A stretch of DNA of 64,000 nucleotides from Alphaproteobacteria bacterium (GTDB lineage Bacteria > Pseudomonadota > Alphaproteobacteria > Bin95): positions 1,888,001-1,952,000 of the forward strand of contig OZ219787.1 in the NCBI GenBank assembly GCA_964291285.2, written 5' to 3'. A model generated the notes under the pieces. That model ran no database searches, was not told the DNA's origin, and saw only the letters and a program-made list of their open reading frames with translations. Position 1 is the first letter of the stretch. Every line of letters starts with the position of its first letter. A program made the position numbers and the translations under genes. Shown piece by piece: positions 1 to 64,000 of the stretch.

Positions 1-2676
1 GACGGATCGGTGCTGGGCGTTGAAGGCTTTTGCGGCTTCGCGCAGAAGGCGGTTGGGTTCGGTTGCAAGGGGGCCTTCTTCGGTCAGGCGCCAGAGGGAG
101 TGCATTGCCGTGAGTGCGCGCTCCCTGGTGATGGAATCGGGCGGACGGTGGGCGAGGGCTTCGGCTTCGCGCTCCTGGCGACGTTCCTCGCCGACTTTGT
201 GGATGAGGGCCTGCGTGGTGTGAATATAGGTCTCCTTCAGCGCAGCGAGCCGGACAGGAATGTCGGTATCGACCGGGTGGTGAGGAGCGCGGGCGTTCTG
301 TGCCCGGTCGAGGGAGACCATTTGTTCAGTGATGCGGGTGAGGGCCGTCTCGAGCTGATCGGAAGTGAGCTGGTACAGTCGGCCGAACCGGGCGCGGCGC
401 TCGCTGTCCTCGTGCTGCCGGGCGAGTTCGGCCCGGGACGGGGTCAGCTGGCCGGTTCGCATCGCGCGCACCTCGGCGACGGCATGCCGGTTTCGCAGGG
501 CGTGGCGCTGCTCGCGGTCTGCGTGGCGGGCGGCGCGTTCGGTCGCCGATACGGTGCGCTCGGGAGCAGGAGACTGGTGCAGGCGCTGGAGCCGGGTCCA
601 TGCCTGTTGCCTGGAGAGCGTGGCGAGGTTGAAGACGGGGATCTTCCATTCCCGGGCTATCAGAAGGCCGAGGCCGGTGCCGCCCTGGATTTTTCCGTCC
701 AAGGTCCAGCAGACGACGGCGTCGACGGGATTGTCGAGATTGGGGCCAAGAAGTATCGCGACGTTGCGGGCATGGGCCTTGCGGGCGAAGTCTTCGCATC
801 TGTGCCAGGCGGGGTGAAGCCGCCCGGCGATCCTGATGCATTCCTGCAGGCGGTCGGGCGGCAGAGTGTGGCAGTCGGGGCCCCGGAGGCCCTCGAAGCC
901 GGGCCGGGGCAGCCATATGGTCCGTTGATCGGCCGGAGTACCGGCGGCGAAAGCCGTATCGGCGCCCCTGGCGCCTCCAGAATGGAGGTGGAAGCCGGCG
1001 GCCGCCATCTGTCGGGAGAGTTCCGTCATGTCCTGAAGGACAGCATCGGGCGTTTCGCGGGAGCCGATGCCGGCCCAGCGCAGGGGGCTCGTCTGTGAAA
1101 GTGGCGGAGCGGCAGCCAGCGCCTGATCCTGCGCAGGATGGGCGGCGTGGGCGCGGGCAGGTGCGGTGCGCACGGGAATTCCGTTGTTGTCGGCAAGCGC
1201 CAGCAAGCGGTTGTGGGCGTTGCCGCGACCGCCGAAATCGACGATCAGGTCGGGCTTCAAGGCAATCCAGGCGTCGTCTCGGGCGTGGATATTGTAACGC
1301 TTGTGCTCGGGGTCCCACCGGGGCGGATTGGGTATGAGGGGGACCCGGCGACCGGTTGCCCAGCGGCGGACCGCGGGATCGACGCCCTCGATGCGCGATT
1401 TGCCGCCCTTGCCTTGCAGGCGGGCGCCGTAGTGCAGCACCATTTCCGGAATTCGCTCGCGGAGACGATTGAGGGCGGGGACGACTGTCTCGCGGGCGAT
1501 CCGGGGAGCGAGGTCCCCATCGCCCACGACGAGGATATGCGGTCCATCAAGGGGCGTAGGGGCGGGGTGTCCGAGTTCTGCGGCGCGCCGGGCGGAGGCG
1601 TAGTCGGCTCCTGTGAGGGTCGTTCTCGTGCGCGGGCCGCCAGCGGCGCTCATGGCGGGATCGTCGCGCTGCCATTCGCGTTCGGTGGTTTCGAGGTAGA
1701 GCGCGGCGGCGGCGTCGGTTGCCTGGGCGAGACACTCGGTTCTGACCAGGGAGGCCCGGGTGGCGTCGTCGAAGTCCTGGACGGCCCGATCGTCGGGGGA
1801 TTGGCCGAAGGCCGGGTGATGGCGCATGCGGCGGAAGACGTCGTCGGATGAGAGTTCGGCGTTCGCGTCGAGCATGCGCACGATGCGCCAGGCGCCTGCG
1901 GTGCGCTCGTCCTGGAGCTGGGTGCCGTCCGGGTAGATCCGCGTGAGGGCGTGGAACATCTGGCCGGCCGCGTCGAGCGAGCGGCCGGCGTCTGTAGCGG
2001 GAATCTCTTCGGTCGGGGAATCCGGGGCGGACGCGGAGGCGCGCAGCGCGCTGCGCTTGTCGCGGGCCCCGTCCGCGGCTTCCTGGACGCGGGTCAGGGT
2101 TTCGGGCGCGGGCTTCCAGCGATCCTCGCGGGTTGCGAAGAAGGTGGCTGCGTCGATCTGGGCGCCGTAGGAGGCGTCGGTGAACTGTGCGTCGAGAGAA
2201 CCCTGCCGCGCGAGCCAGGGGCGACCGACCGTCTGCCCGTAGAGGTTGAGGCCGTGTTCGAGAGCTTCGCGCAGGACGCCGATCTGGTTCCGGATGTTCT
2301 CGGCCTGATGGGCCGGGAGGAACTCGGCGTCGTGGGCGTCCATGTCGTCGTCGGATGATGGCGTCCGGTTGTCTTCGTCCTCAGGAGGCTCGAGGCGATG
2401 GTCGAGACGGGCCTCGAGGCGTGCAACATGGCTGCGGAGCTGGTCGACCGCGCCCCATAGAAGGCGGTCTCGATCGAGGGCCAGCGGCGAGGCATCCGAG
2501 CAGAGGGTGGAGCCGATGGCGGTAAAGAGGAGATCGACGCCTGCCCGGGCCGATTCGACGTCGCCAGGGTCGCGGCCGTCATATTCGCGTGAGGAAGGGG
2601 AAGCGCCGGGGCCCATGTGGTCCATGACCTGGGAAGTGCCGGTGGCGGGACTCGCGAGGCCTTCGATCTCGGACAT
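1..2676 (-). CDS. DUF2493/YspA-type SLOG protein with a second DprA/cpYpsA-like SLOG domain (3' end runs off window, >=892 aa)
   Basis: Manual translation from ATG 2676 (MSEIEGLASP...) finds no stop down to base 1. Contains HILVVGDG...VRRWATGRRVP...PDLIVDFGG (about 1560-1150) and RWAGIGSRETP...HSGGARGAD...HARN...VVCWT..G...GGTG...IPVFNL (about 1080-610). Not in the ORF track; the + strand ORFs here are its antisense shadows. Confidence 0.85.
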   Translation of the reverse strand, partial: MSEIEGLASPATGTSQVMDHMGPGASPSSREYDGRDPGDVESARAGVDLLFTAIGSTLCSDASPLALDRDRLLWGAVDQLRSHVARLEARLDHRLEPPEDEDNRTPSSDDDMDAHDAEFLPAHQAENIRNQIGVLREALEHGLNLYGQTVGRPWLARQGSLDAQFTDASYGAQIDAATFFATREDRWKPAPETLTRVQEAADGARDKRSALRASASAPDSPTEEIPATDAGRSLDAAGQMFHALTRIYPDGTQLQDERTAGAWRIVRMLDANAELSSDDVFRRMRHHPAFGQSPDDRAVQDFDDATRASLVRTECLAQATDAAAALYLETTEREWQRDDPAMSAAGGPRTRTTLTGADYASARRAAELGHPAPTPLDGPHILVVGDGDLAPRIARETVVPALNRLRERIPEMVLHYGARLQGKGGKSRIEGVDPAVRRWATGRRVPLIPNPPRWDPEHKRYNIHARDDAWIALKPDLIVDFGGRGNAHNRLLALADNNGIPVRTAPARAHAAHPAQDQALAAAPPLSQTSPLRWAGIGSRETPDAVLQDMTELSRQMAAAGFHLHSGGARGADTAFAAGTPADQRTIWLPRPGFEGLRGPDCHTLPPDRLQECIRIAGRLHPAWHRCEDFARKAHARNVAILLGPNLDNPVDAVVCWTLDGKIQGGTGLGLLIAREWKIPVFNLATLSRQQAWTRLQRLHQSPAPERTVSATERAARHADREQRHALRNRHAVAEVRAMRTGQLTPSRAELARQHEDSERRARFGRLYQLTSDQLETALTRITEQMVSLDRAQNARAPHHPVDTDIPVRLAALKETYIHTTQALIHKVGEERRQEREAEALAHRPPDSITRERALTAMHSLWRLTEEGPLATEPNRLLREAAKAFNAQHRSV

Positions 2677-2972
2677 GTTCGGGGTGCCCTTTTTCACTCG
2701 TTTACCCGGTCGCCGAACGTTGTCCGACAGGTGGATTTTGACACAGGAGGGGTTCAACGGCCATGCGCAGAAAGGCGGCAGTGGAGGCCGAAGTCGAAGG
2801 GGAAAGGCAGTTGCGGTGGTTTGGAGAAAACCACGGACATGTCGAGGAGAACGGAAGGGATTGTTCGTGGCGGTCAGGAAAAAGGTGGAAGGGAAGGCAG
2901 GAACAGGTGTGAAGAAGTGGTGCGAAGAAGTGGTGCGGGTTGCGCCCGTTTCCGGGGTTGGCGCAGAGGTGG

Positions 2973-5900
2973 TCAGTATGAGATGCCGCGATCCTGGATG
3001 AGGGTCTGCTGGCGGATGAGGACCTCGGCTTCGCGCCGGTAGACCTCCCGGGACAGGCCGGAGAGAGCTGACGCCAGTCCTGGCGGGAGGCCTGCGGCCA
3101 GGCGGGCGGTAGAGACTTCATGGGGGAACTCGGCGGCCCGGTCGAGGAAGCGCCGGAATGAGGTGAGGGTTTCCTTCGGATACGCGCGGTTCCAGCGGGC
3201 GAGTTCGGCAACCGCTTCGGGATCGCGTTCATCCCGGGGCTTGAGGGCGCTTTTGAGGATCGGGAGAAGGCGATCCGGATCGAAGCGCTGATCCTGGATG
3301 GCGGACGCGCCGGCGTCGGGGACTTCGATCCGGTGGGGGGCGCGGAGCGAGTCGAGACCGGCAGAGCGGATGGCTGCGAGCTCGCTTCGCAGGTCGACGA
3401 TGTCGAGGCGGCGCCGGTCGACGTGTGCCCGGTGGTTCTCGGTTTCGGCGGCGAGGGAGGCGTCGAGGGTGGCAATGAGGCGCTGGGCACGCCTGTCCCA
3501 GGATCGGTAATCGGGGTCTGAACGGTAGAGGGATTGCGGCTGGGTCTCGCGTTCGCGGCGCCGACGGTCGATTTCGACCTTGAGCGGGTCCATGGCATCG
3601 ATGCGGCGTTGCGCGGCTTCGCGCGCGCGTCGGGCCGCGCCCCGGATGCCGCCGGGCCTCGGTTGCGGGGCGGAGGGTTGTTCGGCGCTGCGGGCGGAGT
3701 GGCGTTCGAGGATTGCAGCGTAGTCCTGCAGGTGCGTGCGGGCGCGCTCGATGTTGAGGTGGATGCTGTCGCGCACCCGGGTTTCGCTCTCGACGATCCG
3801 GCTGAGCATCGAGAAGTACTCGCAGTCGGAGGAAGACAGGAGTTCGGTGTCGAGCAGGGGACCGATGCGGGGGAGCAGACTGGCGGTGCCGGGGTGGTAG
3901 ATGAGGGGTGTCTCGCCGGCTTCCTCGTCGAGGCGGTCGAAAGCTGTACGGAGACGCCGGCTCTCTGCGGCGACGGCCCCGGCGGCGGTGGGCGGCCATT
4001 CATGGTCCGTGTCGGTTACGCCGGCGGCGGTGCGGGCGGCGTGGTGGCGTTCGAGGATCGAGAGAACGCCGGCCTTTTGCTCCGGGGTGGCTTCGTCGCG
4101 GGCGGCGAGGAGTTCGAGGGCGGCCATATGGTCCGCGAGGCGCCGTGTCGGGAGGGTCGAGCCGGGCAGGAGTCGTTCGCGTTCTTCGAGGATTTGCTTC
4201 TCGGCCGGGATGGTCCGGATGACGGACACGGCGGCGGTTTCGACGGACGGTGCGGACCGAAGGCGGGCGCGCCAGGTTCGGGCATCGACAGAGTCGGGGC
4301 GCAAGGGGCCGGGCAATTTCCGGATGATGTCCGAGAAGGCGCGGACGCGGTCCCGGAGCTGGGTATATTCGCGCAGTCTGGCGACGGTCCAGGGCGCAGA
4401 GCCGGTATCGGGCTGAAGGTTGCGCCATTGCGCATCGAGGGCCGAGTGCAGGGCATCGATGTGGCTGCGAAGCTGGACCGTCGCCGCGCGCGCGGGCACC
4501 GTGTGGCTGCGAAGCTGGACCGTCGCCGCGCGCGCGGGCACCGTGTTCCGGATGAAGGCCGCCGTGCGGGCGACGAGGTCGCCGTGGTCGGGACGGTCGA
4601 GCGCCGCAAGGCGATGAGGAAGGGCGCCCCTGAACTGGCTCCAGGCTTGGGCGAGGGCGTGTGCTTCGGCCCTGTGCGCGGCGGCGCTGTCGGTGAGCCA
4701 CCGGCCGTCCGTGCGGGTGACGCCGGCGGCCTCGCGCGCCTTCTCCCAGCTCTCCAGCCGTTCCATGAACCCGGCGCGCTCGTCGTCTCTCAGGAACGCG
4801 GCGCTGTTTTCAAACGAAGCGACCGCGCGCAGGTTCTCCATGTGCTCGTGGAGGCGCCGGGTCGGCAGGGTCGAGCCCGGAAGCAGGGCCTCGCGGTCCC
4901 GGATCATGGCGTCCTCGGCCTCGATGGACCGGACGAGCATGCCGAACGCCTCCAGCGTATCCGGCGTGGCGCCGAGCCAGTCCCGCCATTTGCGTCCGGA
5001 GAATCCCGGGACGACGAACCCCTCGGGAAGCCCCCTGAGGTCGCCGGTCAGTGTGTAGGCGCGCCACCGGAGGCGGTCATATTGCCTGAACGCCGCCCAG
5101 CCGTATCCCGGTGCGGCGGTCGGCTGGCGGACGGCGGCCCGGGCCTCCTCCAGGGCCGTGTCCAGCTGCCGGAGATGGCCGGCGAGGAAGGCCGCCTGCT
5201 TCCTCGCGGTATCGGCGTCGAGCGAGGGGTCGGCGGCGTGCCGGGCGGTGCTGGCGATTACCTGCCAATGCCGGGGGTATTCGAGCGCGGCCAGCGGGTC
5301 GCCGCGCATCGCCGCGCGGATCGCGCGCCAGTCCTCGCGGAGCCGGGCTTCGGTCGCGATCCGGTTTTCGAGCTGTTCGTCGCTCGGCCAGGGCGCGTCG
5401 GTGCGCGTGACGCCGGCGTCCCTGCGCGCCTGGCGGTGCTGGCGGATGAACTGGCGGATTTTCTTGCGCGCTCCGTCGTCGAACCCGTCGAGGGCGAGAG
5501 CGCCGTTCATCGTGGCCATGTGGTCGGCCAGCCGCCGGGTCGGCAGCGTCGAGCCGGGAAGCCGTTCCTCCCGGCGCCGCATGAGCGCTTCCTCCGCGTC
5601 CCGCTGCTCGGTGAAGGCTGTCAGGATGTCCCGATAGGCCGGCGCGGCCTGGAGGCGCCGGCGCCAGAGTGCGGTTTCGGCCCTGCGGTCGCCCTGGAGT
5701 CCGGAAGCGGCATCGAGCACGGCCGGGAACGCATGGGCCTGGCGCATGAGGCGGCCATAGCCGGACACGCTCCCGGGCGAGAGGCGCTCGACGGTATTCT
5801 GCCGCAGCGGGGTTGCCTGTTTCCAGGCGCGCGTGAGCGCGGCCCCGAGCGCGGCGTGATGGCCGTCCAGGAACGCGCGCCAGCTGTGCGCGGTATCGCG

Positions 5901-8900
5901 GTCGATCTCCGGGTCGGTCGCGATCGCGACCGTCCGGCGCAGCAGTCCGGCATGCTCCGGGTCTTCAAGGAACCCGAGGATGTCGGGGCCGGTGCGGGAG
6001 CGCAGCGCGCTCCAGTCCCGTTCGAGGGGCCCGGCGAGGCTCCGGGTCCGGGCCTCCCTTGCGAGCCTGGCTTCGGCGTCGAGCGGGCCCGCCCAGCGGC
6101 GCTTCATCCGGCGCCGGAACAGCGCGAAGGCGCGGGCGCCTTCTCCGGAGACGCCGGGCCAGCGCTCGCCGGCGGTGTGTGCGCCGCTGCGCAGGAACAC
6201 GCGGACCCGGGCGAGGACGTCGCGGTGGCGGTCGAGCGTGCGGCGCACCCGCTCTGCGGCATCCGGCGCGGCGGCGGGCTCGGCCGGGGCGGGGATCGCG
6301 CTCCACTCGCGCTCGACCGCCTCCATGTCGGCGGCGAGTGCGAAGGCTTCGGCCCGGTTGGCGTTTTGGGAGAGTTGTCGGTTGGACGCGGCAATGATGC
6401 GCTGGACGGCGGCGCGGTCGGCGTGCCGGCGGACGGAGAGGCCGGGGCTTTCCCCGGGGCGGCGCGGCCCGCTGCCGGCGGTGCCGGGCTCCAATGCGTC
6501 GTTGGCAGGGATGGCGGGCTCGATCGGGTCGCGCCCGAGCTCCAGTTCGCCCTGTGCGAGGTATTCCTGCTCATTGGCGGCCAGGATGTAGTCGGTCGCG
6601 GCCTCCTTGGGCTGCGAGCGCCCGCAGAGCCGCCCCAGCGTCATCAGCACCTCGTCGTCGGAGACCTCGCGCCCGGGCTCGCCGTCGGGCGTGGCGCCGG
6701 CGATCGCGATCGCGACCGGAAGCCGGTCGGCGACGACCTGCAGGTGGTCGGTGTGCCGGGTGCAGGCCGGATAGGCGGTCTCCCGGGCCATGCCCTCGTC
6801 CAGCAGGACGAAGCCGGCGTCGATGGTGAGGCCCTGGGCGGCGGTGCAGGTTGCGGCATATGCGTAGTCGATGGTGATCTCGCCGAGCCAGTTCCGTATG
6901 TCTCCGGGCTCGAACCGGATCGTGCGCCTGTCCCCGGTGCGGGCCGTGATGAGGACCTGCGTCTTGCCGTCTTCGGTCTCGCGCTTTTCGAGGCCGGTGA
7001 CGGTGACGACGTCGCGGTTGTAGAGGCCGAGCCGCGAAACGGTGGAGCCGATCCGCAGGCGGTCGCCGACGCGGACCTCGAAATCGTCTTCCAGGGCCTT
7101 GCCGCGGTCGCGCAGGCGGTGGATGCGGATGACGGCGGTGTCCCTCGCGGGATCATGGCCGGGAGACCCGGTCGCGGCGTGGTGCCGGGCGCGGAGCAGG
7201 GCGTTGAGCGCGCGCACGTCGGCGCGGGTCCGGGCCATGACGACGGCGTCATGCTCCGGGTTCTCGGCCATGTATGCGGACCAGTGCGCGACCAGGCGAA
7301 GCAGGGCGTCCTCCTTGCCTTCCGCCAGCGCCAGGCGGCCGCGCTTGTGGAGCTCGGTGAAGGCCTGGTGCATGGCGCCCGTGCGAAGCAGGGCGGATAC
7401 GCCGAGCTGCCAGGGCCGTTCGATACGCAGGGGCTTTTCGCCGGCGGCCTTGCGTTCCCGGTTCATGGCCGTGTAGCGCTTGCGGGCGGCAGCGCGGTCC
7501 TCGCGGGTCATCGCCGCTGCCCTTTCCATGGCTTCCCCGGCCGGCAGGCCGTCGACCTCCCGAAGGAAGTCTTCCGGCGTCGCTTTCTGGCGGCGGATGC
7601 GGTCGATGCGCACGCCCTTCACGCGGTCCCTGACGATGCGCATGCCCGGACCGGCCTCGATCGGCTGCTGCTGCCGGGTGTCGCCGACGAGGACGAGCTT
7701 GCAGCCGGTCCGCTCGCTCAACCGGACGAGCTGCAGCGTCTGGCGCGTGGACAGCATGCCGGCCTCGTCCACGACCAGGACGTTGTCGGGACCGATATCG
7801 ACGGCTCCCTTGTTGACCTTGCGCAGGAAGGGGTGGACGGCGCTCGGCGGCGCGTCGATGTCGCTCGCAAGTTCGACCGCGACGGACCAGGCGACGGCGA
7901 GCGCGCGGACTGTGCGGCCTTCGGCGCGCCAGAGGTCGGCAAGGGGGCCGAGCACGTGGGACTTGCCGCTGCCGGCGGCGCCTTCGATGAGGGCGATACG
8001 ACCGGACTCCGCGGCGGCGTGGTCGATGGCCTTGCGCTGCTCGGCGCTGAAGCGCTTGCCCTTGCTGGCGAGTTCCTCGAGCAGCCGGGCGACCTTGCCA
8101 GGTTCGACGGCGTGGGTGCGGTCCGAAACCGAAAGGGCCGAGACGTGGCGCAGCGTGTGCTCGGCGCGGAGCGTGTCCCCGGTCGTGAAGATCCTCTTGT
8201 GCGCCATGCCGGCCTGCGCCTCGATGCCGGGCTCCGGATACTGGAGGGAGACCAGCTCGGCATTGCCGAGGGCGACCTCGCGCCAGCGCGCCATGGCCTC
8301 GCGGTCGACCGCGCCGGCGAGAGCGTTCTCGAGCTTCTCGATGATGTTCGGGACGTTGAAGATCGCCTCCATCTGCGCAAGCTTCCCGGGAATGGCGATG
8401 ATCTCGGCGTGGATCTCCTCGATGCGTTCGCGGGTGAGCTCCTCGATCCCGGCAGCGTGGATGCGGTCCCGGAGCTCCTCGACATCGACGACCTCCGCGG
8501 CCTCCTCCAGGAAGCGCTCAATGTCCTCCTCGGTGGTGGGGCCGCCTTCGGGCTTGTGCGAGCGGGTCGCGAGCGTCGCGGCCGCCATCTGCGCCGGGTT
8601 CGAGAGTGCTTCCTCGCCCAGATGTTCGGCGACGGCCGCGACGATCGCGGCGCGGCGCTTGCTCCAGACCTGTTCCAGCTCCGGGTCCATCTCGCGCACG
8701 CGGCTGTATTGGCCCTCCGGCCCGTGGCGCTCCATGGCGATGCCGAGGCGTTCCTGCATGATGTGGGCCAGGTGGCCCCGGAACGCCGCGCCGGCGGCCT
8801 TCTTCCAGGAGTAGAGCGGATAGCCGTGCAGGGCGCGGTATTTGCCGTCGCAATGCGTCTTCACGGCATTGAAGATCGTCGCGTGGACATGCAGCTGGGG

Positions 8901-9392
8901 ATCGCCCTCGCGCGAAGTGCGGTGCAGGAACGTCGCCGCCAGCATGTCGCCGGTCTCGATGCGGCGATCCACCCCGGCCTTTCCGACGCGTGTCGTGGCG
9001 CAGTGCTGGAACACGGTTTCGTCGAGAGCGCAGCGCGCGGCGTCGATGACGGCGCGCTCGATCTTCTCGCGATCCTCGGCCCTGGGCGTGATCGCCCATA
9101 ACGCGGAGATCGACTTGTCGGCGGAGAAGGTCATGTCGAAGCCCGGCGAGCGTTTCTCGGAGCCGGCGTTCTGCACGAGCGAGGTGCCGTCGAGGTCGGG
9201 CGAATGGCCGGCGCAGAGCGCGTAGAACTTCTTCTCCCAGACGATCCCGCCGTTCTTCAGGCCGAAAAGGCCGGCCGGGTTGTGCCACTCGCCCGGACGC
9301 TCCTTGCCGCCGCCCGTGTAGTATCCTTCATGGGCCGCCTGACTCTCGATGTAGTAGGTCGGCACGGCCATCTTCGCGAGCGTCGCTACCAC
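2973..9392 (-). CDS. traA: MOBF (TrwC/TraA-type) conjugative relaxase-helicase with long repetitive C-terminus
   Basis: N-terminal YY...YY motifs, FDMTFSADKSIS, HUH motif HRTSREGDPQLHVH, Walker A GAAGSGKS, VVDEAGML, YAYAAT..AQGLT. Confidence 0.92.
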   Translation of the reverse strand: MVATLAKMAVPTYYIESQAAHEGYYTGGGKERPGEWHNPAGLFGLKNGGIVWEKKFYALCAGHSPDLDGTSLVQNAGSEKRSPGFDMTFSADKSISALWAITPRAEDREKIERAVIDAARCALDETVFQHCATTRVGKAGVDRRIETGDMLAATFLHRTSREGDPQLHVHATIFNAVKTHCDGKYRALHGYPLYSWKKAAGAAFRGHLAHIMQERLGIAMERHGPEGQYSRVREMDPELEQVWSKRRAAIVAAVAEHLGEEALSNPAQMAAATLATRSHKPEGGPTTEEDIERFLEEAAEVVDVEELRDRIHAAGIEELTRERIEEIHAEIIAIPGKLAQMEAIFNVPNIIEKLENALAGAVDREAMARWREVALGNAELVSLQYPEPGIEAQAGMAHKRIFTTGDTLRAEHTLRHVSALSVSDRTHAVEPGKVARLLEELASKGKRFSAEQRKAIDHAAAESGRIALIEGAAGSGKSHVLGPLADLWRAEGRTVRALAVAWSVAVELASDIDAPPSAVHPFLRKVNKGAVDIGPDNVLVVDEAGMLSTRQTLQLVRLSERTGCKLVLVGDTRQQQPIEAGPGMRIVRDRVKGVRIDRIRRQKATPEDFLREVDGLPAGEAMERAAAMTREDRAAARKRYTAMNRERKAAGEKPLRIERPWQLGVSALLRTGAMHQAFTELHKRGRLALAEGKEDALLRLVAHWSAYMAENPEHDAVVMARTRADVRALNALLRARHHAATGSPGHDPARDTAVIRIHRLRDRGKALEDDFEVRVGDRLRIGSTVSRLGLYNRDVVTVTGLEKRETEDGKTQVLITARTGDRRTIRFEPGDIRNWLGEITIDYAYAATCTAAQGLTIDAGFVLLDEGMARETAYPACTRHTDHLQVVADRLPVAIAIAGATPDGEPGREVSDDEVLMTLGRLCGRSQPKEAATDYILAANEQEYLAQGELELGRDPIEPAIPANDALEPGTAGSGPRRPGESPGLSVRRHADRAAVQRIIAASNRQLSQNANRAEAFALAADMEAVEREWSAIPAPAEPAAAPDAAERVRRTLDRHRDVLARVRVFLRSGAHTAGERWPGVSGEGARAFALFRRRMKRRWAGPLDAEARLAREARTRSLAGPLERDWSALRSRTGPDILGFLEDPEHAGLLRRTVAIATDPEIDRDTAHSWRAFLDGHHAALGAALTRAWKQATPLRQNTVERLSPGSVSGYGRLMRQAHAFPAVLDAASGLQGDRRAETALWRRRLQAAPAYRDILTAFTEQRDAEEALMRRREERLPGSTLPTRRLADHMATMNGALALDGFDDGARKKIRQFIRQHRQARRDAGVTRTDAPWPSDEQLENRIATEARLREDWRAIRAAMRGDPLAALEYPRHWQVIASTARHAADPSLDADTARKQAAFLAGHLRQLDTALEEARAAVRQPTAAPGYGWAAFRQYDRLRWRAYTLTGDLRGLPEGFVVPGFSGRKWRDWLGATPDTLEAFGMLVRSIEAEDAMIRDREALLPGSTLPTRRLHEHMENLRAVASFENSAAFLRDDERAGFMERLESWEKAREAAGVTRTDGRWLTDSAAAHRAEAHALAQAWSQFRGALPHRLAALDRPDHGDLVARTAAFIRNTVPARAATVQLRSHTVPARAATVQLRSHIDALHSALDAQWRNLQPDTGSAPWTVARLREYTQLRDRVRAFSDIIRKLPGPLRPDSVDARTWRARLRSAPSVETAAVSVIRTIPAEKQILEERERLLPGSTLPTRRLADHMAALELLAARDEATPEQKAGVLSILERHHAARTAAGVTDTDHEWPPTAAGAVAAESRRLRTAFDRLDEEAGETPLIYHPGTASLLPRIGPLLDTELLSSSDCEYFSMLSRIVESETRVRDSIHLNIERARTHLQDYAAILERHSARSAEQPSAPQPRPGGIRGAARRAREAAQRRIDAMDPLKVEIDRRRRERETQPQSLYRSDPDYRSWDRRAQRLIATLDASLAAETENHRAHVDRRRLDIVDLRSELAAIRSAGLDSLRAPHRIEVPDAGASAIQDQRFDPDRLLPILKSALKPRDERDPEAVAELARWNRAYPKETLTSFRRFLDRAAEFPHEVSTARLAAGLPPGLASALSGLSREVYRREAEVLIRQQTLIQDRGISY
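3990..6040 (-). repeat. Three about 230-240 aa internal repeats in the relaxase C-terminus
   Basis: Motif LPGSTLPTRRL..HM...AGVT.TD..W occurs three times (near 5545, 4865, 4150). Confidence 0.85.
4460..4546. repeat. Exact 42-bp tandem duplication (TVPARAATVQLRSH x2)
   Basis: tgtggctgcgaagctggaccgtcgccgcgcgcgcgggcaccg starts at 4460 and again at 4502. Confidence 0.95.
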
Positions 9393-10642
9393 CGCGGCGG
9401 CTCCCTGGCCGGGTCCTGCGCCGACAGTCCGGAGAGGCGCCTGTGGTCCGGATTGGCGTCCAGGATGTCGCGCGTCGTGAACAGGCGCTTGTGCGCCATG
9501 CCGGCGACGGCGTCCGGGTTGGGGTCGTCGTATTCAAGCGGGAGCAGGTTGATGGTGGAGAGGGCGTATTCCAGCCACTGATCCATCGCAGTGTCGTCGA
9601 AGAGGCCGGCGGCGGCGTTCTCCACACGGGTGACGATATCGGCCGTGTTGAAGACCAGGTCCGCCGCGGCGAGAGTGCGGGGAATGTCCTCGAGCTCCCG
9701 GCGGAGCTTGTCGCGCTCCTGTTCGGTTACGTCATTGAAGGAGGATCGGACGATCCGCGCGTGCAGGGCGTCGGGATCGACGATCCCCGCTGCTTCGGCC
9801 CTGAACCGCGCGATATCGCTTTCCGTGGCCGTTCGCTTGAGGCGCAGGGCAGCGGTCGTGGACGCGCCGGCGCCGGAAGCGGCCGGATCGGGTGTCCTCC
9901 AGGCAGCGTGAACGGCGTTGACATGGGCTTGCAGCCTCGCATTACGCTTGCTCCAGAGTCCCTCGAGACCGCGGTCCATGCGGCGGACGCGGGTGTATTC
10001 GCCATGCGCGCCGTGACGCTCGATCTCCACCCCGAGGCGGCTGCGCAGCCGGCAGGCCAGGCGGTTGCGGAAGGCGGCGCCGATGGCCTTCTTCCAGGAA
10101 TACAGCGGATAGCCGTGAAGGGTACGGAAGCGGCCGTCTGAATGGGTTCTGACAAGATTGAAGACGACGCAGCTGACGTCCAGTTGGGGGTCGAGTTCGC
10201 GGGAAATGTGAAACGGGGCAATCGCGGCGAGGATGTCGCCGGTCTCGACGCGAAGCCCGCTTGCTGCTCTCCCGATGCGTGTGGTGGCGCAGTGGCGGAA
10301 GACGATCGCGGTGAGAGCGATCCTGGCGGCGTCCATGACCGCGCGCTCGATGCGCTTGCGGTCGAAGTCGGGAGAGGTGGCCCAGAGCGCGGAAATCGAC
10401 TTGTCGGGCGAGAGGACGATATCGAAGCCGGGCGTGTGTGTCCCGGATATGGCCCTGCGGGTAAGCGGGCCCGCGTTCTGCGGTGCAAATCCCCTCCATA
10501 AGGCGAGCAAGTCCTTGTCGGGAACCGTCGCCCCGTCCGGGAGATGCAGCAAACCGGCCGGATTGCGCCATGTGGCAGCGTAGGCTCGTTGGCGGTTGGT
10601 ATAGAGGGCCGGGTCGGCCAGCTTGTTGATTCTCGCTACCAC
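9386..10642 (-). CDS. Stand-alone MOBF relaxase-domain paralog with degenerate catalytic motifs
   Basis: Aligns with the first about 410 aa of TraA (SPDKSISALWA, LHGYPLYSWKKA, AGMAHKRLFTT). HVH is replaced by DVS and the YY pairs are lost. Its TAG overlaps the TraA GTG start. Confidence 0.85.
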   Translation of the reverse strand: MVARINKLADPALYTNRQRAYAATWRNPAGLLHLPDGATVPDKDLLALWRGFAPQNAGPLTRRAISGTHTPGFDIVLSPDKSISALWATSPDFDRKRIERAVMDAARIALTAIVFRHCATTRIGRAASGLRVETGDILAAIAPFHISRELDPQLDVSCVVFNLVRTHSDGRFRTLHGYPLYSWKKAIGAAFRNRLACRLRSRLGVEIERHGAHGEYTRVRRMDRGLEGLWSKRNARLQAHVNAVHAAWRTPDPAASGAGASTTAALRLKRTATESDIARFRAEAAGIVDPDALHARIVRSSFNDVTEQERDKLRRELEDIPRTLAAADLVFNTADIVTRVENAAAGLFDDTAMDQWLEYALSTINLLPLEYDDPNPDAVAGMAHKRLFTTRDILDANPDHRRLSGLSAQDPAREPPRW

Positions 10643-10649
10643 CTGAAGA

Positions 10650-10860
10650 GCCTCTGGGGTCCGTGCTCGACTCGCATGGAAAAAGCAGGATGACCCCGCA
10701 AATGAGCGGTGCCAGGTAGAGTCTCCGCTGTGGTCATGCGCCCCACTTCCGCGCGTGATGCCGTCATCTGCCGTGGCGATCCGTAACCCGTTGAAATCAT
10801 TGTGTATTCCGTCGTGCTATTATTTGCACCGCAGGGGCACCGGTGTGCTGACTCCGATCC
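10650..10860. promoter_or_regulatory. Candidate oriT / relaxase promoter region
   Basis: Non-coding and locally AT-rich (ttgaaatcattgtgtatt...gctattattt), directly upstream of the relaxase pair. No nic consensus could be matched; position-based only. Confidence 0.3.
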
Positions 10861-10951
10861 GCGACCTCAACACGGTTCCATGAGGATAGGCCGCGATCCG
10901 GAAGCTGGCAACCGTCGGGGCAGCCGGGGGATCGGAAATCGGCGGGGCGCG

Positions 10952-11355
10952 GAGGCGTAGTCTTCCGGGTTCCTGCCGGAACCGGAGCTTGCGGAGGGCC
11001 CGGCAGGGTTCCGGATAGCGGAGCCGGTCTCGCGGCCGGTACGGGCGCCAGGGGTCATGCGGGGAGGGCAGGAACGCGAAGCGGGCGAGGGATCGCCGCA
11101 TGACCGGGAAAGGGAAACGGCCCGGGTCGGAGGCCGGTACGGAAAGGAAGCCCGACGCCTCAGGGCGCCGGGAGCATGGCCGCGACCGTCCGTCTTCCTC
11201 CTTCCCGGCCCGGGAGCGAAGCGACCTGGCGCTATGCTCCAGGCATCGCCGGCAGGCCTGCGAGGCGCAGTCTTCCGGGTTCCTGGCAGGGCCGGAGCCT
11301 GCGGAGGGCCTGGCAGGGTTCCGGATAGCGGAGCCGGTCTCGCGGCCGCTACGGG
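10952..11355. repeat. 94-bp direct repeat pair (10952-11045 and 11262-11355)
   Basis: gaggcg(t/c)agtcttccgggttcctg...ccggatagcggagccggtctcgcggccg(g/c)tacggg; 8 mismatches counted by eye. Confidence 0.9.
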
Positions 11356-11379
11356 ACGGCGGGAGCGGTACAGGGAAGA

Positions 11380-11406
11380 AGCCCCGGCGCGGGCGGCGCC
11401 GGGGCT
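11380..11406 (-). terminator. Intrinsic terminator
   Basis: agccccggcgc/gcgccggggct hairpin just downstream of the 11414 stop, followed by TCTT on the minus strand. Confidence 0.6.
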
Positions 11407-11413
11407 CCGGGAA

Positions 11414-11671
11414 TCAGAACGGGACCGTGTCCGGGAGCGCATCCTCCGGCTGGCGGGCCGGGGCCGCCTCGGCGAGGTCGAACTCCTCGTCGGCGTCGAC
11501 CACCTCCGGCGTCCAGCTGCGCAGGCGCGCCCGGTGGCCCGCGCGGCGCTCGGCGGCCAGCACGCGCCGCGCGAGCTGCTCGCTCTCGCCGTAGTGGGTG
11601 ACCCGCCAGCGGGTCCCTCCAGTGTACCAGGGCAGCAGGATATCCACGGTCCAGCAAGCGTCGGCGCTCAT
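11414..11671 (-). CDS. Hypothetical 85-aa protein with acidic C-terminus ending DTVPF
   Basis: ATG 11671 preceded by AGGAGAG RBS and the conserved upstream box; followed by a terminator. Confidence 0.7.
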   Translation of the reverse strand: MSADACWTVDILLPWYTGGTRWRVTHYGESEQLARRVLAAERRAGHRARLRSWTPEVVDADEEFDLAEAAPARQPEDALPDTVPF

Positions 11672-11859
11672 CGTCTCTCTCCTGTTCGGGATTTGCCCCG
11701 ATCGGCCCCTTCCCCGCCTTTCGCGCCTGGCGGCCGGCACGGCGCCGGGAGCATGGCCGCTATCGCCCGCCTTTCCCTTCCCGGCCGCCCGCCGCAGGCG
11801 CTCTCCCGGCGCATCCGGCCAGGCCGGGAAGGCGCCAGGCCCCGCACCGGTACGCGGGA

Positions 11860-11889
11860 GATACCCGACGCCGGACGGCGTCGGGTATC
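11860..11889 (-). terminator. Perfect 13-bp hairpin after toprim gene
   Basis: gatacccgacgcc-ggac-ggcgtcgggtatc. Confidence 0.65.
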
Positions 11890-11895
11890 CGTGGC

Positions 11896-12924
11896 TCAAG
11901 CCGGCAATCCCGCGGCATGCAGCCGGCGGCGATATTCCGGCGGGCCGAGCCGGAGGAGCTCGTCATTGGCGTCCTTCGCGCCGGGGACGATGCGCTCCAC
12001 CCGCAGCCCGGTGTCCCGGTGCGCCTTGCGGAGCGCGGCCCAGGCCTCCTCGCCGGCGCGGTCGCGGTCCTGCACCAGCGTGACGCGCTCGATGCCCGGC
12101 GGCAGGGCGACCCGGTGGATGCGCCCGGCGGACACGGCGGCCGCGATGGCGACGTGGCGGCGGCCCTCCGGTCCGAGCGCCCGGCAGACCGCGAGCGCGT
12201 CCTCCACGCCCTCGGTCAGCACCGCATGCCGCGCGCCGGCGGAAGCGGACCACCGCACGGCGCCGGAGAACAGCCGCCCGCTGGTGCGCTTCGGGTCCGC
12301 GATCCGGGCCTTGCCGCCATCCGGGGCGACGAAGATCCGCTGCAGCCCCTCCAGCGTGCCGTCCGGCGCGCGGACGGGCGCCAGCAGGGCCGGCAGCTCC
12401 CGCCTCCGCCCGTCCACCTGCACCCAGGCGTCGGGGCGGAACCGCAGGCCGGCCTCCCGCGCGTCCTCCGCCGACAGCCCGCGCGAGGCCAGATAGCGCC
12501 CGGCCGGGTCGTCGCTGCGGACCGCGCGCGAACGGGCCAGCACCGTCTCCAGGCCGGCGCTGCTCACCGGGCGGCAGGCCGCGGCGGACACCGGCGGCGC
12601 CGGGCGCTCGGCGGCGGGCAGGGCCAGGAAGCGCCGGGCCTCGCGCGCGGCCTCCCCGATCGAGCCCAGGTCGCGGGCCGCGCGGATCAGGTCCAGCGCG
12701 TCGCCGCGGTCGCGGCCGTTCGCCCAGTCCTTCCAGCGCCCGCGCAGGCGGCCCTCCAGGTTGACGCGCAGCGAACTGCCCGGCTCGCCCGCGACGCTGC
12801 CCACCTGCCAGAACGGACCCTCGCGCCGCCCGTTCGGCAGATAGCAGGCGCAGACCGCCTCGATCTCCCCCGCCAGCCGCGCCGCCAGCTCCTGCAGCGA
12901 AATCCCTCCATGCATCGCAGCCAT
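11896..12924 (-). CDS. Plasmid-type toprim (primase-like) domain protein, copy 1
   Basis: VC..YLPNGRREG..WQVG...GEPGSSLRV; YLASRGL; LPALLAPV; VLTEGVEDAL; VQDRD; KDANDEL. Start at ATG 12924 after [11 protein letters not shown]. Confidence 0.9.
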   Translation of the reverse strand: MAAMHGGISLQELAARLAGEIEAVCACYLPNGRREGPFWQVGSVAGEPGSSLRVNLEGRLRGRWKDWANGRDRGDALDLIRAARDLGSIGEAAREARRFLALPAAERPAPPVSAAACRPVSSAGLETVLARSRAVRSDDPAGRYLASRGLSAEDAREAGLRFRPDAWVQVDGRRRELPALLAPVRAPDGTLEGLQRIFVAPDGGKARIADPKRTSGRLFSGAVRWSASAGARHAVLTEGVEDALAVCRALGPEGRRHVAIAAAVSAGRIHRVALPPGIERVTLVQDRDRAGEEAWAALRKAHRDTGLRVERIVPGAKDANDELLRLGPPEYRRRLHAAGLPA

Positions 12925-13143
12925 GTCCGATCCTCCTTCCGGGCCGGGGTTCCGGAGCCGCGCCTGGCGGGCGTCAGCCCCGATATCGCCCCGACCAACC
13001 CCTTCCCGGCCTTTCGTGCCTCGCGGCCGGCACGGCGCCGGGAGCATGGCCGCGAGCGCCCGCCTCCCTGTCCCGGCCCGGCTCCACGCCTCCGGCTGCC
13101 TCCGCCCCCGATCGGGCGCGCGCGGCGGAGGGCAGGTACAGAA

Positions 13144-13179
13144 CGATCGCCCCGACGCCGGGGGGCATCGGGGCGATCG
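13144..13179 (-). terminator. Hairpin terminator
   Basis: cgatcgccccga...tcggggcgatcg immediately after the 13182 stop. Confidence 0.6.
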
Positions 13180-13181
13180 GA

Positions 13182-13358
13182 TCAGCCGGCGTCTCCGGCG
13201 TGGTCGGGCTCCCAGGGGAACAGTGTCGCCTGGTCTCCCCAGCGGGGCAGGCTGTCCTCCAGGACGCTGTCGCGGAGGGGGAGCGCATCGAGGCCGAGCT
13301 CGGCAACGGCGTGGCGGGCGTCGAGCGCGTCGAAGGCGGGGTCCAGCAGGGCGGTCAT
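13182..13358 (-). CDS. Hypothetical 58-aa acidic protein (MTALLDPAFDALDARH...WEPDHAGDAG)
   Basis: Manual translation; GAGGA RBS, upstream box at 13419, hairpin after the stop. Not in the ORF track. Confidence 0.65.
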   Translation of the reverse strand: MTALLDPAFDALDARHAVAELGLDALPLRDSVLEDSLPRWGDQATLFPWEPDHAGDAG

Positions 13359-13418
13359 GTCCTAAATCCTCTCGGTTCGCGGTCGCGGACCGGGATGGCC
13401 GCGATTCCGCCCGGACAA

Positions 13419-14140
13419 CCCCTTCCCCGCCTTTCCTGCCTTGCGGCCGGCACGGCGCCGGGCCATGGGGCAACGGCCGGCCGCCGCGGAACCGTTCCGG
13501 GCCGCCCGGCAGCGGGGACGGCCCGGCACGGGGCAACGAAAAACGCCCCGGGCCGGAGCCTCGGGGCGCTGAACGGGGGCAAGGAAAAACCCCGGCGCGG
13601 AGGCCGGGGTCGGGGGGACGGCTATTCGGCGGCGGCCGGCGGCGGGCCGCTGTCGGGGGCGTTCCGCCTCAGGAAGTAGCGCTCGAGCAGGTCGAGCTTG
13701 GCCGCCATGGCGCTGACGGCGACCTCCAGGGCGCGCAGGCGCTGATCGAAGCCGTCCATGCGCTGGTCAAGCCGGTCCATGCGCTGGTCAAGCCGGTCCA
13801 TGCGCTGGTCAAGCCGGTCGATGCGCTTGCCGAGGTCCATGCGGAGCCAGGCGATGAGCGCGATGGTGATCGCGGGCGTCGCCCATGGGGCGAGTTCGGC
13901 TGCGGTCATGGTGCCGCTCCTTTCGGTGGGGGATTGTAGCACGGCGGGACGCCGGAGCGAGGCCCGCAATACTGCCCGGACAAGCCCTTCCCCGCCTTTC
14001 CTGCCTCGCGGCCGGCACGGCGCCGGGACCGTGGCAACGGCCGGCCGCCGCGGAACCGTTCCGGGCCGCCGGCAGCGGGGACGGCCGGCACGGGGCAACG
14101 AGAAACGCCCCGGGCCGGAGCCTCGGGGCGCTGAACGGGG
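13419..14140. repeat. About 160-bp near-identical direct repeats (13419-13580 and 13984-14140)
   Basis: cccttccccgcctttcctgcc...gcggaaccgttccgggccgcc...aaacgccccgggccggagcctcggggcgctgaacggggg occurs twice. The first about 55 bp also recur at 11706 and 12999. Confidence 0.9.
13622..13909 (-). CDS. Small membrane-anchored coiled-coil protein with heptad repeats (RMDRLDQ)n
   Basis: N-terminal hydrophobic helix; 21-bp tandem repeat gtccatgcgctggtcaagccg; AAAGGAG RBS; TGCTACAAT extended -10-like element upstream; terminator 13589-13610. Confidence 0.8.
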   Translation of the reverse strand: MTAAELAPWATPAITIALIAWLRMDLGKRIDRLDQRMDRLDQRMDRLDQRMDGFDQRLRALEVAVSAMAAKLDLLERYFLRRNAPDSGPPPAAAE

Positions 14141-14150
14141 GAACGAAGAA

Positions 14151-14176
14151 ACCCCGGAACCCGAAGGTTCCGGGGT
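14151..14176 (-). terminator. Intrinsic terminator
   Basis: accccggaacc-cgaa-ggttccggggt followed by TTCTT on the minus strand. Confidence 0.7.
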
Positions 14177-14187
14177 GGGTGACAGCA

Positions 14188-15399
14188 TCACCAGCTGGCG
14201 AAGCGGGCCATGGGGGCGGCGTCGGTGACGATCTCGACATCCTCGAGCGTGAGCTTTGCATAGGCGAGTGCGGCCGCGAGTTCCTGCAAGGTGTCCCAGG
14301 TGCCGTGATCGGTACCGGTCGCGATCTCGATCACGGTGTACCGGGACGGCAGATCGGGCATGCCGCGATACTCACGGGAGCGCTGCCTGTCCCGGCACGG
14401 CCCGCAGTCCAGCGTGCCGCGTTCCGGGGGCCGTTCGCCGCAGCGGACGCAGAGGCCGGCGGCCCTTCTGCGGGCGGACCGGCGGCGCCAGTTGCGAAGC
14501 GAGGTCAGCCGGGTGTGCTGCCGGCAGCTTTCGCAGGTGTCGAATTCGGGAAGCGCCGGGGTATCGCCGCAACGCGTGCAGAGCCCCCGGGCGCGGCGCG
14601 CGGCTGCCATGCGGTGGTATCCGGCGAGGCTTTGCTTGCGGCGCCGGTCCCGGCAAGGGGCGCAATAGGGGCTGTCCGGAAACGGGGGCCGTTCGCCGCA
14701 GCGGACGCAGAGGCCGGCTGCCCTTCTGCGGGCCGACCGGCGGCGCCAGTTGCGAAGCGAGGTCAGCCGGTCGTGCTGACGACAGCTTTCGCAGGTGTCG
14801 AATTCGGGAAGCGCCGGGGTATTGCCGCATCTCTTGCAGAGCCCGGCCGTGGCGCGCTGTTCGGCGAGCTTGCGGGGGCGGTCTTCGGAGCAGTCCGGGC
14901 ACAGCCGGATCCCCGCTTGCAGCACCGGGATGCCGCAGCCCTGGCAGAAGCGGCGTTTCTCCCGGGGGACGCGGGTCTTGCGGTCGTATTTCTTCCGGTT
15001 GTCGAGACACGGCTGGCACGCGGAACGATCCGGAGCCGGCGGCCGGTCGCCGCATCGCGGACACAGCCCCTTCGACGCGCGTTCGGCGCGGCGGGCGCGG
15101 AGCATGTCCCGCGTCCGGCGGGCGTGGATGTCGCCGCAGGGCTTGCAGCGGCGCCGCCCGGGCGCCGGGGGCGTCATGCCGCAATCGAGGCACAGGCGCA
15201 GCAGGGAGCGGCGAAGCTTCCGGCGCCGGTTGCCCTCACGGGCTGCGTCGAGGCAGGGGCGGCAGTTCACGCGGCCGGCCTCGGGCGGACGGTCGCCGCA
15301 ATGGGAACACAGGCCCGCCGCCCGGCGCGCGTTGCGCGTCCGGTCGCTGCGGCGGACAGGGTTCCCGGTGTCGGCGGGTGGATGCGGTTTGCTGGTCAT
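14188..15399 (-). CDS. Arg-rich protein with eight tandem CxxC-x11-CxxC (zinc-finger-like) repeats
   Basis: Eight GLCxxCG...CxxC-type units; 258-bp internal duplication (14431/14689); non-repetitive C-terminal domain. Confidence 0.8.
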   Translation of the reverse strand: MTSKPHPPADTGNPVRRSDRTRNARRAAGLCSHCGDRPPEAGRVNCRPCLDAAREGNRRRKLRRSLLRLCLDCGMTPPAPGRRRCKPCGDIHARRTRDMLRARRAERASKGLCPRCGDRPPAPDRSACQPCLDNRKKYDRKTRVPREKRRFCQGCGIPVLQAGIRLCPDCSEDRPRKLAEQRATAGLCKRCGNTPALPEFDTCESCRQHDRLTSLRNWRRRSARRRAAGLCVRCGERPPFPDSPYCAPCRDRRRKQSLAGYHRMAAARRARGLCTRCGDTPALPEFDTCESCRQHTRLTSLRNWRRRSARRRAAGLCVRCGERPPERGTLDCGPCRDRQRSREYRGMPDLPSRYTVIEIATGTDHGTWDTLQELAAALAYAKLTLEDVEIVTDAAPMARFASW

Positions 15400-15615
15400 C
15401 GCGGCTCCCGGCGTGTCGGTAGCGGGCGCGGCCCGGGCCGAACGGGGGGAAGCCGATCGGACGGCCGGGCGCAGGACTCACGCTGCAAACCCCTTCCCGA
15501 CCTTGGGGCTGCAAGGAGCGCCGCCGCGGGAGCGGTGGCCAGCGGAGAGCAATGGCGCCGGCGAAGACAGACGGGTTCCCCGCCCCGGGACGGCATGCGA
15601 GGGGAAAACGGAAAA

Positions 15616-15641
15616 GCCCCGGAACCCGCAGGCTCCGGGGC
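15616..15641 (-). terminator. Intrinsic terminator after ssb
   Basis: gccccggaacc-cgca-ggctccggggc followed by TTTT on the minus strand. Confidence 0.7.
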
Positions 15642-15654
15642 GGAGGGCGCGCCA

Positions 15655-16068
15655 TCAGGCGGAGAAGTCCTCGTAGGCTTCCGGGGGCGGCGCCGGCGGC
15701 CGGTTGCCGCCGCCGTCCGGCTTCCTGTCGAGGAAGTTGATGCAGCCGCGCGGGCCGACGACGATCTCGGTGGCGAACCGGTCGCTGTCCTCGCCGTCCT
15801 TGCGCCAGCTCCGGGTGCGCAGCATCCCGGTGATGTGCGCCAGGCGGCCCTTGGCGGCGTGCTTGCGCAGCATCTTCACCAGGCCGTCCTGGTAGACGGC
15901 GATCCGGTGCCACTCGGTCCGCTCGACATACTCGCCGCTCTGGCGGTCCTTGTAGACCGTGTTGGTGGCGAGGGAGAAATTGGCGACGTCGCCGCCGCCG
16001 GGCAGGCTGCGGAACTCGGGGTCGCCGCCCAGGTTGCCGATCAGGTCGACGCGATTGAGGCCGTTCAT
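15655..16068 (-). CDS. ssb: Single-stranded DNA-binding protein
   Basis: MNGLNRVDLIGNLGGDPE...VANFSLAT...ERTEWHRI...LRTRSW...RFATEIVV; GGAG RBS before ATG 16068. Confidence 0.93.
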   Translation of the reverse strand: MNGLNRVDLIGNLGGDPEFRSLPGGGDVANFSLATNTVYKDRQSGEYVERTEWHRIAVYQDGLVKMLRKHAAKGRLAHITGMLRTRSWRKDGEDSDRFATEIVVGPRGCINFLDRKPDGGGNRPPAPPPEAYEDFSA

Positions 16069-16179
16069 GGCGTTTGCTCCCTGCAGGAGGTTGATTGCGA
16101 GCTGTTGCAACTCACCGCGAAAAGCCCCTTCCCGACCTTTGCGGCGTCGATGCCGCCGAAGGCCGGGAAGGAGGAGCAG

Positions 16180-16389
16180 GCACAGTCGCAGGAGGGAGCG
16201 GCGCCGCCTCCGGCGCCGGTCTTTTTCGTTGTGGATGTCCAGACAGGGACGGCAGGACGTGCGGCCCTCTTCGGGCGCGCGGTTGCCGCAAGTGCCGCAG
16301 AGGCCGGCAGCCAGGCGGGCATTGCGCTTGCGGGGGGCGAGGCCCGGCCGACTGGCGCAATCGTCCGGCGCGCGGGCGGTGCAGGTCAT
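16180..16389 (-). pseudogene. Truncated paralog of the Cys4-repeat protein (first about 1.3 repeats)
   Basis: RNARLAAGLCGTCGNRAPEEGRTSCRPC...RRSLLRLCL matches the N-terminus of 14188-15399. Similarity then stops and the frame reads through the upstream box into ssb. Confidence 0.7.
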
Positions 16390-16470
16390 GGCAATACCCC
16401 GTGGAACGGAACGATGGAAGGGGAGCGGGCCGCGCGGCGCCCCCGGAGGAGCGCCGCCCGAAGGACCGGC

Positions 16471-16782
16471 TCAGGACCGCTTGCGCCGGGCCTCGGCGAA
16501 GAGGCCGGTCGCCAGGTCGCCCCAGTACTGGATGCCGGAGCCGGCGGTCTTCTCGCCCTTGCAGATCAGGATCTCGTTGCGCGCCGGACGCAGCGCGCGC
16601 ACGGTCGCCAGCGACAGGGTGAGCGGGTGGCCCTTGCCGCCCGGCAGCCGGCGGATCTCGCCGTCGATCGTCGTGCGGTAGCGCTCGACCACATAGTGCC
16701 TGTCCTGCAGGCCGCGGCCGAAGACGTGCGTGAGGAAGGTGTTCGCATCGGGGCGAAGGACGGACGCATTGGCAGCGCTCAT
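16471..16782 (-). CDS. Hypothetical 103-aa protein
   Basis: AGGAGA RBS, upstream box at 16856, normal composition. Confidence 0.7.
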   Translation of the reverse strand: MSAANASVLRPDANTFLTHVFGRGLQDRHYVVERYRTTIDGEIRRLPGGKGHPLTLSLATVRALRPARNEILICKGEKTAGSGIQYWGDLATGLFAEARRKRS

Positions 16783-17036
16783 GTGCGATTTCTCCTGTTC
16801 GGGAAACGGGCGCGGGAGCCGGTCGGACGGCCGCCCGCGGGAATCGCACCGAAAACCCCTTCCCGACCTTTCGGACGGCAGGCCGGCAACGCCGCCCGCC
16901 GGGAAACGGCAGCCGGTCGCACAGGGGAGGCCGCAACGGCCCGGAACGCCGGGGGCGGATTGCGGGAGATGGCAGCCGGGATGCCGGCGGAAAGCCCGAT
17001 GGCGGATCGATGCCGCGGGCAGGCCACCATGAAAAA

Positions 17037-17064
17037 CCCCTCCCCGGCCTGTCGCCGGGGAGGG
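17037..17064 (-). terminator. Intrinsic terminator
   Basis: cccctccccggc-ctgtc-gccggggagggg followed by TTTTT on the minus strand. Confidence 0.75.
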
Positions 17065-17091
17065 GCGGGAACGGCGCCAGCAGAGACCCGG

Positions 17092-17601
17092 CTACTGCGC
17101 CGGAGCGGACTCCGGGGCGGCAGGCGCCGGTTGCGGCGCCCCGGGGAAACGGGCGCGCACGAAACCGAGAAGTTCGCGATGGTTGGCGCGGTTTTCGGCG
17201 ACGCCGGCGGCCAGACGCTCCATGGCGGCCGCCTGTCGCGCCTCCGCCGCCTCGCGCTTCGCCTCGCCCGCCGCAAGGTCCGCCTTCACCCCGTCAATCC
17301 GGGCAGACAGGCGTTTCTCGGTTTCCGTCAGGTCCGCCTTCACCTCGTCGATCCGGTCGGTCAGGCGCTTTTCCACCCGGTCGATCCGGGCGCTGAGGCC
17401 GGTCTCGACCCCACCGATCTGAACGGTGAGACGCCGTTCGACCCCGTCGATGCGGATGTCGAACCAGGCCAGCATGCCGACCAGAAAGGCCAGGAAGACG
17501 CCCAGCACGGTGGCGGAGGGCAGGATCGCCTTCCAGCTGCCGTCGCCAACGACGAAAATGCCGCGCTGCGGGGCCGGGGGGGTGGTATCGGGAGAGGTCA
17601 T
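17092..17601 (-). CDS. Membrane-anchored coiled-coil protein (11-residue-type repeats)
   Basis: TM segment VLGVFLAFLVGMLAWF followed by RID.VE.RL repeats; GGAG RBS; box at 17684. Confidence 0.8.
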   Translation of the reverse strand: MTSPDTTPPAPQRGIFVVGDGSWKAILPSATVLGVFLAFLVGMLAWFDIRIDGVERRLTVQIGGVETGLSARIDRVEKRLTDRIDEVKADLTETEKRLSARIDGVKADLAAGEAKREAAEARQAAAMERLAAGVAENRANHRELLGFVRARFPGAPQPAPAAPESAPAQ

Positions 17602-17773
17602 GGCCTCGTCTCCTGTCTGTCGGGAGTATGGGATCGGAACGCGCCGAAGGCAAGCCGCGCGCGCCCCGGCGCACCCGGAAAAACCCCTTCCCGACCTTCC
17701 GGCGCCGGACCGGGAACCGACGCGCCGGCGGGGAGGCTCCGGACTTCGCGGCCGCGGCGCTGCCGCCCGCCTG

Positions 17774-18790
17774 TCAGTCGAACAGCCCGCTGGCCGCGAG
17801 CCAGGCGCGGAACCGGGCGGGCCCGAGCGCCAGCAGCTCGTCATTGGCGTCCTTCGCGCGGGGGACGATCCGGTCGAGCAGCATGGCGGAACCGGCATGC
17901 TCCCGGCAGAGCGCGACCCAGGCGCTCTCGCCCGCCGGGTCGCGGTCCTGGACGAGGGTCGCGCGCCGGACGCCCGCGGGCAGGCCGACGCGGTGGACGC
18001 GCCCGGCGGAGAGCGCGGCGGCAACGGCGATATCCCGGCGCCCGCCCGCGCCGAGCGCCCCCGCCATGGCGAGCGCGTCCTCGACGCCCTCGGTCAGCAC
18101 CAGGCGGCGCGCGTCGTCCGCCGGCCACCAGACGGCGCCCGTAGATAGGCGCCCGCTGGTGCGCTTCGGCCCCTCGATCGGGGCCTTGCGCCCCTCGCCG
18201 GTCAGGAATATTCGCTGCAGGCCCTCCAGCGTGCCGTCAAGGGCGCGGACCGGCGCGAGCAGGGCCGGCAGCTCGCGCTTCCCGCCGTCCACCTGCACCC
18301 AGACATCGGGGCGGAACCGGAGGCCTGCGGCATGGGCGGCCTCCGGGGCCAGGCCGCGGGAGGCCAGATAGCGCCCGGCCGGATCGTCGGGCCGGACCGG
18401 CGCCGCGCCCTCGAGAACCCGTTCGAGTCCCCTCTGCCTCTCCGGCGGCGCGCCGTCCTGCCGGCGGGGGCGCTCATACTCCGGCAGGGCGAGGAAGCGG
18501 CGCGCCTCGTCGGCCGCCTCGCCGATCGTGGCGAGGCTGCGGACGGCGCGGATCAGGTCCAGCGGGCTGCCCCGGTCCTTCGGGCTCGCCCAGTCCCTCC
18601 AGTAGCCGCGCCAGCGTCCGGCGAGGTTCACCCGCAGCGAGGCGCCCTCCTCGCCGGCCGTGCTGCCCACCTGCCAGAAGTTGCCGTTGCGCCTGCCGTT
18701 CGGAAGGTAGTGGCGGCAGACCGCCTCGATATCGGCCGCGAGCAGGGCGGACAGTTCCTTCAGGCTGTGGGTTGTCGGATCGGAGGGCAA
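17774..18790 (-). CDS. Plasmid-type toprim (primase-like) domain protein, copy 2
   Basis: Close paralog of 11896-12924 with the same motifs; TTG start after GGGGAGG. Confidence 0.9.
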   Translation of the reverse strand: MPSDPTTHSLKELSALLAADIEAVCRHYLPNGRRNGNFWQVGSTAGEEGASLRVNLAGRWRGYWRDWASPKDRGSPLDLIRAVRSLATIGEAADEARRFLALPEYERPRRQDGAPPERQRGLERVLEGAAPVRPDDPAGRYLASRGLAPEAAHAAGLRFRPDVWVQVDGGKRELPALLAPVRALDGTLEGLQRIFLTGEGRKAPIEGPKRTSGRLSTGAVWWPADDARRLVLTEGVEDALAMAGALGAGGRRDIAVAAALSAGRVHRVGLPAGVRRATLVQDRDPAGESAWVALCREHAGSAMLLDRIVPRAKDANDELLALGPARFRAWLAASGLFD

Positions 18791-18854
18791 GGCGCGGCCT
18801 CCCCTTTCCCCGGCCGTCCCGGCGCTGTCGCCGGGACGGCCTTGCGCGCGGCGC

Positions 18855-19217
18855 TCAGAACGGACGGATCCTGCAGAGTTCCGGATCGCGGCGCCCGCGC
18901 TCGTAGTTGAGCACCGCCCAGGCCGCGATCTCGAGCGCGGCCAACAGCGGGATTTCCATGCGCCCGGCCTGCTCCTTCGCGAAATGGAACGCCGCCTCGA
19001 GCGCGGTCTCGTCGATGGCGAGGTTGAAGCCGGACTCCCGCCCGAGCCTGGCGGTCAACTCGGAGAGCTTCTGGAGGTCACAGGTCCGCGGGCGAGGCTC
19101 GAAAGCCGGGCCCGGATCGGGCAGCGGCTCGTAGTCGTACTCGTGGAAGTCCTCGTCCGGATCCTCCCAGGCGTGCCAGTCCCGGCAGTAGCCCTCGAAG
19201 TCGATGACGTTGGACAT
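18855..19217 (-). CDS. Hypothetical 120-aa protein with acidic N-terminus
   Basis: ATG 19217 after GGAGG RBS; MSNVIDFEGYCRDWHAWEDPDEDFHEYDYE... Confidence 0.7.
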   Translation of the reverse strand: MSNVIDFEGYCRDWHAWEDPDEDFHEYDYEPLPDPGPAFEPRPRTCDLQKLSELTARLGRESGFNLAIDETALEAAFHFAKEQAGRMEIPLLAALEIAAWAVLNYERGRRDPELCRIRPF

Positions 19218-19296
19218 GCGCGTGTTCCTCCTGCGAAGTTGAGACGCCGGCCGGTCGGGGCCGGCACAGGGGCCGGGCTTTCCTTGTCTGCGGCGT

Positions 19297-20880
19297 TCAT
19301 GCGCCCTCGTCTGCGGCATGGCGCGAGATCAGCTCGAGGATCGCCGCAATGTCGGGAACCGTCTCCACCTCGACGCGTCCGCGGCCCTTTGACGGGCGGA
19401 CCTCGATCCGGGCGACCAGGTCCCGGATGGCGAGCAGGGCCTGCTCGCGCCGCCCGGCCCGCGCGCCGCCCGCGATGGCGCGCCGGAGCCCGGCGACCCG
19501 GTCGCGCATGAACTTCTCCACGCTGAAGCCCGCGGGCGGCGGCGGTCCCGGCAGCCGCTCCAGTTCGGCGAGCGCCTCGTTGCGCGCGCGCTCGAGGGCC
19601 AGAAGGCGCTCGCCGATGCCCGTCGAGGGGATGCCGCTCTCGATCGCGGCAACCAGGCGGGAGATCCCGGCGCCGGCGGCCCCGGCCCTCTCCCGGAGTT
19701 CCTCGCGCCGGACCGCGGTCCCGCGTTCGGCGGCGGCGAACAGGCCGCGCCAGTCGCGCTCGCGCGACAGCATCCAGGCGAAGAGCCGCCGCACGCCAAG
19801 GTCTTCCAGCATGTCCAGCCGGATCCCGCGGTTGTTGGTGCAGCTGTCCGGGTCGCGCCGGCGGGCGAGGCAACGGTAGTAGCCCATCCCGGCGATCGTC
19901 ATGCGCTCGCCGCAAACGCCGCAGCGGACCCGCGCCGTCAGCGGATAGGCCGCCTTGCGGTAGCGGGTCACCACGGTGTGGTGGCGGTTCCTGCGGCGCC
20001 CGACCTCGTCCTGGACGGCCTGCCAGGCCGTGTCGTCCACGATCCGCAGTTCGGGGGCTTCCACGACGGTCCAGTCCTCGCGGGGGACGGCAACGAAATG
20101 GCGCCGCCCGGTGCCCGGGTGACGCCGGGAGCGGGTGCGCCCGTAGACAAGCCGCCCGCAGTAGATGTCGTTGCGCAGCACGCCGCTTCCTTCCCGGCCG
20201 CGCACGGCGCCAGCGGTCCAGGGCTTGCCGCCGGGCCCGGCCACGCCTTCCCGGTTGAGCAGCACGGCAATCTGCTGCGGGCTCATGCCGTCGAGATAGA
20301 GCCGGTAGATGCGCCGGACCGTCCCGGCCTCGTCGGGGTCGATCGTGCGCTGGCCCCGGACGGGCTTGCCGCTCTCGGAGATGTAGTTGGCTATCCTGTA
20401 GCCGTATATGCAGGAGCCGATCATTCGCAGGTCGTGGAGGGCTTCGATCTGCCCCCGGCGCGTCTTGGCGCCGATATTGTCGATGACCATCTCGCTCACA
20501 ACCCCCTTGATGTGCGCATGGAGGGAGTCGACCCGACCGTCCTCCAGGCTGTACAGATTGATCCCCAGAAACCGCAGTTCGCGGTAGAGCCAAGCCATGT
20601 CGGCGGTGCTCCTGGCGAGCCGGTCCAGGCCCTCGACGCAGACGCCGTCGAACCGGCGCGCCCGGGCGTCGTCGAGCAGACGGCGAAGCCCCGGGCGCAG
20701 CTGCATGGCCGCGCCGGTGAGTTCCGGATCGGTGTATTCGCCCGCGATCACGCCGCCAAGTGCGGCGACGCGGTCGCGGCACAGGCGCAACTGGCCCGCG
20801 ATCGAGGTCATCTCCTGCAGGGGCGAGGAGTAGCGCGCATAGATCGCGAAGCGCGCGATGGCGCCGGGCGGTCCGTTCAT
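19297..20880 (-). CDS. Large serine recombinase (resolvase + recombinase + Zn-ribbon domains)
   Basis: AIYARYSS catalytic Ser motif, LDRLAR, YGY, LRNDIYCG, PELRIVDD..W..VQ, CGVCG...YYRC. Start placed at ATG 20880. Confidence 0.92.
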   Translation of the reverse strand: MNGPPGAIARFAIYARYSSPLQEMTSIAGQLRLCRDRVAALGGVIAGEYTDPELTGAAMQLRPGLRRLLDDARARRFDGVCVEGLDRLARSTADMAWLYRELRFLGINLYSLEDGRVDSLHAHIKGVVSEMVIDNIGAKTRRGQIEALHDLRMIGSCIYGYRIANYISESGKPVRGQRTIDPDEAGTVRRIYRLYLDGMSPQQIAVLLNREGVAGPGGKPWTAGAVRGREGSGVLRNDIYCGRLVYGRTRSRRHPGTGRRHFVAVPREDWTVVEAPELRIVDDTAWQAVQDEVGRRRNRHHTVVTRYRKAAYPLTARVRCGVCGERMTIAGMGYYRCLARRRDPDSCTNNRGIRLDMLEDLGVRRLFAWMLSRERDWRGLFAAAERGTAVRREELRERAGAAGAGISRLVAAIESGIPSTGIGERLLALERARNEALAELERLPGPPPPAGFSVEKFMRDRVAGLRRAIAGGARAGRREQALLAIRDLVARIEVRPSKGRGRVEVETVPDIAAILELISRHAADEGA

Positions 20881-20984
20881 GGCCGGTCCTTCGGGTATCG
20901 GATGACCGCACACTCTGGCAACGGGCGCCCCGCCGCGGCAACCGGGACGGCTTCCGCTCCCGGCAGACAACCGGCCGCTCGCCG

Positions 20985-21692
20985 TCATCGCCGCGCCCGG
21001 CGCCATCCGGCGGCCCGGGCGTCCGCCTCGCTGCAGAACCAGCGCTCGCCCTTCGAGGTGTTTATGCGGGTCCGGTCGTAATGCTCGGCCCCGGGCACAT
21101 GGTAGATGCGCCCGTGCCGCGAGATGTTGCCCTTGATGAGGCAGGAGGAACCCGCCTGCGGGGGAGGGGTGGCCCCGTGCCGCCGGTGTATCTCCGCCCG
21201 GCGGTTCCGGTCCTGCCTGCGCCAGCGCCAGGGCGCGGTGAAGTCGCCGGACCACAGGCCGAGCCGCCCGGCGCGGGCCGCGTCCTCGTCCGGGACATAC
21301 CGCATCGACCAGCGCCGGTATGCCAGCGCCAGGCCCTGGCGCACGAGGTCCTGCTGCACGTCCCGCCCGGCCGCGAAGCAGGCCGCGACCGCGCGCCCGT
21401 AGCGGTCGCGGTCCCGGACCTCGCAGCGGACCGGGGTCCGCCCGACGAGCCTGCGCATCGCCCGCGTCGCCGCCCGCCCGCAGGCCCATCGGCGCCCGCC
21501 GCGCGAGCAGGTCTGGCGGGCCTCCGGCGCGTCGATCCCGTGAAGGCGCACACGCCGGCCCTGCACGGCAAGCGTGTCGCCGTCCACGACCCGGGCCTTG
21601 CCGGTGAGGGTTTCGGCTTCAGCCGGCAGGGCGAAGGCAAGCAGCGCGGCTGCCGCGAGAACGGAGGCGAGGCGTCGGAAAAGGCATGGCAT
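20985..21692 (-). CDS. Secreted thermonuclease (SNase) family protein with ExoI-like C-terminal domain
   Basis: Signal peptide; VVDGDTL...VRLHGIDAPE; DRYGR; C-terminal CLIKGNIS..GRIYHVPG...GERWFCSE..ARAAGWR. Confidence 0.9.
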   Translation of the reverse strand: MPCLFRRLASVLAAAALLAFALPAEAETLTGKARVVDGDTLAVQGRRVRLHGIDAPEARQTCSRGGRRWACGRAATRAMRRLVGRTPVRCEVRDRDRYGRAVAACFAAGRDVQQDLVRQGLALAYRRWSMRYVPDEDAARAGRLGLWSGDFTAPWRWRRQDRNRRAEIHRRHGATPPPQAGSSCLIKGNISRHGRIYHVPGAEHYDRTRINTSKGERWFCSEADARAAGWRRARR

Positions 21693-21759
21693 CGGGGTGG
21701 TTGACTCCTGGAGAGGCGCCGCGCTTTGACGAGCGCGTTCGGATAGGGCCTGTCGTTTG

Positions 21760-22038
21760 TCAGCCATTCGTCAGCAGCTCCCTGATGCGCGCCTTCGCGG
21801 CGCGGAGATCGGCGCGATACATGTCCTTCGCGCCTTTCGGGAGATGGGCGCGCAGCACCTTGCAGGGCTCCCAGACAGCGGAACCGCGGCCGATCTTCAC
21901 GAGCTCGCCCAGAACGTCGCGACGCCGGCCCTTCGCGGCACTGTGCCATTCATGTGCGACGGCAACGGTCCGGCGATCGCTGGCCGAATGGAATGCGTCC
22001 GGCTGCGTGAAGACGCGCCCGAAAACGATCCTGGACAT
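21760..22038 (-). CDS. Hypothetical 92-aa protein
   Basis: Co-oriented ORF filling the operon gap; weak RBS. Confidence 0.55.
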   Translation of the reverse strand: MSRIVFGRVFTQPDAFHSASDRRTVAVAHEWHSAAKGRRRDVLGELVKIGRGSAVWEPCKVLRAHLPKGAKDMYRADLRAAKARIRELLTNG

Positions 22039-22136
22039 CGATCGCCTACCCCTCGCCCGCGTGCCTGGGCCCGGACGTTGCGGGTAACGGGATACGGGTG
22101 TCGGTCATCATTGTCTCCGGTCGATCGAGGTTCCGG

Positions 22137-22316
22137 TCAGGCGCCGCTTGCGATCCCGGCGTCGATTTCGGCCTGCTCGCGCAGCCAGTGCTCCCTGTCG
22201 GTCAGGAGCCGCTGGACGTATCCACAGCCCTGGTATTCCCTGGCCCGGGGCTCGATCCGGCTCCAGGTCTGCGCGTCGCAGTTCGGGCATCGGGGGTCCT
22301 CCGGCAGTATGATCAT
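22137..22316 (-). CDS. Hypothetical 59-aa protein with CPNC motif
   Basis: Manual translation MIILPEDPRCPNCDAQ...; strong [10 protein letters not shown]. Not in the ORF track. Confidence 0.6.
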   Translation of the reverse strand: MIILPEDPRCPNCDAQTWSRIEPRAREYQGCGYVQRLLTDREHWLREQAEIDAGIASGA

Positions 22317-22382
22317 GTGGGACAGGCCTCCTTGGGTCAGTGGGGGGCGGCAGCAGGGGCCAGCGCCGGGTCATTCAGGGCC

Positions 22383-23667
<1,285 letters not shown>

Positions 23668-23675
<8 letters not shown>

Positions 23676-23844
23676 GGGGCCACGACCGGGTTCGAGGCTG
23701 GCGGCGCCGGCGGATGAGCGCGGCCGTCAGGACCGTGACGATAAACATGGCGACGAGAGCCGGGTAGGCGGTAAAGGCGAATGCGTCGATGAGCACGAGC
23801 AGGTCCGGCGGGGGCTCCCTGGACGGCGTGGCATACCGGGTCAT
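23668..23844 (-). CDS. Small membrane protein (58 aa)
   Basis: Manual translation; hydrophobic FAFTAYPALVAMFIVTVLTAALI; start and stop overlap both neighbouring genes (coupled). Confidence 0.6.
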
Positions 23845-24305
23845 GCCGGCTTCTCCGGGTCGGGGCCTCCGGCGCCCGCGGTCCCGGCGGAGCTCGCGGC
23901 CGGCATATCCGCCATTGCCGGGGTTTCGGGGATCAACGCGGCCGCAACCACTGCCGCGCGCTCTTCTCCGAGCACCTCCCGAAGGAGTTCGACCGCCCGC
24001 TCGCGCTTGCCTTCGCGGACCATCGCCCTGAGCTTAGCCTCCAGCAGGGCGCGCATGCTGTCAGCGAGATCCGACGGCGCTTCCGCGCCGGAACCCATGT
24101 CGCGGGCGGCAGACGCCAGGGCAAGGGAGAGGCCGCGCTGTTCCCCTGCATCCAGCACCAGCGGCCGGGCAGAAGCCGTCTCCGCAAACGGGTCCACGGT
24201 CAGCGCGCATTCCCGAAGGAACCGGGCGGCCGACATGCCCCGTTCGGCGGCCCAGGTCTTGATCTGCGCCCATTCCTCCCCGGTCATGGAGACCGTGCGG
24301 TTCAT
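23841..24305 (-). CDS. Ribbon-helix-helix (CopG/MobC-like) protein, copy 2
   Basis: RTVSMTGEEWAQIKTWAAERGMSAARFLRECAL; paralog of the upstream gene. Confidence 0.7.
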   Translation of the reverse strand: MNRTVSMTGEEWAQIKTWAAERGMSAARFLRECALTVDPFAETASARPLVLDAGEQRGLSLALASAARDMGSGAEAPSDLADSMRALLEAKLRAMVREGKRERAVELLREVLGEERAAVVAAALIPETPAMADMPAASSAGTAGAGGPDPEKPA

Positions 24306-24331
24306 GCCGGGCTAGCGGTTGCGCGGTTTCT

Positions 24332-24844
24332 TCATGCGTCCTCTCCGAACCCGGGGCGGCCGGCGTCCGCGGTCCCGGCGGGGCTCACGGCCGGCAAATC
24401 CGCCATTGCCGGGGTTTCGGGGATCAACGCGGCAGCGATCGCCGCCGCACGCTCCTCGCCGAATACTTCCCGCAGCAGTTCCATCGCCCTTTCGCGCTTG
24501 CCCTGGCGGACCATCGCCCTGAGCGGTTCCTCCAGCATCGCGCGGATGTCGTCCCGGTACTGCGCCAGCGCCTCCTCGTCGGCAGCATCGAGCCCGCGCG
24601 CCAGTGCCGACACGCCATCCGCGAGGCTGTGTTGCCGCCCGGCGTCCAGGACCGGCGCCCGCGCCTTGCCGCCCTTCGCCGACAGGTCCACGTTCAGCGC
24701 GCATTCGAACCACCAGGCCGATACCGACATGCCGGCGCGGCGCGCGCCATCCCGGACCATTTCCCAGTCCTCGCCGGTGGCGCAGACAGTGCGGTGGCCA
24801 GCTTTCGACCGGCCCGCCCCCGGTCTCGTCCGCATCTTCTTCAT
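24332..24844 (-). CDS. Ribbon-helix-helix (CopG/MobC-like) protein, copy 1
   Basis: RTVCATGEDWEMVRDGARRAGMSVSAW..ECAL; ATGA-coupled start at 24844; shared C-terminus ALIPETPAMAD. Confidence 0.7.
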   Translation of the reverse strand: MKKMRTRPGAGRSKAGHRTVCATGEDWEMVRDGARRAGMSVSAWWFECALNVDLSAKGGKARAPVLDAGRQHSLADGVSALARGLDAADEEALAQYRDDIRAMLEEPLRAMVRQGKRERAMELLREVFGEERAAAIAAALIPETPAMADLPAVSPAGTADAGRPGFGEDA

Positions 24845-25113
24845 GTCGGTTCCCCTCGCGGCTCGCCGGCGGTCTTTGCCGGGCGCCTGCACCGCCGGCC
24901 TTCTGCCGGGCCGGCTTCCGGTGGCTGGCCGAGGGCGCCGTGCAGGCGGAATACAACCATGAACCGGGGCGCCTCCGGAATCTTCCTGACGGCCAGCCAC
25001 CGGCTACGGGGATCGACGGCAATCCTCTCCAGGTAATGCCTCTGCTCCGCTCCGGAGGCCGGCCAGCGTTCGCGCCGCGCAATGCGGCGCACGGTTTCGG
25101 CCAGGTCGCTCAT
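24841..25113 (-). CDS. Hypothetical 90-aa protein
   Basis: ATGA-coupled at both ends within the par operon. Confidence 0.55.
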   Translation of the reverse strand: MSDLAETVRRIARRERWPASGAEQRHYLERIAVDPRSRWLAVRKIPEAPRFMVVFRLHGALGQPPEAGPAEGRRCRRPAKTAGEPRGEPT

Positions 25114-26183
25114 CGCCCGGCCTCGGGGCAGGCCGCGTGACTCCTGTCCGCGATCAGCAGCCCGCGCAGGGCCTCGGCGAGCTCGTCGCGCTGCCGTCGG
25201 TCGATCAGCAGGCAGAGACGGTGGAGCGCCGTGACCCGGTCGCGCGGCGCGATCTGCGACCAGGCGTTTTCCAGGCGGCCGAATTGCTGCGCGCGCGTCG
25301 GCTCCTTCGGGGGCGCAGGCGGCGCGTCCGTCTTCTGCAGCAGCGCGGCGAGGGTTTCGGGAGGCTCATCGGTCTCGCGCAGCCGTTCAAGGGTGCGTTG
25401 TTGCTGGGCTTCCGAAAGGCCCGCGATCCGGTAGAGGTCCCCTTCCCGGCGCGCGATCGGGGTGCCTTCCAGCTCGTCCTGCAGTTCGGGCAGGATACGC
25501 TTTCCTATGCGCAGCGCGCGCGCGACCGTGCCCCTGGACAACGAGGTCAGGTCTGCCGTCTCTTCAACGAACGAAAGAGGCGGCGATAAATCAAGATCGA
25601 AGCATTCGATGTTGATTTTCTCCTGGTATTCTGCGCTCTTGCGGTCGCCGCCGTGGCGGGCGTCCGGGTGCAGTCTTCTATGAAGTTCCTCGCGCCTGGC
25701 AACGAAGCGGCCGCGGTGCAGCGGCGTGAGTTCCGATCGGATCAGGTTCTCGTCGACCTCCACCAGGGCGAGCATGTCCGGGCTCGGATCGTCGAGCACG
25801 AGGGCCTCGATCCGGCCCCATCCGAGACGCCGGGCCGCCTCCATACGGTGGGCGCCGGCAACGAGGGCGAAGCCTCCCCGGTCCAGGCCGCGCTCGTATT
25901 CGCCGGTATCGGGGTCGATGCCGAAATTGTGGCGGACCTGGATCGGGTTCTGGAGGCCGATCCGGTCCATCGACTCCGCGAGGCGTTCGACGACGGCTTC
26001 GTCGACCTCGCGCAGCCGCGGCCCGACGGCGATCTGCTCCAGGGCGATGGGCCAGGTGCTCCGCTGCCGCGCCGTCGACGGATCGAGGCGGGAAACCCCG
26101 GCGACCGCGGCGGGATTGCGGCGGCGCCAGTCCTCGATGCGCTCGATGAACGCCCCGCCGCTGTTCTTCGGGGCCCGGCTCAT
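25110..26183 (-). CDS. parB: ParB/Spo0J-like partition protein
   Basis: LAESMDRIGLQNPI, LVAGAHRMEAARRLGW, DENLIRSELT, HGGDRKS, HTH; ATGA-coupled to parA. Confidence 0.85.
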   Translation of the reverse strand: MSRAPKNSGGAFIERIEDWRRRNPAAVAGVSRLDPSTARQRSTWPIALEQIAVGPRLREVDEAVVERLAESMDRIGLQNPIQVRHNFGIDPDTGEYERGLDRGGFALVAGAHRMEAARRLGWGRIEALVLDDPSPDMLALVEVDENLIRSELTPLHRGRFVARREELHRRLHPDARHGGDRKSAEYQEKINIECFDLDLSPPLSFVEETADLTSLSRGTVARALRIGKRILPELQDELEGTPIARREGDLYRIAGLSEAQQQRTLERLRETDEPPETLAALLQKTDAPPAPPKEPTRAQQFGRLENAWSQIAPRDRVTALHRLCLLIDRRQRDELAEALRGLLIADRSHAACPEAGR

Positions 26184-26857
26184 GCGACTGCCCTCAGCGC
26201 GCGCACCGGCCAGGCCAGCAGCGCGTCCGCCACGGCGCCGATCTCGGCCGCCGCCGCCCCGTGCGGATCGGACTCCACCACGCCCAGCCCGGCCCGGGTG
26301 GACCGCACGAAGGCGACGCGGTTGCGCACCGCGGCAGGCAGCATCTGCACCCCCTGTCGGGAGAGCAGGTCCCTGGCCTCGGTCTCCCAGTGCGCGGCCC
26401 GTGTCGGAACCGCGTTCAGCACCGCGACGGCCGGCGTCCCGGCCAGCGCGGCGACATCGAGGCTCGCGCGGACCGCGGCGAGGTCGAACAGCGACTGCCG
26501 GCAGGGCACGACCACGAGGTCCGCATGCCGCGCGCCGGCCACAGGACCGCCATCGGCCCCCATCGGGGTGTCGATAAGGATCAGGTCGGAGCCCTTCGCC
26601 AGGGCCCGCCCGATCTCCCGGTCGAGGCGGAGATACGGGCAATAGCGGATATCAGGCGCCGGGTCAGTGCGGAGATCGCCCCACACGACGGCCGAGCAGT
26701 TGGGGTCGCAGTCGAGGACGGTGACCCGGCGGCCGGCCCGGACGGCATGGGCCGCGACATTGAGCGCCAGCGTCGTCTTCCCGGCCCCGCCCTTCTGGCT
26801 CACGAAGGCGAGGATGCGGGGCGCTGCAAACGCGGCGGAGTGCGATCGGTCATGCAT
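26180..26857 (-). CDS. parA: ParA family ATPase (short type Ib)
   Basis: SQKGGAGKTT deviant Walker A, LDCDP, ILIDTP. Confidence 0.92.
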   Translation of the reverse strand: MHDRSHSAAFAAPRILAFVSQKGGAGKTTLALNVAAHAVRAGRRVTVLDCDPNCSAVVWGDLRTDPAPDIRYCPYLRLDREIGRALAKGSDLILIDTPMGADGGPVAGARHADLVVVPCRQSLFDLAAVRASLDVAALAGTPAVAVLNAVPTRAAHWETEARDLLSRQGVQMLPAAVRNRVAFVRSTRAGLGVVESDPHGAAAAEIGAVADALLAWPVRALRAVA

Positions 26858-26871
26858 GGGAGTGCTCCCTC

Positions 26872-28275
26872 CTAACGGCGGCGTCCCGCCGCCAGCGCTT
26901 GCGATGGCGGGCGGCGGGACGGCGCGGTTTCATTATCTGTTTCTTTCGGGTTAAGGGTGTCATGACCGTCACCCATGGGGGTGTCATGACTGTCACCCCT
27001 GGCCGCCGCTGGTGTCGCCCCGGAGGTGTCATGACCGTCACCCGCCGACGGGCGGGCGGCGGCGCTTTCGGCCGCCTCGCGCGCGGCCGCCTCGCGGTTC
27101 AGGTCCATGATGCGCAGCAGCGTCATCCGGTGCTGGCGCGGGTAGTCGAGGCCGGACGGGAAGGCGTGGTAGCGGTTGGCCCGGTTCCGGCGCGGGACCA
27201 CCTGCAAATAGCCGGCCTCCCTGCACTTCTCGGTCCAGCGCTGGATCCGCCGTGCGGGCACTCCGAAGATCGCCTGCAGCTCCCTCACCGTGACGACCCA
27301 GCCGTCGATGTTCGGGCCGTCCCGGTAGGCGATGAACGACAGGAACGCGCGCGCGGCGACATCCTTGATGTCGTGGAGCATCATGCACGACGCCATCCGG
27401 TCTCCCGCCATCTTCGGATCGAACTTCTCCGGCTCGGGAACCATGTAAAGCCTGGCCTCGGGATCGGCGGCGGCGCCCTCCGGCAGCGCCAGCTCCGGGG
27501 CGGGCGCCGCCTCGGCAACGCCGTATTCCAGCGCGACGCCCGGAAGTTCCTGCTCCAGGAAGCGCGCGATGCGCTCGCCATGGTCCTGGCGAACCCGGTC
27601 CCGGATGAACGCGCTCGGGGCCAGCAGCACGACGCCGGTGCCGCGGGCCTCCATGCCAAGACCGGCGAGCCAGGCATCGAACGCCGTCTCGCCGACCGCC
27701 TCCCGCAGGCGCTCGCGGACGGCGTCCCACGCCCGCTTCACCGGCTGGGCCGGTGCTTCGGCGGGCTCGTCAAATTTGGCGCCGGCGCCAAATTCGGCCT
27801 CCCCGGCCTCGCGCTCCACCCGCGCCGGTGGTTCGGCAGGCCCGCCGGTTCCTGCAGCACCGCCGGATCCGGTGTCTGCCGGATCGACGTCCGCGCCCTC
27901 GGGCGCCGCCTCCGGGGACGGGTCAAAATTGACGCCGGCGCCAAATTCGGCCTCGCCGGCCTCCGCCAGCTTGCGCGGCCGCGCAAGCCGTTTGAGAACG
28001 GCCTTCCCGCCCTCGAGCGAAAGCTCGGCGGCCGAAACCCCGGAGCGGTGCAGCTTCATGGACCGGTTGCAGACGCTGTACGACCAGCCGGCGGTTTTCA
28101 GCGTCTTCATCCAGACGCCGTGCGCACACTCGCCTCTGAGCTCGGTCAGCCAGGCGCCGAAATCGAGCAGCCTGCTGAAATATGCGACCGAGCCGCGCGC
28201 CGCGAACTCGTAGCTGTCCTGTCTTTCCCGCAGGATTTCGGCGAGCGCGCTCGGATCGCAATACAGGGCCGTCAT
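26872..28275 (-). CDS. Putative replication initiator: DUF3102-like + DnaA N-terminal-like + winged-HTH domains
   Basis: LLDFGAWLTELRGECAHGVWMKTL; AWDAVRERLREAVGETAFDAWL...LLAPSAFIRDRV; VRELQAIFGV..RRIQRW...AGYL...NRY; intragenic iterons; first gene upstream of parAB. Confidence 0.7.
   Translation of the reverse strand: MTALYCDPSALAEILRERQDSYEFAARGSVAYFSRLLDFGAWLTELRGECAHGVWMKTLKTAGWSYSVCNRSMKLHRSGVSAAELSLEGGKAVLKRLARPRKLAEAGEAEFGAGVNFDPSPEAAPEGADVDPADTGSGGAAGTGGPAEPPARVEREAGEAEFGAGAKFDEPAEAPAQPVKRAWDAVRERLREAVGETAFDAWLAGLGMEARGTGVVLLAPSAFIRDRVRQDHGERIARFLEQELPGVALEYGVAEAAPAPELALPEGAAADPEARLYMVPEPEKFDPKMAGDRMASCMMLHDIKDVAARAFLSFIAYRDGPNIDGWVVTVRELQAIFGVPARRIQRWTEKCREAGYLQVVPRRNRANRYHAFPSGLDYPRQHRMTLLRIMDLNREAAAREAAESAAARPSAGDGHDTSGATPAAARGDSHDTPMGDGHDTLNPKETDNETAPSRRPPSQALAAGRRR
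26956..27043. repeat. Three 19-bp iteron-like direct repeats next to an AT-rich patch (candidate oriV)
   Basis: ggtgtcatgac(c/t)gtcaccc at 26956, 26980 and 27025; AT-rich ttcattatctgtttctttc at about 26929-26947. Confidence 0.8.
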
Positions 28276-28769
28276 GGCCGCTCTCCGCTGCCGGGCCGCT
28301 CCCGGAACACGAATGCGTCAATCCGCCGCAGAATATTTGTCCGGTTCCGGACCGTCCGGGACCTGCGGCCGGGGCCCGCGGCAGGCTTGCCCGCCAGAGG
28401 CCGGGCCCCCGGCCGGCTGGCGAATCGCCGCCCCCCGGAGCGGGCGAACGCCGGCAGACATGCGCAGGACCCGGCCGGTCCCGCGGCATTTCCGGGCAAG
28501 CCGGCGGCGTCCGCAACGCCCGCCCGCCCAAGCGGAAAGTCCGCCCCTTTCCGGCGAATGCCGTCCGCCGGACCCGCGAAACCGCCGTCGGGCGCCCGGA
28601 GGCGGCCGGGGGCCGGGTGCTGTCTGCCCCTTCGCCCGGAATTCGGGGAAAGGCTGTCCGGTATCGATACGCGGGCGTTCAGCGCGCGGCCTGGAAAGTT
28701 CCCTGTTTCCATAGAGTTGCGGTGAAACCGGCAGCGGCGGAAAAATCCCCCGCTCTACCGACCCGGCGC

Positions 28770-28798
28770 TTGACATTGCAGCGGCGGCAGCCGATTAT
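28770..28798 (+). promoter_or_regulatory. Sigma70-type promoter
   Basis: TTGACA (28770) - 17 bp - GATTAT (28793). Confidence 0.65.
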
Positions 28799-28809
28799 CC
28801 GGACACACG

Positions 28810-28851
28810 ATGAACGGATATCGGACTGCTGTTTGCTGCTGCGCTGGGTAG
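28810..28851 (+). CDS. Putative leader peptide MNGYRTAVCCCAG
   Basis: ATG just after the predicted TSS, three consecutive TGC codons, followed by antiterminator/terminator-capable sequence. Confidence 0.55.
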   Translation: MNGYRTAVCCCAG

Positions 28852-28884
28852 GTGGCATCGAACCAGGGACCGAACCGCATCCCC

Positions 28885-28922
28885 GAAGGCCGCCGGACCA
28901 GAACCGGCGGCCTTCATTTTTT
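28885..28922 (+). terminator. Intrinsic terminator (attenuator 3:4 hairpin)
   Basis: gaaggccgccgg-accagaa-ccggcggccttc-atttttt; perfect 12-bp stem. Confidence 0.85.
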
Positions 28923-30494
28923 ATGCGCTTGCCCCTTGACCTCGACATGCCCGGCAAATACCGTCTCCCTCGAACGTGCTTCGTTGAACAATCTTCCGAA
29001 TGCGTCGGTCGGCGTGTCAGCACGTTCGTGCGCGAAACGACCGCCCGGGGCCACCGCTATCTCTACCTCGTGGAGAGCGTGCGCGAGGGCAAGCGGGTGC
29101 GCCAGCGCACGATCCGCGCGCTCGGCCGCAAGGACGTGTTGCAGGCGAGCGGGGAGCTGGACCGTCTGATCGCGTCCCTGGCGCGCCATTCGGAGCGGTC
29201 CGTGGTGCTGGAGGACATGGAGGCGGGCGCGCTGGCCTGCGTGCGGGTCGGCGGTCCGCTGCTGTTCGGTCGGCTGTGGGATCGGCTGGGCGTGGGCGCT
29301 GTCGTGAAGGAGCTTCTGGACGGTCGCGGCTTCGGGTTCGCCGTCGAGCGGGCGGTGTTTGTGAGCGTTCTGCACCGTCTGTTCGTGTCGGGTTCGGACC
29401 GGTCCTGCGAGAAGTGGATGGCCGACTACGCGATCGAGGGGATCGAGGGGTTGCGGCTTCATCAGCTGTATCGGGCGATGGCCTGGCTCGGGGAGGAGCT
29501 GGAGGCGCCGGCGGAAGGCGCGCTTGCGCCGCGCTGCGTGAAGGACGGGATCGAGGAGCGTCTGTTCGAGCACAGGCGGGACCTGTTCACCGACCTGTCT
29601 GTGGTGTTCATGGACACCACGACGCTGTCGTTCCACGGCGCGGGCGGCGAGACGCTGGGCGCGCACGGCTACTCGAAGGACCATCGCCCGGACTTGCGCC
29701 AGATGGTTCTGGCGGTGGTGCTGGACGGCGAGGGCCGGCCTGTGTGCACGGAGATGCTGCCGGGCAACACGGCCGACACCAGGGTGCTGCTGCCGATCGT
29801 GGACCGTCTTCGGTCACGCTTCGGGATCGGTCGTGTGTGCGTGGTGGCGGACCGGGGGATGATCTCGGCGGCGACGATAGCGGCGCTGGAAGAGCGGGGG
29901 CTGGACTACATCCTGGGCGCGCGCGAGCGGCGCACGAAGGTGGTCCGCGAGGTGGTGCTGAAGGACACGAAGCCCTTTGTGCCGCTGCTCCTCAAGCGTC
30001 CGCGCGGCGAGACGCAGCTGTTCGTGAAGGAAGTCACGGTGGGCGGCGCGCGCTACATCGTGTGCCGCAACGAGGCGGAGGCACAGAAGGACCGCGCCGA
30101 CCGGCAGGCCGTGGTGGACGGCCTCCAGCGCCGCCTTGCGGACGGCGAGAAAGCGCTGATCGGCAACAGCGCCTACCGGCGTTATCTGCGCCGCACGGGC
30201 GCGGGCAAGGCGTTCGAGATCGACGCCGGCAAGCTCGCCGAGGAGGCCGGCTTCGACGGCATCTTCGTGCTGCGCACCAACGCCGGCATGACGCCGCTCA
30301 ATGCCGTGCTCCGCTACCGGGAGCTGCTCACGGTGGAAGACCTGTTCCGCCGGGCGAAGGCCCAGTTGCGCACCCGCCCGATCTACCACTCCTGCGACGC
30401 CGCGATCCGCGGCCACGTCTTCTGCTCCTTCCTCGCGCTCGTCCTCCAGAAGGAACTGGCCGACCGCTGCGCCGCCGCCAACGTCAACGTCGAA

Positions 30495-31521
30495 CCTGCT
30501 TATTCTCAAGGATCATCCTGCAATGAGTAGTTGATATGGGATGGGTTGTGTTCTGACGGCGCTGTGAAGGAAGCGTGGGATCATGGAGTTGAGTTGGTAT
30601 CGTCGGTTGTATCGCCATGCGAAGCTGGCGAGGTAGCGTTCGGCATGGTCGGGACCGAGCTTTCGGTAGGTTCCGGCGATGGCGCTCTTGATGTTGCCGA
30701 GGGTCGTGTTGACCCATTTGAAGGGGGCCATGCGGGCTGCCCGGCGGCCTGAGCCGGTACGGATGGCGCTGTGGCTTGCGGCGATGCCGTCGAGGGCGTT
30801 CCAGCAGTGCAGGGCATCGGTGACGACCTCCGTCCCCGGGGCCAGCCAGCGTTTGGCGCCGCGCGCGATCTCGCGCTTGCGGAAGCCCCTGACCGGGACG
30901 AGCTTGACCTTGCGCGGAGCCCCTTCGGCGCTGGTCGAGACCGCCGCCACGAAGGGCGTCTTGCCCGGCGCGCCCCGGCCGCGCTTGCCGCCGGAGCGCG
31001 ACCCGCCGAGATAGGCGTCGTCCATCTCGACCCGTCCTTCGAGCCGCGTGTCGGCTTCGCGCCGGGCCATCACCGCCATGATCTTCTGCTTCATGCTCCA
31101 GGCGGTCGGCTGCCTGACCCCGAGGCGGCGACCGAGTTCCACCGACGAAATGCCGTTCTTCGCCGTCACCACAAGGTGGATCGCCGCAAACCACAACGTC
31201 AGGGGCAGCTTGGTCGAGTGGAAGATCGTCCCCGACGTCACCGAAACCTGCTTCTTGCAGCGGTTGCACTGGTAAAGCCTGCGCCCGGCAAGAATGCAGT
31301 GCCCCCGATGCCCGCAGGAGCCGCACTCGAAACCGTTCGGCCAGCGCAATCGGGCTAGCACCGCCCGGCACTGATCCTCCGTGCCGAACGACGCTCGGAA
31401 CGCATCGTCGCTCAAGCCACGAACACGCGATGCAACCTTGAATGCCATATCCATGACCTCCCGATAACAGAAACCCTTCCAAACCTACAATCTCACAAGA
31501 TGACTCTCAAGAATAAGCAGG
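30495..31521 (-). mobile_element. IS1595-family insertion sequence, 1027 bp
   Basis: 23-bp imperfect TIRs CCTGCTTATTCT-N6-TCATC at both ends; 8-bp TSD acgtcgaa at 30487-30494 and 31522-31529. Confidence 0.95.
30513..31454 (-). CDS. IS1595-family transposase
   Basis: Zn ribbon RWPNGFECGSCG...YQCNRC, GTIFHSTKLPL..WF, VEMDDAYLGG, VVTD, YL..FAWRYNRR. Confidence 0.93.
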   Translation of the reverse strand: MDMAFKVASRVRGLSDDAFRASFGTEDQCRAVLARLRWPNGFECGSCGHRGHCILAGRRLYQCNRCKKQVSVTSGTIFHSTKLPLTLWFAAIHLVVTAKNGISSVELGRRLGVRQPTAWSMKQKIMAVMARREADTRLEGRVEMDDAYLGGSRSGGKRGRGAPGKTPFVAAVSTSAEGAPRKVKLVPVRGFRKREIARGAKRWLAPGTEVVTDALHCWNALDGIAASHSAIRTGSGRRAARMAPFKWVNTTLGNIKSAIAGTYRKLGPDHAERYLASFAWRYNRRYQLNSMIPRFLHSAVRTQPIPYQLLIAG

Positions 31522-31790
31522 ACGTCGAATGGGACGACCTGATCCGCGATCTCGACCGCCTGCAAGAGGCCACCATCGAGAAGGACGGCAAGCGCATCAC
31601 CACCCGCACCCATGTCGAGGGCCAGGTCGGAAAGGTCTTCCAGGCCGTCGGCATCGCGCTGCCGCCGAACTGGCGCGAACACAAAGCCTGACCGTCCCCA
31701 AAATCAACGAAATGTAGTGGGTACACCCGGCGATGCCGGTGTAACTCCCTGTTCTATCGAATACTTTTAATCGTCACTGTTGAAGTTGGG

Positions 31791-32220
31791 TCTGAAAACC
31801 CGTGAGAAGCCGACGGGAGACGTGCGCCCTCTGCCTCGCGCGCGCAATCAGGCGCGCGAACCGCGCCGGCGCCGACCCGCGCCCGGGCAGGCGCGGGCGC
31901 CCGCGCAGGATATGCGCGGAAACAGGGACCCGCTCCCCGTCGGAGCAAGGAGGAACGATGAGGGCAACCGACCCCCGCCCCGGGCCGCCGCCGGAGGACG
32001 ACCGCGCCTTCGCCGAACGCCACCGCGCCGTCCGGGGCGGCGGACAAGGGCCATGCGGCTGCGCCAGCCCGCAGGCGGAAGGGGAGAGGCATGAATGGAG
32101 CGTTATGCCCGGACAGGCTGCAGGGCATGTCCTCTGCGCATGCAGATCATGACATCTCATGACACATTGCAGGGGGTTCCGCCGGGCCCGCATGACAAAA
32201 CATGACATCGCATGACATGT
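31791..32220 (+). repeat. Dispersed repeat element, copy A (truncated at the IS1634 end)
   Basis: Shares gcgcaatcaggcgcgc.aaccgcgccggcgc and (catgaca-N3)n blocks with 45125-45610 in the opposite orientation. Confidence 0.75.
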
Positions 32221-32268
32221 CCGACGAGTGTTCCCGTCCCGGCGGCAGGCGCCAGGACGGACTGCGGG

Positions 32269-33138
32269 CTAACCGGCGAAGCGCGGCTCGGGAAGTCCGG
32301 TAATGCCGAGGCCGTGAATGGCGAACAGGGCGCCGTCGATCTCCCTGTCGCCGCGCACATTGCCGGAATCGCGGATCGACGGCACGAAGACGATGTCGAG
32401 GTCCGGGCCGCCGAACATGACGCTTGCAGGGCGGGTGCAGGGCATGTCGATCAGCCGGTCGAGGCTGCCGTTGGGCGCGAAGCGCGCGATCCGGCCTGCA
32501 TGGACCAGCGCGCTCCAGAGATAGCCCTCGCTGTCCACCGTGCCGCCGTCCGGGCCGCTGTCATGCGGCGCGGTGTCCACGGCGACGCGCTCCGGCCCGA
32601 TAGCGCCGGTCGCGGTATCGTAGTCATAGGCGAAGATCGCGTCCCGGCGCGTGTCGGCGAAATAGAAGGTCTCGCCGTCCGGGCTGAAGCAGGGGCCGTT
32701 CGCCACGATGACGCCGCCCTTCAGCCGGTGCAGCGAGAGGTCGGTGTCGAGGCGGTAGATCGAGCCGCGCGCCTCCTCGCCGATCCGGGTCGCCATGGTG
32801 CCGGTCAGGAAGCGGCCCTGCCGGTCCACCTTGCCGTCATTGAAGCGGGTGGAGGGATCGTCCGCCTCCGGGTCGGCGACCAGCGTCGCTTCCCCCGTCT
32901 CGAAGTCGAATGTGTGGACGCCCGTCTGGAGCGCGATGACCGCCCCGCCGGACTCGCGGAGCGCCATCGACCCGATCATCGCCGGCACGTCCCAGTCCCG
33001 GCGTTCGCCGCTCGCCCAGTCGAGCCGGTGGATCGTGCATCCCCGGCTGTCCACCCAGTAGAGCGCCTGCTCGACCACGTCCCAGAGCGGCCCCTCGCCG
33101 AGCATGTCGATGGTGTCGCCGACCCGTTCGATCCTCAT
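32269..33138 (-). CDS. SMP-30/gluconolactonase/LRE family protein
   Basis: LGEGPLWD, RFNDGKVD..GRF, NGPCFSPDG, PDGGTVDSEG.LW. Confidence 0.93.
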   Translation of the reverse strand: MRIERVGDTIDMLGEGPLWDVVEQALYWVDSRGCTIHRLDWASGERRDWDVPAMIGSMALRESGGAVIALQTGVHTFDFETGEATLVADPEADDPSTRFNDGKVDRQGRFLTGTMATRIGEEARGSIYRLDTDLSLHRLKGGVIVANGPCFSPDGETFYFADTRRDAIFAYDYDTATGAIGPERVAVDTAPHDSGPDGGTVDSEGYLWSALVHAGRIARFAPNGSLDRLIDMPCTRPASVMFGGPDLDIVFVPSIRDSGNVRGDREIDGALFAIHGLGITGLPEPRFAG

Positions 33139-33147
33139 GACGCGGCC

Positions 33148-33897
33148 TTACAGACGGTATTCGGGTTCTTCGCGGTCGAGGATGCGCTTCAGCGCCGCGA
33201 AATGGCGCTCCGCCAGCTTCGGCCGCTCCTCGGCGAATTGCTGACGGACGGATTGGCGCACCTCGTCCGAAATCACCCGCAGCCTGCCGCCGGCCGCCCT
33301 TGCGATCATCTGGAACTGGGCGGCGCGCTCCAGGTAGAAGAGGTCGGTGAATGCGTCGCCCACGGTCTCGCCCGAAACGATCACGCCATGGCTTGCCAGG
33401 AAGGCGATCGACCGGTTGCCCATGGCGCGGGCCAGCCGGTCGCCTTCTTCGTTGGCGAGCGCAAGACCGTCATAGTCGTCGTCATAAGCGATGCGGTCGT
33501 CGAACATCAGCGCGTTCTGCTCGCACATCTCCAGCCGCCCGCCCTGCAGCAGCGTGATAGCCGTGGAGTAAGGCTGGTGGGTGTGCAGCACGACCTTGGC
33601 CGAGGGCACGTTCACATGGATGCGGCTGTGGATGTAGAAGGCCGTGTTCTCGACCTTTTCGCCGCCCTCCAGCACCTCGCCCTCCTCGTTGCAGAGGCAG
33701 AGCGCGGAGGCGGTCATTTCCGACCAGTGGACCCCGTAGGGGTTGATGAGGAAGCGGTCGCCCCGCATTTCGCCGTCCTCGCTCGGCACGGCCGCGGAGA
33801 AGTGGTTGTCGACGCCTTCATGCAGGTTCAGCCTGACGGCCCAGCGCAGCGCGCAGGCGAGGTCTTCCCGCATTTCGGCATGGGCAAGTTGCGTCAT
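33148..33897 (-). CDS. Class II aldolase/adducin family protein
   Basis: NHFS, FLINPYG, IHSRIH, VLHTH, LASHGV. Confidence 0.9.
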   Translation of the reverse strand: MTQLAHAEMREDLACALRWAVRLNLHEGVDNHFSAAVPSEDGEMRGDRFLINPYGVHWSEMTASALCLCNEEGEVLEGGEKVENTAFYIHSRIHVNVPSAKVVLHTHQPYSTAITLLQGGRLEMCEQNALMFDDRIAYDDDYDGLALANEEGDRLARAMGNRSIAFLASHGVIVSGETVGDAFTDLFYLERAAQFQMIARAAGGRLRVISDEVRQSVRQQFAEERPKLAERHFAALKRILDREEPEYRL

Positions 33898-35282
33898 AGC
33901 CTTATCACCTTGCCGGGGTTCATCCTGTTTTCCGGGTCGATCGCGCTCTTGAGGGCGCGCATCACGTCCACGGCCTCGCCTCGCTCGGCTTCGACGGAGT
34001 CGATCTTGCCCTGGCCGACGCCGTGCTCGCCGGTGCAGGTGCCGCCCATGGCCAGCGCCCGGGCGACCAGGCGCTTGTTGAAGGCCTGCGCGGTCGCCAT
34101 TTCTTCCGGGTCGTCCGGGTCGAGGACAATGCCGCAGTGGAAATTGCCGTCGCCGACATGGCCGACGATGGGCGCGATCAGGCCCGTTTCGTCCACGTCG
34201 CGCCGGGTCTCAATCAGGCACTCGGCAAGCCGGGAGATCGGCACGCAGACATCCGTGGACCAGGCGCGGCAGCCGGGCCTCAGCGCCATGCAGGCGTAAT
34301 AGACATCATGGCGAGCCTGCCAGAGCTTGTTGCGCTCCTCCTGGTTTCGCGTCCAGCGGAAGGCGCTGCCGCCGAGCTCTCCGGCGATGGCTTCGACCGT
34401 CTCCGCCTGCTCCGCGGTGCCGGCCGGGGAACCGTGAAACTCGAAGAACAAGGTCGGCCTGACCTCGAAATCCTCAAGGTCCGAATAGCGGATGCAGGCG
34501 TCCATCTGCGTGTCGTCGAGCAGTTCGATGCGCGCGACCGGAACGCCGGACTGCATGGTGAGGGTCACGGTATCGACCGCAGCTTCCAGGTCCGGAAACT
34601 GGCAGACCGCGGATGCAATGCTCTCCGGGATGCCGTAGAGCCTGAGCCGCACTTCGGTAATGGTGCAGAGCGTGCCTTCGGACCCGATGAACAGGCGCGT
34701 GAGGTCGTAGCCGGCGGAGGACTTGCGCGCCCGGCCGCCGGTTTCGACGATCTCGCCGTCGGGCATGACGACCGTCAGCCCGAGGATGTTTTCGCTCATC
34801 GTGCCGTAACGCACGGCATTGGTGCCGGAAGCCCCGGTCGCCGCCATCCCGCCGAGCGAGGCATCGGCGCCGGGGTCGATGGGGAAGAACAGGCCGGTAT
34901 CGCGCAGATACTCGTTCAACTGCTTGCGCGTGACGCCCGCCTGCACGCGGCAGTCGCTGTCCTCGCCATTGACCTCGAGCACTTCGTTCATGCGGCTGAG
35001 GTCTATGGAGAGGCCGCCCTGCACCGCGCTGACATGCCCTTCGAGGGATGTGCCGGTTCCGAAGGGGATGACCGGCAGGCCGAACTCGGCGCAGATGCGG
35101 TGCGCGGCGCTGACCTCTTCCGTCGTCAGCGCGAAGGCGACCGCATCGGGCGGCGCCATCGGGAAATAGTCTTCGCCCCGGCCATGTTGCTCGCGGACGG
35201 CATCGGACGTGGACAGCCGGTCGCCGAACACGTCGCGCAGCGCGGCGATCGCCGCATTGTGGCCGATGGGAGGGGCGCTCAT
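33894..35282 (-). CDS. FAD-linked oxidase, D-lactate dehydrogenase (cytochrome)-type
   Basis: PFGTGTSLEGH, FFPIDPGADASLGGM, GSEGTL, GHVGDGNFH, GTCTGEHGVG, NPGK. Confidence 0.92.
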   Translation of the reverse strand: MSAPPIGHNAAIAALRDVFGDRLSTSDAVREQHGRGEDYFPMAPPDAVAFALTTEEVSAAHRICAEFGLPVIPFGTGTSLEGHVSAVQGGLSIDLSRMNEVLEVNGEDSDCRVQAGVTRKQLNEYLRDTGLFFPIDPGADASLGGMAATGASGTNAVRYGTMSENILGLTVVMPDGEIVETGGRARKSSAGYDLTRLFIGSEGTLCTITEVRLRLYGIPESIASAVCQFPDLEAAVDTVTLTMQSGVPVARIELLDDTQMDACIRYSDLEDFEVRPTLFFEFHGSPAGTAEQAETVEAIAGELGGSAFRWTRNQEERNKLWQARHDVYYACMALRPGCRAWSTDVCVPISRLAECLIETRRDVDETGLIAPIVGHVGDGNFHCGIVLDPDDPEEMATAQAFNKRLVARALAMGGTCTGEHGVGQGKIDSVEAERGEAVDVMRALKSAIDPENRMNPGKVIRL

Positions 35283-35374
35283 GGGAAATGCTTTCTAGAC
35301 CAGGAGAGATGATGAAAGAAGGCGGCAAGCGCCATGCTTTGCGCGATTTTGCGGCATTTCGTTGCCGGGCGCCG

Positions 35375-35581
35375 TTATCCGTCCTCGTCGAACGGGAGGT
35401 CCTCTGCCGGGGCTTCTCCGAGGCCGCCGCCCGTCTGGATGACATAGCCTTCGGTCAGCCAGCGGCCGAGGTCGCGGTGGCGGCAACCGGGCGAGCAGAA
35501 CGGGCGCACCGCCTCCACGGCAGGCCGGCCGCAGATCGGGCAGGAACCGAAGGGGCGGAGTTTCACGGGGTCGTCGGCCAT
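35375..35581 (-). CDS. yacG: DNA gyrase inhibitor YacG
   Basis: CPICG...PFCS..C...DLGRWL.EGY; conserved position after RNase E/G. Confidence 0.88.
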   Translation of the reverse strand: MADDPVKLRPFGSCPICGRPAVEAVRPFCSPGCRHRDLGRWLTEGYVIQTGGGLGEAPAEDLPFDEDG

Positions 35582-35583
35582 GG

Positions 35584-36669
35584 CTACCTCCGGCAGAGCG
35601 CCCATTGTTCGGCAAGCGGAACGCCGAGACGCTGGCGGGTCATTTCTATCACCCCGAGCGACGAGAACGGCAATTGCCGCCGCGCCGCCGGATCGCCGGC
35701 GAAGCCGTCGGCCAGGCGGCGTTCGACCCGGCGCCGTTCCGCTGCCCGGTCGAGATCGACGAAATCGATCAGGATGAGCCCGCCAAGACCCCGCAACCGG
35801 ACCTCCCGCGCGATTGCCCCGGCGGCCTCCAGATTGAGCGCCAGCGCGCCCTTCCGCCCGCCGCCGTCCACATCGATCACGACGCCCGCGCGCGTTTCTT
35901 CCAGGGATATGCTGCCGCCGCCGTCGAGCGGCACGACGGGTTCCAACGCCCGTTCGATGGCGTCCTCTAGTCCGAAGGCCTGCCAGCCCGGCTCTTCCAG
36001 CAGTTCGATTCGGGCATCGGGCGGCCCGGCGCGTTCTGCATACCGGTGCAACGACCGGTCCACCATCAAGGTGCCGCCGGCGGCGAGCCGGTCACGCAGA
36101 AAGGCTGCAAGCGGGTCGGGCTCCCGCCACAGGAAGGCCGGGGCCTCGTCCCGGGCCGCGTCGATGCGCTGCCAGCGGGACCGCAGCACCTCCAGCTCCC
36201 GGGCGATGGCGGCGTCGCCGGCAGCGGTTGCAGCCGCGCGCACCACCGCGCCTTCTCCGGGCTGAAGGAGGCGGCGTGCCAAACCTTGCAGCCGCGTTCG
36301 CGTCCCGTCGTCCGGCAGGCGTCTCGACGCGGAGATATCCGGCCTCAGGGGCGTATAGACCAGATACCGGCCGGGAAGGCGCGGGGCCGCGCCGAGCGCC
36401 GGGCCCTTGCCCCCGGTTGCGGGCCGGGTCGCCTGCACCAGAACCGCGGCTCCTTCATGTGGCGGCTTGCCGGAGGCCAGCAACCCCGTCACATCTTCGC
36501 CCAGATCCACGAAGGCGCCCAGTCCCGGCTCCACGCGGAGCACCCGGCCGCGCCAGAGGGCGCCCATCTCGTCAACAGGCCGTTCGAGCCGTATTTCCGA
36601 TGGGCCGCCAGCTGCCAGCAGCGCCGCCGTCCGCCCCCAGGGCGTTTGCGTCAGCAGGGCCCGGTTCAC
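35584..36669 (-). CDS. Ribonuclease E/G family protein (short form)
   Basis: AFVDLG, VLVQ...GKGP, IDVD, NLEAA.AIAREVRLRGLGGLILIDF, LGVIEMTRQR; GTGA-coupled to maf. Confidence 0.88.
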   Translation of the reverse strand: MNRALLTQTPWGRTAALLAAGGPSEIRLERPVDEMGALWRGRVLRVEPGLGAFVDLGEDVTGLLASGKPPHEGAAVLVQATRPATGGKGPALGAAPRLPGRYLVYTPLRPDISASRRLPDDGTRTRLQGLARRLLQPGEGAVVRAAATAAGDAAIARELEVLRSRWQRIDAARDEAPAFLWREPDPLAAFLRDRLAAGGTLMVDRSLHRYAERAGPPDARIELLEEPGWQAFGLEDAIERALEPVVPLDGGGSISLEETRAGVVIDVDGGGRKGALALNLEAAGAIAREVRLRGLGGLILIDFVDLDRAAERRRVERRLADGFAGDPAARRQLPFSSLGVIEMTRQRLGVPLAEQWALCRR

Positions 36670-37241
36670 GGCACGGGATAGCCGAGGCCGGCGAGCAGCG
36701 ACCGCGCCTCGTAAAGGGCAAGGCCGACGACATTGGGATAAGAGCCCGTGATCGTCCTGACGAAGGCGCCGGCCCGCCCCTGGATACCGTAAGCGCCGGC
36801 CTTGTCCCGCCATTCGCCGCAAGCGAGATAGCTTTCGATCTCGCGCGTCTCCAGCCTCTTGAATGCCACATGGGTCAGGACCGTCCGGCTTGCCCGCCGC
36901 CCGTCGGGCGCCCGGACCGAAATGCCGCCCCAGACGCGGTGCCTGCGGCCCGACAGCAGCGCCAGGAAACGGCGCGCCTCCTCGACATCCTGCGCCTTGC
37001 CGAGCACCCGGCGCCCGCATGCCACAACCGTGTCCGCGGCAAGCACATGGTTCCCGGGAAAGCGTTTCGCCGCTGCCGCGCACTTCTCCCCGGCAAGCCG
37101 GACGGCGAGATTCCGCGGCAACTCCCCGGTTCGCGGCGTTTCGTCAATTTCCATCGGAGCGATGCGATCGGGTTCGATGCCGATGCGGCGGAGCAATTCG
37201 AGCCGGCGGGGCGAAGCGGAGGCAAGCACGAGCGAAGCCAT
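36666..37241 (-). CDS. maf: Maf family nucleoside triphosphate pyrophosphatase
   Basis: LVLASASPRR, DETP, AADTVV, DKAGAYGIQG, GSYPNVVGL. Confidence 0.93.
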   Translation of the reverse strand: MASLVLASASPRRLELLRRIGIEPDRIAPMEIDETPRTGELPRNLAVRLAGEKCAAAAKRFPGNHVLAADTVVACGRRVLGKAQDVEEARRFLALLSGRRHRVWGGISVRAPDGRRASRTVLTHVAFKRLETREIESYLACGEWRDKAGAYGIQGRAGAFVRTITGSYPNVVGLALYEARSLLAGLGYPVP

Positions 37242-37251
37242 GGAGAGCGTG

Positions 37252-37692
37252 TTAGCCCAGGCGGGGCATGTTGGGGAAGCGTTCGCGTATGCGGGCCTCC
37301 AGATCGCTGCGCACCGAACGGAATGCCGCGAGCCGCTGTTCCCGCGATCCTTCGTTCAGGGTCGGATCCGGCACATCCCAGTACTCCACCGTCGCGGTTG
37401 ACCCTGCAGCGAACGACTTCGCCGCCCGGAAGGCGTCTTCCGACAGCGCGACGACGAGTTCGAAAGAGCAATCCGAAAGCTCATCGAATGTCCGCGCCCG
37501 GTGGCTGCGAATGTCGAGGCCGATCTCGTCCATGACCGCAACCGCGAACGGATTGACGAGGCCGGGCTCCACGCCGGCCGAGTCGATGGAGGTTCCCGGG
37601 CTCAGCCGGCGTCCGGCCAGCGCCTCCGCCATGGGCGAACGCACCGCGTTCCGGGTGCAGGCAAAGAGCAGGCTGCGGGGCGCGCGGCTCAT
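37252..37692 (-). CDS. Low-molecular-weight phosphatase / ArsC family protein
   Basis: LFACTRNAVRSPMAE (CX5R P-loop), DSAG, WDVPDP. Confidence 0.9.
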   Translation of the reverse strand: MSRAPRSLLFACTRNAVRSPMAEALAGRRLSPGTSIDSAGVEPGLVNPFAVAVMDEIGLDIRSHRARTFDELSDCSFELVVALSEDAFRAAKSFAAGSTATVEYWDVPDPTLNEGSREQRLAAFRSVRSDLEARIRERFPNMPRLG

Positions 37693-38186
37693 TCGGACCG
37701 GCCCCGGAAATGCAGGACGCAAAGCAGGGTGAACAGGCGGCGGGCCGTATCGTGGTCGAGTTCGACATGAGCCGACACGGCCTGTTGCAGCTTGTCTGCG
37801 CCTTCGTCGTGAAGGGCGCGCCGGCCCATATCGATGGCTTCGATCTGGGAAGGCGACAGGCGTTTGATCGCCTCGTAATAGCTGTCGCAGATGGTGAAAT
37901 AATCCTTCACGACCCGCCGGAAGCCTCCGAGCGAAACGCTTATGTCGATCGGAGGCGAGCCGTCCGGAGCTGTTACCCGCAATGCCAGCCTCCGCTCGAT
38001 AACGGCCAGATGCAGCGCATAGGGCCCTGCGGGGCCTTCGAGAAGACGGAACCGGTTCCTCTCCACCAGATCGAAGATCGCAACGGCGCGTTCCTGCTCG
38101 ATCTCCGGCGTGCGCCGCAGGACAAGCCGTTCGTCGAGGCTGACCGAGGCAATCTGGAATCGGCTCTCGCCGGCCTTGTCAGCCAT
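37689..38186 (-). CDS. UPF0262 family protein
   Basis: EQERAVAIFDL.E.N.F, KDYF.ICDSYYEAI, IEAIDMGRR, TARRLFTL. Confidence 0.9.
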   Translation of the reverse strand: MADKAGESRFQIASVSLDERLVLRRTPEIEQERAVAIFDLVERNRFRLLEGPAGPYALHLAVIERRLALRVTAPDGSPPIDISVSLGGFRRVVKDYFTICDSYYEAIKRLSPSQIEAIDMGRRALHDEGADKLQQAVSAHVELDHDTARRLFTLLCVLHFRGRSE

Positions 38187-39462
38187 CGAGCCGAAGCGCA
38201 ACCGACAAGCCGTGAGCATCCAGCCCTTCGGCGGCGGCGAGCGCGGTGGCGGCCGGGCCCAAGGCAGCCAGCGAGTCCGCGCCGCAACCCAGCAGAGTTG
38301 TGCGTTTCATGAAGTCCATGACGCCGAGCCCGGATGCGAACCGGGCGGCGCGCGAAGTCGGCAGCACATGGTTCGGCCCGCCGACATAATCGCCAACGGC
38401 CTCGGGAGTGAGAGCGCCGAGAAATACGGCGCCGGCGTGGCGCACGCGCTGGGCCAGCGGTTCCGGATCGGCGACCGCCAGTTGAAGATGCTCGGGCGCG
38501 ATGGCGTCGATCAGCGCAGGCGCTTCTTCCAGGTCCCGGACGACGATGCTGGCTCCGTGACGCTCCCAGCTCGCGCGCGCCGTCGCGGCGCGCGGCAGGG
38601 TTTCGAGATGGCTGCCGATTTCCGCTTCGACGGCGTCCGCGTCGTCGCGCGACAGCGCGATGAGAATGCTCTGCGCCGCCTCATCGTGCTCCGCCTGCGC
38701 CAGCAGGTCGGCTGCGATCCACGACGGCGGGCAGCAGCCGTCCCAGACGACGAGCACTTCCGACGGCCCCGCAATCGTGTCGATGCCGACATGTCCGAAA
38801 ACCTGCCGCTTGGCGGTCGCGACCCAGATGTTTCCAGGGCCGACAATCTTGTCCACCGGCGAGACGCTTTCTGTGCCGAACGCGAGCGCGCCTACGGCCT
38901 GCGCGCCGCCGATTCCGTAAACTTCTTCAATGCCCGCAAGCCGTGCAGCAGCGAACACCAGCGGGTCGAATGCGCCCGCTGGCGTCGGCACCGTCATCGT
39001 GAGCCGCCCGACGCCTGCCACCCGGGCAGGAATTGCATTCATGAGCACCGAACTCGGATAGGCGGCAGAACCTCCCGGTACATACAGGCCGACCGCTTCT
39101 ATCGGCGTCCAGCGCAGGCCAAGCCGCACGCCGAGCTCATCGCGATAATCGAGATCGGCCGGCATTTGCGCCCGATGGAACGTCTCGATCCGCGACGCCG
39201 CCAGTTCAAGCGCGTCCCGGGCCGGCGCCGGTGTTTCAGCAAGCGCCCGGTCCAGCGTTTCCACCGGAATACGCAGCGGTCCGGTCACGCCGTCGAAGCG
39301 TTCGGTATATTCCGCAACAGCCGCATCGCCGCGCGCCCGGACATCGGCGAGGATGGAAGCGACCGCGGCGTCGACATCTTCCGTTCCAGCCCGGTCCACC
39401 CGCATCAGCGCGTCGAAATCTCCGGCGAAATCCGGATCGGTCGTGTCAAGCCGCCTGGGCAA
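38179..39462 (-). CDS. hisD: Histidinol dehydrogenase
   Basis: [61 protein letters not shown]. Confidence 0.97.
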
Positions 39463-40108
39463 GGGAGACCTCCCGGAAGCGCCCGATCCAGCCCTGAAGC
39501 TCCGCCGTGCGCGTCTTGAGCAGGGTGCGGTTGACGATGAGGCAGGATGTGATGTCCGCGATATGCTCGACCTCGACCAGACCGTTGGCCTTCAGGGTCG
39601 CGCCAGAGGCGACGAGGTCCACAATGCGACGGCAGAGCCCGAGAGAAGGCGCGAGCTCCATCGCGCCGTTGAGCGTGATGCATTGCGCCTGCACTCCGCG
39701 CGCGGCGAAGTGCCGTTTCGTGACTTCGGGATATTTCGTCGCAATGCGAATCTGGCTCCAGCGCCGCGGATCGTCACGGGCGACCATGGCTGCTGGTTCC
39801 GCTACGGCCAGGCGGCAGTGGCCGATATCGAGGTCGAGCGGCGCATAGAGTTCGTCATAACCGAACTCCATAATCACGTCCCGGCCCGCGATGCCGAGCG
39901 CCGCGGCGCCGAATGCCACGAATGTGGCAACGTCGAAGGAACGGACCCGGATGATCGACACGCCCGGCAGGTTGGTCCGAAAGTGCAGCCGCCGGTCGTC
40001 CGGGTCGTCGAATCCGGGCTCCGGCTCGATACCGGCAGCCCGGACGAGGGGCATCGCCTCCGAGAGGATGCGCCCCTTAGGCAGCGCCAGGACCAGCGGA
40101 CCGGTCAT
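39446..40108 (-). CDS. hisG: ATP phosphoribosyltransferase, short form
   Basis: [50 protein letters not shown]. Confidence 0.96.
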
Positions 40109-40539
40109 GCCGCGTCCCCGTTGGTCCCGTGTTCCGGCCGCCATACCGTCGGCCAGGGCTCGCCCAGATCTTCGAGGACGCAGTCGAGCGGCTCGCTGTC
40201 CACCCGCACTGTGGCGCCGCCCGCAAATGCCAGGTCCACCGCCGCGTCATCGGTCGGCGCCATGGTCAACAGGCTGAGCAGCCCGTCCGGTCGTCCGCGG
40301 TCCACATTGCTGGTATGCACAGCGCAGACATTCTGGAACGACAGCATGGCGTGCGTGCGCTCGAAGGGCGGCTTATCGCCGGCGCACTCCCATCGGAAGC
40401 GATTGAAGACAATGGCGAACCGGTTCTGGTCCCGCATCCAGGTCATATCCGAGAGGGGTGCAATCGCGTCCTGGATGCAGGCCGCAATCACCTGCAATTC
40501 CTCAACGGATGTCGCGCGCAATTTGAGCTGCCCGCTCAT
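40105..40539 (-). CDS. DUF2948 family protein
   Basis: LKLRA...[25 protein letters not shown]; conserved between murA and his genes. Confidence 0.88.
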
Positions 40540-41897
40540 TGGGCCGCCAGGTCGCTGCCCAAGGCAGGCACGACCTCGATATCCGCGCCGACGCTCGCCA
40601 GCCGTCCCGGAACATCCGCGTAGCCGCGCTCAATGAAGCGGGCTCCAAGAACCTCGCTTTCCCCTTCCGCAATCAGCGCGGCGAGCAGATAGGCGAAGCC
40701 GGCCCTGAGGTCCGGCACCTCAATCCGCCGGCCGACAAGCGGCGTCGCACCCTGCACGACGGCGCTGTGGGGAAAGTTGCGTTCCCGGAAACGACAGGGC
40801 TTGCCGCCGAGGCAGGCGGTGGAAAGCGTGATGTTGGCGCCCATGTCGTTCAGGGTGCCGGTGTAGCCGAAGCGGTTCTCATAGACCGTTTCGTGCAGGA
40901 CCGAGACGCCTTCTGCCTGGGTCAGCAGGGTTACCATCGGCTGTTGCCAGTCGGTCATGAAGCCCGGATGCACATCGGTCTCGATGTGGATCGGGCGCAA
41001 CGCATCGCGGGCGCGGAAGAAGGTTATCGCGTCGTCCATGATCTCGAAGCCGCCGCCAACCTTCCGCAGCACATTGAGGAAGGTGACTATGGTCCGCTGG
41101 TCGGCCCCGGAAATGCGGATGCGCCCGCCGGTCGCGACCGCCGCCATGGCGAAGGATGCGACCTCTATGCGATCCGCCATCGGTCGATGGGTCGCGCCGG
41201 AAAGCCGCTCCACGCCCTCGACAACAATTTTCCGGTCGGTTTCGATCTGGATGAGCGCGCCCATCTTCTGGAGGAAGAGGACCGTATCGACGATCTCCGG
41301 CTCGATGGCCGCGTTGTGGATCACCGTGGTGCCGTCCGCCAGGCAGGCCGCCTGAATGGCGTTTTCCGTCGCTCCGACGCTGGGGTAAGGCAGGCGGACG
41401 ACGGCGCCTTTCAGCCGGTCCGCCTTGGCGGTATAGCCGTCCCGATCCGCGTCGATACGCGCGCCCATCTGCTCCAGCAGCGCGATGTGGAAGTCTATGG
41501 GGCGCTCGCCGATATGGTCGCCGCCGACGACCGGAACGCGCGCCATGCCCGCCCGGTGCAGAAGCGGGGCGATCAGCAGCACGGGCAGGCGGTTGACGCC
41601 TGAATAGCGCTGCCCGACGGCGGTCGAGGCGATGTCGGCGGTTTGGATGTCCACTGCCCCGGAGTTGTCGCGGGATATGGTCGCGCCGATTTCCGCCAGC
41701 ATGCCGAGCGCGAGGTCGATCTCGGAAATGTCCGGCACGTCCAGCAGCCGGCAGGGCTCGGCGGTCAGGAGGGAGGCGACCAGCTGCTTGCTCACGGCAT
41801 TCTTGGCCGTCTGGGCGCGGATCGCCCCGTTCAACGGCCTGCCGCCGCGAATGCGATAGGCTCTGGCGCCGGTTTCGAGCACGAGTGGAGCCCTCAT
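40536..41897 (-). CDS. murA: UDP-N-acetylglucosamine 1-carboxyvinyltransferase (Asp at the Cys115-equivalent position)
   Basis: AKNA, GGDHIGERP, PSVGATEN, DRIE, PGFMTDWQQP, ETVYENRF, DLRAG, RGY. Start position uncertain. Confidence 0.95.
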   Translation of the reverse strand: MRAPLVLETGARAYRIRGGRPLNGAIRAQTAKNAVSKQLVASLLTAEPCRLLDVPDISEIDLALGMLAEIGATISRDNSGAVDIQTADIASTAVGQRYSGVNRLPVLLIAPLLHRAGMARVPVVGGDHIGERPIDFHIALLEQMGARIDADRDGYTAKADRLKGAVVRLPYPSVGATENAIQAACLADGTTVIHNAAIEPEIVDTVLFLQKMGALIQIETDRKIVVEGVERLSGATHRPMADRIEVASFAMAAVATGGRIRISGADQRTIVTFLNVLRKVGGGFEIMDDAITFFRARDALRPIHIETDVHPGFMTDWQQPMVTLLTQAEGVSVLHETVYENRFGYTGTLNDMGANITLSTACLGGKPCRFRERNFPHSAVVQGATPLVGRRIEVPDLRAGFAYLLAALIAEGESEVLGARFIERGYADVPGRLASVGADIEVVPALGSDLAAQ

Positions 41898-41964
41898 CCT
41901 GGATCGCGCCGCACCGGCGATGGTTCTCCCGGCCGGCACGGCGTTTTGCGGCCCGCTTGTAGCT

Positions 41965-42120
41965 TTAGCAGTCCCGTTCGGCAATGTCGCCGGGCGCTTC
42001 GGCGTCCTCGTCGCCTTCGTCGCGTTGGCGCGCCTTGCGGCGGCGCAGGTTCTGCCGGAGCGCCTCCGCGAGACGTCGTTGCTTTCGTTCCTTCGTCTCC
42101 CGGTCTTCGGAGGCAGCCAT
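41965..42120 (-). CDS. Small basic hypothetical protein upstream of murA
   Basis: RRLAEALRQNLRRRKA motif, typical of the small ORF at this alphaproteobacterial locus; GGAG RBS. Confidence 0.65.
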   Translation of the reverse strand: MAASEDRETKERKQRRLAEALRQNLRRRKARQRDEGDEDAEAPGDIAERDC

Positions 42121-42168
42121 CTCCGCTTGCCCTCCCGTCGTTCCCTGTGGCATAGACGCGCCCGGCGG

Positions 42169-42243
42169 GCCGCCGTAGCTCAGGGGTAGAGCACACCCTT
42201 GGTAAGGGTGGGGTCGAGTGTTCAAATCACTCCGGCGGCACCA
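42169..42243 (+). tRNA. tRNA-Thr(GGT)
   Basis: Acceptor GCCGCCG/CGGCGGC + ACCA, D arm GCTCAGGGGTAGAGC, anticodon arm CACCC-TTGGTAA-GGGTG, T loop TTCAAAT. Confidence 0.97.
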
Positions 42244-42967
42244 TTCCCCGGCGCATGGCGAGCATGGTTTCGCGGGCGGCGGACAGCGCGTCCGCGACCG
42301 GGAGGTCGAGGGAACGCTGGAACACCCGCTTGGTCGCGCGCACCGCTTCCCGGTCGAAAGCCGCCAGGGCCTCCGCCATCGAGAGCGCCTCATCAAGAAC
42401 CTTTTCGTCCGGGACGATCCGGTTGATCATCCCGAGTTCCAGCGCCCGGTTCGCGGAGACGTCCTCGGCGAGCGTCAACAGTTCAAACGCCGCCTTCGGC
42501 CCGATACGGTGCGCGAGGCCGGGCGTGACCATGGTGGCGGCCAGCCCGCGCCGGACCTCCGGATAGCCGAACACGGCGCTTGCGCCCGCTACCGCGAGGT
42601 CGCAGGCGATGGCGAGATTGCAGCCGCCGCCTAGCGCATAGCCGCGCACCGCCGCGATCAACGGCTTGTCCGTCAGCCGGCCCAACTCGTAGATCGCCGC
42701 CCCGGCCTCCGCCCGGTCCCGGGCGGCGCGCGGGCCTTCGCCGGCATGGTCCGCGGCTTCCTTCATGTCGGCGCCGGCGGAAAAGGCGCGCTCATTGCCC
42801 TGCAGGACGATGCACGCCACCGCTTCGTCGCCATGCGCGCGCCTGACCGCGTCGCAGATCGCATCGACCAGCGCGCCATTGAGCGCGTTCAGCCGGCGCG
42901 GCCTGTTGAGGGTCAGGATGCGCGTGCTGCCGCGGTCTTCCAGGAGCAGGATATCGGCGTCGGCCAT
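42227..42967 (-). CDS. Enoyl-CoA hydratase/isomerase family protein
   Basis: LTLNRP..LNAL, AFSAGAD, KPLIAAV.GYALGGG, FGYPE. Confidence 0.92.
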   Translation of the reverse strand: MADADILLLEDRGSTRILTLNRPRRLNALNGALVDAICDAVRRAHGDEAVACIVLQGNERAFSAGADMKEAADHAGEGPRAARDRAEAGAAIYELGRLTDKPLIAAVRGYALGGGCNLAIACDLAVAGASAVFGYPEVRRGLAATMVTPGLAHRIGPKAAFELLTLAEDVSANRALELGMINRIVPDEKVLDEALSMAEALAAFDREAVRATKRVFQRSLDLPVADALSAARETMLAMRRGMVPPE

Positions 42968-43035
42968 GCGGGAGGCGTCCTTGAACGGGCAGGGCAGTGT
43001 ATGCTTGGTCGAGAGGAACGGAAGTGGGGAAGACA

Positions 43036-43662
43036 GTGAGCGAACTCGACCAATGGCTGGAGCGGGTATACAGCGCCGGGTCCACGGCGGAAAACCAGCG
43101 CATTTACGACGACTGGGCGGAGAGCTACGACGCCGATGTCTCGTCGGGCGGCTACGCCTACGCGCCCGTGGCGGCAGGCCTGTTCGGACGCCATGTGGCG
43201 CCGGGCGAAACGCCGGTGCTGGATGCCGGCTGCGGCAGCGGCATCATCGGGGCGGCGCTCGCGTGCCTTGGATACACGAATCTCACAGGCATAGACCTTT
43301 CCGACGGCATGCTGCGGGCTGCGGGGCGCAAGGGCGTCTATCGGGACCTGCGCCAGCGGGTCCTGGGCGAGACGCTCGATTTCGACGACGGCGCATTTAA
43401 GGCGGTCGTCTGCACCGGCGTCTTCACTCCCGGCCATGCGCCGCCGGAATCGCTCGACGAACTCGTTCGCGTGACGGCCAAGGGCGGCGTGTTCATCTTC
43501 TGCTGCACGGAAGCCGCGCTCTCGGAGGGCGGTTTCCAGGCGAAGATCGACGCCCTGACCGGGGCCGGCCTCTGGACCCTGACCGACACGGCGGGACCTG
43601 TCACGGCCCTGCCGCAGGCGGCCATCCAGCACGCAGCGACATTCTTCGTCTATCGGCGCTGA
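43036..43662 (+). CDS. Class I SAM-dependent methyltransferase
   Basis: YDDWAESYD, VLDAGCGSG, GIDLSDGML, GVFTPGHAP. Confidence 0.9.
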   Translation: MSELDQWLERVYSAGSTAENQRIYDDWAESYDADVSSGGYAYAPVAAGLFGRHVAPGETPVLDAGCGSGIIGAALACLGYTNLTGIDLSDGMLRAAGRKGVYRDLRQRVLGETLDFDDGAFKAVVCTGVFTPGHAPPESLDELVRVTAKGGVFIFCCTEAALSEGGFQAKIDALTGAGLWTLTDTAGPVTALPQAAIQHAATFFVYRR

Positions 43663-43796
43663 AACGGCGCCTCGCTGTCGTCGGGCGGGAGGTCCTTCAT
43701 CGGCCTCGCCGCCTTGATGCGCCGCCAGGTCAGCCAGAGCTTGAGGCCGGCGACCAGCGCCAGCGCGCCGAAAACGACCAGCGCCTCGATGATCAT
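43650..43796 (-). CDS. Small membrane protein (48 aa) coupled to ccr
   Basis: MIIEALVVFGALALVAGLKLWLTWRRIK...; ATGA overlap with the ccr stop. Not in the ORF track. Confidence 0.55.
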   Translation of the reverse strand: MIIEALVVFGALALVAGLKLWLTWRRIKAARPMKDLPPDDSEAPFQRR

Positions 43797-45028
43797 GAAG
43801 CGCCCTGGCCGCGTTCGGTGGCGTTGACCAGCACCGCCATCTGCCCGGCGGCGTGGCGGTTTTCGTGCATCAGCTGGTGGGCGTGGCCGAGGTCGTCGAA
43901 ATCGAACACCTCCGAGAGGCAGGGGTCGATCTTGCCGTCGATGACCAATTGGTTGACCGCCGCGGCCTGCTCGTCATTGGAGAGGTGGCTGCCCTGGAAC
44001 CGCTTCTGCCGCATCCAGTGGTAGCGCAGGTCGAGGGTCACATTGTAGCCGGTGGTGCCGGCGCAGATGACGATCATGCCGCCGGTGTCGCAGACGAACT
44101 CCGAAGTCGGCAGGGTGGCCTCGCCCGGATGCTCGAACACGATCTTCGGGCTCGCGCGCTCGCCGAGCGCCTCCCAGATCGCGCCGCCGAAGGCGCGGGC
44201 GCCCTTCGCCCAGGCGCCGTAGGCGGCGCCGTCGGTCGTGTCCGGCATCGGCCCCCAATGGTCGAAGGCGGTGCGGTTGATGACGCCTACTGCGCCCATC
44301 TCCATGCACCAGTCGCGCTTGGCGTCGTCGGAGATGACGGCGACCGGCCGGCCGCCGAGCGCAGCGGTGATCTGCAGCGCCATCGCGCCGAGGCCGCCGG
44401 ACGCACCCCAGACAAGCACTGCATCGCCCGGCTCGACCGTGTGCGGCGGCCAGCCCATCAGCATCCGGTAGGCGGTCGAGGCGCAGAGCAGGTAGCAGCC
44501 CGACTGCTCCCAACTCAGGTGTTTCGGGCGCGGCTGGCACTGGTGCGCCTGCGCCTTCGCGAACTGGCAATAGGAGCCGTAATTGGTCTGGTAGCCCCAG
44601 ATCCGGGTCGAGGTCGCCAGCATGGGGTCCTTGCCCGACAGCACCCACGGGTCGTCCGGCTCCCACCAGCCGGAGTGGATCACCACCTCGTCGCCGGGCC
44701 TGACATTCATGACCTCCGAGCCGACCGCCTGGACGATGCCGGAGCAGTCGCTGCCGCCGGCATGGAAGTCCTCCGGCTCGCCCTTGCGCATCCGCTCCTG
44801 GATCACGTCGATCGGATATCCCAGCGCCGCCCAGACATTGTTGTAGTTGATGCCCGTCGCCATGACATAGACGAGCACCTCGTCCGGCTTGAGATCCGGA
44901 ACCGGGATGACCTCATGCTGCCAGGCGTCTTTCGGCTCCCCGAACCGGTCCTGGCGCACAAGGAAGGCGTGCATCGTCTCGGGCACCTCGCCGAGCGGCG
45001 GCTGTTCGCCCAAAGCGCAGAGTTCCAT
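43793..45028 (-). CDS. ccr: Crotonyl-CoA carboxylase/reductase family protein
   Basis: PPLGEVP..MHA, GINYNNVWA, GSD.SG, IWGY.T, TAYRML, LVWGASGGLG, FEHPG..T, CAGTTG, WMRQKR.QGSH. Confidence 0.9.
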   Translation of the reverse strand: MELCALGEQPPLGEVPETMHAFLVRQDRFGEPKDAWQHEVIPVPDLKPDEVLVYVMATGINYNNVWAALGYPIDVIQERMRKGEPEDFHAGGSDCSGIVQAVGSEVMNVRPGDEVVIHSGWWEPDDPWVLSGKDPMLATSTRIWGYQTNYGSYCQFAKAQAHQCQPRPKHLSWEQSGCYLLCASTAYRMLMGWPPHTVEPGDAVLVWGASGGLGAMALQITAALGGRPVAVISDDAKRDWCMEMGAVGVINRTAFDHWGPMPDTTDGAAYGAWAKGARAFGGAIWEALGERASPKIVFEHPGEATLPTSEFVCDTGGMIVICAGTTGYNVTLDLRYHWMRQKRFQGSHLSNDEQAAAVNQLVIDGKIDPCLSEVFDFDDLGHAHQLMHENRHAAGQMAVLVNATERGQGAS

Positions 45029-45124
45029 CGGGCCGGCTCCTTCTTCGTTTCGCATCGGCAGGGATACGCTCTAGGCGGTTGCCGTCCGGAATTCAATTCC
45101 CGGTGCCCGCCTCGCCAGCGCTGC

Positions 45125-45610
45125 ACGTGTCATGAAATGTCATGTTCCGTCATGCGATGTCATGATCTGCATTCGCATGATGCATAGGCACTGGTCCTTT
45201 CCGGCATGGAGGCGTCGTTTCGGGCGGGGGCTCCGGGTATGCCGTCCGGTTTTCCCTGCCTTGTATCTCCGGCATAGGTCTCTCCTTTCGATCTGTCTTC
45301 GTTCCCTTCTCCGCGCCGCCGCGCCGAACGTGGCGGGACCCTTTTTCGCGCGTAACGCGCGCCGGCGCCCGCGCGCCCGCCCCCGCGCGTTTCGCGCCGG
45401 CGCGGTTTGCGCGCCTGATTGCGCCTGTGCCCGCGCGCGCGAGCCAGACGCAGGGCGCACTTCGCCCGTTGGCCGAATCAGGGGCTTTTTTGCGCCGGCG
45501 CCGACGCGGAGAAGGGGTGCGGCCCCGCCGATGCCGCTTCCCTTCCCCGCCCCATATAGCAACTGGTGTAGAAAACTTCAAGCTCAATTTAGGACTAATA
45601 TCTTTTTTCT
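45125..45610 (-). repeat. Dispersed repeat element, copy B, with promoter-like end and phased TGTCATG repeats
   Basis: (t/c)gtcatg at 45128, 45138, 45148 and 45158; GC-rich core shared with 31791-32220; minus-strand TTGAAG-17-TATATG at 45581-45553. Confidence 0.75.
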
Positions 45611-45770
45611 TGAACAAACAGATTTCCCGAACTGCCCTGCTCTTGCCCGTCATTCCGTTTGCGGCGAGGGACGGGGTGGGGTTTTCCTCATCCCGGCAGG
45701 TGCGCCCCGGCTTCCTCCCTCGCCGCCGAGGTGCTATCCATCCGGCCCCAGCGGAAGTGGAGGGACCGTC

Positions 45771-47681
45771 ATGGCCGGAGCATATGAGACCGCGTTCCGC
45801 CGCTCGCTAGACGAGCGGGAAGCGTTCTGGGCGGAAGCCGCCGCCGACCTGCACTGGTACAAGGCGCCGACGCAAGTCCTGGAAACGGAGTCCACGCCCG
45901 CCGGGCGCTGGTTCGTGGACGGCGTGACCAACACCTGCTTCAACGCCCTCGACCGGCATGTCGAGGCCGGGCGGGGCGAACAGGCCGCGATGATCTACGA
46001 CAGCCCGGTGACCGACACGGTCCGCTCCTTCACCTACCGCGAATTACGGGACGCCGTGGCGGTCTTCGCCGGCGCGCTCAAGAGCCGCGGCATCGGCAAG
46101 GGCGACCGGGTCGTCATCTACATGCCCATGATCCCGGAGACGGCAGTCGCCATGCTCGCCTGCGCCCGGCTCGGCGCAGTGCATTCCGTGGTCTTTGGCG
46201 GGTTCGCCTCCAACGAGCTCGCGGTCCGCATCGACGACAGCGCCTGCAAGGCGGTGGTTGCGGCCTCCTGCGGCATCGAGCCGGGACGGGTCGTGGAATA
46301 CAAGCCGCTGCTCGACGGCGCCATCGAGCTGGCGGAGCACAAGCCCGAATTCTGCGTCGTCTTCCAGCGGCCCGAATGCGAGGCGTCGATGGTCGAGGGG
46401 CGCGATGTCGACTGGGAAGAGGCCGTCGCCGACGCCGAGCCGGCGGATTGCGTCCCGGTCAGCGCGCTGGACCCGCTCTACATCCTCTACACTTCCGGCA
46501 CGACCGGCCAGCCCAAGGGCGTGGTGCGCGACAATGGCGGCCACATGGTGGTGCTGAACTGGACGATGAAGAACGTCTACGGCGTGGAGCCGGGCGAGGT
46601 GTTCTGGGCCGCCTCCGATGTCGGCTGGGTCGTCGGCCATTCCTACATCGTCTATGCGCCGCTGCTTGCCGGCAACACGGCCATCCTGTTCGAGGGCAAG
46701 CCGGTCGGCACGCCGGACGCAGGCGTCTATTGGCGTATCATCGAGCAGCACAAGGTCGCCGCGCTGTTCACCGCGCCCACGGCCTTCCGGGCCATCCGCC
46801 GGGACGATCCCGAAGCGAAATTGCTTGAAGGACGCGACCTCTCGCATTTCCGAACCCTGTTCCTCGCGGGCGAGCGCAGCGACCCGGACACGCTGAAATG
46901 GGCGGAGGACGTTCTGGACCGTCCGGTGATCGACCACTGGTGGCAGACCGAGACGGGCTGGCCCATGTGCGCCAATTGTGTCGGCATCGAGTTCCTGCCC
47001 GTGAAGCACGGCTCGCCCACGCGCCCCGTGCCGGGGTGGGACCTTCGGGTAGTGGACGACAGCAACGAGGAAGTGCCGGCCGGGACCATCGGGGCGCTGG
47101 TGGTGAGAACGCCCATGCCTCCGGGCTCGTTCCCGACGCTCTGGAATGCGCATGAGCGCTATCTGGACACCTACTTCACCGAGTTCCCGGGCTACTACAA
47201 GACGGCCGATGCCGGCTATATCGACGAGGAGGGCTACGCCTACATCATGGCCCGGACCGACGACATCATTAACGTCGCCGGCCACCGGCTCTCGACCGGC
47301 GCCATGGAGGAGGTGCTGGCCGCGCACAACGATGTGGCGGAATGCGCCGTGATCGGCGTCGCGGACCAGTTGAAGGGCCAGATTCCCGTGGGCTTCCTAG
47401 TGCTCAAGGCAGGCGTGAACCGGCCGTTCAGCGAGATCGAGTCGGAGGTCGTCGCCCTCGTGCGCCGGCGGATCGGCCCCGTCGCGGCGTTCAAGACGGC
47501 GGTCGTGGTCGAGCGGCTGCCGAAGACGCGCTCCGGCAAGATCCTGCGCGGCACGATGCAGAAGGTCGCCGACCGGGAGACTTGGAGAATGCCCGCGACC
47601 ATCGACGACCCGGAGATCATGGCGGAGATCGAGGCTGCACTGAAACAGGTCGGCTATGCCGGCGGCGCGGCGTCGCCATAG
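45771..47681 (+). CDS. prpE: Propionyl-CoA synthetase
   Basis: NTCFNALDRHV, AMIYDSPVT, YILYTSGTTGQPKGV.RDNGGH, LFLAGER.DP, DHWWQTETGW, LPKTRSGKILR. Confidence 0.92.
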   Translation: MAGAYETAFRRSLDEREAFWAEAAADLHWYKAPTQVLETESTPAGRWFVDGVTNTCFNALDRHVEAGRGEQAAMIYDSPVTDTVRSFTYRELRDAVAVFAGALKSRGIGKGDRVVIYMPMIPETAVAMLACARLGAVHSVVFGGFASNELAVRIDDSACKAVVAASCGIEPGRVVEYKPLLDGAIELAEHKPEFCVVFQRPECEASMVEGRDVDWEEAVADAEPADCVPVSALDPLYILYTSGTTGQPKGVVRDNGGHMVVLNWTMKNVYGVEPGEVFWAASDVGWVVGHSYIVYAPLLAGNTAILFEGKPVGTPDAGVYWRIIEQHKVAALFTAPTAFRAIRRDDPEAKLLEGRDLSHFRTLFLAGERSDPDTLKWAEDVLDRPVIDHWWQTETGWPMCANCVGIEFLPVKHGSPTRPVPGWDLRVVDDSNEEVPAGTIGALVVRTPMPPGSFPTLWNAHERYLDTYFTEFPGYYKTADAGYIDEEGYAYIMARTDDIINVAGHRLSTGAMEEVLAAHNDVAECAVIGVADQLKGQIPVGFLVLKAGVNRPFSEIESEVVALVRRRIGPVAAFKTAVVVERLPKTRSGKILRGTMQKVADRETWRMPATIDDPEIMAEIEAALKQVGYAGGAASP

Positions 47682-47745
47682 CCTCCCGCTGACCTTCGCT
47701 GCAGGGGGTCGCGTTTGAAAACGAAACGGTTTCGCCTACCCTATC

Positions 47746-47850
47746 CGTCGCCCCGGACCCCGATCCGGGGCCCATCCCCAGCCGTCCCGGTCCGGCGGAG
47801 AGGGTGGGAGATGGACCCCGGCTCTCCGCTTCGCTCCGGCCGGGGTGACG
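47746..47850. repeat. Pair of REP-like palindromes in inverted orientation
   Basis: cgtcgccccgg...ccggggcccat and atggaccccgg...gccggggtgacg, intergenic. Confidence 0.7.
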
Positions 47851-47919
47851 AATAGGGGCCGGCGCAGCCTTCGAAAGCGATTGGCCTGACCACCCAACCC
47901 GTTACCGGAAGAGCATACG

Positions 47920-49113
47920 ATGCCCGATTCCATGAAACAGAAACGCGCCTCCTTCGTGTGGGAGGACCCGTTCCTGCTCGGAGACCAGCTGGACGAGGAC
48001 GAGCGGCTGGTGAGCGAGACGGCGCGGCGCTTCGTCGCCGACACCCTGGCGCCCGGCGTGCGCGACGCCAACCGCCACGAGACCTTCGACCCCGCCCTGA
48101 TGAAGGCTTACGGAGAGGCCGGGTTCCTCGGCGTCGGCCTCGACGGTTACGGCTGCCCCGGCGGCACTTCCGTCATGTACGGGCTGATCGCGCGCGAGGT
48201 CGAGCGCTGCGACAGTTCCTACCGCTCGGCGATGAGCGTGCAGTCTTCGCTGGTCATGTTCCCGATCCACAGCTACGGCTCGGAAGCGCAAAAGGAGAAA
48301 TATCTCCCGAAGCTGGCGTCCGGGGAGTGGATCGGCGCGTTCGGGCTGACCGAGCCGGACCACGGCTCCGACGCCGGCGGGCTGACGACGCGCGCTCGCA
48401 AGGTCCCCGGCGGCTACCGCCTCACCGGCGCGAAAATGTGGATCACGCAGGCCAATATCGCCGATGTCTTCGTCATCTGGGCGAAGGACGACGAGGATGT
48501 CATCCGCGGCTTCGTGCTGGAGCGCGGCATGGAGGGCCTCGCGACCGCAAAGATCGAAGGCAAGTTCTCGCTGCGCGCCTGGCCCACGGGCGAGATCGCG
48601 ATGGACGATGTGTTCGTGCCGGAAGAGAACCGTTTTCCGAATGCGCGCGGCCTCGGCGGCCCGTTCGGTTGCCTCAACAAGGCGCGCTACGGCATCGCCT
48701 GGGGGTCCATGGGGTCGGCCGAGTTCTGCTGGCACGCGGCGCGGCAATACACGCTCGACCGCCACGCTTTCGGCCGCCCGCTGGCCCAGACGCAGCTCAT
48801 CCAGAAGAAGCTCGCCGACATGCAGACCGAGATCGCGCTCGGGCTCCAGGGCGCGCTGCGCGTCGGACGGCTGATGGACGAGGGCAGGGCGGCGCCGGAG
48901 ATGATCTCGCTGGTCAAGCGCAACAATTGCGGCAAGGCGCTCGACATCGCCCGCGTCGCCCGCGACATGCACGGCGGCAACGGCGTGAGCGACGAGTTCC
49001 ATGTCGTGCGCCACTCGATGAACCTCGAGGCGGTCAACACCTACGAGGGCACGCACGACGTCCACGCCCTGATCCTCGGCCGCGCCCAGACAGGCCTGCA
49101 GGCGTTTTCCTGA
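47920..49113 (+). CDS. gcdH: Glutaryl-CoA dehydrogenase
   Basis: [74 protein letters not shown]. Confidence 0.93.
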
Positions 49114-49153
49114 GGGGCTGTCTCTGTCCGATCCTCTCAACAACTATAGGTAG

Positions 49154-49606
49154 TTACAGGCGCTTTCTCATGTAGATGCGTGGGAACCCCCGCTCCGTGC
49201 GGCGGTCGAATTCCTCGTAGCCGTTGCGCGCATACAGGGCGAAATTCTCCGTCATCAGTTCGTGGGTATAGAGGTCGATGCTCTCGTATCCCAGCCGGCG
49301 CGCCTCGCCCTCCGCATGCAGCATCAGGCGGCGGCCGATCCCCTCGCCCTGGCGCGACGGCAGGACGGCGACATTGTCGAGCAGGATCGTTCCTCCCTTT
49401 TCGATCAGGACGACCGCGCCGGCGATTTCGCCCCTGCCTTCGACCACGAAGACCCGGTGGTCGCGGACGACCTGCCGGTAATCGTCCAGCATCGGTCCCG
49501 GCGGCCCGCCAATGCGCTCGATGTAGCGGGAGTAGGCTGCTTCGACGCATCGGGCGATTGCCGGGGCATCCGCGGCGGCGGCGGGACGGAGTTGAAGCTC
49601 GTCCAC
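49154..49606 (-). CDS. GNAT family N-acetyltransferase
   Basis: [20 protein letters not shown]...M.EN..LY...GY. Confidence 0.88.
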
Positions 49607-49616
49607 CGGCGGCCCT

Positions 49617-51746
<2,130 letters not shown>

Positions 51747-51758
51747 CGGCGCCGCGAC

Positions 51759-52757
51759 TCAGAGCCAGCCGGGAGCGGGCAGGCCGGCCTCTTTCAGGAA
51801 GGCCGGGTTCCAGATCTTGGCGGAATAGCGCTGCCCGAGATCGCAGAGCAGGGTGACGACGGTGTGGCCGGGACCGAGCTCCTTTGCCGCGCGGATGGCG
51901 CCGGCGACGTTGATGCCGCTGGAAAGGCCGACGCAGAACCCTTCTTCCTTCAGCAGGTCGAAGACGATGGGCAGCGCCTCGGCGTCCGGGATCAGGTAGG
52001 GGAAATCGACCTCGAGGCCCTCCAGATTGGCCGTCACCCGCCCCTGGCCGATGCCCTCGCTGATCGAGCTGCCCTCGGACTTGAGCTCGCCGTTCGCATA
52101 CCATTCGTAGAGCGCGGCGCCCTCGGGGTCGGCAAGCGCGATCTTGATATCCGGGTTGCGCTCCCTGAGGCCCATGGCGGTGCCGGCGAGCGTGCCGCCG
52201 GTGCCGACGGCGGAGACGAAGGCGTCCACCCTGCCGTCGGTCTGGGACCAGATTTCGGGTGCCGTGGTCTCGATATGGATCTGCCGGTTGGCCACATTGT
52301 CGAACTGGTTGGCCCAGATGGCGCCCTGTTCGTGCGTTGCGGCCAGCTCCTCGGCCAGCCGCCCGGAGACGCGCACATAGTTGTTCGGGTCCCGGTAGGG
52401 CACGGCGGGCACCTCGCGCAGGTCCGCCCCGCAGAGCCGCAGCATCTGCTTCTTCTCTTCCGACTGCGTTTCCGGGATCACGATGACGGTTCGGTAGCCG
52501 CGCGCATTGCCGACCAGGGCGAGCCCGATGCCGGTATTGCCGGCGGTGCCTTCTACGATGACGCCGCCCGGCTCCAACTGCCCTTTGGCCTCGGCATCGC
52601 GGATGATGCCGAGCGCCGCGCGGTCCTTCACCGACCCGCCGGGATTCAGGAACTCCAGCTTGACGAGCACATCGCAGCCCGTCAGTTCGGAGGCTTTCCG
52701 GAGGCGCACCAGCGGCGTGTTCCCGATGGTATCGATGAAGCCGTCGCGAATGTTCAT
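51759..52757 (-). CDS. cysK: Cysteine synthase (PLP-dependent)
   Basis: [47 protein letters not shown]. Confidence 0.9.
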
Positions 52758-52833
52758 TACTGGCCAACCCTTGCCGCGCGCCAAACGCAAGTCATATAAG
52801 CGGAATAACGGCGGCGAGGAAGGGCGCGCGCGG

Positions 52834-53541
52834 ATGGGCCTGTTGAAGGAAATCGACAGCTATATGGACCGCGACCCGGCGCTGCGCTCGCGCCTGGAAG
52901 TGGTGCTGGCCTATCCGGGATTCCACGCGCTCGTCTTCTATCGCATCGCCAACTGGTTCTGGCGCAAGCGGTTCTATCTCGTCGGCCGGTTCATCAGCCA
53001 TCTGGGACGCGGGTTCAGCGGCATCGAAATCCATCCGGGCGCGACCATCGGCAAGCGGCTCTTTATCGACCACGGCATGGGCGTCGTCGTCGGCGAGACG
53101 GCCGAGATCGGCGACGATGTCACGCTCTACCAGGGCGTCACGCTTGGCACCACCTCGACAGCGAAGGGCAAGCGCCACCCGACACTCGCCGACGGCGTCA
53201 TCGTTGGATCGGGCGCTCAGATCCTTGGGCCCTTCACGGTGGGCGAGGGCGCGCGGATCGGCGCCAATGCTGTGGTTCTCAAGGCCGTGCCCGCCGGTGC
53301 AACCATGACCGGCATTCCCGCGAAGATGGCGCAGCCGCGCAGCCGCAAGCAGCCGGAGAGCTTCGTCGCCTACGGCACACCGGAGGGCGTAACCAACCCC
53401 GACAGCCGTTCGATCCGCACGCTCGCCGAGACGGTGAAGCGGCTGGAGGCGCGGGTGGCCGAACTGGAGCGCGAACCGGGCGGGCGCGGCGACGAGGACC
53501 GCAGCGGGGATCGTCCGCCGCGAATCGGCGCCGCCGGCTAG
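52834..53541 (+). CDS. cysE: Serine O-acetyltransferase
   Basis: [41 protein letters not shown]. Confidence 0.95.
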
Positions 53542-53585
53542 CCCCGGCGCCGCACTGCCCGAATCCCGAAAAGGAGAAGACCGCC

Positions 53586-54131
53586 ATGGCGCGCCTGCCC
53601 ATGCCCGAAACCCTGACCGAACGCCAGCAGGAAGTCCTCGACGCCATCGCCGCCGGTCCGCGCGGCGGCGCGCGCGGGCCTTTTGCCGCCCTGCTGCGCA
53701 GCCCGGAGCTTTGCGAGCGCGCCCAATTGCTGGGGGCGTTCTGCCGGTTCGGCACCGACCTGGGCCCGCGCCTTTCCGAGCTCGCAATCCTGGTGACGGC
53801 GCGGGAGTGGACGGCGCAATACGAGTGGTATGCTCATGCGCGGCTCGCCCGCGAAGCCGGTCTGGACGAGGAGATCATCGAGGCGATCAAGGCCCGCCGG
53901 CGGCCGGAAGGCATGGCGGCGGACGAGGCCGCGGTCTACGACCTCGCCACCGAGCTCTATGCGACGAAGCGCGTGAGCGACGCCAGCTATGAGCGCGCCG
54001 TTGCGGAAGTCGGGGAAAAGGGCGTCGTCGAGACCATCGGCGTCATGGGCTATTACTGCCTGGTGTCGATGGCGCTGAACGTCTCCGGCGTCGAACTCCC
54101 GGAGGGCGAGCCGGAGCCGCTCAGCCTGTAG
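53586..54131 (+). CDS. Carboxymuconolactone decarboxylase/AhpD family protein
   Basis: GPRG..RGPF..LLRSPEL, ELAILVTAR.W...YEWYAH, GYY. Confidence 0.88.
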   Translation: MARLPMPETLTERQQEVLDAIAAGPRGGARGPFAALLRSPELCERAQLLGAFCRFGTDLGPRLSELAILVTAREWTAQYEWYAHARLAREAGLDEEIIEAIKARRRPEGMAADEAAVYDLATELYATKRVSDASYERAVAEVGEKGVVETIGVMGYYCLVSMALNVSGVELPEGEPEPLSL

Positions 54132-54135
54132 CCGG

Positions 54136-54663
54136 CTAGCCCTTGCGGCCGCCGTGCCGGCGGCTCAGGAGGTCGTCCAGGGCTTTGCGCTGCTCGTCGC
54201 TCAGAGTGCCGTACCAGGCATTGAAGGCCGGCCTGACATCGCCGAGCACCGCAGCCGCCGTCTTCGTGGCGGCTTCCGCCAGGGCGAGCTTCGCCGGCAT
54301 CGTCTTCTCGGCCCGGAGCGCTTCGGTCTCCGCGCAGGTTTCGCCGATCCTCTCGCCGCCGGCCCGCACCGCGCCGGTCAGCTTGTCCCAGGCAGCGCGC
54401 TGCTCGGGCGTGAACGCCATGAAGGTCTCGGCGAAGGTGATCGCGGCCTCGATATGGTCGGTGCGGGCGTCGCTGCACAGCTTGTGCGCTATGCCGCCCC
54501 GATGGCCGCGATGCCCCCAGCCGTGGCGGTGGCCGACCAGCGTGATCGCGGCCTCGCCGGCCTTCACGCTCTGGCGCACGTCGCTGGAGAGGGCATAGGC
54601 GCCGACCGCGCCCAGGCTTGCCAGACCGAGGCCGCCGGCGATGATGATGACCTTGAGTTTCAT
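54136..54663 (-). CDS. Spy/CpxP (LTXXQ) family periplasmic protein
   Basis: Signal peptide, His/Gly-rich linker, FTPEQ..AW and LSDEQ motifs; divergent from the TCS. Confidence 0.8.
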   Translation of the reverse strand: MKLKVIIIAGGLGLASLGAVGAYALSSDVRQSVKAGEAAITLVGHRHGWGHRGHRGGIAHKLCSDARTDHIEAAITFAETFMAFTPEQRAAWDKLTGAVRAGGERIGETCAETEALRAEKTMPAKLALAEAATKTAAAVLGDVRPAFNAWYGTLSDEQRKALDDLLSRRHGGRKG

Positions 54664-54789
54664 GGGATATGCCTCCTTCGGTTCCGCCGGCCAGCACGGC
54701 CGGTTCGGGACTTGTATGGGGTCTTCGTGTAACGCGGCCATGTCCCGGCCGCCGCCATTTGGCAACAGTCCGTTGCCTGAGCGCGCCCC

Positions 54790-54804
54790 GTTACGCTTCG
54801 TTAC
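54790..54804. promoter_or_regulatory. Candidate OmpR/CpxR-type binding site
   Basis: GTTAC-N5-GTTAC direct repeat between the spy-like gene and the response regulator. Confidence 0.5.
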
Positions 54805-54849
54805 AACAAAACCTCCGGGGGAGCGCTGCACGGCCCTAAACTCGGAGCG

Positions 54850-55572
54850 ATGAAGGACGGGCCGCATATCCTCGTCGTGGACGACGACCGTGAAATCCGC
54901 GACCTGCTCGCGCGGTTCCTGCGCAAGCACGGCTTCCGCGTGGAGACCGCCGCCGACGGCAGGGCGATGTTCCGGACCCTGTCGGCGGGGCGCTTCGACC
55001 TGGTGGTGCTCGACCTGATGCTGCCGGGGGAAGACGGCCTCAGCCTCTGCCGGAAGGTCCGTGCGGAGTCCGACCTGCCGATCGTCATGCTCACCGCCAT
55101 CGGCGAGGACACGGACCGGATCGTCGGGCTGGAGATGGGCGCCGACGACTATCTCGCCAAGCCGTTCAACCCGCGCGAGCTGCTGGCCCGCATCCGCGCC
55201 GTGCTGCGCCGCGCGCCGGACATGCGGGGTCGTCCGGAGGCCGACCCGTCCCGGAGCTTCGAGTTCCAGGGCTGGGCGCTGGACGCCGGGCGGCGCAGCC
55301 TGCATGCGCCGGACGGCGCGCTGGTGGACCTGACGGGCGGTGAGTTCGACCTGCTGCTGGCGCTGGTGGAGCATCCGGGCCGGGTGCTGAACCGCGACCA
55401 GCTCCTGGACCTCACGCGCGGCCGGGAAGCCGGGCCGTTCGACCGCAGCGTCGATGTGCAGGTGAGCCGCCTGCGCCGCAAGATCGAGGACGACCCGAAG
55501 CAGCCGGAGCTCATCAAGACCGTGCGCGGCGGCGGCTACGTGTTTGCGGGCAGGGTGCAGGAACGCCGATGA
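54850..55572 (+). CDS. OmpR-family response regulator
   Basis: ILVVDDD, LDLMLPGEDG, GADDYLAKPF, RSVDVQVSRLRRK, KTVRG.GY. Confidence 0.95.
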   Translation: MKDGPHILVVDDDREIRDLLARFLRKHGFRVETAADGRAMFRTLSAGRFDLVVLDLMLPGEDGLSLCRKVRAESDLPIVMLTAIGEDTDRIVGLEMGADDYLAKPFNPRELLARIRAVLRRAPDMRGRPEADPSRSFEFQGWALDAGRRSLHAPDGALVDLTGGEFDLLLALVEHPGRVLNRDQLLDLTRGREAGPFDRSVDVQVSRLRRKIEDDPKQPELIKTVRGGGYVFAGRVQERR

Positions 55573-56888
55573 CCCGCTGGCTGCTGCGCCTCTGGCCGGA
55601 GGGGATCGCCGCCAGGCTGGGCCTCCTGCTGCTTGCCGGGCTGGCGGTCTTCGGCGTCGTCGTGGGATTGTTTTACCTGGACGAGCGGCGCGACCACGCG
55701 GTCGAGCACTTCGGCAGGGTGCTGTCCGTACGCATGCTCGCCATCGTCGAACTGCTGGAAGAAGCGACGCCGGGCGAACGGCGGCAGTTGCTCACGGCGC
55801 TGTCGGACCGGCGGTTGCGGATCAAGCTGCTTCTCGAACGGCCCCAGGGAACCGAGTGGCGCCCGCCGGAGAACGTGGATGAGGATGCGGGCCGCCATCT
55901 GGAGCGGCTTCGGCCGCGACCCGTGCTCATGCGCGTCGGAGGCAGGTCCTCCGGCGAGCGCCACGGTCACCGCATCCTGATTGCAGTCGGGCTGAAGGAA
56001 GGTGTGTGGGCGGAATTCTCCGTCCGTCCGGGCTACTGGCCGCGCGCCGGACCGTTGATCTGGCTGGGCGCGGTCGCGCTCCTTGTGGTGCTGGGGCTGG
56101 TCTGGGGCGCGCACCGGACCACCCGCCCGCTGCGACGCTTTGCGGAGGCGGCCGACCGGCTGGGGCTGGATGCGAACCCGCCGCCCCTGCCGGAGCGGGG
56201 CCCGCGCGAGCTGCGCAACGCCACCCGCGCCTTCAACCGCATGGCGGCGCGCATCCGCCGGCTCGTGGACGACCGCACCCTGATGCTGGCGGCGGTCTCG
56301 CACGACCTGAAGACCATGCTGACGCGCCTGCGCCTGCGCGCCGAATTCATCGAGGATGCCGAGCAGAAGGAGAAAGCCGCCGCCGATCTTGACGAGATGC
56401 AGGCCATGCTGGAGGCAACGCTTGCCTTCGCGCGCGACGATGCAGCGGACGAACGCCCGGTGCCCGTCGATCTGGCGGCCATGCTGCAGAGTCTTGCGGC
56501 CGATCTCGCCGATGCGGGCCACACGGCCTCCTATGACGGCCTGGACCGCCTCACACTCAGGGCCCGTCCGGTCGCGCTGCGCCGCGTCTTCGAGAACCTG
56601 CTGGACAACGCGCTCCGCTACGGCGAAGAGGCGACCGTCTCGCTGCGTCAGGCGGACGGGCGGGCCGAAGTGCGGATCGAGGACCGCGGGCCCGGCATCC
56701 CTGCGTCGCTTCGGGAACGGGTGTTCGATCCCTTCTTCCGCGTGGAGGCGTCGCGGAGCCGCGACACGGGCGGCAGCGGCCTCGGCCTCGCCGTGGTCCG
56801 CGCCATCGTCCAGCGCCACGACGGCGAAATCGCGCTGGAAGACCGCCCCGGCGGCGGGCTGTGCGTGCGGATATCGCTGCCGCTGTAG
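55569..56888 (+). CDS. Sensor histidine kinase (HAMP, HisKA, HATPase)
   Basis: Two TM helices, SHDLKT, NLLDNALRY, DRGPGI, GGSGLGL. Confidence 0.95.
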   Translation: MTRWLLRLWPEGIAARLGLLLLAGLAVFGVVVGLFYLDERRDHAVEHFGRVLSVRMLAIVELLEEATPGERRQLLTALSDRRLRIKLLLERPQGTEWRPPENVDEDAGRHLERLRPRPVLMRVGGRSSGERHGHRILIAVGLKEGVWAEFSVRPGYWPRAGPLIWLGAVALLVVLGLVWGAHRTTRPLRRFAEAADRLGLDANPPPLPERGPRELRNATRAFNRMAARIRRLVDDRTLMLAAVSHDLKTMLTRLRLRAEFIEDAEQKEKAAADLDEMQAMLEATLAFARDDAADERPVPVDLAAMLQSLAADLADAGHTASYDGLDRLTLRARPVALRRVFENLLDNALRYGEEATVSLRQADGRAEVRIEDRGPGIPASLRERVFDPFFRVEASRSRDTGGSGLGLAVVRAIVQRHDGEIALEDRPGGGLCVRISLPL

Positions 56889-57209
56889 CGGGCCGCGTTC
56901 ATGCTTTTTTCCTGAAAAGGGGGTTGATTACGAGATTGAATAGCTTATATTCCCCTTATAAGAGTATAAATCAGGAACAAGCGGGCAGATGATCTGACGG
57001 TGCTGAGCGCGTGCGGCATGGGCCGCCTTGTGGCGCTTCTCGGGGTTTCGAAGGGCGAAACCGGACACAGGGCCGGACAGGGAAGGTGCGCGCGCGGGCC
57101 GCGGGAGAACCGACCGGGTTGTCCCGATTCCGGGCCGGGTCCGGGGTGGGGTCCACGCGCCCGACCCGTTCGAAATGGGCCGCCGGGAGGCGCGGCCGGG
57201 GGAGGAACC

Positions 57210-57644
57210 ATGACGGATTTGCTGGCGGGACGGAGCCGGGGACGAGCGTTCGGCGAGGACCTGCGCCGCCGGGCGGTTGCGGCGGTGTTGGACGAGGGGA
57301 TGACCAGGGTGGCTGCGGGCCGGCGGTTCGGGGTCCATCCCAAAAGCATCGCCCGCTGGGTGGAGCGCTACCGTGAACGCGGCCATGTGCGGCCCGACGC
57401 AAGGGGCGGCGACCTCCAGTCCTGGCGGATCGAGGCGGAGCGGGAGCGGATCGTCCGTCTTCTGGAGTGGCGGCCGCGCCTCAGCGTCCGCGCGCTTCGC
57501 GACGCGCTGGCCGAGGATGGCGTCGTGTTCGGGTTCGGCACGGTGCAGCGCTTCCTGAAGCGCCACGGCCTGGAGCGCGCCCGCCGCCTCGCCCGCCTCG
57601 GCATCCGCTACGGCGCGAAACGCCCGCGTGGTCCGCAAAGGTGA
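57210..57644 (+). CDS. IS630-type N-terminal HTH protein without DDE domain
   Basis: DLRRRAVAAV..G....AAGRRFGV......RWV.RYRE.G...P..RGG, TVQRFLKRHG; GGAGG RBS; no catalytic ORF follows. Confidence 0.7.
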   Translation: MTDLLAGRSRGRAFGEDLRRRAVAAVLDEGMTRVAAGRRFGVHPKSIARWVERYRERGHVRPDARGGDLQSWRIEAERERIVRLLEWRPRLSVRALRDALAEDGVVFGFGTVQRFLKRHGLERARRLARLGIRYGAKRPRGPQR

Positions 57645-57796
57645 CGGCCGTGCGAAGCACGGTGAGAACCAAGACGCCCGTATAGGAGACCGGGCGGATC
57701 GGCGTCAGAACGATGCGCCTGTTCTCGGCGGTCTCATCTCGCAGGAATGCAGGCTGTATGCTGGCAAATTGCCGTCCACAGGCAGGAGCGCCAGTC

Positions 57797-58033
57797 ATGG
57801 CCACCATCACCGTGCGGAATGTCGATGACAAGCTGGTCACCGCCCTGAAGGCCCAGGCGAAGGCGAACCAGCGCTCGCTGGAAGGCGAAGTCCGCCACCT
57901 TCTCGCCCAACAGGCGTTGCGTCATGCCCGCCTCGAAGACTTCCGTGAGCGCACCGCGCGCCTCGCCGGCCTCACCGCCGACCGCCCCCAGACAGACAGC
58001 ACCTTCCTCCTGCGCGAGGACCGCGACCGTTGA
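57797..58033 (+). CDS. FitA-like ribbon-helix-helix antitoxin
   Basis: MATITVRNVDD....ALKAQAKANQRSLEGEVR; C-terminal DS..LLREDRDR; overlaps the PIN gene start. Confidence 0.88.
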   Translation: MATITVRNVDDKLVTALKAQAKANQRSLEGEVRHLLAQQALRHARLEDFRERTARLAGLTADRPQTDSTFLLREDRDR

Positions 58034-58860
58034 AGGCGGTCGTTGACGCCGACGTTGCGGTCAAATGGTTGTTTACTGAAGACGGAATTGTCGAGGCACG
58101 GCAACTCCTCGCCCATCGGGTCACGCTGCACGCCCCGGATTTCATACTGACCGAAGCTGCCAATGTAATCTGGAAAAAGGCCCGGCGCCGGGAAATCACA
58201 GACACGCGACCTTATTTCGAGGAACTCGCCCGCCTGGACGATGTCGTGGAGTTGTCCCCGTCCGCGGACCTTCTCGCCCACGCTGCAGCCATTGCCATTG
58301 AGATCGACCATCCGGTTTACGATTGCCTCTATCTCGCCGGCGCCGAGGTCGAGGAAGCGCCGCTGGTCACGGCCGACCGCCGGCTGCGCGACGCCGCCGG
58401 GAACCGGGCGGACACGGAAGTCTGGCTTATCTCCGGGCCCGAAACGGGCAGGCGCATTGCAAGCGCCGCTACCAGTCTGGTTATTCAGGAAACTACCGTC
58501 CAGGACCTGACCGCCGCTTATACGGTTTTCAGCGATACTGCAGATAATGTCGTCAGCCATGTCCCTCGCCGTCCCGGCGGTCCCGCAATCCTGCCCCCGG
58601 AACGCCGGAACGCCTATCTGGAGACACCCGCATTCCGGCGCCTGGTGACGCTCGTCGCCAGCCTGTCACACGAAGAGCGCATCGACCTGATGGCGCTTGC
58701 GTGGTACGGCCGTGAAAGCGCCGATACCTCTCCCTGGTCGTATTTCCTGGATCATGCCTGCCGCATGGGAATCGATGATCCCCAATATGAAGCGGCGCTG
58801 GGGCGCTACTGGCAGGCCGGACTGGACCGGCTTCGCGGCAATAGGCCGGAGATGCGCTGA
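58030..58860 (+). CDS. VapC-like PIN toxin fused to a C-terminal DUF3775-like domain
   Basis: VVDA.VAVKW, E.ANV.WK, YDCLYLA.A, LVTAD; extension with SLSHEERIDLMALAWYGR...GLDRL. Confidence 0.82.
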   Translation: MKAVVDADVAVKWLFTEDGIVEARQLLAHRVTLHAPDFILTEAANVIWKKARRREITDTRPYFEELARLDDVVELSPSADLLAHAAAIAIEIDHPVYDCLYLAGAEVEEAPLVTADRRLRDAAGNRADTEVWLISGPETGRRIASAATSLVIQETTVQDLTAAYTVFSDTADNVVSHVPRRPGGPAILPPERRNAYLETPAFRRLVTLVASLSHEERIDLMALAWYGRESADTSPWSYFLDHACRMGIDDPQYEAALGRYWQAGLDRLRGNRPEMR

Positions 58861-58863
58861 GCG

Positions 58864-59592
58864 ATGGAGTTCCTGGCTCCCGAATTGTTCGCCGCCCTGG
58901 GCGTTGCGGCTGCGGCCGGGCTGATGCGGGGCTTCGCGGGCGTGGGTTCCGGCATGCTGATGGCGCCGGTCTTCGCGATCCTGTTCGGCCCGGTCCAGAC
59001 CGTCGCGGTCATCATCCTCATGGAAATCGTCGTCACCGGCCAGCTCCTCCCCGGTGTCCGTCGGGAGATCGACTGGAAGGTGATTGCCCCGATGGGCATC
59101 GCGGCCGCCCTCCTCATGCCGGCGGGAAGCTGGCTGCTCGTGACGCTCGACCCCGACCTCATCGCGCGGGGGATCGCGCTGGTCGTGGTGGCCTTCTCGG
59201 TCGTCCTGATGGCGGGATGGCGCTACGAGGGCGGGAAGAAGCTCTGGGCGACGCTCGGCGTCGGGGCGCTGTCGGGGGTGCTGATGGCGTCCACGAGCCT
59301 CGGCAACCCGCCGGTCATGGCCTACCTGCTGTCCAGCCGGGATGCGGCGGCCACCAACCGGGCAGATTTCACCGGCTATTTCGCCGTCACGCTGGTGGCG
59401 CTGATCGCCATGATGGCGGCGACCGGCCTGATCGACGGCGATGCGGTCGCGACGGCGGCGATCCTGCTGCCGGTGTTCATGGCGGGGGCCTGGATCGGCT
59501 CCCGTCTCTTCCGCCGGTCGAGCGAGGCGCTCTACCGCCGCGTCGCCTTGGGCCTCCTGTTCTGCGTCGGCATGTACGGCCTGCTGCGGTAG
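58864..59592 (+). CDS. TauE/SafE family (sulfite exporter) membrane protein
   Basis: AGLMRGFAGVGSG...P, multiple TM helices, G.PP motif. Confidence 0.88.
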   Translation: MEFLAPELFAALGVAAAAGLMRGFAGVGSGMLMAPVFAILFGPVQTVAVIILMEIVVTGQLLPGVRREIDWKVIAPMGIAAALLMPAGSWLLVTLDPDLIARGIALVVVAFSVVLMAGWRYEGGKKLWATLGVGALSGVLMASTSLGNPPVMAYLLSSRDAAATNRADFTGYFAVTLVALIAMMAATGLIDGDAVATAAILLPVFMAGAWIGSRLFRRSSEALYRRVALGLLFCVGMYGLLR

Positions 59593-59605
59593 GGCGGCAT
59601 ACGAC

Positions 59606-61039
59606 TCAGGCGCCGTCTTCGAACAACGATGCCTCGGCGGCCCGGTATCTGACGGGGTTGTGCCGGCGGACCATCCGCCCCTCGTCCACCGCCCGTTTCA
59701 GCCAGTCCGCCGCCTGGCTTTCCCTGACTCCGAGCTGCGCGGCGATATCGCCGGCCCGCACCGGAACGGTCGATGCGCTCTTCAACGCGCGGCTGAGGAA
59801 CAGCCCGTAGAATTCGCCTTCCGCAGGGCTGCGGGGGGCGCAGGGCGGCATGCTGTATTGTCCCCGGCGCGTTTTCTCGATCCGGTGTTCGTCCAACGCG
59901 CGCTGCAACCAGTCTTCCGCTTGTGGCTTCTTCAATCCGAGGCGTTCCGCGATGTGCTGCACGCCGACCGGCTTTTGCGCCGTGAGTTCGGCCATGCGGG
60001 CGAGGAAGAGCGCGTAGAGGCCGCCGTCCTCCGGCGCGGGCGCGTAAGGCTCCGGCTCTTCTCGCAACGAAGCGTCGGCGGGTTCCAGCGGCAGCCGGTC
60101 CGGTCCGGCGGGACGCGCTCCCTCCGTCAGTTGCGAAAGCGGGAAGGGTTCTTCCGGCAGCCACTCCGCGCCGCGCCGGACAAGCTCCGGGTTGCCGGAA
60201 CCGGGTGCGTCGTCCGGCCTTGCCCAGAGCGGCACCCAGCCATGCTTCAGGTTTTCTTCCGCGCCGCTCCAGGTTCCCCCCTTGCCCGCTTCGCTGCTGA
60301 CGACGACCGCGGCATCGGCGAGGCAATAGATATGTGCGTTCCGCGCCATCGCATTGCCGACCTGGAAACGCGCTTCGGGATTGAACGGGGAGATGAGGGC
60401 AAGATCACCCGACAGGATGTATTGGCGGTAGTCGGCGGCCATCGCCGACCGGAGCAGGCTGTCGGCCAGGACGCCGAGCGCCGCGCCGTCCCGTTCGAGC
60501 GCGCCCTGCATCGCATACCTGTCGACGCCGCGCGCGCCGCCGGAAACGAGCGAATAGTCTTGCGCGGCGGCCTCGGCGCCGAGTTCGCGGGCGAATTCAA
60601 GGCCGTCCTCGCCGGCGTTCCGGGAGCCGACGACGGCGATGCCGCCCCGCTCCAGCAGCGCCTTGTTTCCGCAACCGAAGAGCACGGCTGGCGCTGCCCT
60701 GCCGAGGCGCTGCTTCAGGCGCTCCGGATAATCGGCGTCGGAGCGGGTCAACACCCACAGCCCGGCGCGCTGCCAGCGTTCGAGCGAAAGGCCGAGCGCT
60801 GCGCCCCGGTTGAGCAGCGCGCGCAGGCGGTCCCGCGTTATCCGCCGGTCCTCCCAGCCTTCGGGCAGCGCGTCGAGATCGCCCTTCAGCAGAACCGACG
60901 GCTCCAGCCCCTTCTCCTTCAGCCAACCGGCGAACCGCGCCCATTCCCCTTTGGAGAGCGGCTTGCTGCCGCCCGGGTCCGACTTCCCGAACGAGACGTT
61001 CAGGAGCAGCACCGCTTGAGCCTGGGGCGTCAACTGCAT
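59606..61039 (-). CDS. DprA-like SLOG protein (RqlI/PsyrA-type antitoxin) with two C-terminal wHTH repeats
   Basis: YPERLK.RL, IAVVGSR, VSGGARGVD, AMARN..IY.L, GGTW.GA.E. Confidence 0.88.
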   Translation of the reverse strand: MQLTPQAQAVLLLNVSFGKSDPGGSKPLSKGEWARFAGWLKEKGLEPSVLLKGDLDALPEGWEDRRITRDRLRALLNRGAALGLSLERWQRAGLWVLTRSDADYPERLKQRLGRAAPAVLFGCGNKALLERGGIAVVGSRNAGEDGLEFARELGAEAAAQDYSLVSGGARGVDRYAMQGALERDGAALGVLADSLLRSAMAADYRQYILSGDLALISPFNPEARFQVGNAMARNAHIYCLADAAVVVSSEAGKGGTWSGAEENLKHGWVPLWARPDDAPGSGNPELVRRGAEWLPEEPFPLSQLTEGARPAGPDRLPLEPADASLREEPEPYAPAPEDGGLYALFLARMAELTAQKPVGVQHIAERLGLKKPQAEDWLQRALDEHRIEKTRRGQYSMPPCAPRSPAEGEFYGLFLSRALKSASTVPVRAGDIAAQLGVRESQAADWLKRAVDEGRMVRRHNPVRYRAAEASLFEDGA

Positions 61040-61049
61040 GGGCGCGCTC

Positions 61050-63155
61050 CTACAGGGCCTTCGCGAGGGCCAGCGGCCAGACGGGGCCGCTGCCGGCCTG
61101 CCGGAGCAAGGCCGCCACGACCGTCATCGTCCACGCCGAATCGACCACATCGTCCACAAGCAGGACCGGTTCCGCGCGCGGCTTGCCGGCGACCGTAAAG
61201 ACACCGTCGAGATTGCGGCACTGGTGAAACCTGTTCTGCTGGACCTTCTGCGGCTCGTTGTCCTCCACCTTCTCGATCAGCGGCAGGAACGGCAGTCCGA
61301 GCTTCTTCCCGAGGCGGGCCGCGAAGCCGGGCACAAGGCCGGGCCGGTTTCTGGAGGGCACGCAGGTTATCCATGCCGGCTCCGGCGACGGACGCCAACG
61401 ATCCCGGACCATCTCCGCCGCAGCATCGACGAGTTCGTCGTCGAACCCGCCGCCATGCTTGCCTTTCGCGACAAGGTCTCCCCAGCCCGCATCGCCCCAA
61501 AGGGACAGGAAGCGGCCTTCCTCGGCTCGCAATTCTGCCGGAAGCCGCCCGCTGAAGCCGTATCGGGGAAAGGCGTCCGGGCCAACCTGCCTGTTGCATG
61601 CAAGGGGCATTTCGGACCGGCGCAGGAAGCGCAGCGCGTCCTGTTCCAGACGGGGCTTGTAGGTGCGCGCAACGACGGGGTGGCCCAGGCAATTGGCGCA
61701 TTTGCCGCAAGGCTGCGGGCGCTTGTCGTCCAGGGACCGGGCCAGGAATTCCATCAGGCAGCCCCGCTCATCGACAAAGCGCCGGACCTCGTTCCATTCC
61801 GTTTCCCGCTGCTCGGTCAGCCGCCGGATATGCTCGCGGTCCATTTCGTAGGGAACCGCCGTCCGGCGCCAGATCGACCCGTCCTTCAGCACGGGCGCCG
61901 GGGACTCCACGGACAGGAATTTGAGCGCCTTTTCGATTTGCCCGTAGCGCAGATTGACGGTTTCCTCGAGTTGACGGACCGTCATCCCGTCGCCCCGTTC
62001 CAGGGCGGTCAGGATCGATTGGACCCACCGCTCGTCGGGGAAGGCCGTGCGGCGGAACCAGTCGTGTATGTCATCGTCTTCCCCGCCGGCCATCAGCACG
62101 CACACGGCGCGGTCGATCGCCCGTCCGGCGCGGCCGATCTGCTGGTAATAGGCGATGATCGATCCGGGCGCCTGGTAGTGGACCACGAAGCCGAGATCGG
62201 GTTTGTCGTAGCCCATCCCGAGCGCAGTCGTGGCCACCAGCGCCTTGATCTCGTTCCGCAGCAGCAGTCCTTCGACATGTTGCCGGTAAGCATTGCTGTC
62301 GGGGAAACCGTCACCGGTCGCGTCGCTGTAATACGGCTTGGCGGCGATGCCGTTGCTGGTCAGCCAGTCCGCCACCCGGTCCGCATCGCGCCTCGTCAGC
62401 GTATAGACGATCCCGGCGCCGGGCAGCTCGTCCAGGTGCTCTGCCAGCCATGCGAGGCGGACAGCCTGCGATGGCGGGCGCATCACCTGCAGGGCGAGCG
62501 ACTTCCTCATCAGCGGGCCGCGCTGGACCTTTATGTCGCCGAGTTGGGCCCGAATGTCTGCGATGACCCGGTCGTTCGCCGTGGCGGTGGTACCGACGAC
62601 GGGCACATTGCCGGGCATCGAGCGCAGGATATTGACCAGGCGCCGGTAGTCGGGGCGGAAATCGTGTCCCCAGTCCGAGATGCAGTGGGCCTCATCGACG
62701 ACCATAAGGCCGATATCGCCGGCGATCGGCATCAGCACATCGTCGGCGAAGTCCTCATTGGCGAGACGTTCCGGCGAAATCAGGAGGGCGTCGGCTTCGC
62801 CCTCTCGCACGATGCGTTGCAGCACCGGCCATTCCTCACGGTTCGTGGAGTTGATCGTCAACGCGCGGATGCCGAGCCGTTCCGCGGCGTCGATCTGGTT
62901 CCGCATCAGCGCCAGCAAAGGCGACACGATCAGCACCGGGCCGCGGCCCCGGTCCCGGAGGATCCGTGTCGCGACGAAATAAACCGCGCTCTTGCCCCAG
63001 CCGGTCCGTTCCACGACCAGAAGCCGCTCGCGCCGGTTTGCCAGGGCGTCGATGGCTTCCCACTGGCCGGGGCGGAACGACGCCGCCGGATCGGCCAGCG
63101 CAGTCCGGAGCATATCGAGCGCCGTGGACCGGTCGGTTTCGGCAGCGGGTGTCAC
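61050..63155 (-). CDS. RecQ-like helicase with C-terminal phosphoribosyltransferase domain (RqlH/PsyrT-type)
   Basis: RTGWGKS, SPLLALMRNQ, VDEAHCISDWGHDFRPDY, YYQQIGRAGR, CGKCANC, VLLVDDVVDSAWT. Confidence 0.92.
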   Translation of the reverse strand: MTPAAETDRSTALDMLRTALADPAASFRPGQWEAIDALANRRERLLVVERTGWGKSAVYFVATRILRDRGRGPVLIVSPLLALMRNQIDAAERLGIRALTINSTNREEWPVLQRIVREGEADALLISPERLANEDFADDVLMPIAGDIGLMVVDEAHCISDWGHDFRPDYRRLVNILRSMPGNVPVVGTTATANDRVIADIRAQLGDIKVQRGPLMRKSLALQVMRPPSQAVRLAWLAEHLDELPGAGIVYTLTRRDADRVADWLTSNGIAAKPYYSDATGDGFPDSNAYRQHVEGLLLRNEIKALVATTALGMGYDKPDLGFVVHYQAPGSIIAYYQQIGRAGRAIDRAVCVLMAGGEDDDIHDWFRRTAFPDERWVQSILTALERGDGMTVRQLEETVNLRYGQIEKALKFLSVESPAPVLKDGSIWRRTAVPYEMDREHIRRLTEQRETEWNEVRRFVDERGCLMEFLARSLDDKRPQPCGKCANCLGHPVVARTYKPRLEQDALRFLRRSEMPLACNRQVGPDAFPRYGFSGRLPAELRAEEGRFLSLWGDAGWGDLVAKGKHGGGFDDELVDAAAEMVRDRWRPSPEPAWITCVPSRNRPGLVPGFAARLGKKLGLPFLPLIEKVEDNEPQKVQQNRFHQCRNLDGVFTVAGKPRAEPVLLVDDVVDSAWTMTVVAALLRQAGSGPVWPLALAKAL

Positions 63156-63165
63156 CCGGACTCCC

Positions 63166-64000
63166 TCATACAAGCGGTTGCCGGCCGCCATTGTCGCCGA
63201 AGGCCTGTTCGCGGTAGAGGCCCAGCGTGCGCATGACCGGGAGGTCCGAGAGGCAGAACAGGCAGGCGTCGTCTGTTTCCGAGGCGTTGGCGTGTTCGTG
63301 CCAGGCCCAGGACGGTACGCAGAAGATGTCGCGCTCGGACCAGTCGTACCGTTTGCCGTCGATGATCGAGTGGCCGCGTCCCTTCGCGCACTGGTAAAGG
63401 AAGCTGCCGGTATGGCGGTGCGCCCGGGTGTGCTCGCCCGGCCGCAGCAATTGCATGCTGGCGCCCATGGTCTGCATGACGGGCCCGTTGGTCGCCGGGT
63501 TCACATAGTCCATCAACACGCCGTCATGCGGCGAGCCGTCGGTGCATTCGGCGTAGTTGAGCAGCGCCTCGTAAGTCCGCAGCCACTCATATTTGAACAG
63601 GGGCGAATATCCCTTGGTCCAGGCGCCGCCCGCCGGGGTGAGCCCGGGATTGCCCCAGGTACCCGTCACGTCGTCCACCTCGAAGGCGACGGCCTGGGCG
63701 AGGTCCGGATGCACCTCGTAGAAATTCGCCTCCATGGCGTTGACGAACGGGATGTCGAGGCCGTCCTGCCAGATGCAGGTGCTCCCGGCCGCCTCGACCC
63801 CGTGCTCGTGCCAGGTGCCGTTCGGCGTCAGCACGAAGTCGTTTGCGCCGAGCGTCATCTTGTGGCCGTCCACGACCGTGTAGGCGCCTTCGCCCTCCAT
63901 GATGAAGCGGATCGCGGACGCGGAATGGCGGTGCGCGCTCGCGGCCTCGCCCGGCTTCATCGCCTGCAGGCCGGCATAGATCCAGCCCACTGCCGCCGCC
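63166..64000 (-). CDS. Gentisate 1,2-dioxygenase-family bicupin (5' end outside window)
   Basis: AHRHSASAIRF..EG.GAYT.VDG, LTP..TWHEH, WQDGLDIP, Y.NP.T.GPVM.TM, AHRHTG, VPSW.WH.H. Confidence 0.88.
   Translation of the reverse strand, partial: AAAVGWIYAGLQAMKPGEAASAHRHSASAIRFIMEGEGAYTVVDGHKMTLGANDFVLTPNGTWHEHGVEAAGSTCIWQDGLDIPFVNAMEANFYEVHPDLAQAVAFEVDDVTGTWGNPGLTPAGGAWTKGYSPLFKYEWLRTYEALLNYAECTDGSPHDGVLMDYVNPATNGPVMQTMGASMQLLRPGEHTRAHRHTGSFLYQCAKGRGHSIIDGKRYDWSERDIFCVPSWAWHEHANASETDDACLFCLSDLPVMRTLGLYREQAFGDNGGRQPLV

Follow-up and report, generated by a model that had tools for sequence, protein, structure and literature searches.

The window analysed here, a stretch of 64,000 nucleotides from an alphaproteobacterial genome (contig OZ219787.1), carries an array of small genes that all lie on the minus strand (Table 1). 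In the order of transcription, a large serine recombinase is followed by F6, primase-like gene 1, the modules headed by a conserved box, an oriT-like hairpin and the TrwC genes, with every array gene running toward the hairpin and the relaxase, as the first-pass annotation had described. The arms of the oriT-like inverted repeat vary in step among related elements, and TrwC follows the array in nine of the nine related arrays for which a flank is available. Two toprim paralogues (DUF7146 + Toprim_3) and an SSB had been named earlier as cargo and were recovered by domain searches. The Cys4-repeat gene contains a 207-nt internal duplication. Across the window and related arrays, at least 14 gene families are box-headed, which bears out the claim that the box precedes many different genes, and a beta-clamp homologue occurs among the cargo of related arrays. 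Judged by its similarities, the recognisable cargo is that of DNA replication (two primase-like proteins, SSB and, in relatives, the clamp homologue) and not of anti-defence. A known DNA-binding domain was found in none of the boxed proteins with Pfam, NCBIfam and PHROGs.

Table 1. Features of the array and its flanks, in the order of transcription.
Feature	Position	Strand	Remarks
Large serine recombinase	19297..21489	-	Directly upstream of array
F6	18855..19217	-	120 aa; no box; no family match
Primase-like gene 1	17774..18790	-	DUF7146 + Toprim_3; PHROG 510 'DNA primase', E 1e-30; no box
Box 1	17684..17699	-	GAAGGTCGGGAAGGGG; heads cc1
cc1	17092..17601	-	169-aa membrane-anchored coiled-coil protein
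Intrinsic terminator after cc1	17036..17066	-	3' arm is box-like ACAGGCCGGGGAGGGG
Box 2	16856..16871	-	Heads F4
F4	16471..16782	-	103 aa; unnamed family widespread in Alphaproteobacteria
Cys4-repeat gene remnant	16141..16389	-	83 N-terminal codons; frame continues through box 3 into SSB
Box 3 with inverted partner	16125..16173	-	Box 16125-16140, partner 16158-16173; 15-bp hairpin then CTTTTC; heads SSB
SSB	15655..16068	-	PF00436
Terminator after SSB	15616..15641	-	
Box 4	15490..15505	-	CAAGGTCGGGAAGGGG; heads Cys4-repeat gene
Cys4-repeat protein	14188..15399	-	403 aa; tandem CxxC..CxxC zinc-ribbon-like units, Arg-rich linkers
Terminator after Cys4-repeat gene	14151..14176	-	
Box 5	13984..13999	-	AAAGGCGGGGAAGGGC; heads cc2
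cc2	13622..13909	-	95-aa membrane/coiled-coil protein; three 21-nt tandem repeats
Terminator after cc2	13588..13611	-	
Box 6	13419..13434	-	Heads F8
F8	13182..13358	-	58-aa acidic protein; no family
Box 7	12999..13014	-	Heads primase-like gene 2
Primase-like gene 2	11896..12924	-	66% identical to gene 1
Box 8	11706..11721	-	Heads F7
F7	11414..11671	-	85 aa; no family
oriT-like inverted repeat	10826..10848	-	GCACACC..GGTGC; 184 nt upstream of first TrwC gene
TrwC/MobF relaxase-domain protein	9386..10642	-	418 aa
TrwC relaxase-helicase	2973..9392	-	2139 aa

The box occurs in the array as eight minus-strand copies of RAAGGYSGGGAAGGGG, five exact and three with one mismatch each (13984, 15490 and 17684), where none is expected. 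The exact pattern AAAGGYSGGGAAGGGG gives five minus-strand matches (11706, 12999, 13419, 16125 and 16856) against 0.00 expected from 100 shuffles, and with up to two mismatches the window holds 11 matches against 0.29 expected. The three matches beyond the eight comprise a terminator 3' arm at 17037(-), the inverted partner of box 16125 at 16158(+), and a site within the relaxase gene at 7931(+). As claimed before, the eight boxes stand upstream of eight start codons (11671, 12924, 13358, 13909, 15399, 16068, 16782 and 17601); the distances measured here are 34-90 nt. Throughout the arrays compared, all boxes are intergenic and on the strand of the gene that they precede, and the spacing to the start codon (33-93 nt) is constant inside each gene family. 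The full conserved site spans about 32 nt and consists of the box, a T-rich stretch, the motif TCSGGGY, which lies at +3/+4 after the box in 26 of the 37 module types, and an AT patch 8-10 nt 3' of the box; because the 96 sites and 37 module types are related by descent, these counts overstate independent support. The box is no palindrome and lacks a dyad core. Four of the boxes (11706, 12999, 13419 and 13984) lie, as noted earlier, in longer repeats, here measured at 69-93 nt, and two of them share additional repeats of 73 nt and 38 nt farther upstream.

The box belongs specifically to the element and is not a motif of the chromosome. All 28 matches to its 14-base core in the 6.1-Mb genome fall within four copies of one element of about 24 kb, and a reversed control pattern has no match genome-wide; this agrees with the earlier expectation that the box would not be equally frequent before chromosomal genes. 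Within the element the boxes are confined to the array, where neighbours point the same way at spacings of 0.4-1.7 kb, and the remaining 16 kb or so contains none. Arrays of 3-12 same-strand boxes are present in nine of 16 other species of the genus, compared with none of 10 for one other genus (g2) and one of 10, with two matches, for another (g3). Module content and order differ among genomes, as had been anticipated, with a core order shared by the seven full-length arrays that were compared. Three boxed genes of a diverged element family sit directly downstream of the relaxase gene. NikA-like ribbon-helix-helix genes, which have no box of their own, are found within the element and beside four of five diverged arrays.

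The adjoining serine recombinase, the variable content and order of the modules, and the Cys4 remnant fused ahead of the SSB box could together suggest that the box is the recombination site of an integron-like cassette system. As in integron cassette arrays, a row of small, variable, same-strand genes with a repeated structured site lies next to a recombinase. That enzyme is a serine recombinase and not an IntI tyrosine recombinase, however, and large serine recombinases usually integrate whole elements. The repeat here also stands at the head of each gene and brings its own terminator and leader. Moreover, a conserved head that includes the terminator arm and reaches some 60 nt beyond the box on its upstream side accompanies SSB behind at least five different upstream sequences, so that module junctions are not at the box; the earlier suggestion that the repeats let modules shuffle is not upheld. 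The absence of a palindrome, the conserved core order, and the diverged family, which carries boxes but yielded no serine-recombinase match in any of the five stretches examined, likewise speak against a cassette system. The cassette reading is not supported, and we regard it as extremely unlikely.

A terminator consensus scan returned 15 terminator-like sites where 3.3 are expected; 12 of the sites are on the minus strand. The claim that at least seven modules end in a hairpin terminator holds for the hairpins, but only four or five are canonical terminators. Canonical ones stand behind cc1, SSB, the Cys4-repeat gene and cc2, whereas the hairpins after primase-like gene 2, F8 (58 aa) and F7 (85 aa) are without a strong T-run. 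A GC-rich hairpin followed by a T-run is likewise seen in a subset of module types only. Rfam 15 covariance models gave just two sub-threshold matches at chance level between positions 10000 and 20000, and zero matches on the F4 leaders of other genomes.

These hairpins raise the question of whether the box works at the RNA level, by supplying the 3' arm of a terminator or attenuator or by being recognised by an antiterminator or processing factor that binds RNA, with longer transcripts starting elsewhere and being punctuated at each module. The box forms the 3' arm of a hairpin with a good upstream arm in 15 of 37 module types, and this could be its primary role. At least four T residues follow within the next 8 nt in 10 of 23 types with an arm of eight or more pairs, compared with one of 14 types without. 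Arm and box change together (CCCCACC with GGTGGGG, CCCGACC with GGTCGGG), and among the non-Watson-Crick pairs of the 15 box hairpins, which are themselves related by descent, G.T outnumbers A.C by 16 to 1 on the sense strand. Such an excess fits RNA terminators and not single-stranded DNA hairpins of the template strand. Part of a conserved leader of F4 homologues from other families aligns with the box, and the predicted pairs of this leader are also rich in G.U. Against a role in RNA alone, the 22 of 37 types without a partner arm retain the box letter for letter, where terminator stems normally drift, which indicates that the sequence is conserved and not pairing alone. The 5' AAAGG and the 3' TCSGGGY and AT patch are conserved outside the stem. 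In addition, four modules of the window have separate canonical terminators that precede the box, so that transcription would have to start anew beyond them. We therefore consider a primary function at the RNA level rather unlikely.

A conventional start signal was not apparent. The sigma-70 consensus pair of -35 and -10 hexamers was found nowhere in the array by scanning, no other conserved start signal was found between units, and by eye the AT patch does not match TAnnnT. Sigma-70-like hexamers, sub-threshold in the scan, were seen by eye 40-50 nt downstream of the box in the cc1 and cc2 modules (CTTGCC-17-CATACT and TGCTACAAT), and the box there cannot therefore be a -35 element.

The first-pass annotation had proposed a Frpo/ssi-type signal, a promoter or primer on single-stranded DNA, in which the entering strand folds and host RNA polymerase starts on it. 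According to PMC11541004, the Frpo/ssi sites of F and ColIb-P9 stand ahead of leading-region genes, ssb among them, in the orientation that makes the transferred strand the template, and such promoters precede leading-region islands. The site described here similarly precedes SSB and other array genes, SSB and primases are typical company for such promoters, and the GC-rich intergenic regions fold strongly. The orientation of the array genes is as expected if the plus strand is nicked beside the oriT-like hairpin and transferred. Frpo/ssi sites, however, are long hairpins that rebuild sigma-70 -35 and -10 elements, and the array shows neither -35, -10 and UP hexamers nor a fold of this sort. 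In DNA folds of eight intergenic regions on both strands, the box and AT patch were never paired with a partner and promoter elements were not brought together. Fold z-scores (25 mononucleotide shuffles each) were similar for the two strands, with pairs such as -2.35 and -4.09, or 0.24 and 0.44. The only recurrent hairpin spans the box alone and is missing from 22 of 37 module types, and its wobble pairs would become C.A mismatches on the plus (template) strand, an asymmetry opposite to that expected of Frpo/ssi. The mechanism is accordingly not supported; we judge it quite improbable.

The same cargo invites a further reading, that the boxes are repeated priming sites at which the element's own primase-like proteins start copying the entering strand discontinuously into a second strand. 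The same arrays contain two primase paralogues (PHROG 510, E 1e-30), SSB and a clamp homologue, the boxes are evenly oriented with spacings of 0.4-1.7 kb, and the length of the motif exceeds what a sigma-factor element by itself would explain. Yet the boxes occur only ahead of genes, at family-specific distances from the start codon, and they end with the array, leaving the rest of the element free of them. Primase activity is itself deduced from a weak similarity to DnaG. Priming sites are, in our assessment, very unlikely.

We postulate instead that the box forms the core of a promoter or operator that is specific to the element and heads insulated modules, which together would form an establishment regulon like CUP/ArdK or the EGeRS of the pLS20 family; on sequence evidence we give this interpretation an even chance. 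The site of about 32 nt would serve as promoter, operator or both, at the head of each one-gene insulated transcription unit in an element of MOBF type that is mobilisable or conjugative. Such a module would begin with an insulator, after which come the control site, a leader that is particular to the gene family and includes a ribosome-binding site, and finally the gene, the insulator being a terminator hairpin that uses the box as its 3' arm in about 40% of module types. Since terminators lie between modules and the SSB head occurs behind varied upstream sequence, each gene needs its own start signal. A common site ahead of primases, SSB, clamp homologue and orphans suggests one regulon read by one factor. 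This factor would differ from the usual sigma-70 recognition of -35 and -10 and is probably encoded by the element, with the NikA-like ribbon-helix-helix proteins, the Cys4-repeat protein and F4 as candidates. The lack of a recognisable -35/-10 pair, the departure of the AT patch from TAnnnT, and the lack of DNA-binding domains in boxed proteins count against this promoter or operator reading. A parallel may be drawn with the middle promoters of phage T4, where a MotA box replaces the -35 element and is read through a phage factor; purely by analogy, a non-sigma-70 block at the -35 position may stand before a weak -10-like AT patch and be read by an element-encoded protein, although no MotA or AsiA homologue was seen here.

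If transfer follows the usual MOBF geometry, from which we infer that the array is a leading region, the array would be the first part to reach the recipient, and the transferred strand would be its template. The regulon would then serve establishment, through second-strand synthesis and perhaps defence evasion. The boxed genes directly behind the relaxase in the diverged family do not fit this simple leading-region picture.

The resemblance to CUP-type regulons, already pointed out in the partly supported first-pass reading, is apt. CUP repeats are a conserved sequence before several separate leading-region operons beside a MOBF relaxase, which make up a single regulon of establishment genes, according to PMC6289460 (citing Delver and Belogurov 1997). 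As in CUP/ArdK of the IncN plasmids pKM101 and R46, and in EGeRS2, one conserved sequence lies ahead of several separate units beside an oriT and a relaxase, here of MOBF type (the window has eight boxes, and each array of the relatives has 3-12). Unlike CUP/ArdK, the box has an unrelated sequence, doubles as a terminator arm and occurs in a high-GC alphaproteobacterium; domain searches found no ArdK-like regulator among the element proteins, and the cargo comprises primases, SSB, clamp homologue and orphans in place of ardA and ardB. For the pLS20-family plasmids of Bacillus, PMC8708921 describes EGeRS1 and EGeRS2 as repeated upstream sequences that likewise define a regulon. It reports that in the EGeRS2 clade (p576) a ribbon-helix-helix repressor leads to transient expression after transfer. 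The element described here also carries ribbon-helix-helix genes, of the NikA-like type, as candidate regulators. Sequences and hosts are unrelated to those of the EGeRS, and EGeRS1 spans 400-600 bp with many inverted repeats, compared with about 32 nt here.

Relative to known plasmid regulons, the motif is new, and it heads a series of small genes beside a DNA-transfer enzyme. If the promoter or operator reading is true, the box would switch on genes that help the element to settle in a new cell.

The array between the serine recombinase gene (19297..21489) and the TrwC relaxase genes consists of small one-gene modules, most of them headed on the minus strand by a conserved 16-nt motif, the box. 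All eight boxes proposed in the first-pass annotation were recovered by exact-pattern and mismatch scans; five match AAAGGYSGGGAAGGGG exactly, with 0 expected from shuffles, and three carry one mismatch each. At up to two mismatches, the window holds 11 sites against 0.29 expected, including three additional box-like sites. Read on the minus strand, the boxes lie close upstream of start codons, as claimed, with a gap of 34-90 nt and a ribosome-binding site (RBS) before each start, and four are indeed embedded in longer repeats, of 69-93 nt. A consensus scan detected 15 terminator-like sites compared to 3.3 expected, 12 of the 15 on the gene strand. No sigma-70-type promoter was found inside the array by consensus scanning; the single match, at 10911-10883, is located before the relaxase gene, outside the array.

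Within the window's genome (five contigs, 6.13 Mb), the 14-base core of the box occurs 28 times, and 28 of 28 occurrences fall within four copies of a ~24-kb element on three contigs; the reversed pattern, used as a control, is found 0 times in the same 6.13 Mb. The box is specific to the element, and the equal frequency before chromosomal genes that the first-pass annotation had named as the counter-case was not observed. The element is present in three and a half copies, which lie on three contigs and are 97-99.9% identical. It adjoins a multi-copy insertion sequence (29021-30494) at one end, and its other end lies within the gene for a 2139-aa TrwC-helicase, past which the copies on contigs C2 and C5 show ~73% protein identity. 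The same genome also contains a diverged element family, comprising four copies and a fifth whose box is degenerate; it has three boxes, all of the variant GGGAAAGGG, before the Cys4-repeat gene (Cys4), the orphan family F4, and SSB. At the family level, 11 of 37 genomes carry the box. They include 9 of the 16 further species in the window's genus; a second genus has none among 10, and a third has one among 10, with two matches. The order-level search covered the identical 37 genomes, and in positive genomes the boxes invariably form same-strand clusters of 3-12. A collection-wide scan with AAGGTSGGGAAGGGG is uninformative given the collection size: it matched at least 120 stretches, and among the matches listed are 80 stretches in unrelated taxa, 79 with one match and one with two. 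The array gave no DNA match among PLSDB plasmids. We also considered whether the variants GGGAAGGGG and GGGAAAGGG are each paired with a factor of their own; in three genomes, one and the same array contains both, which leaves no element-specific co-variation with a factor, and the idea was rejected.

Boxes and other features of the array and its element (window positions unless a contig is named)
Feature	Position	Strand	Remark
Box	11706	-	exact match
Box	12999	-	exact match
Box	13419	-	exact match
Box	13984	-	one mismatch
Box	15490	-	one mismatch
Box	16125	-	exact match
Box	16856	-	exact match
Box	17684	-	one mismatch
Extra box-like site	17037		terminator arm; scan at up to 2 mismatches
Extra box-like site	16158	+	inverted partner of box 16125
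Extra box-like site	7931	+	within relaxase gene
AT-patch example	16833-16837		GANTC, 8-12 nt after box
AT-patch example	13392-13396		GANTC, 8-12 nt after box
~24-kb element copy	6289-30494		window
~24-kb element copy	C2:455880-480094
~24-kb element copy	C5:7904-34071
~24-kb element copy	C2:1-14149
F4, Cys4 and SSB trio, example	C1:147215-149533
F4, Cys4 and SSB trio, example	C2:375855-378173
F4, Cys4 and SSB trio, example	C4:232806-235102
Inverted repeat, oriT hairpin candidate	10826-10848		in 770-nt gap, upstream of first TrwC gene

The window has a G+C content of 69%, and all genes from 28275 down to 2973 lie on the minus strand. Their order begins with a replication protein with a DnaA_N domain, ParA, ParB, and two NikA-like ribbon-helix-helix proteins, and continues with DUF5131, an SNase nuclease, the large serine recombinase, the 120-aa orphan F6, primase-like gene 1, and the boxed modules. 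After a gap of 770 nt, it ends with a 418-aa TrwC/MobF relaxase-domain protein and a 2139-aa TrwC relaxase-helicase. These two TrwC-domain genes stand in tandem (9386-10642 and 2973-9392), the short relaxase-only protein first, with domains 46% identical, and the pair is kept in related arrays. The two toprim paralogues, primase-like genes 1 and 2, resemble PHROG 510 'DNA primase' (E 1e-30) over nearly their full length, and their similarity to DnaG is weak.

The gap before the first TrwC gene contains an inverted repeat that is a plausible oriT hairpin, with arms that covary in three of four related elements aligned (CACCG/CGGTG, CACCTG/CAGGTG, CACCAA/TTGGTG). Two 106-nt direct repeats lie beside it (10940-11045 and 11250-11355). 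Conservation is greater on the side implying a nick in the plus strand; with a nick so predicted, the array would be the leading region and the plus strand its template. The first-pass annotation had the array transcribed towards the relaxase, and a same-strand TrwC gene comes next in every related array for which there is sequence downstream (9 of 9). In the diverged element family, the order is TrwC, Cys4, F4, SSB, and then a NikA-like gene on the opposite strand, so the leading-region label is not to be assumed there.

We collected 105 sites from 14 arrays and the genome's own copies, representing 96 unique contexts and 37 module types (groups of related module heads); as the types are kin by descent, counts over them are descriptive only. 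Conservation extends 3' of the 16-mer through a T-rich stretch, then TCSGGGY (26 of 37 types, at +3/+4), and then an AT-containing patch (G-Y-R-A-W-T-C) lying 8-10 nt past the box. Each gene family keeps its own spacing between box and start codon, and these spacings span 33-93 nt. At least 14 families are boxed, among them two coiled-coil membrane proteins (cc1 and cc2), the Cys4-repeat protein, F4, SSB, F8, primase 2, F7, F9, F13, several singletons, and a DNA polymerase III beta-clamp homologue. The last is a variable module in two related genomes (L060:8340-8951 and L069:93-1040) with the PF02767 central domain (E 3e-17) and is, by sequence, a mobile-element sliding-clamp homologue.

Several cargo genes are themselves repetitive. 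Three tandem 21-nt repeats in cc2 (13736-13819) encode RIDRLDQRMD-type heptads, and cc1 shows a related 33-54-nt periodicity (17271-17406). The Cys4-repeat protein (14188-15399) is built from about seven CxxC..CxxC units joined by Arg-rich linkers; its gene contains a recent internal duplication of 207 nt (14380-14586 versus 14638-14844, 86%). It matches no Pfam family, and PHROG gives just a weak 'DksA-like zinc finger' match.

Other features are restricted to subsets of module heads. Four G-runs, raising the idea of a G-quadruplex, occur in some modules only. Two heads share an identical 38-nt segment (13469-13506 and 14033-14070) with GGAAC-N18-CGTT; this motif, confined to these two modules, resembles what we take to be the consensus of EcfG-type general-stress promoters. 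GANTC, the CcrM methylation site, is enriched in the AT patch (6/37 types versus about 1.8% expected), and these heads may be sensitive to hemimethylation after transfer. CcrM/GcrA as the defining feature was rejected, as GANTC is present in just those six types.

The box is also one arm of a hairpin in many modules. An upstream arm pairs with it at 8 or more positions in 23 of 37 types and at 10 or more in 13 of 37, and a T-rich tail accompanies 10 of the 23 types with an arm of at least 8 pairs compared to 1 of the 14 without. A good 12-position stem, scoring G.T and A.C equally, is found in 15 of 37 types; across these 15 types, 159 of 180 positions are Watson-Crick pairs, 16 are G.T, 1 is A.C, and 4 are other mismatches. 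Since a G.T on the sense strand is a C.A on the complement, the structure fits the sense strand, as in RNA terminators, and not the plus-strand template. The arms track box variants, for example CCCCACC with GGTGGGG. In nine aligned arrays, the hairpin arm and ~60 nt 5' of the box are kept with SSB behind at least five upstream sequences; the hairpin is thus part of the downstream module head, as an insulator. A box acting purely at the RNA level, as a terminator, attenuator, or antiterminator target, is the main rival explanation, and we consider it unlikely. Between terminator and RBS, the sole common sequence is an oriented, strictly conserved ~32-nt site, absent elsewhere in the genome. 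Terminator-separated units, the lack of ordinary promoters, and this site as the only shared sequence make an element-specific promoter/operator the simplest explanation.

We put at about an even chance, on sequence grounds, that the ~32-nt site is such a promoter/operator, serving a dedicated factor and uniting the array in one regulon. Relative to the AT patch, the core of the box occupies the position of a -35 element, which suggests an activator-type or alternative-sigma-type promoter; without sigma-70 hexamers, recognition would fall to some other factor. Compared by eye with consensus sequences, sigma-54, sigma-28, sigma-32, Caulobacter-type, and ECF-type spacings gave no convincing fit, although GGGAAG-N16-(A/G)T(T/C) resembles what we take to be ECF geometry. 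No sigma-factor gene was seen in the element. In cc1 and cc2, sigma-70-like hexamers lie 40-50 nt downstream of the box, which would there act as an upstream operator. Candidate factors are F4, the Cys4-repeat protein, and the NikA-like ribbon-helix-helix proteins, which are encoded in the element and next to 4 of 5 diverged arrays.

The first-pass annotation had likened the boxes to Frpo/ssi, the single-stranded DNA (ssDNA) promoters of F and ColIb. Folding of eight intergenic regions as ssDNA, with DNA parameters, gave no structure in which a partner strand segment pairs with box and AT patch so as to reconstitute a promoter, and fold z-scores were alike for both strands, a rough measure from 25 mononucleotide shuffles each. 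With hexamers absent, no such fold, and a wobble asymmetry opposite to that expected, this mechanism, as described in PMC11541004, is not supported. The array and the F4 leaders of other genomes match no Rfam family.

Across related arrays, the core order is recombinase, F6, primase 1, cc1, Cys4, F4, variable modules, SSB, cc2, F8, primase 2, F7, and TrwC, with F9/F12, the clamp homologue, F13, and an IS66 insertion gained or lost. Cys4 follows SSB in the window and precedes F4 in seven relatives, and an 83-codon Cys4 remnant is joined in frame ahead of the SSB box. Module order is thus variable, as the first-pass proposal of shuffling would have it; exchange at the box itself is not supported, as SSB homology continues ~60 nt further 5' and the junctions are not at the box. 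With junctions elsewhere and no palindrome, the box is unlikely to be a recombination site.

The F4 family, whose member in the array lies at 16471-16782, bears on the origin of the box. Its 131 homologues have no functional name (three rows are named 'hypothetical protein') and no Pfam domain; tblastn found none in 72,556 PLSDB plasmids, the ESM Atlas gave no usable match, and an AlphaFold model from 14 homologues (mean pLDDT 54.7) was too poor for a fold search. Among 250 other alphaproteobacterial genomes sampled, 5 contain F4, with 2-11 matches each. In the window's genome, at least 17 further loci carry the trio of F4, Cys4, and SSB, at 36-38% identity; together with 39 SSB-like loci in total, this suggests that the genome is very heavily loaded with related integrative elements. 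Outside the genus, in other alphaproteobacterial families (loci L199-L227), F4 stands behind its own conserved ~95-nt leader, which forms a GGGCGGCGG...CCGCCG hairpin with many G.U pairs and with whose TGGCCGKGAGCGGGG portion the window's box aligns. GAGYYTGGCCGKGAG was rejected as a multi-gene box in these families, with one occurrence per F4 copy. As the motif is F4-specific outside the genus, the multi-gene box may stem from the spread of one gene's leader to others.

A broader reading, which we regard as a long shot, joins these strands: the box would dock an element factor that couples priming and transcription, with a terminator-insulator for each module and an origin by F4 leader spread. 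The factor could be, for example, a primase paralogue, a ribbon-helix-helix protein, or a zinc-ribbon protein, and second-strand priming would be tied to a burst of transcription from all modules on entry of the DNA into a new cell. This would amount to sigma-70-independent 'establishment punctuation', with a terminator-insulator fused to the start site in every module, and it would have arisen in alphaproteobacterial integrative elements as the leader of the ancient gene F4 spread.

The closest known systems are the CUP/ArdK regulon of IncN plasmids (PMC6289460) and EGeRS1/EGeRS2 of pLS20-family plasmids (PMC8708921), in which a repeated upstream sequence likewise defines a variable multi-operon establishment regulon. 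In contrast, the array here has another sequence, another host group, an integrated MOBF element, replication-centred cargo, a box fused with a terminator arm, and a putative regulator. Literature searches in general terms on leading regions, Frpo, and CUP returned nothing comparable for high-GC Alphaproteobacteria or integrated MOBF elements, though descriptions may exist.

Repeated regulatory sequences were the route by which early 'establishment' genes were recognized in IncN and pLS20-type plasmids. As an exact 14-15-mer with zero background in the genome, the box is easy to search for, and it delimits at least 14 putatively co-controlled, mostly unnamed families as candidates for establishment or anti-defence functions. 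Joining a terminator arm to a putative start-site box gives a compact way of building insulated, singly controlled modules. As a whole, the box offers a clean handle on these unnamed genes and their putative control factor.
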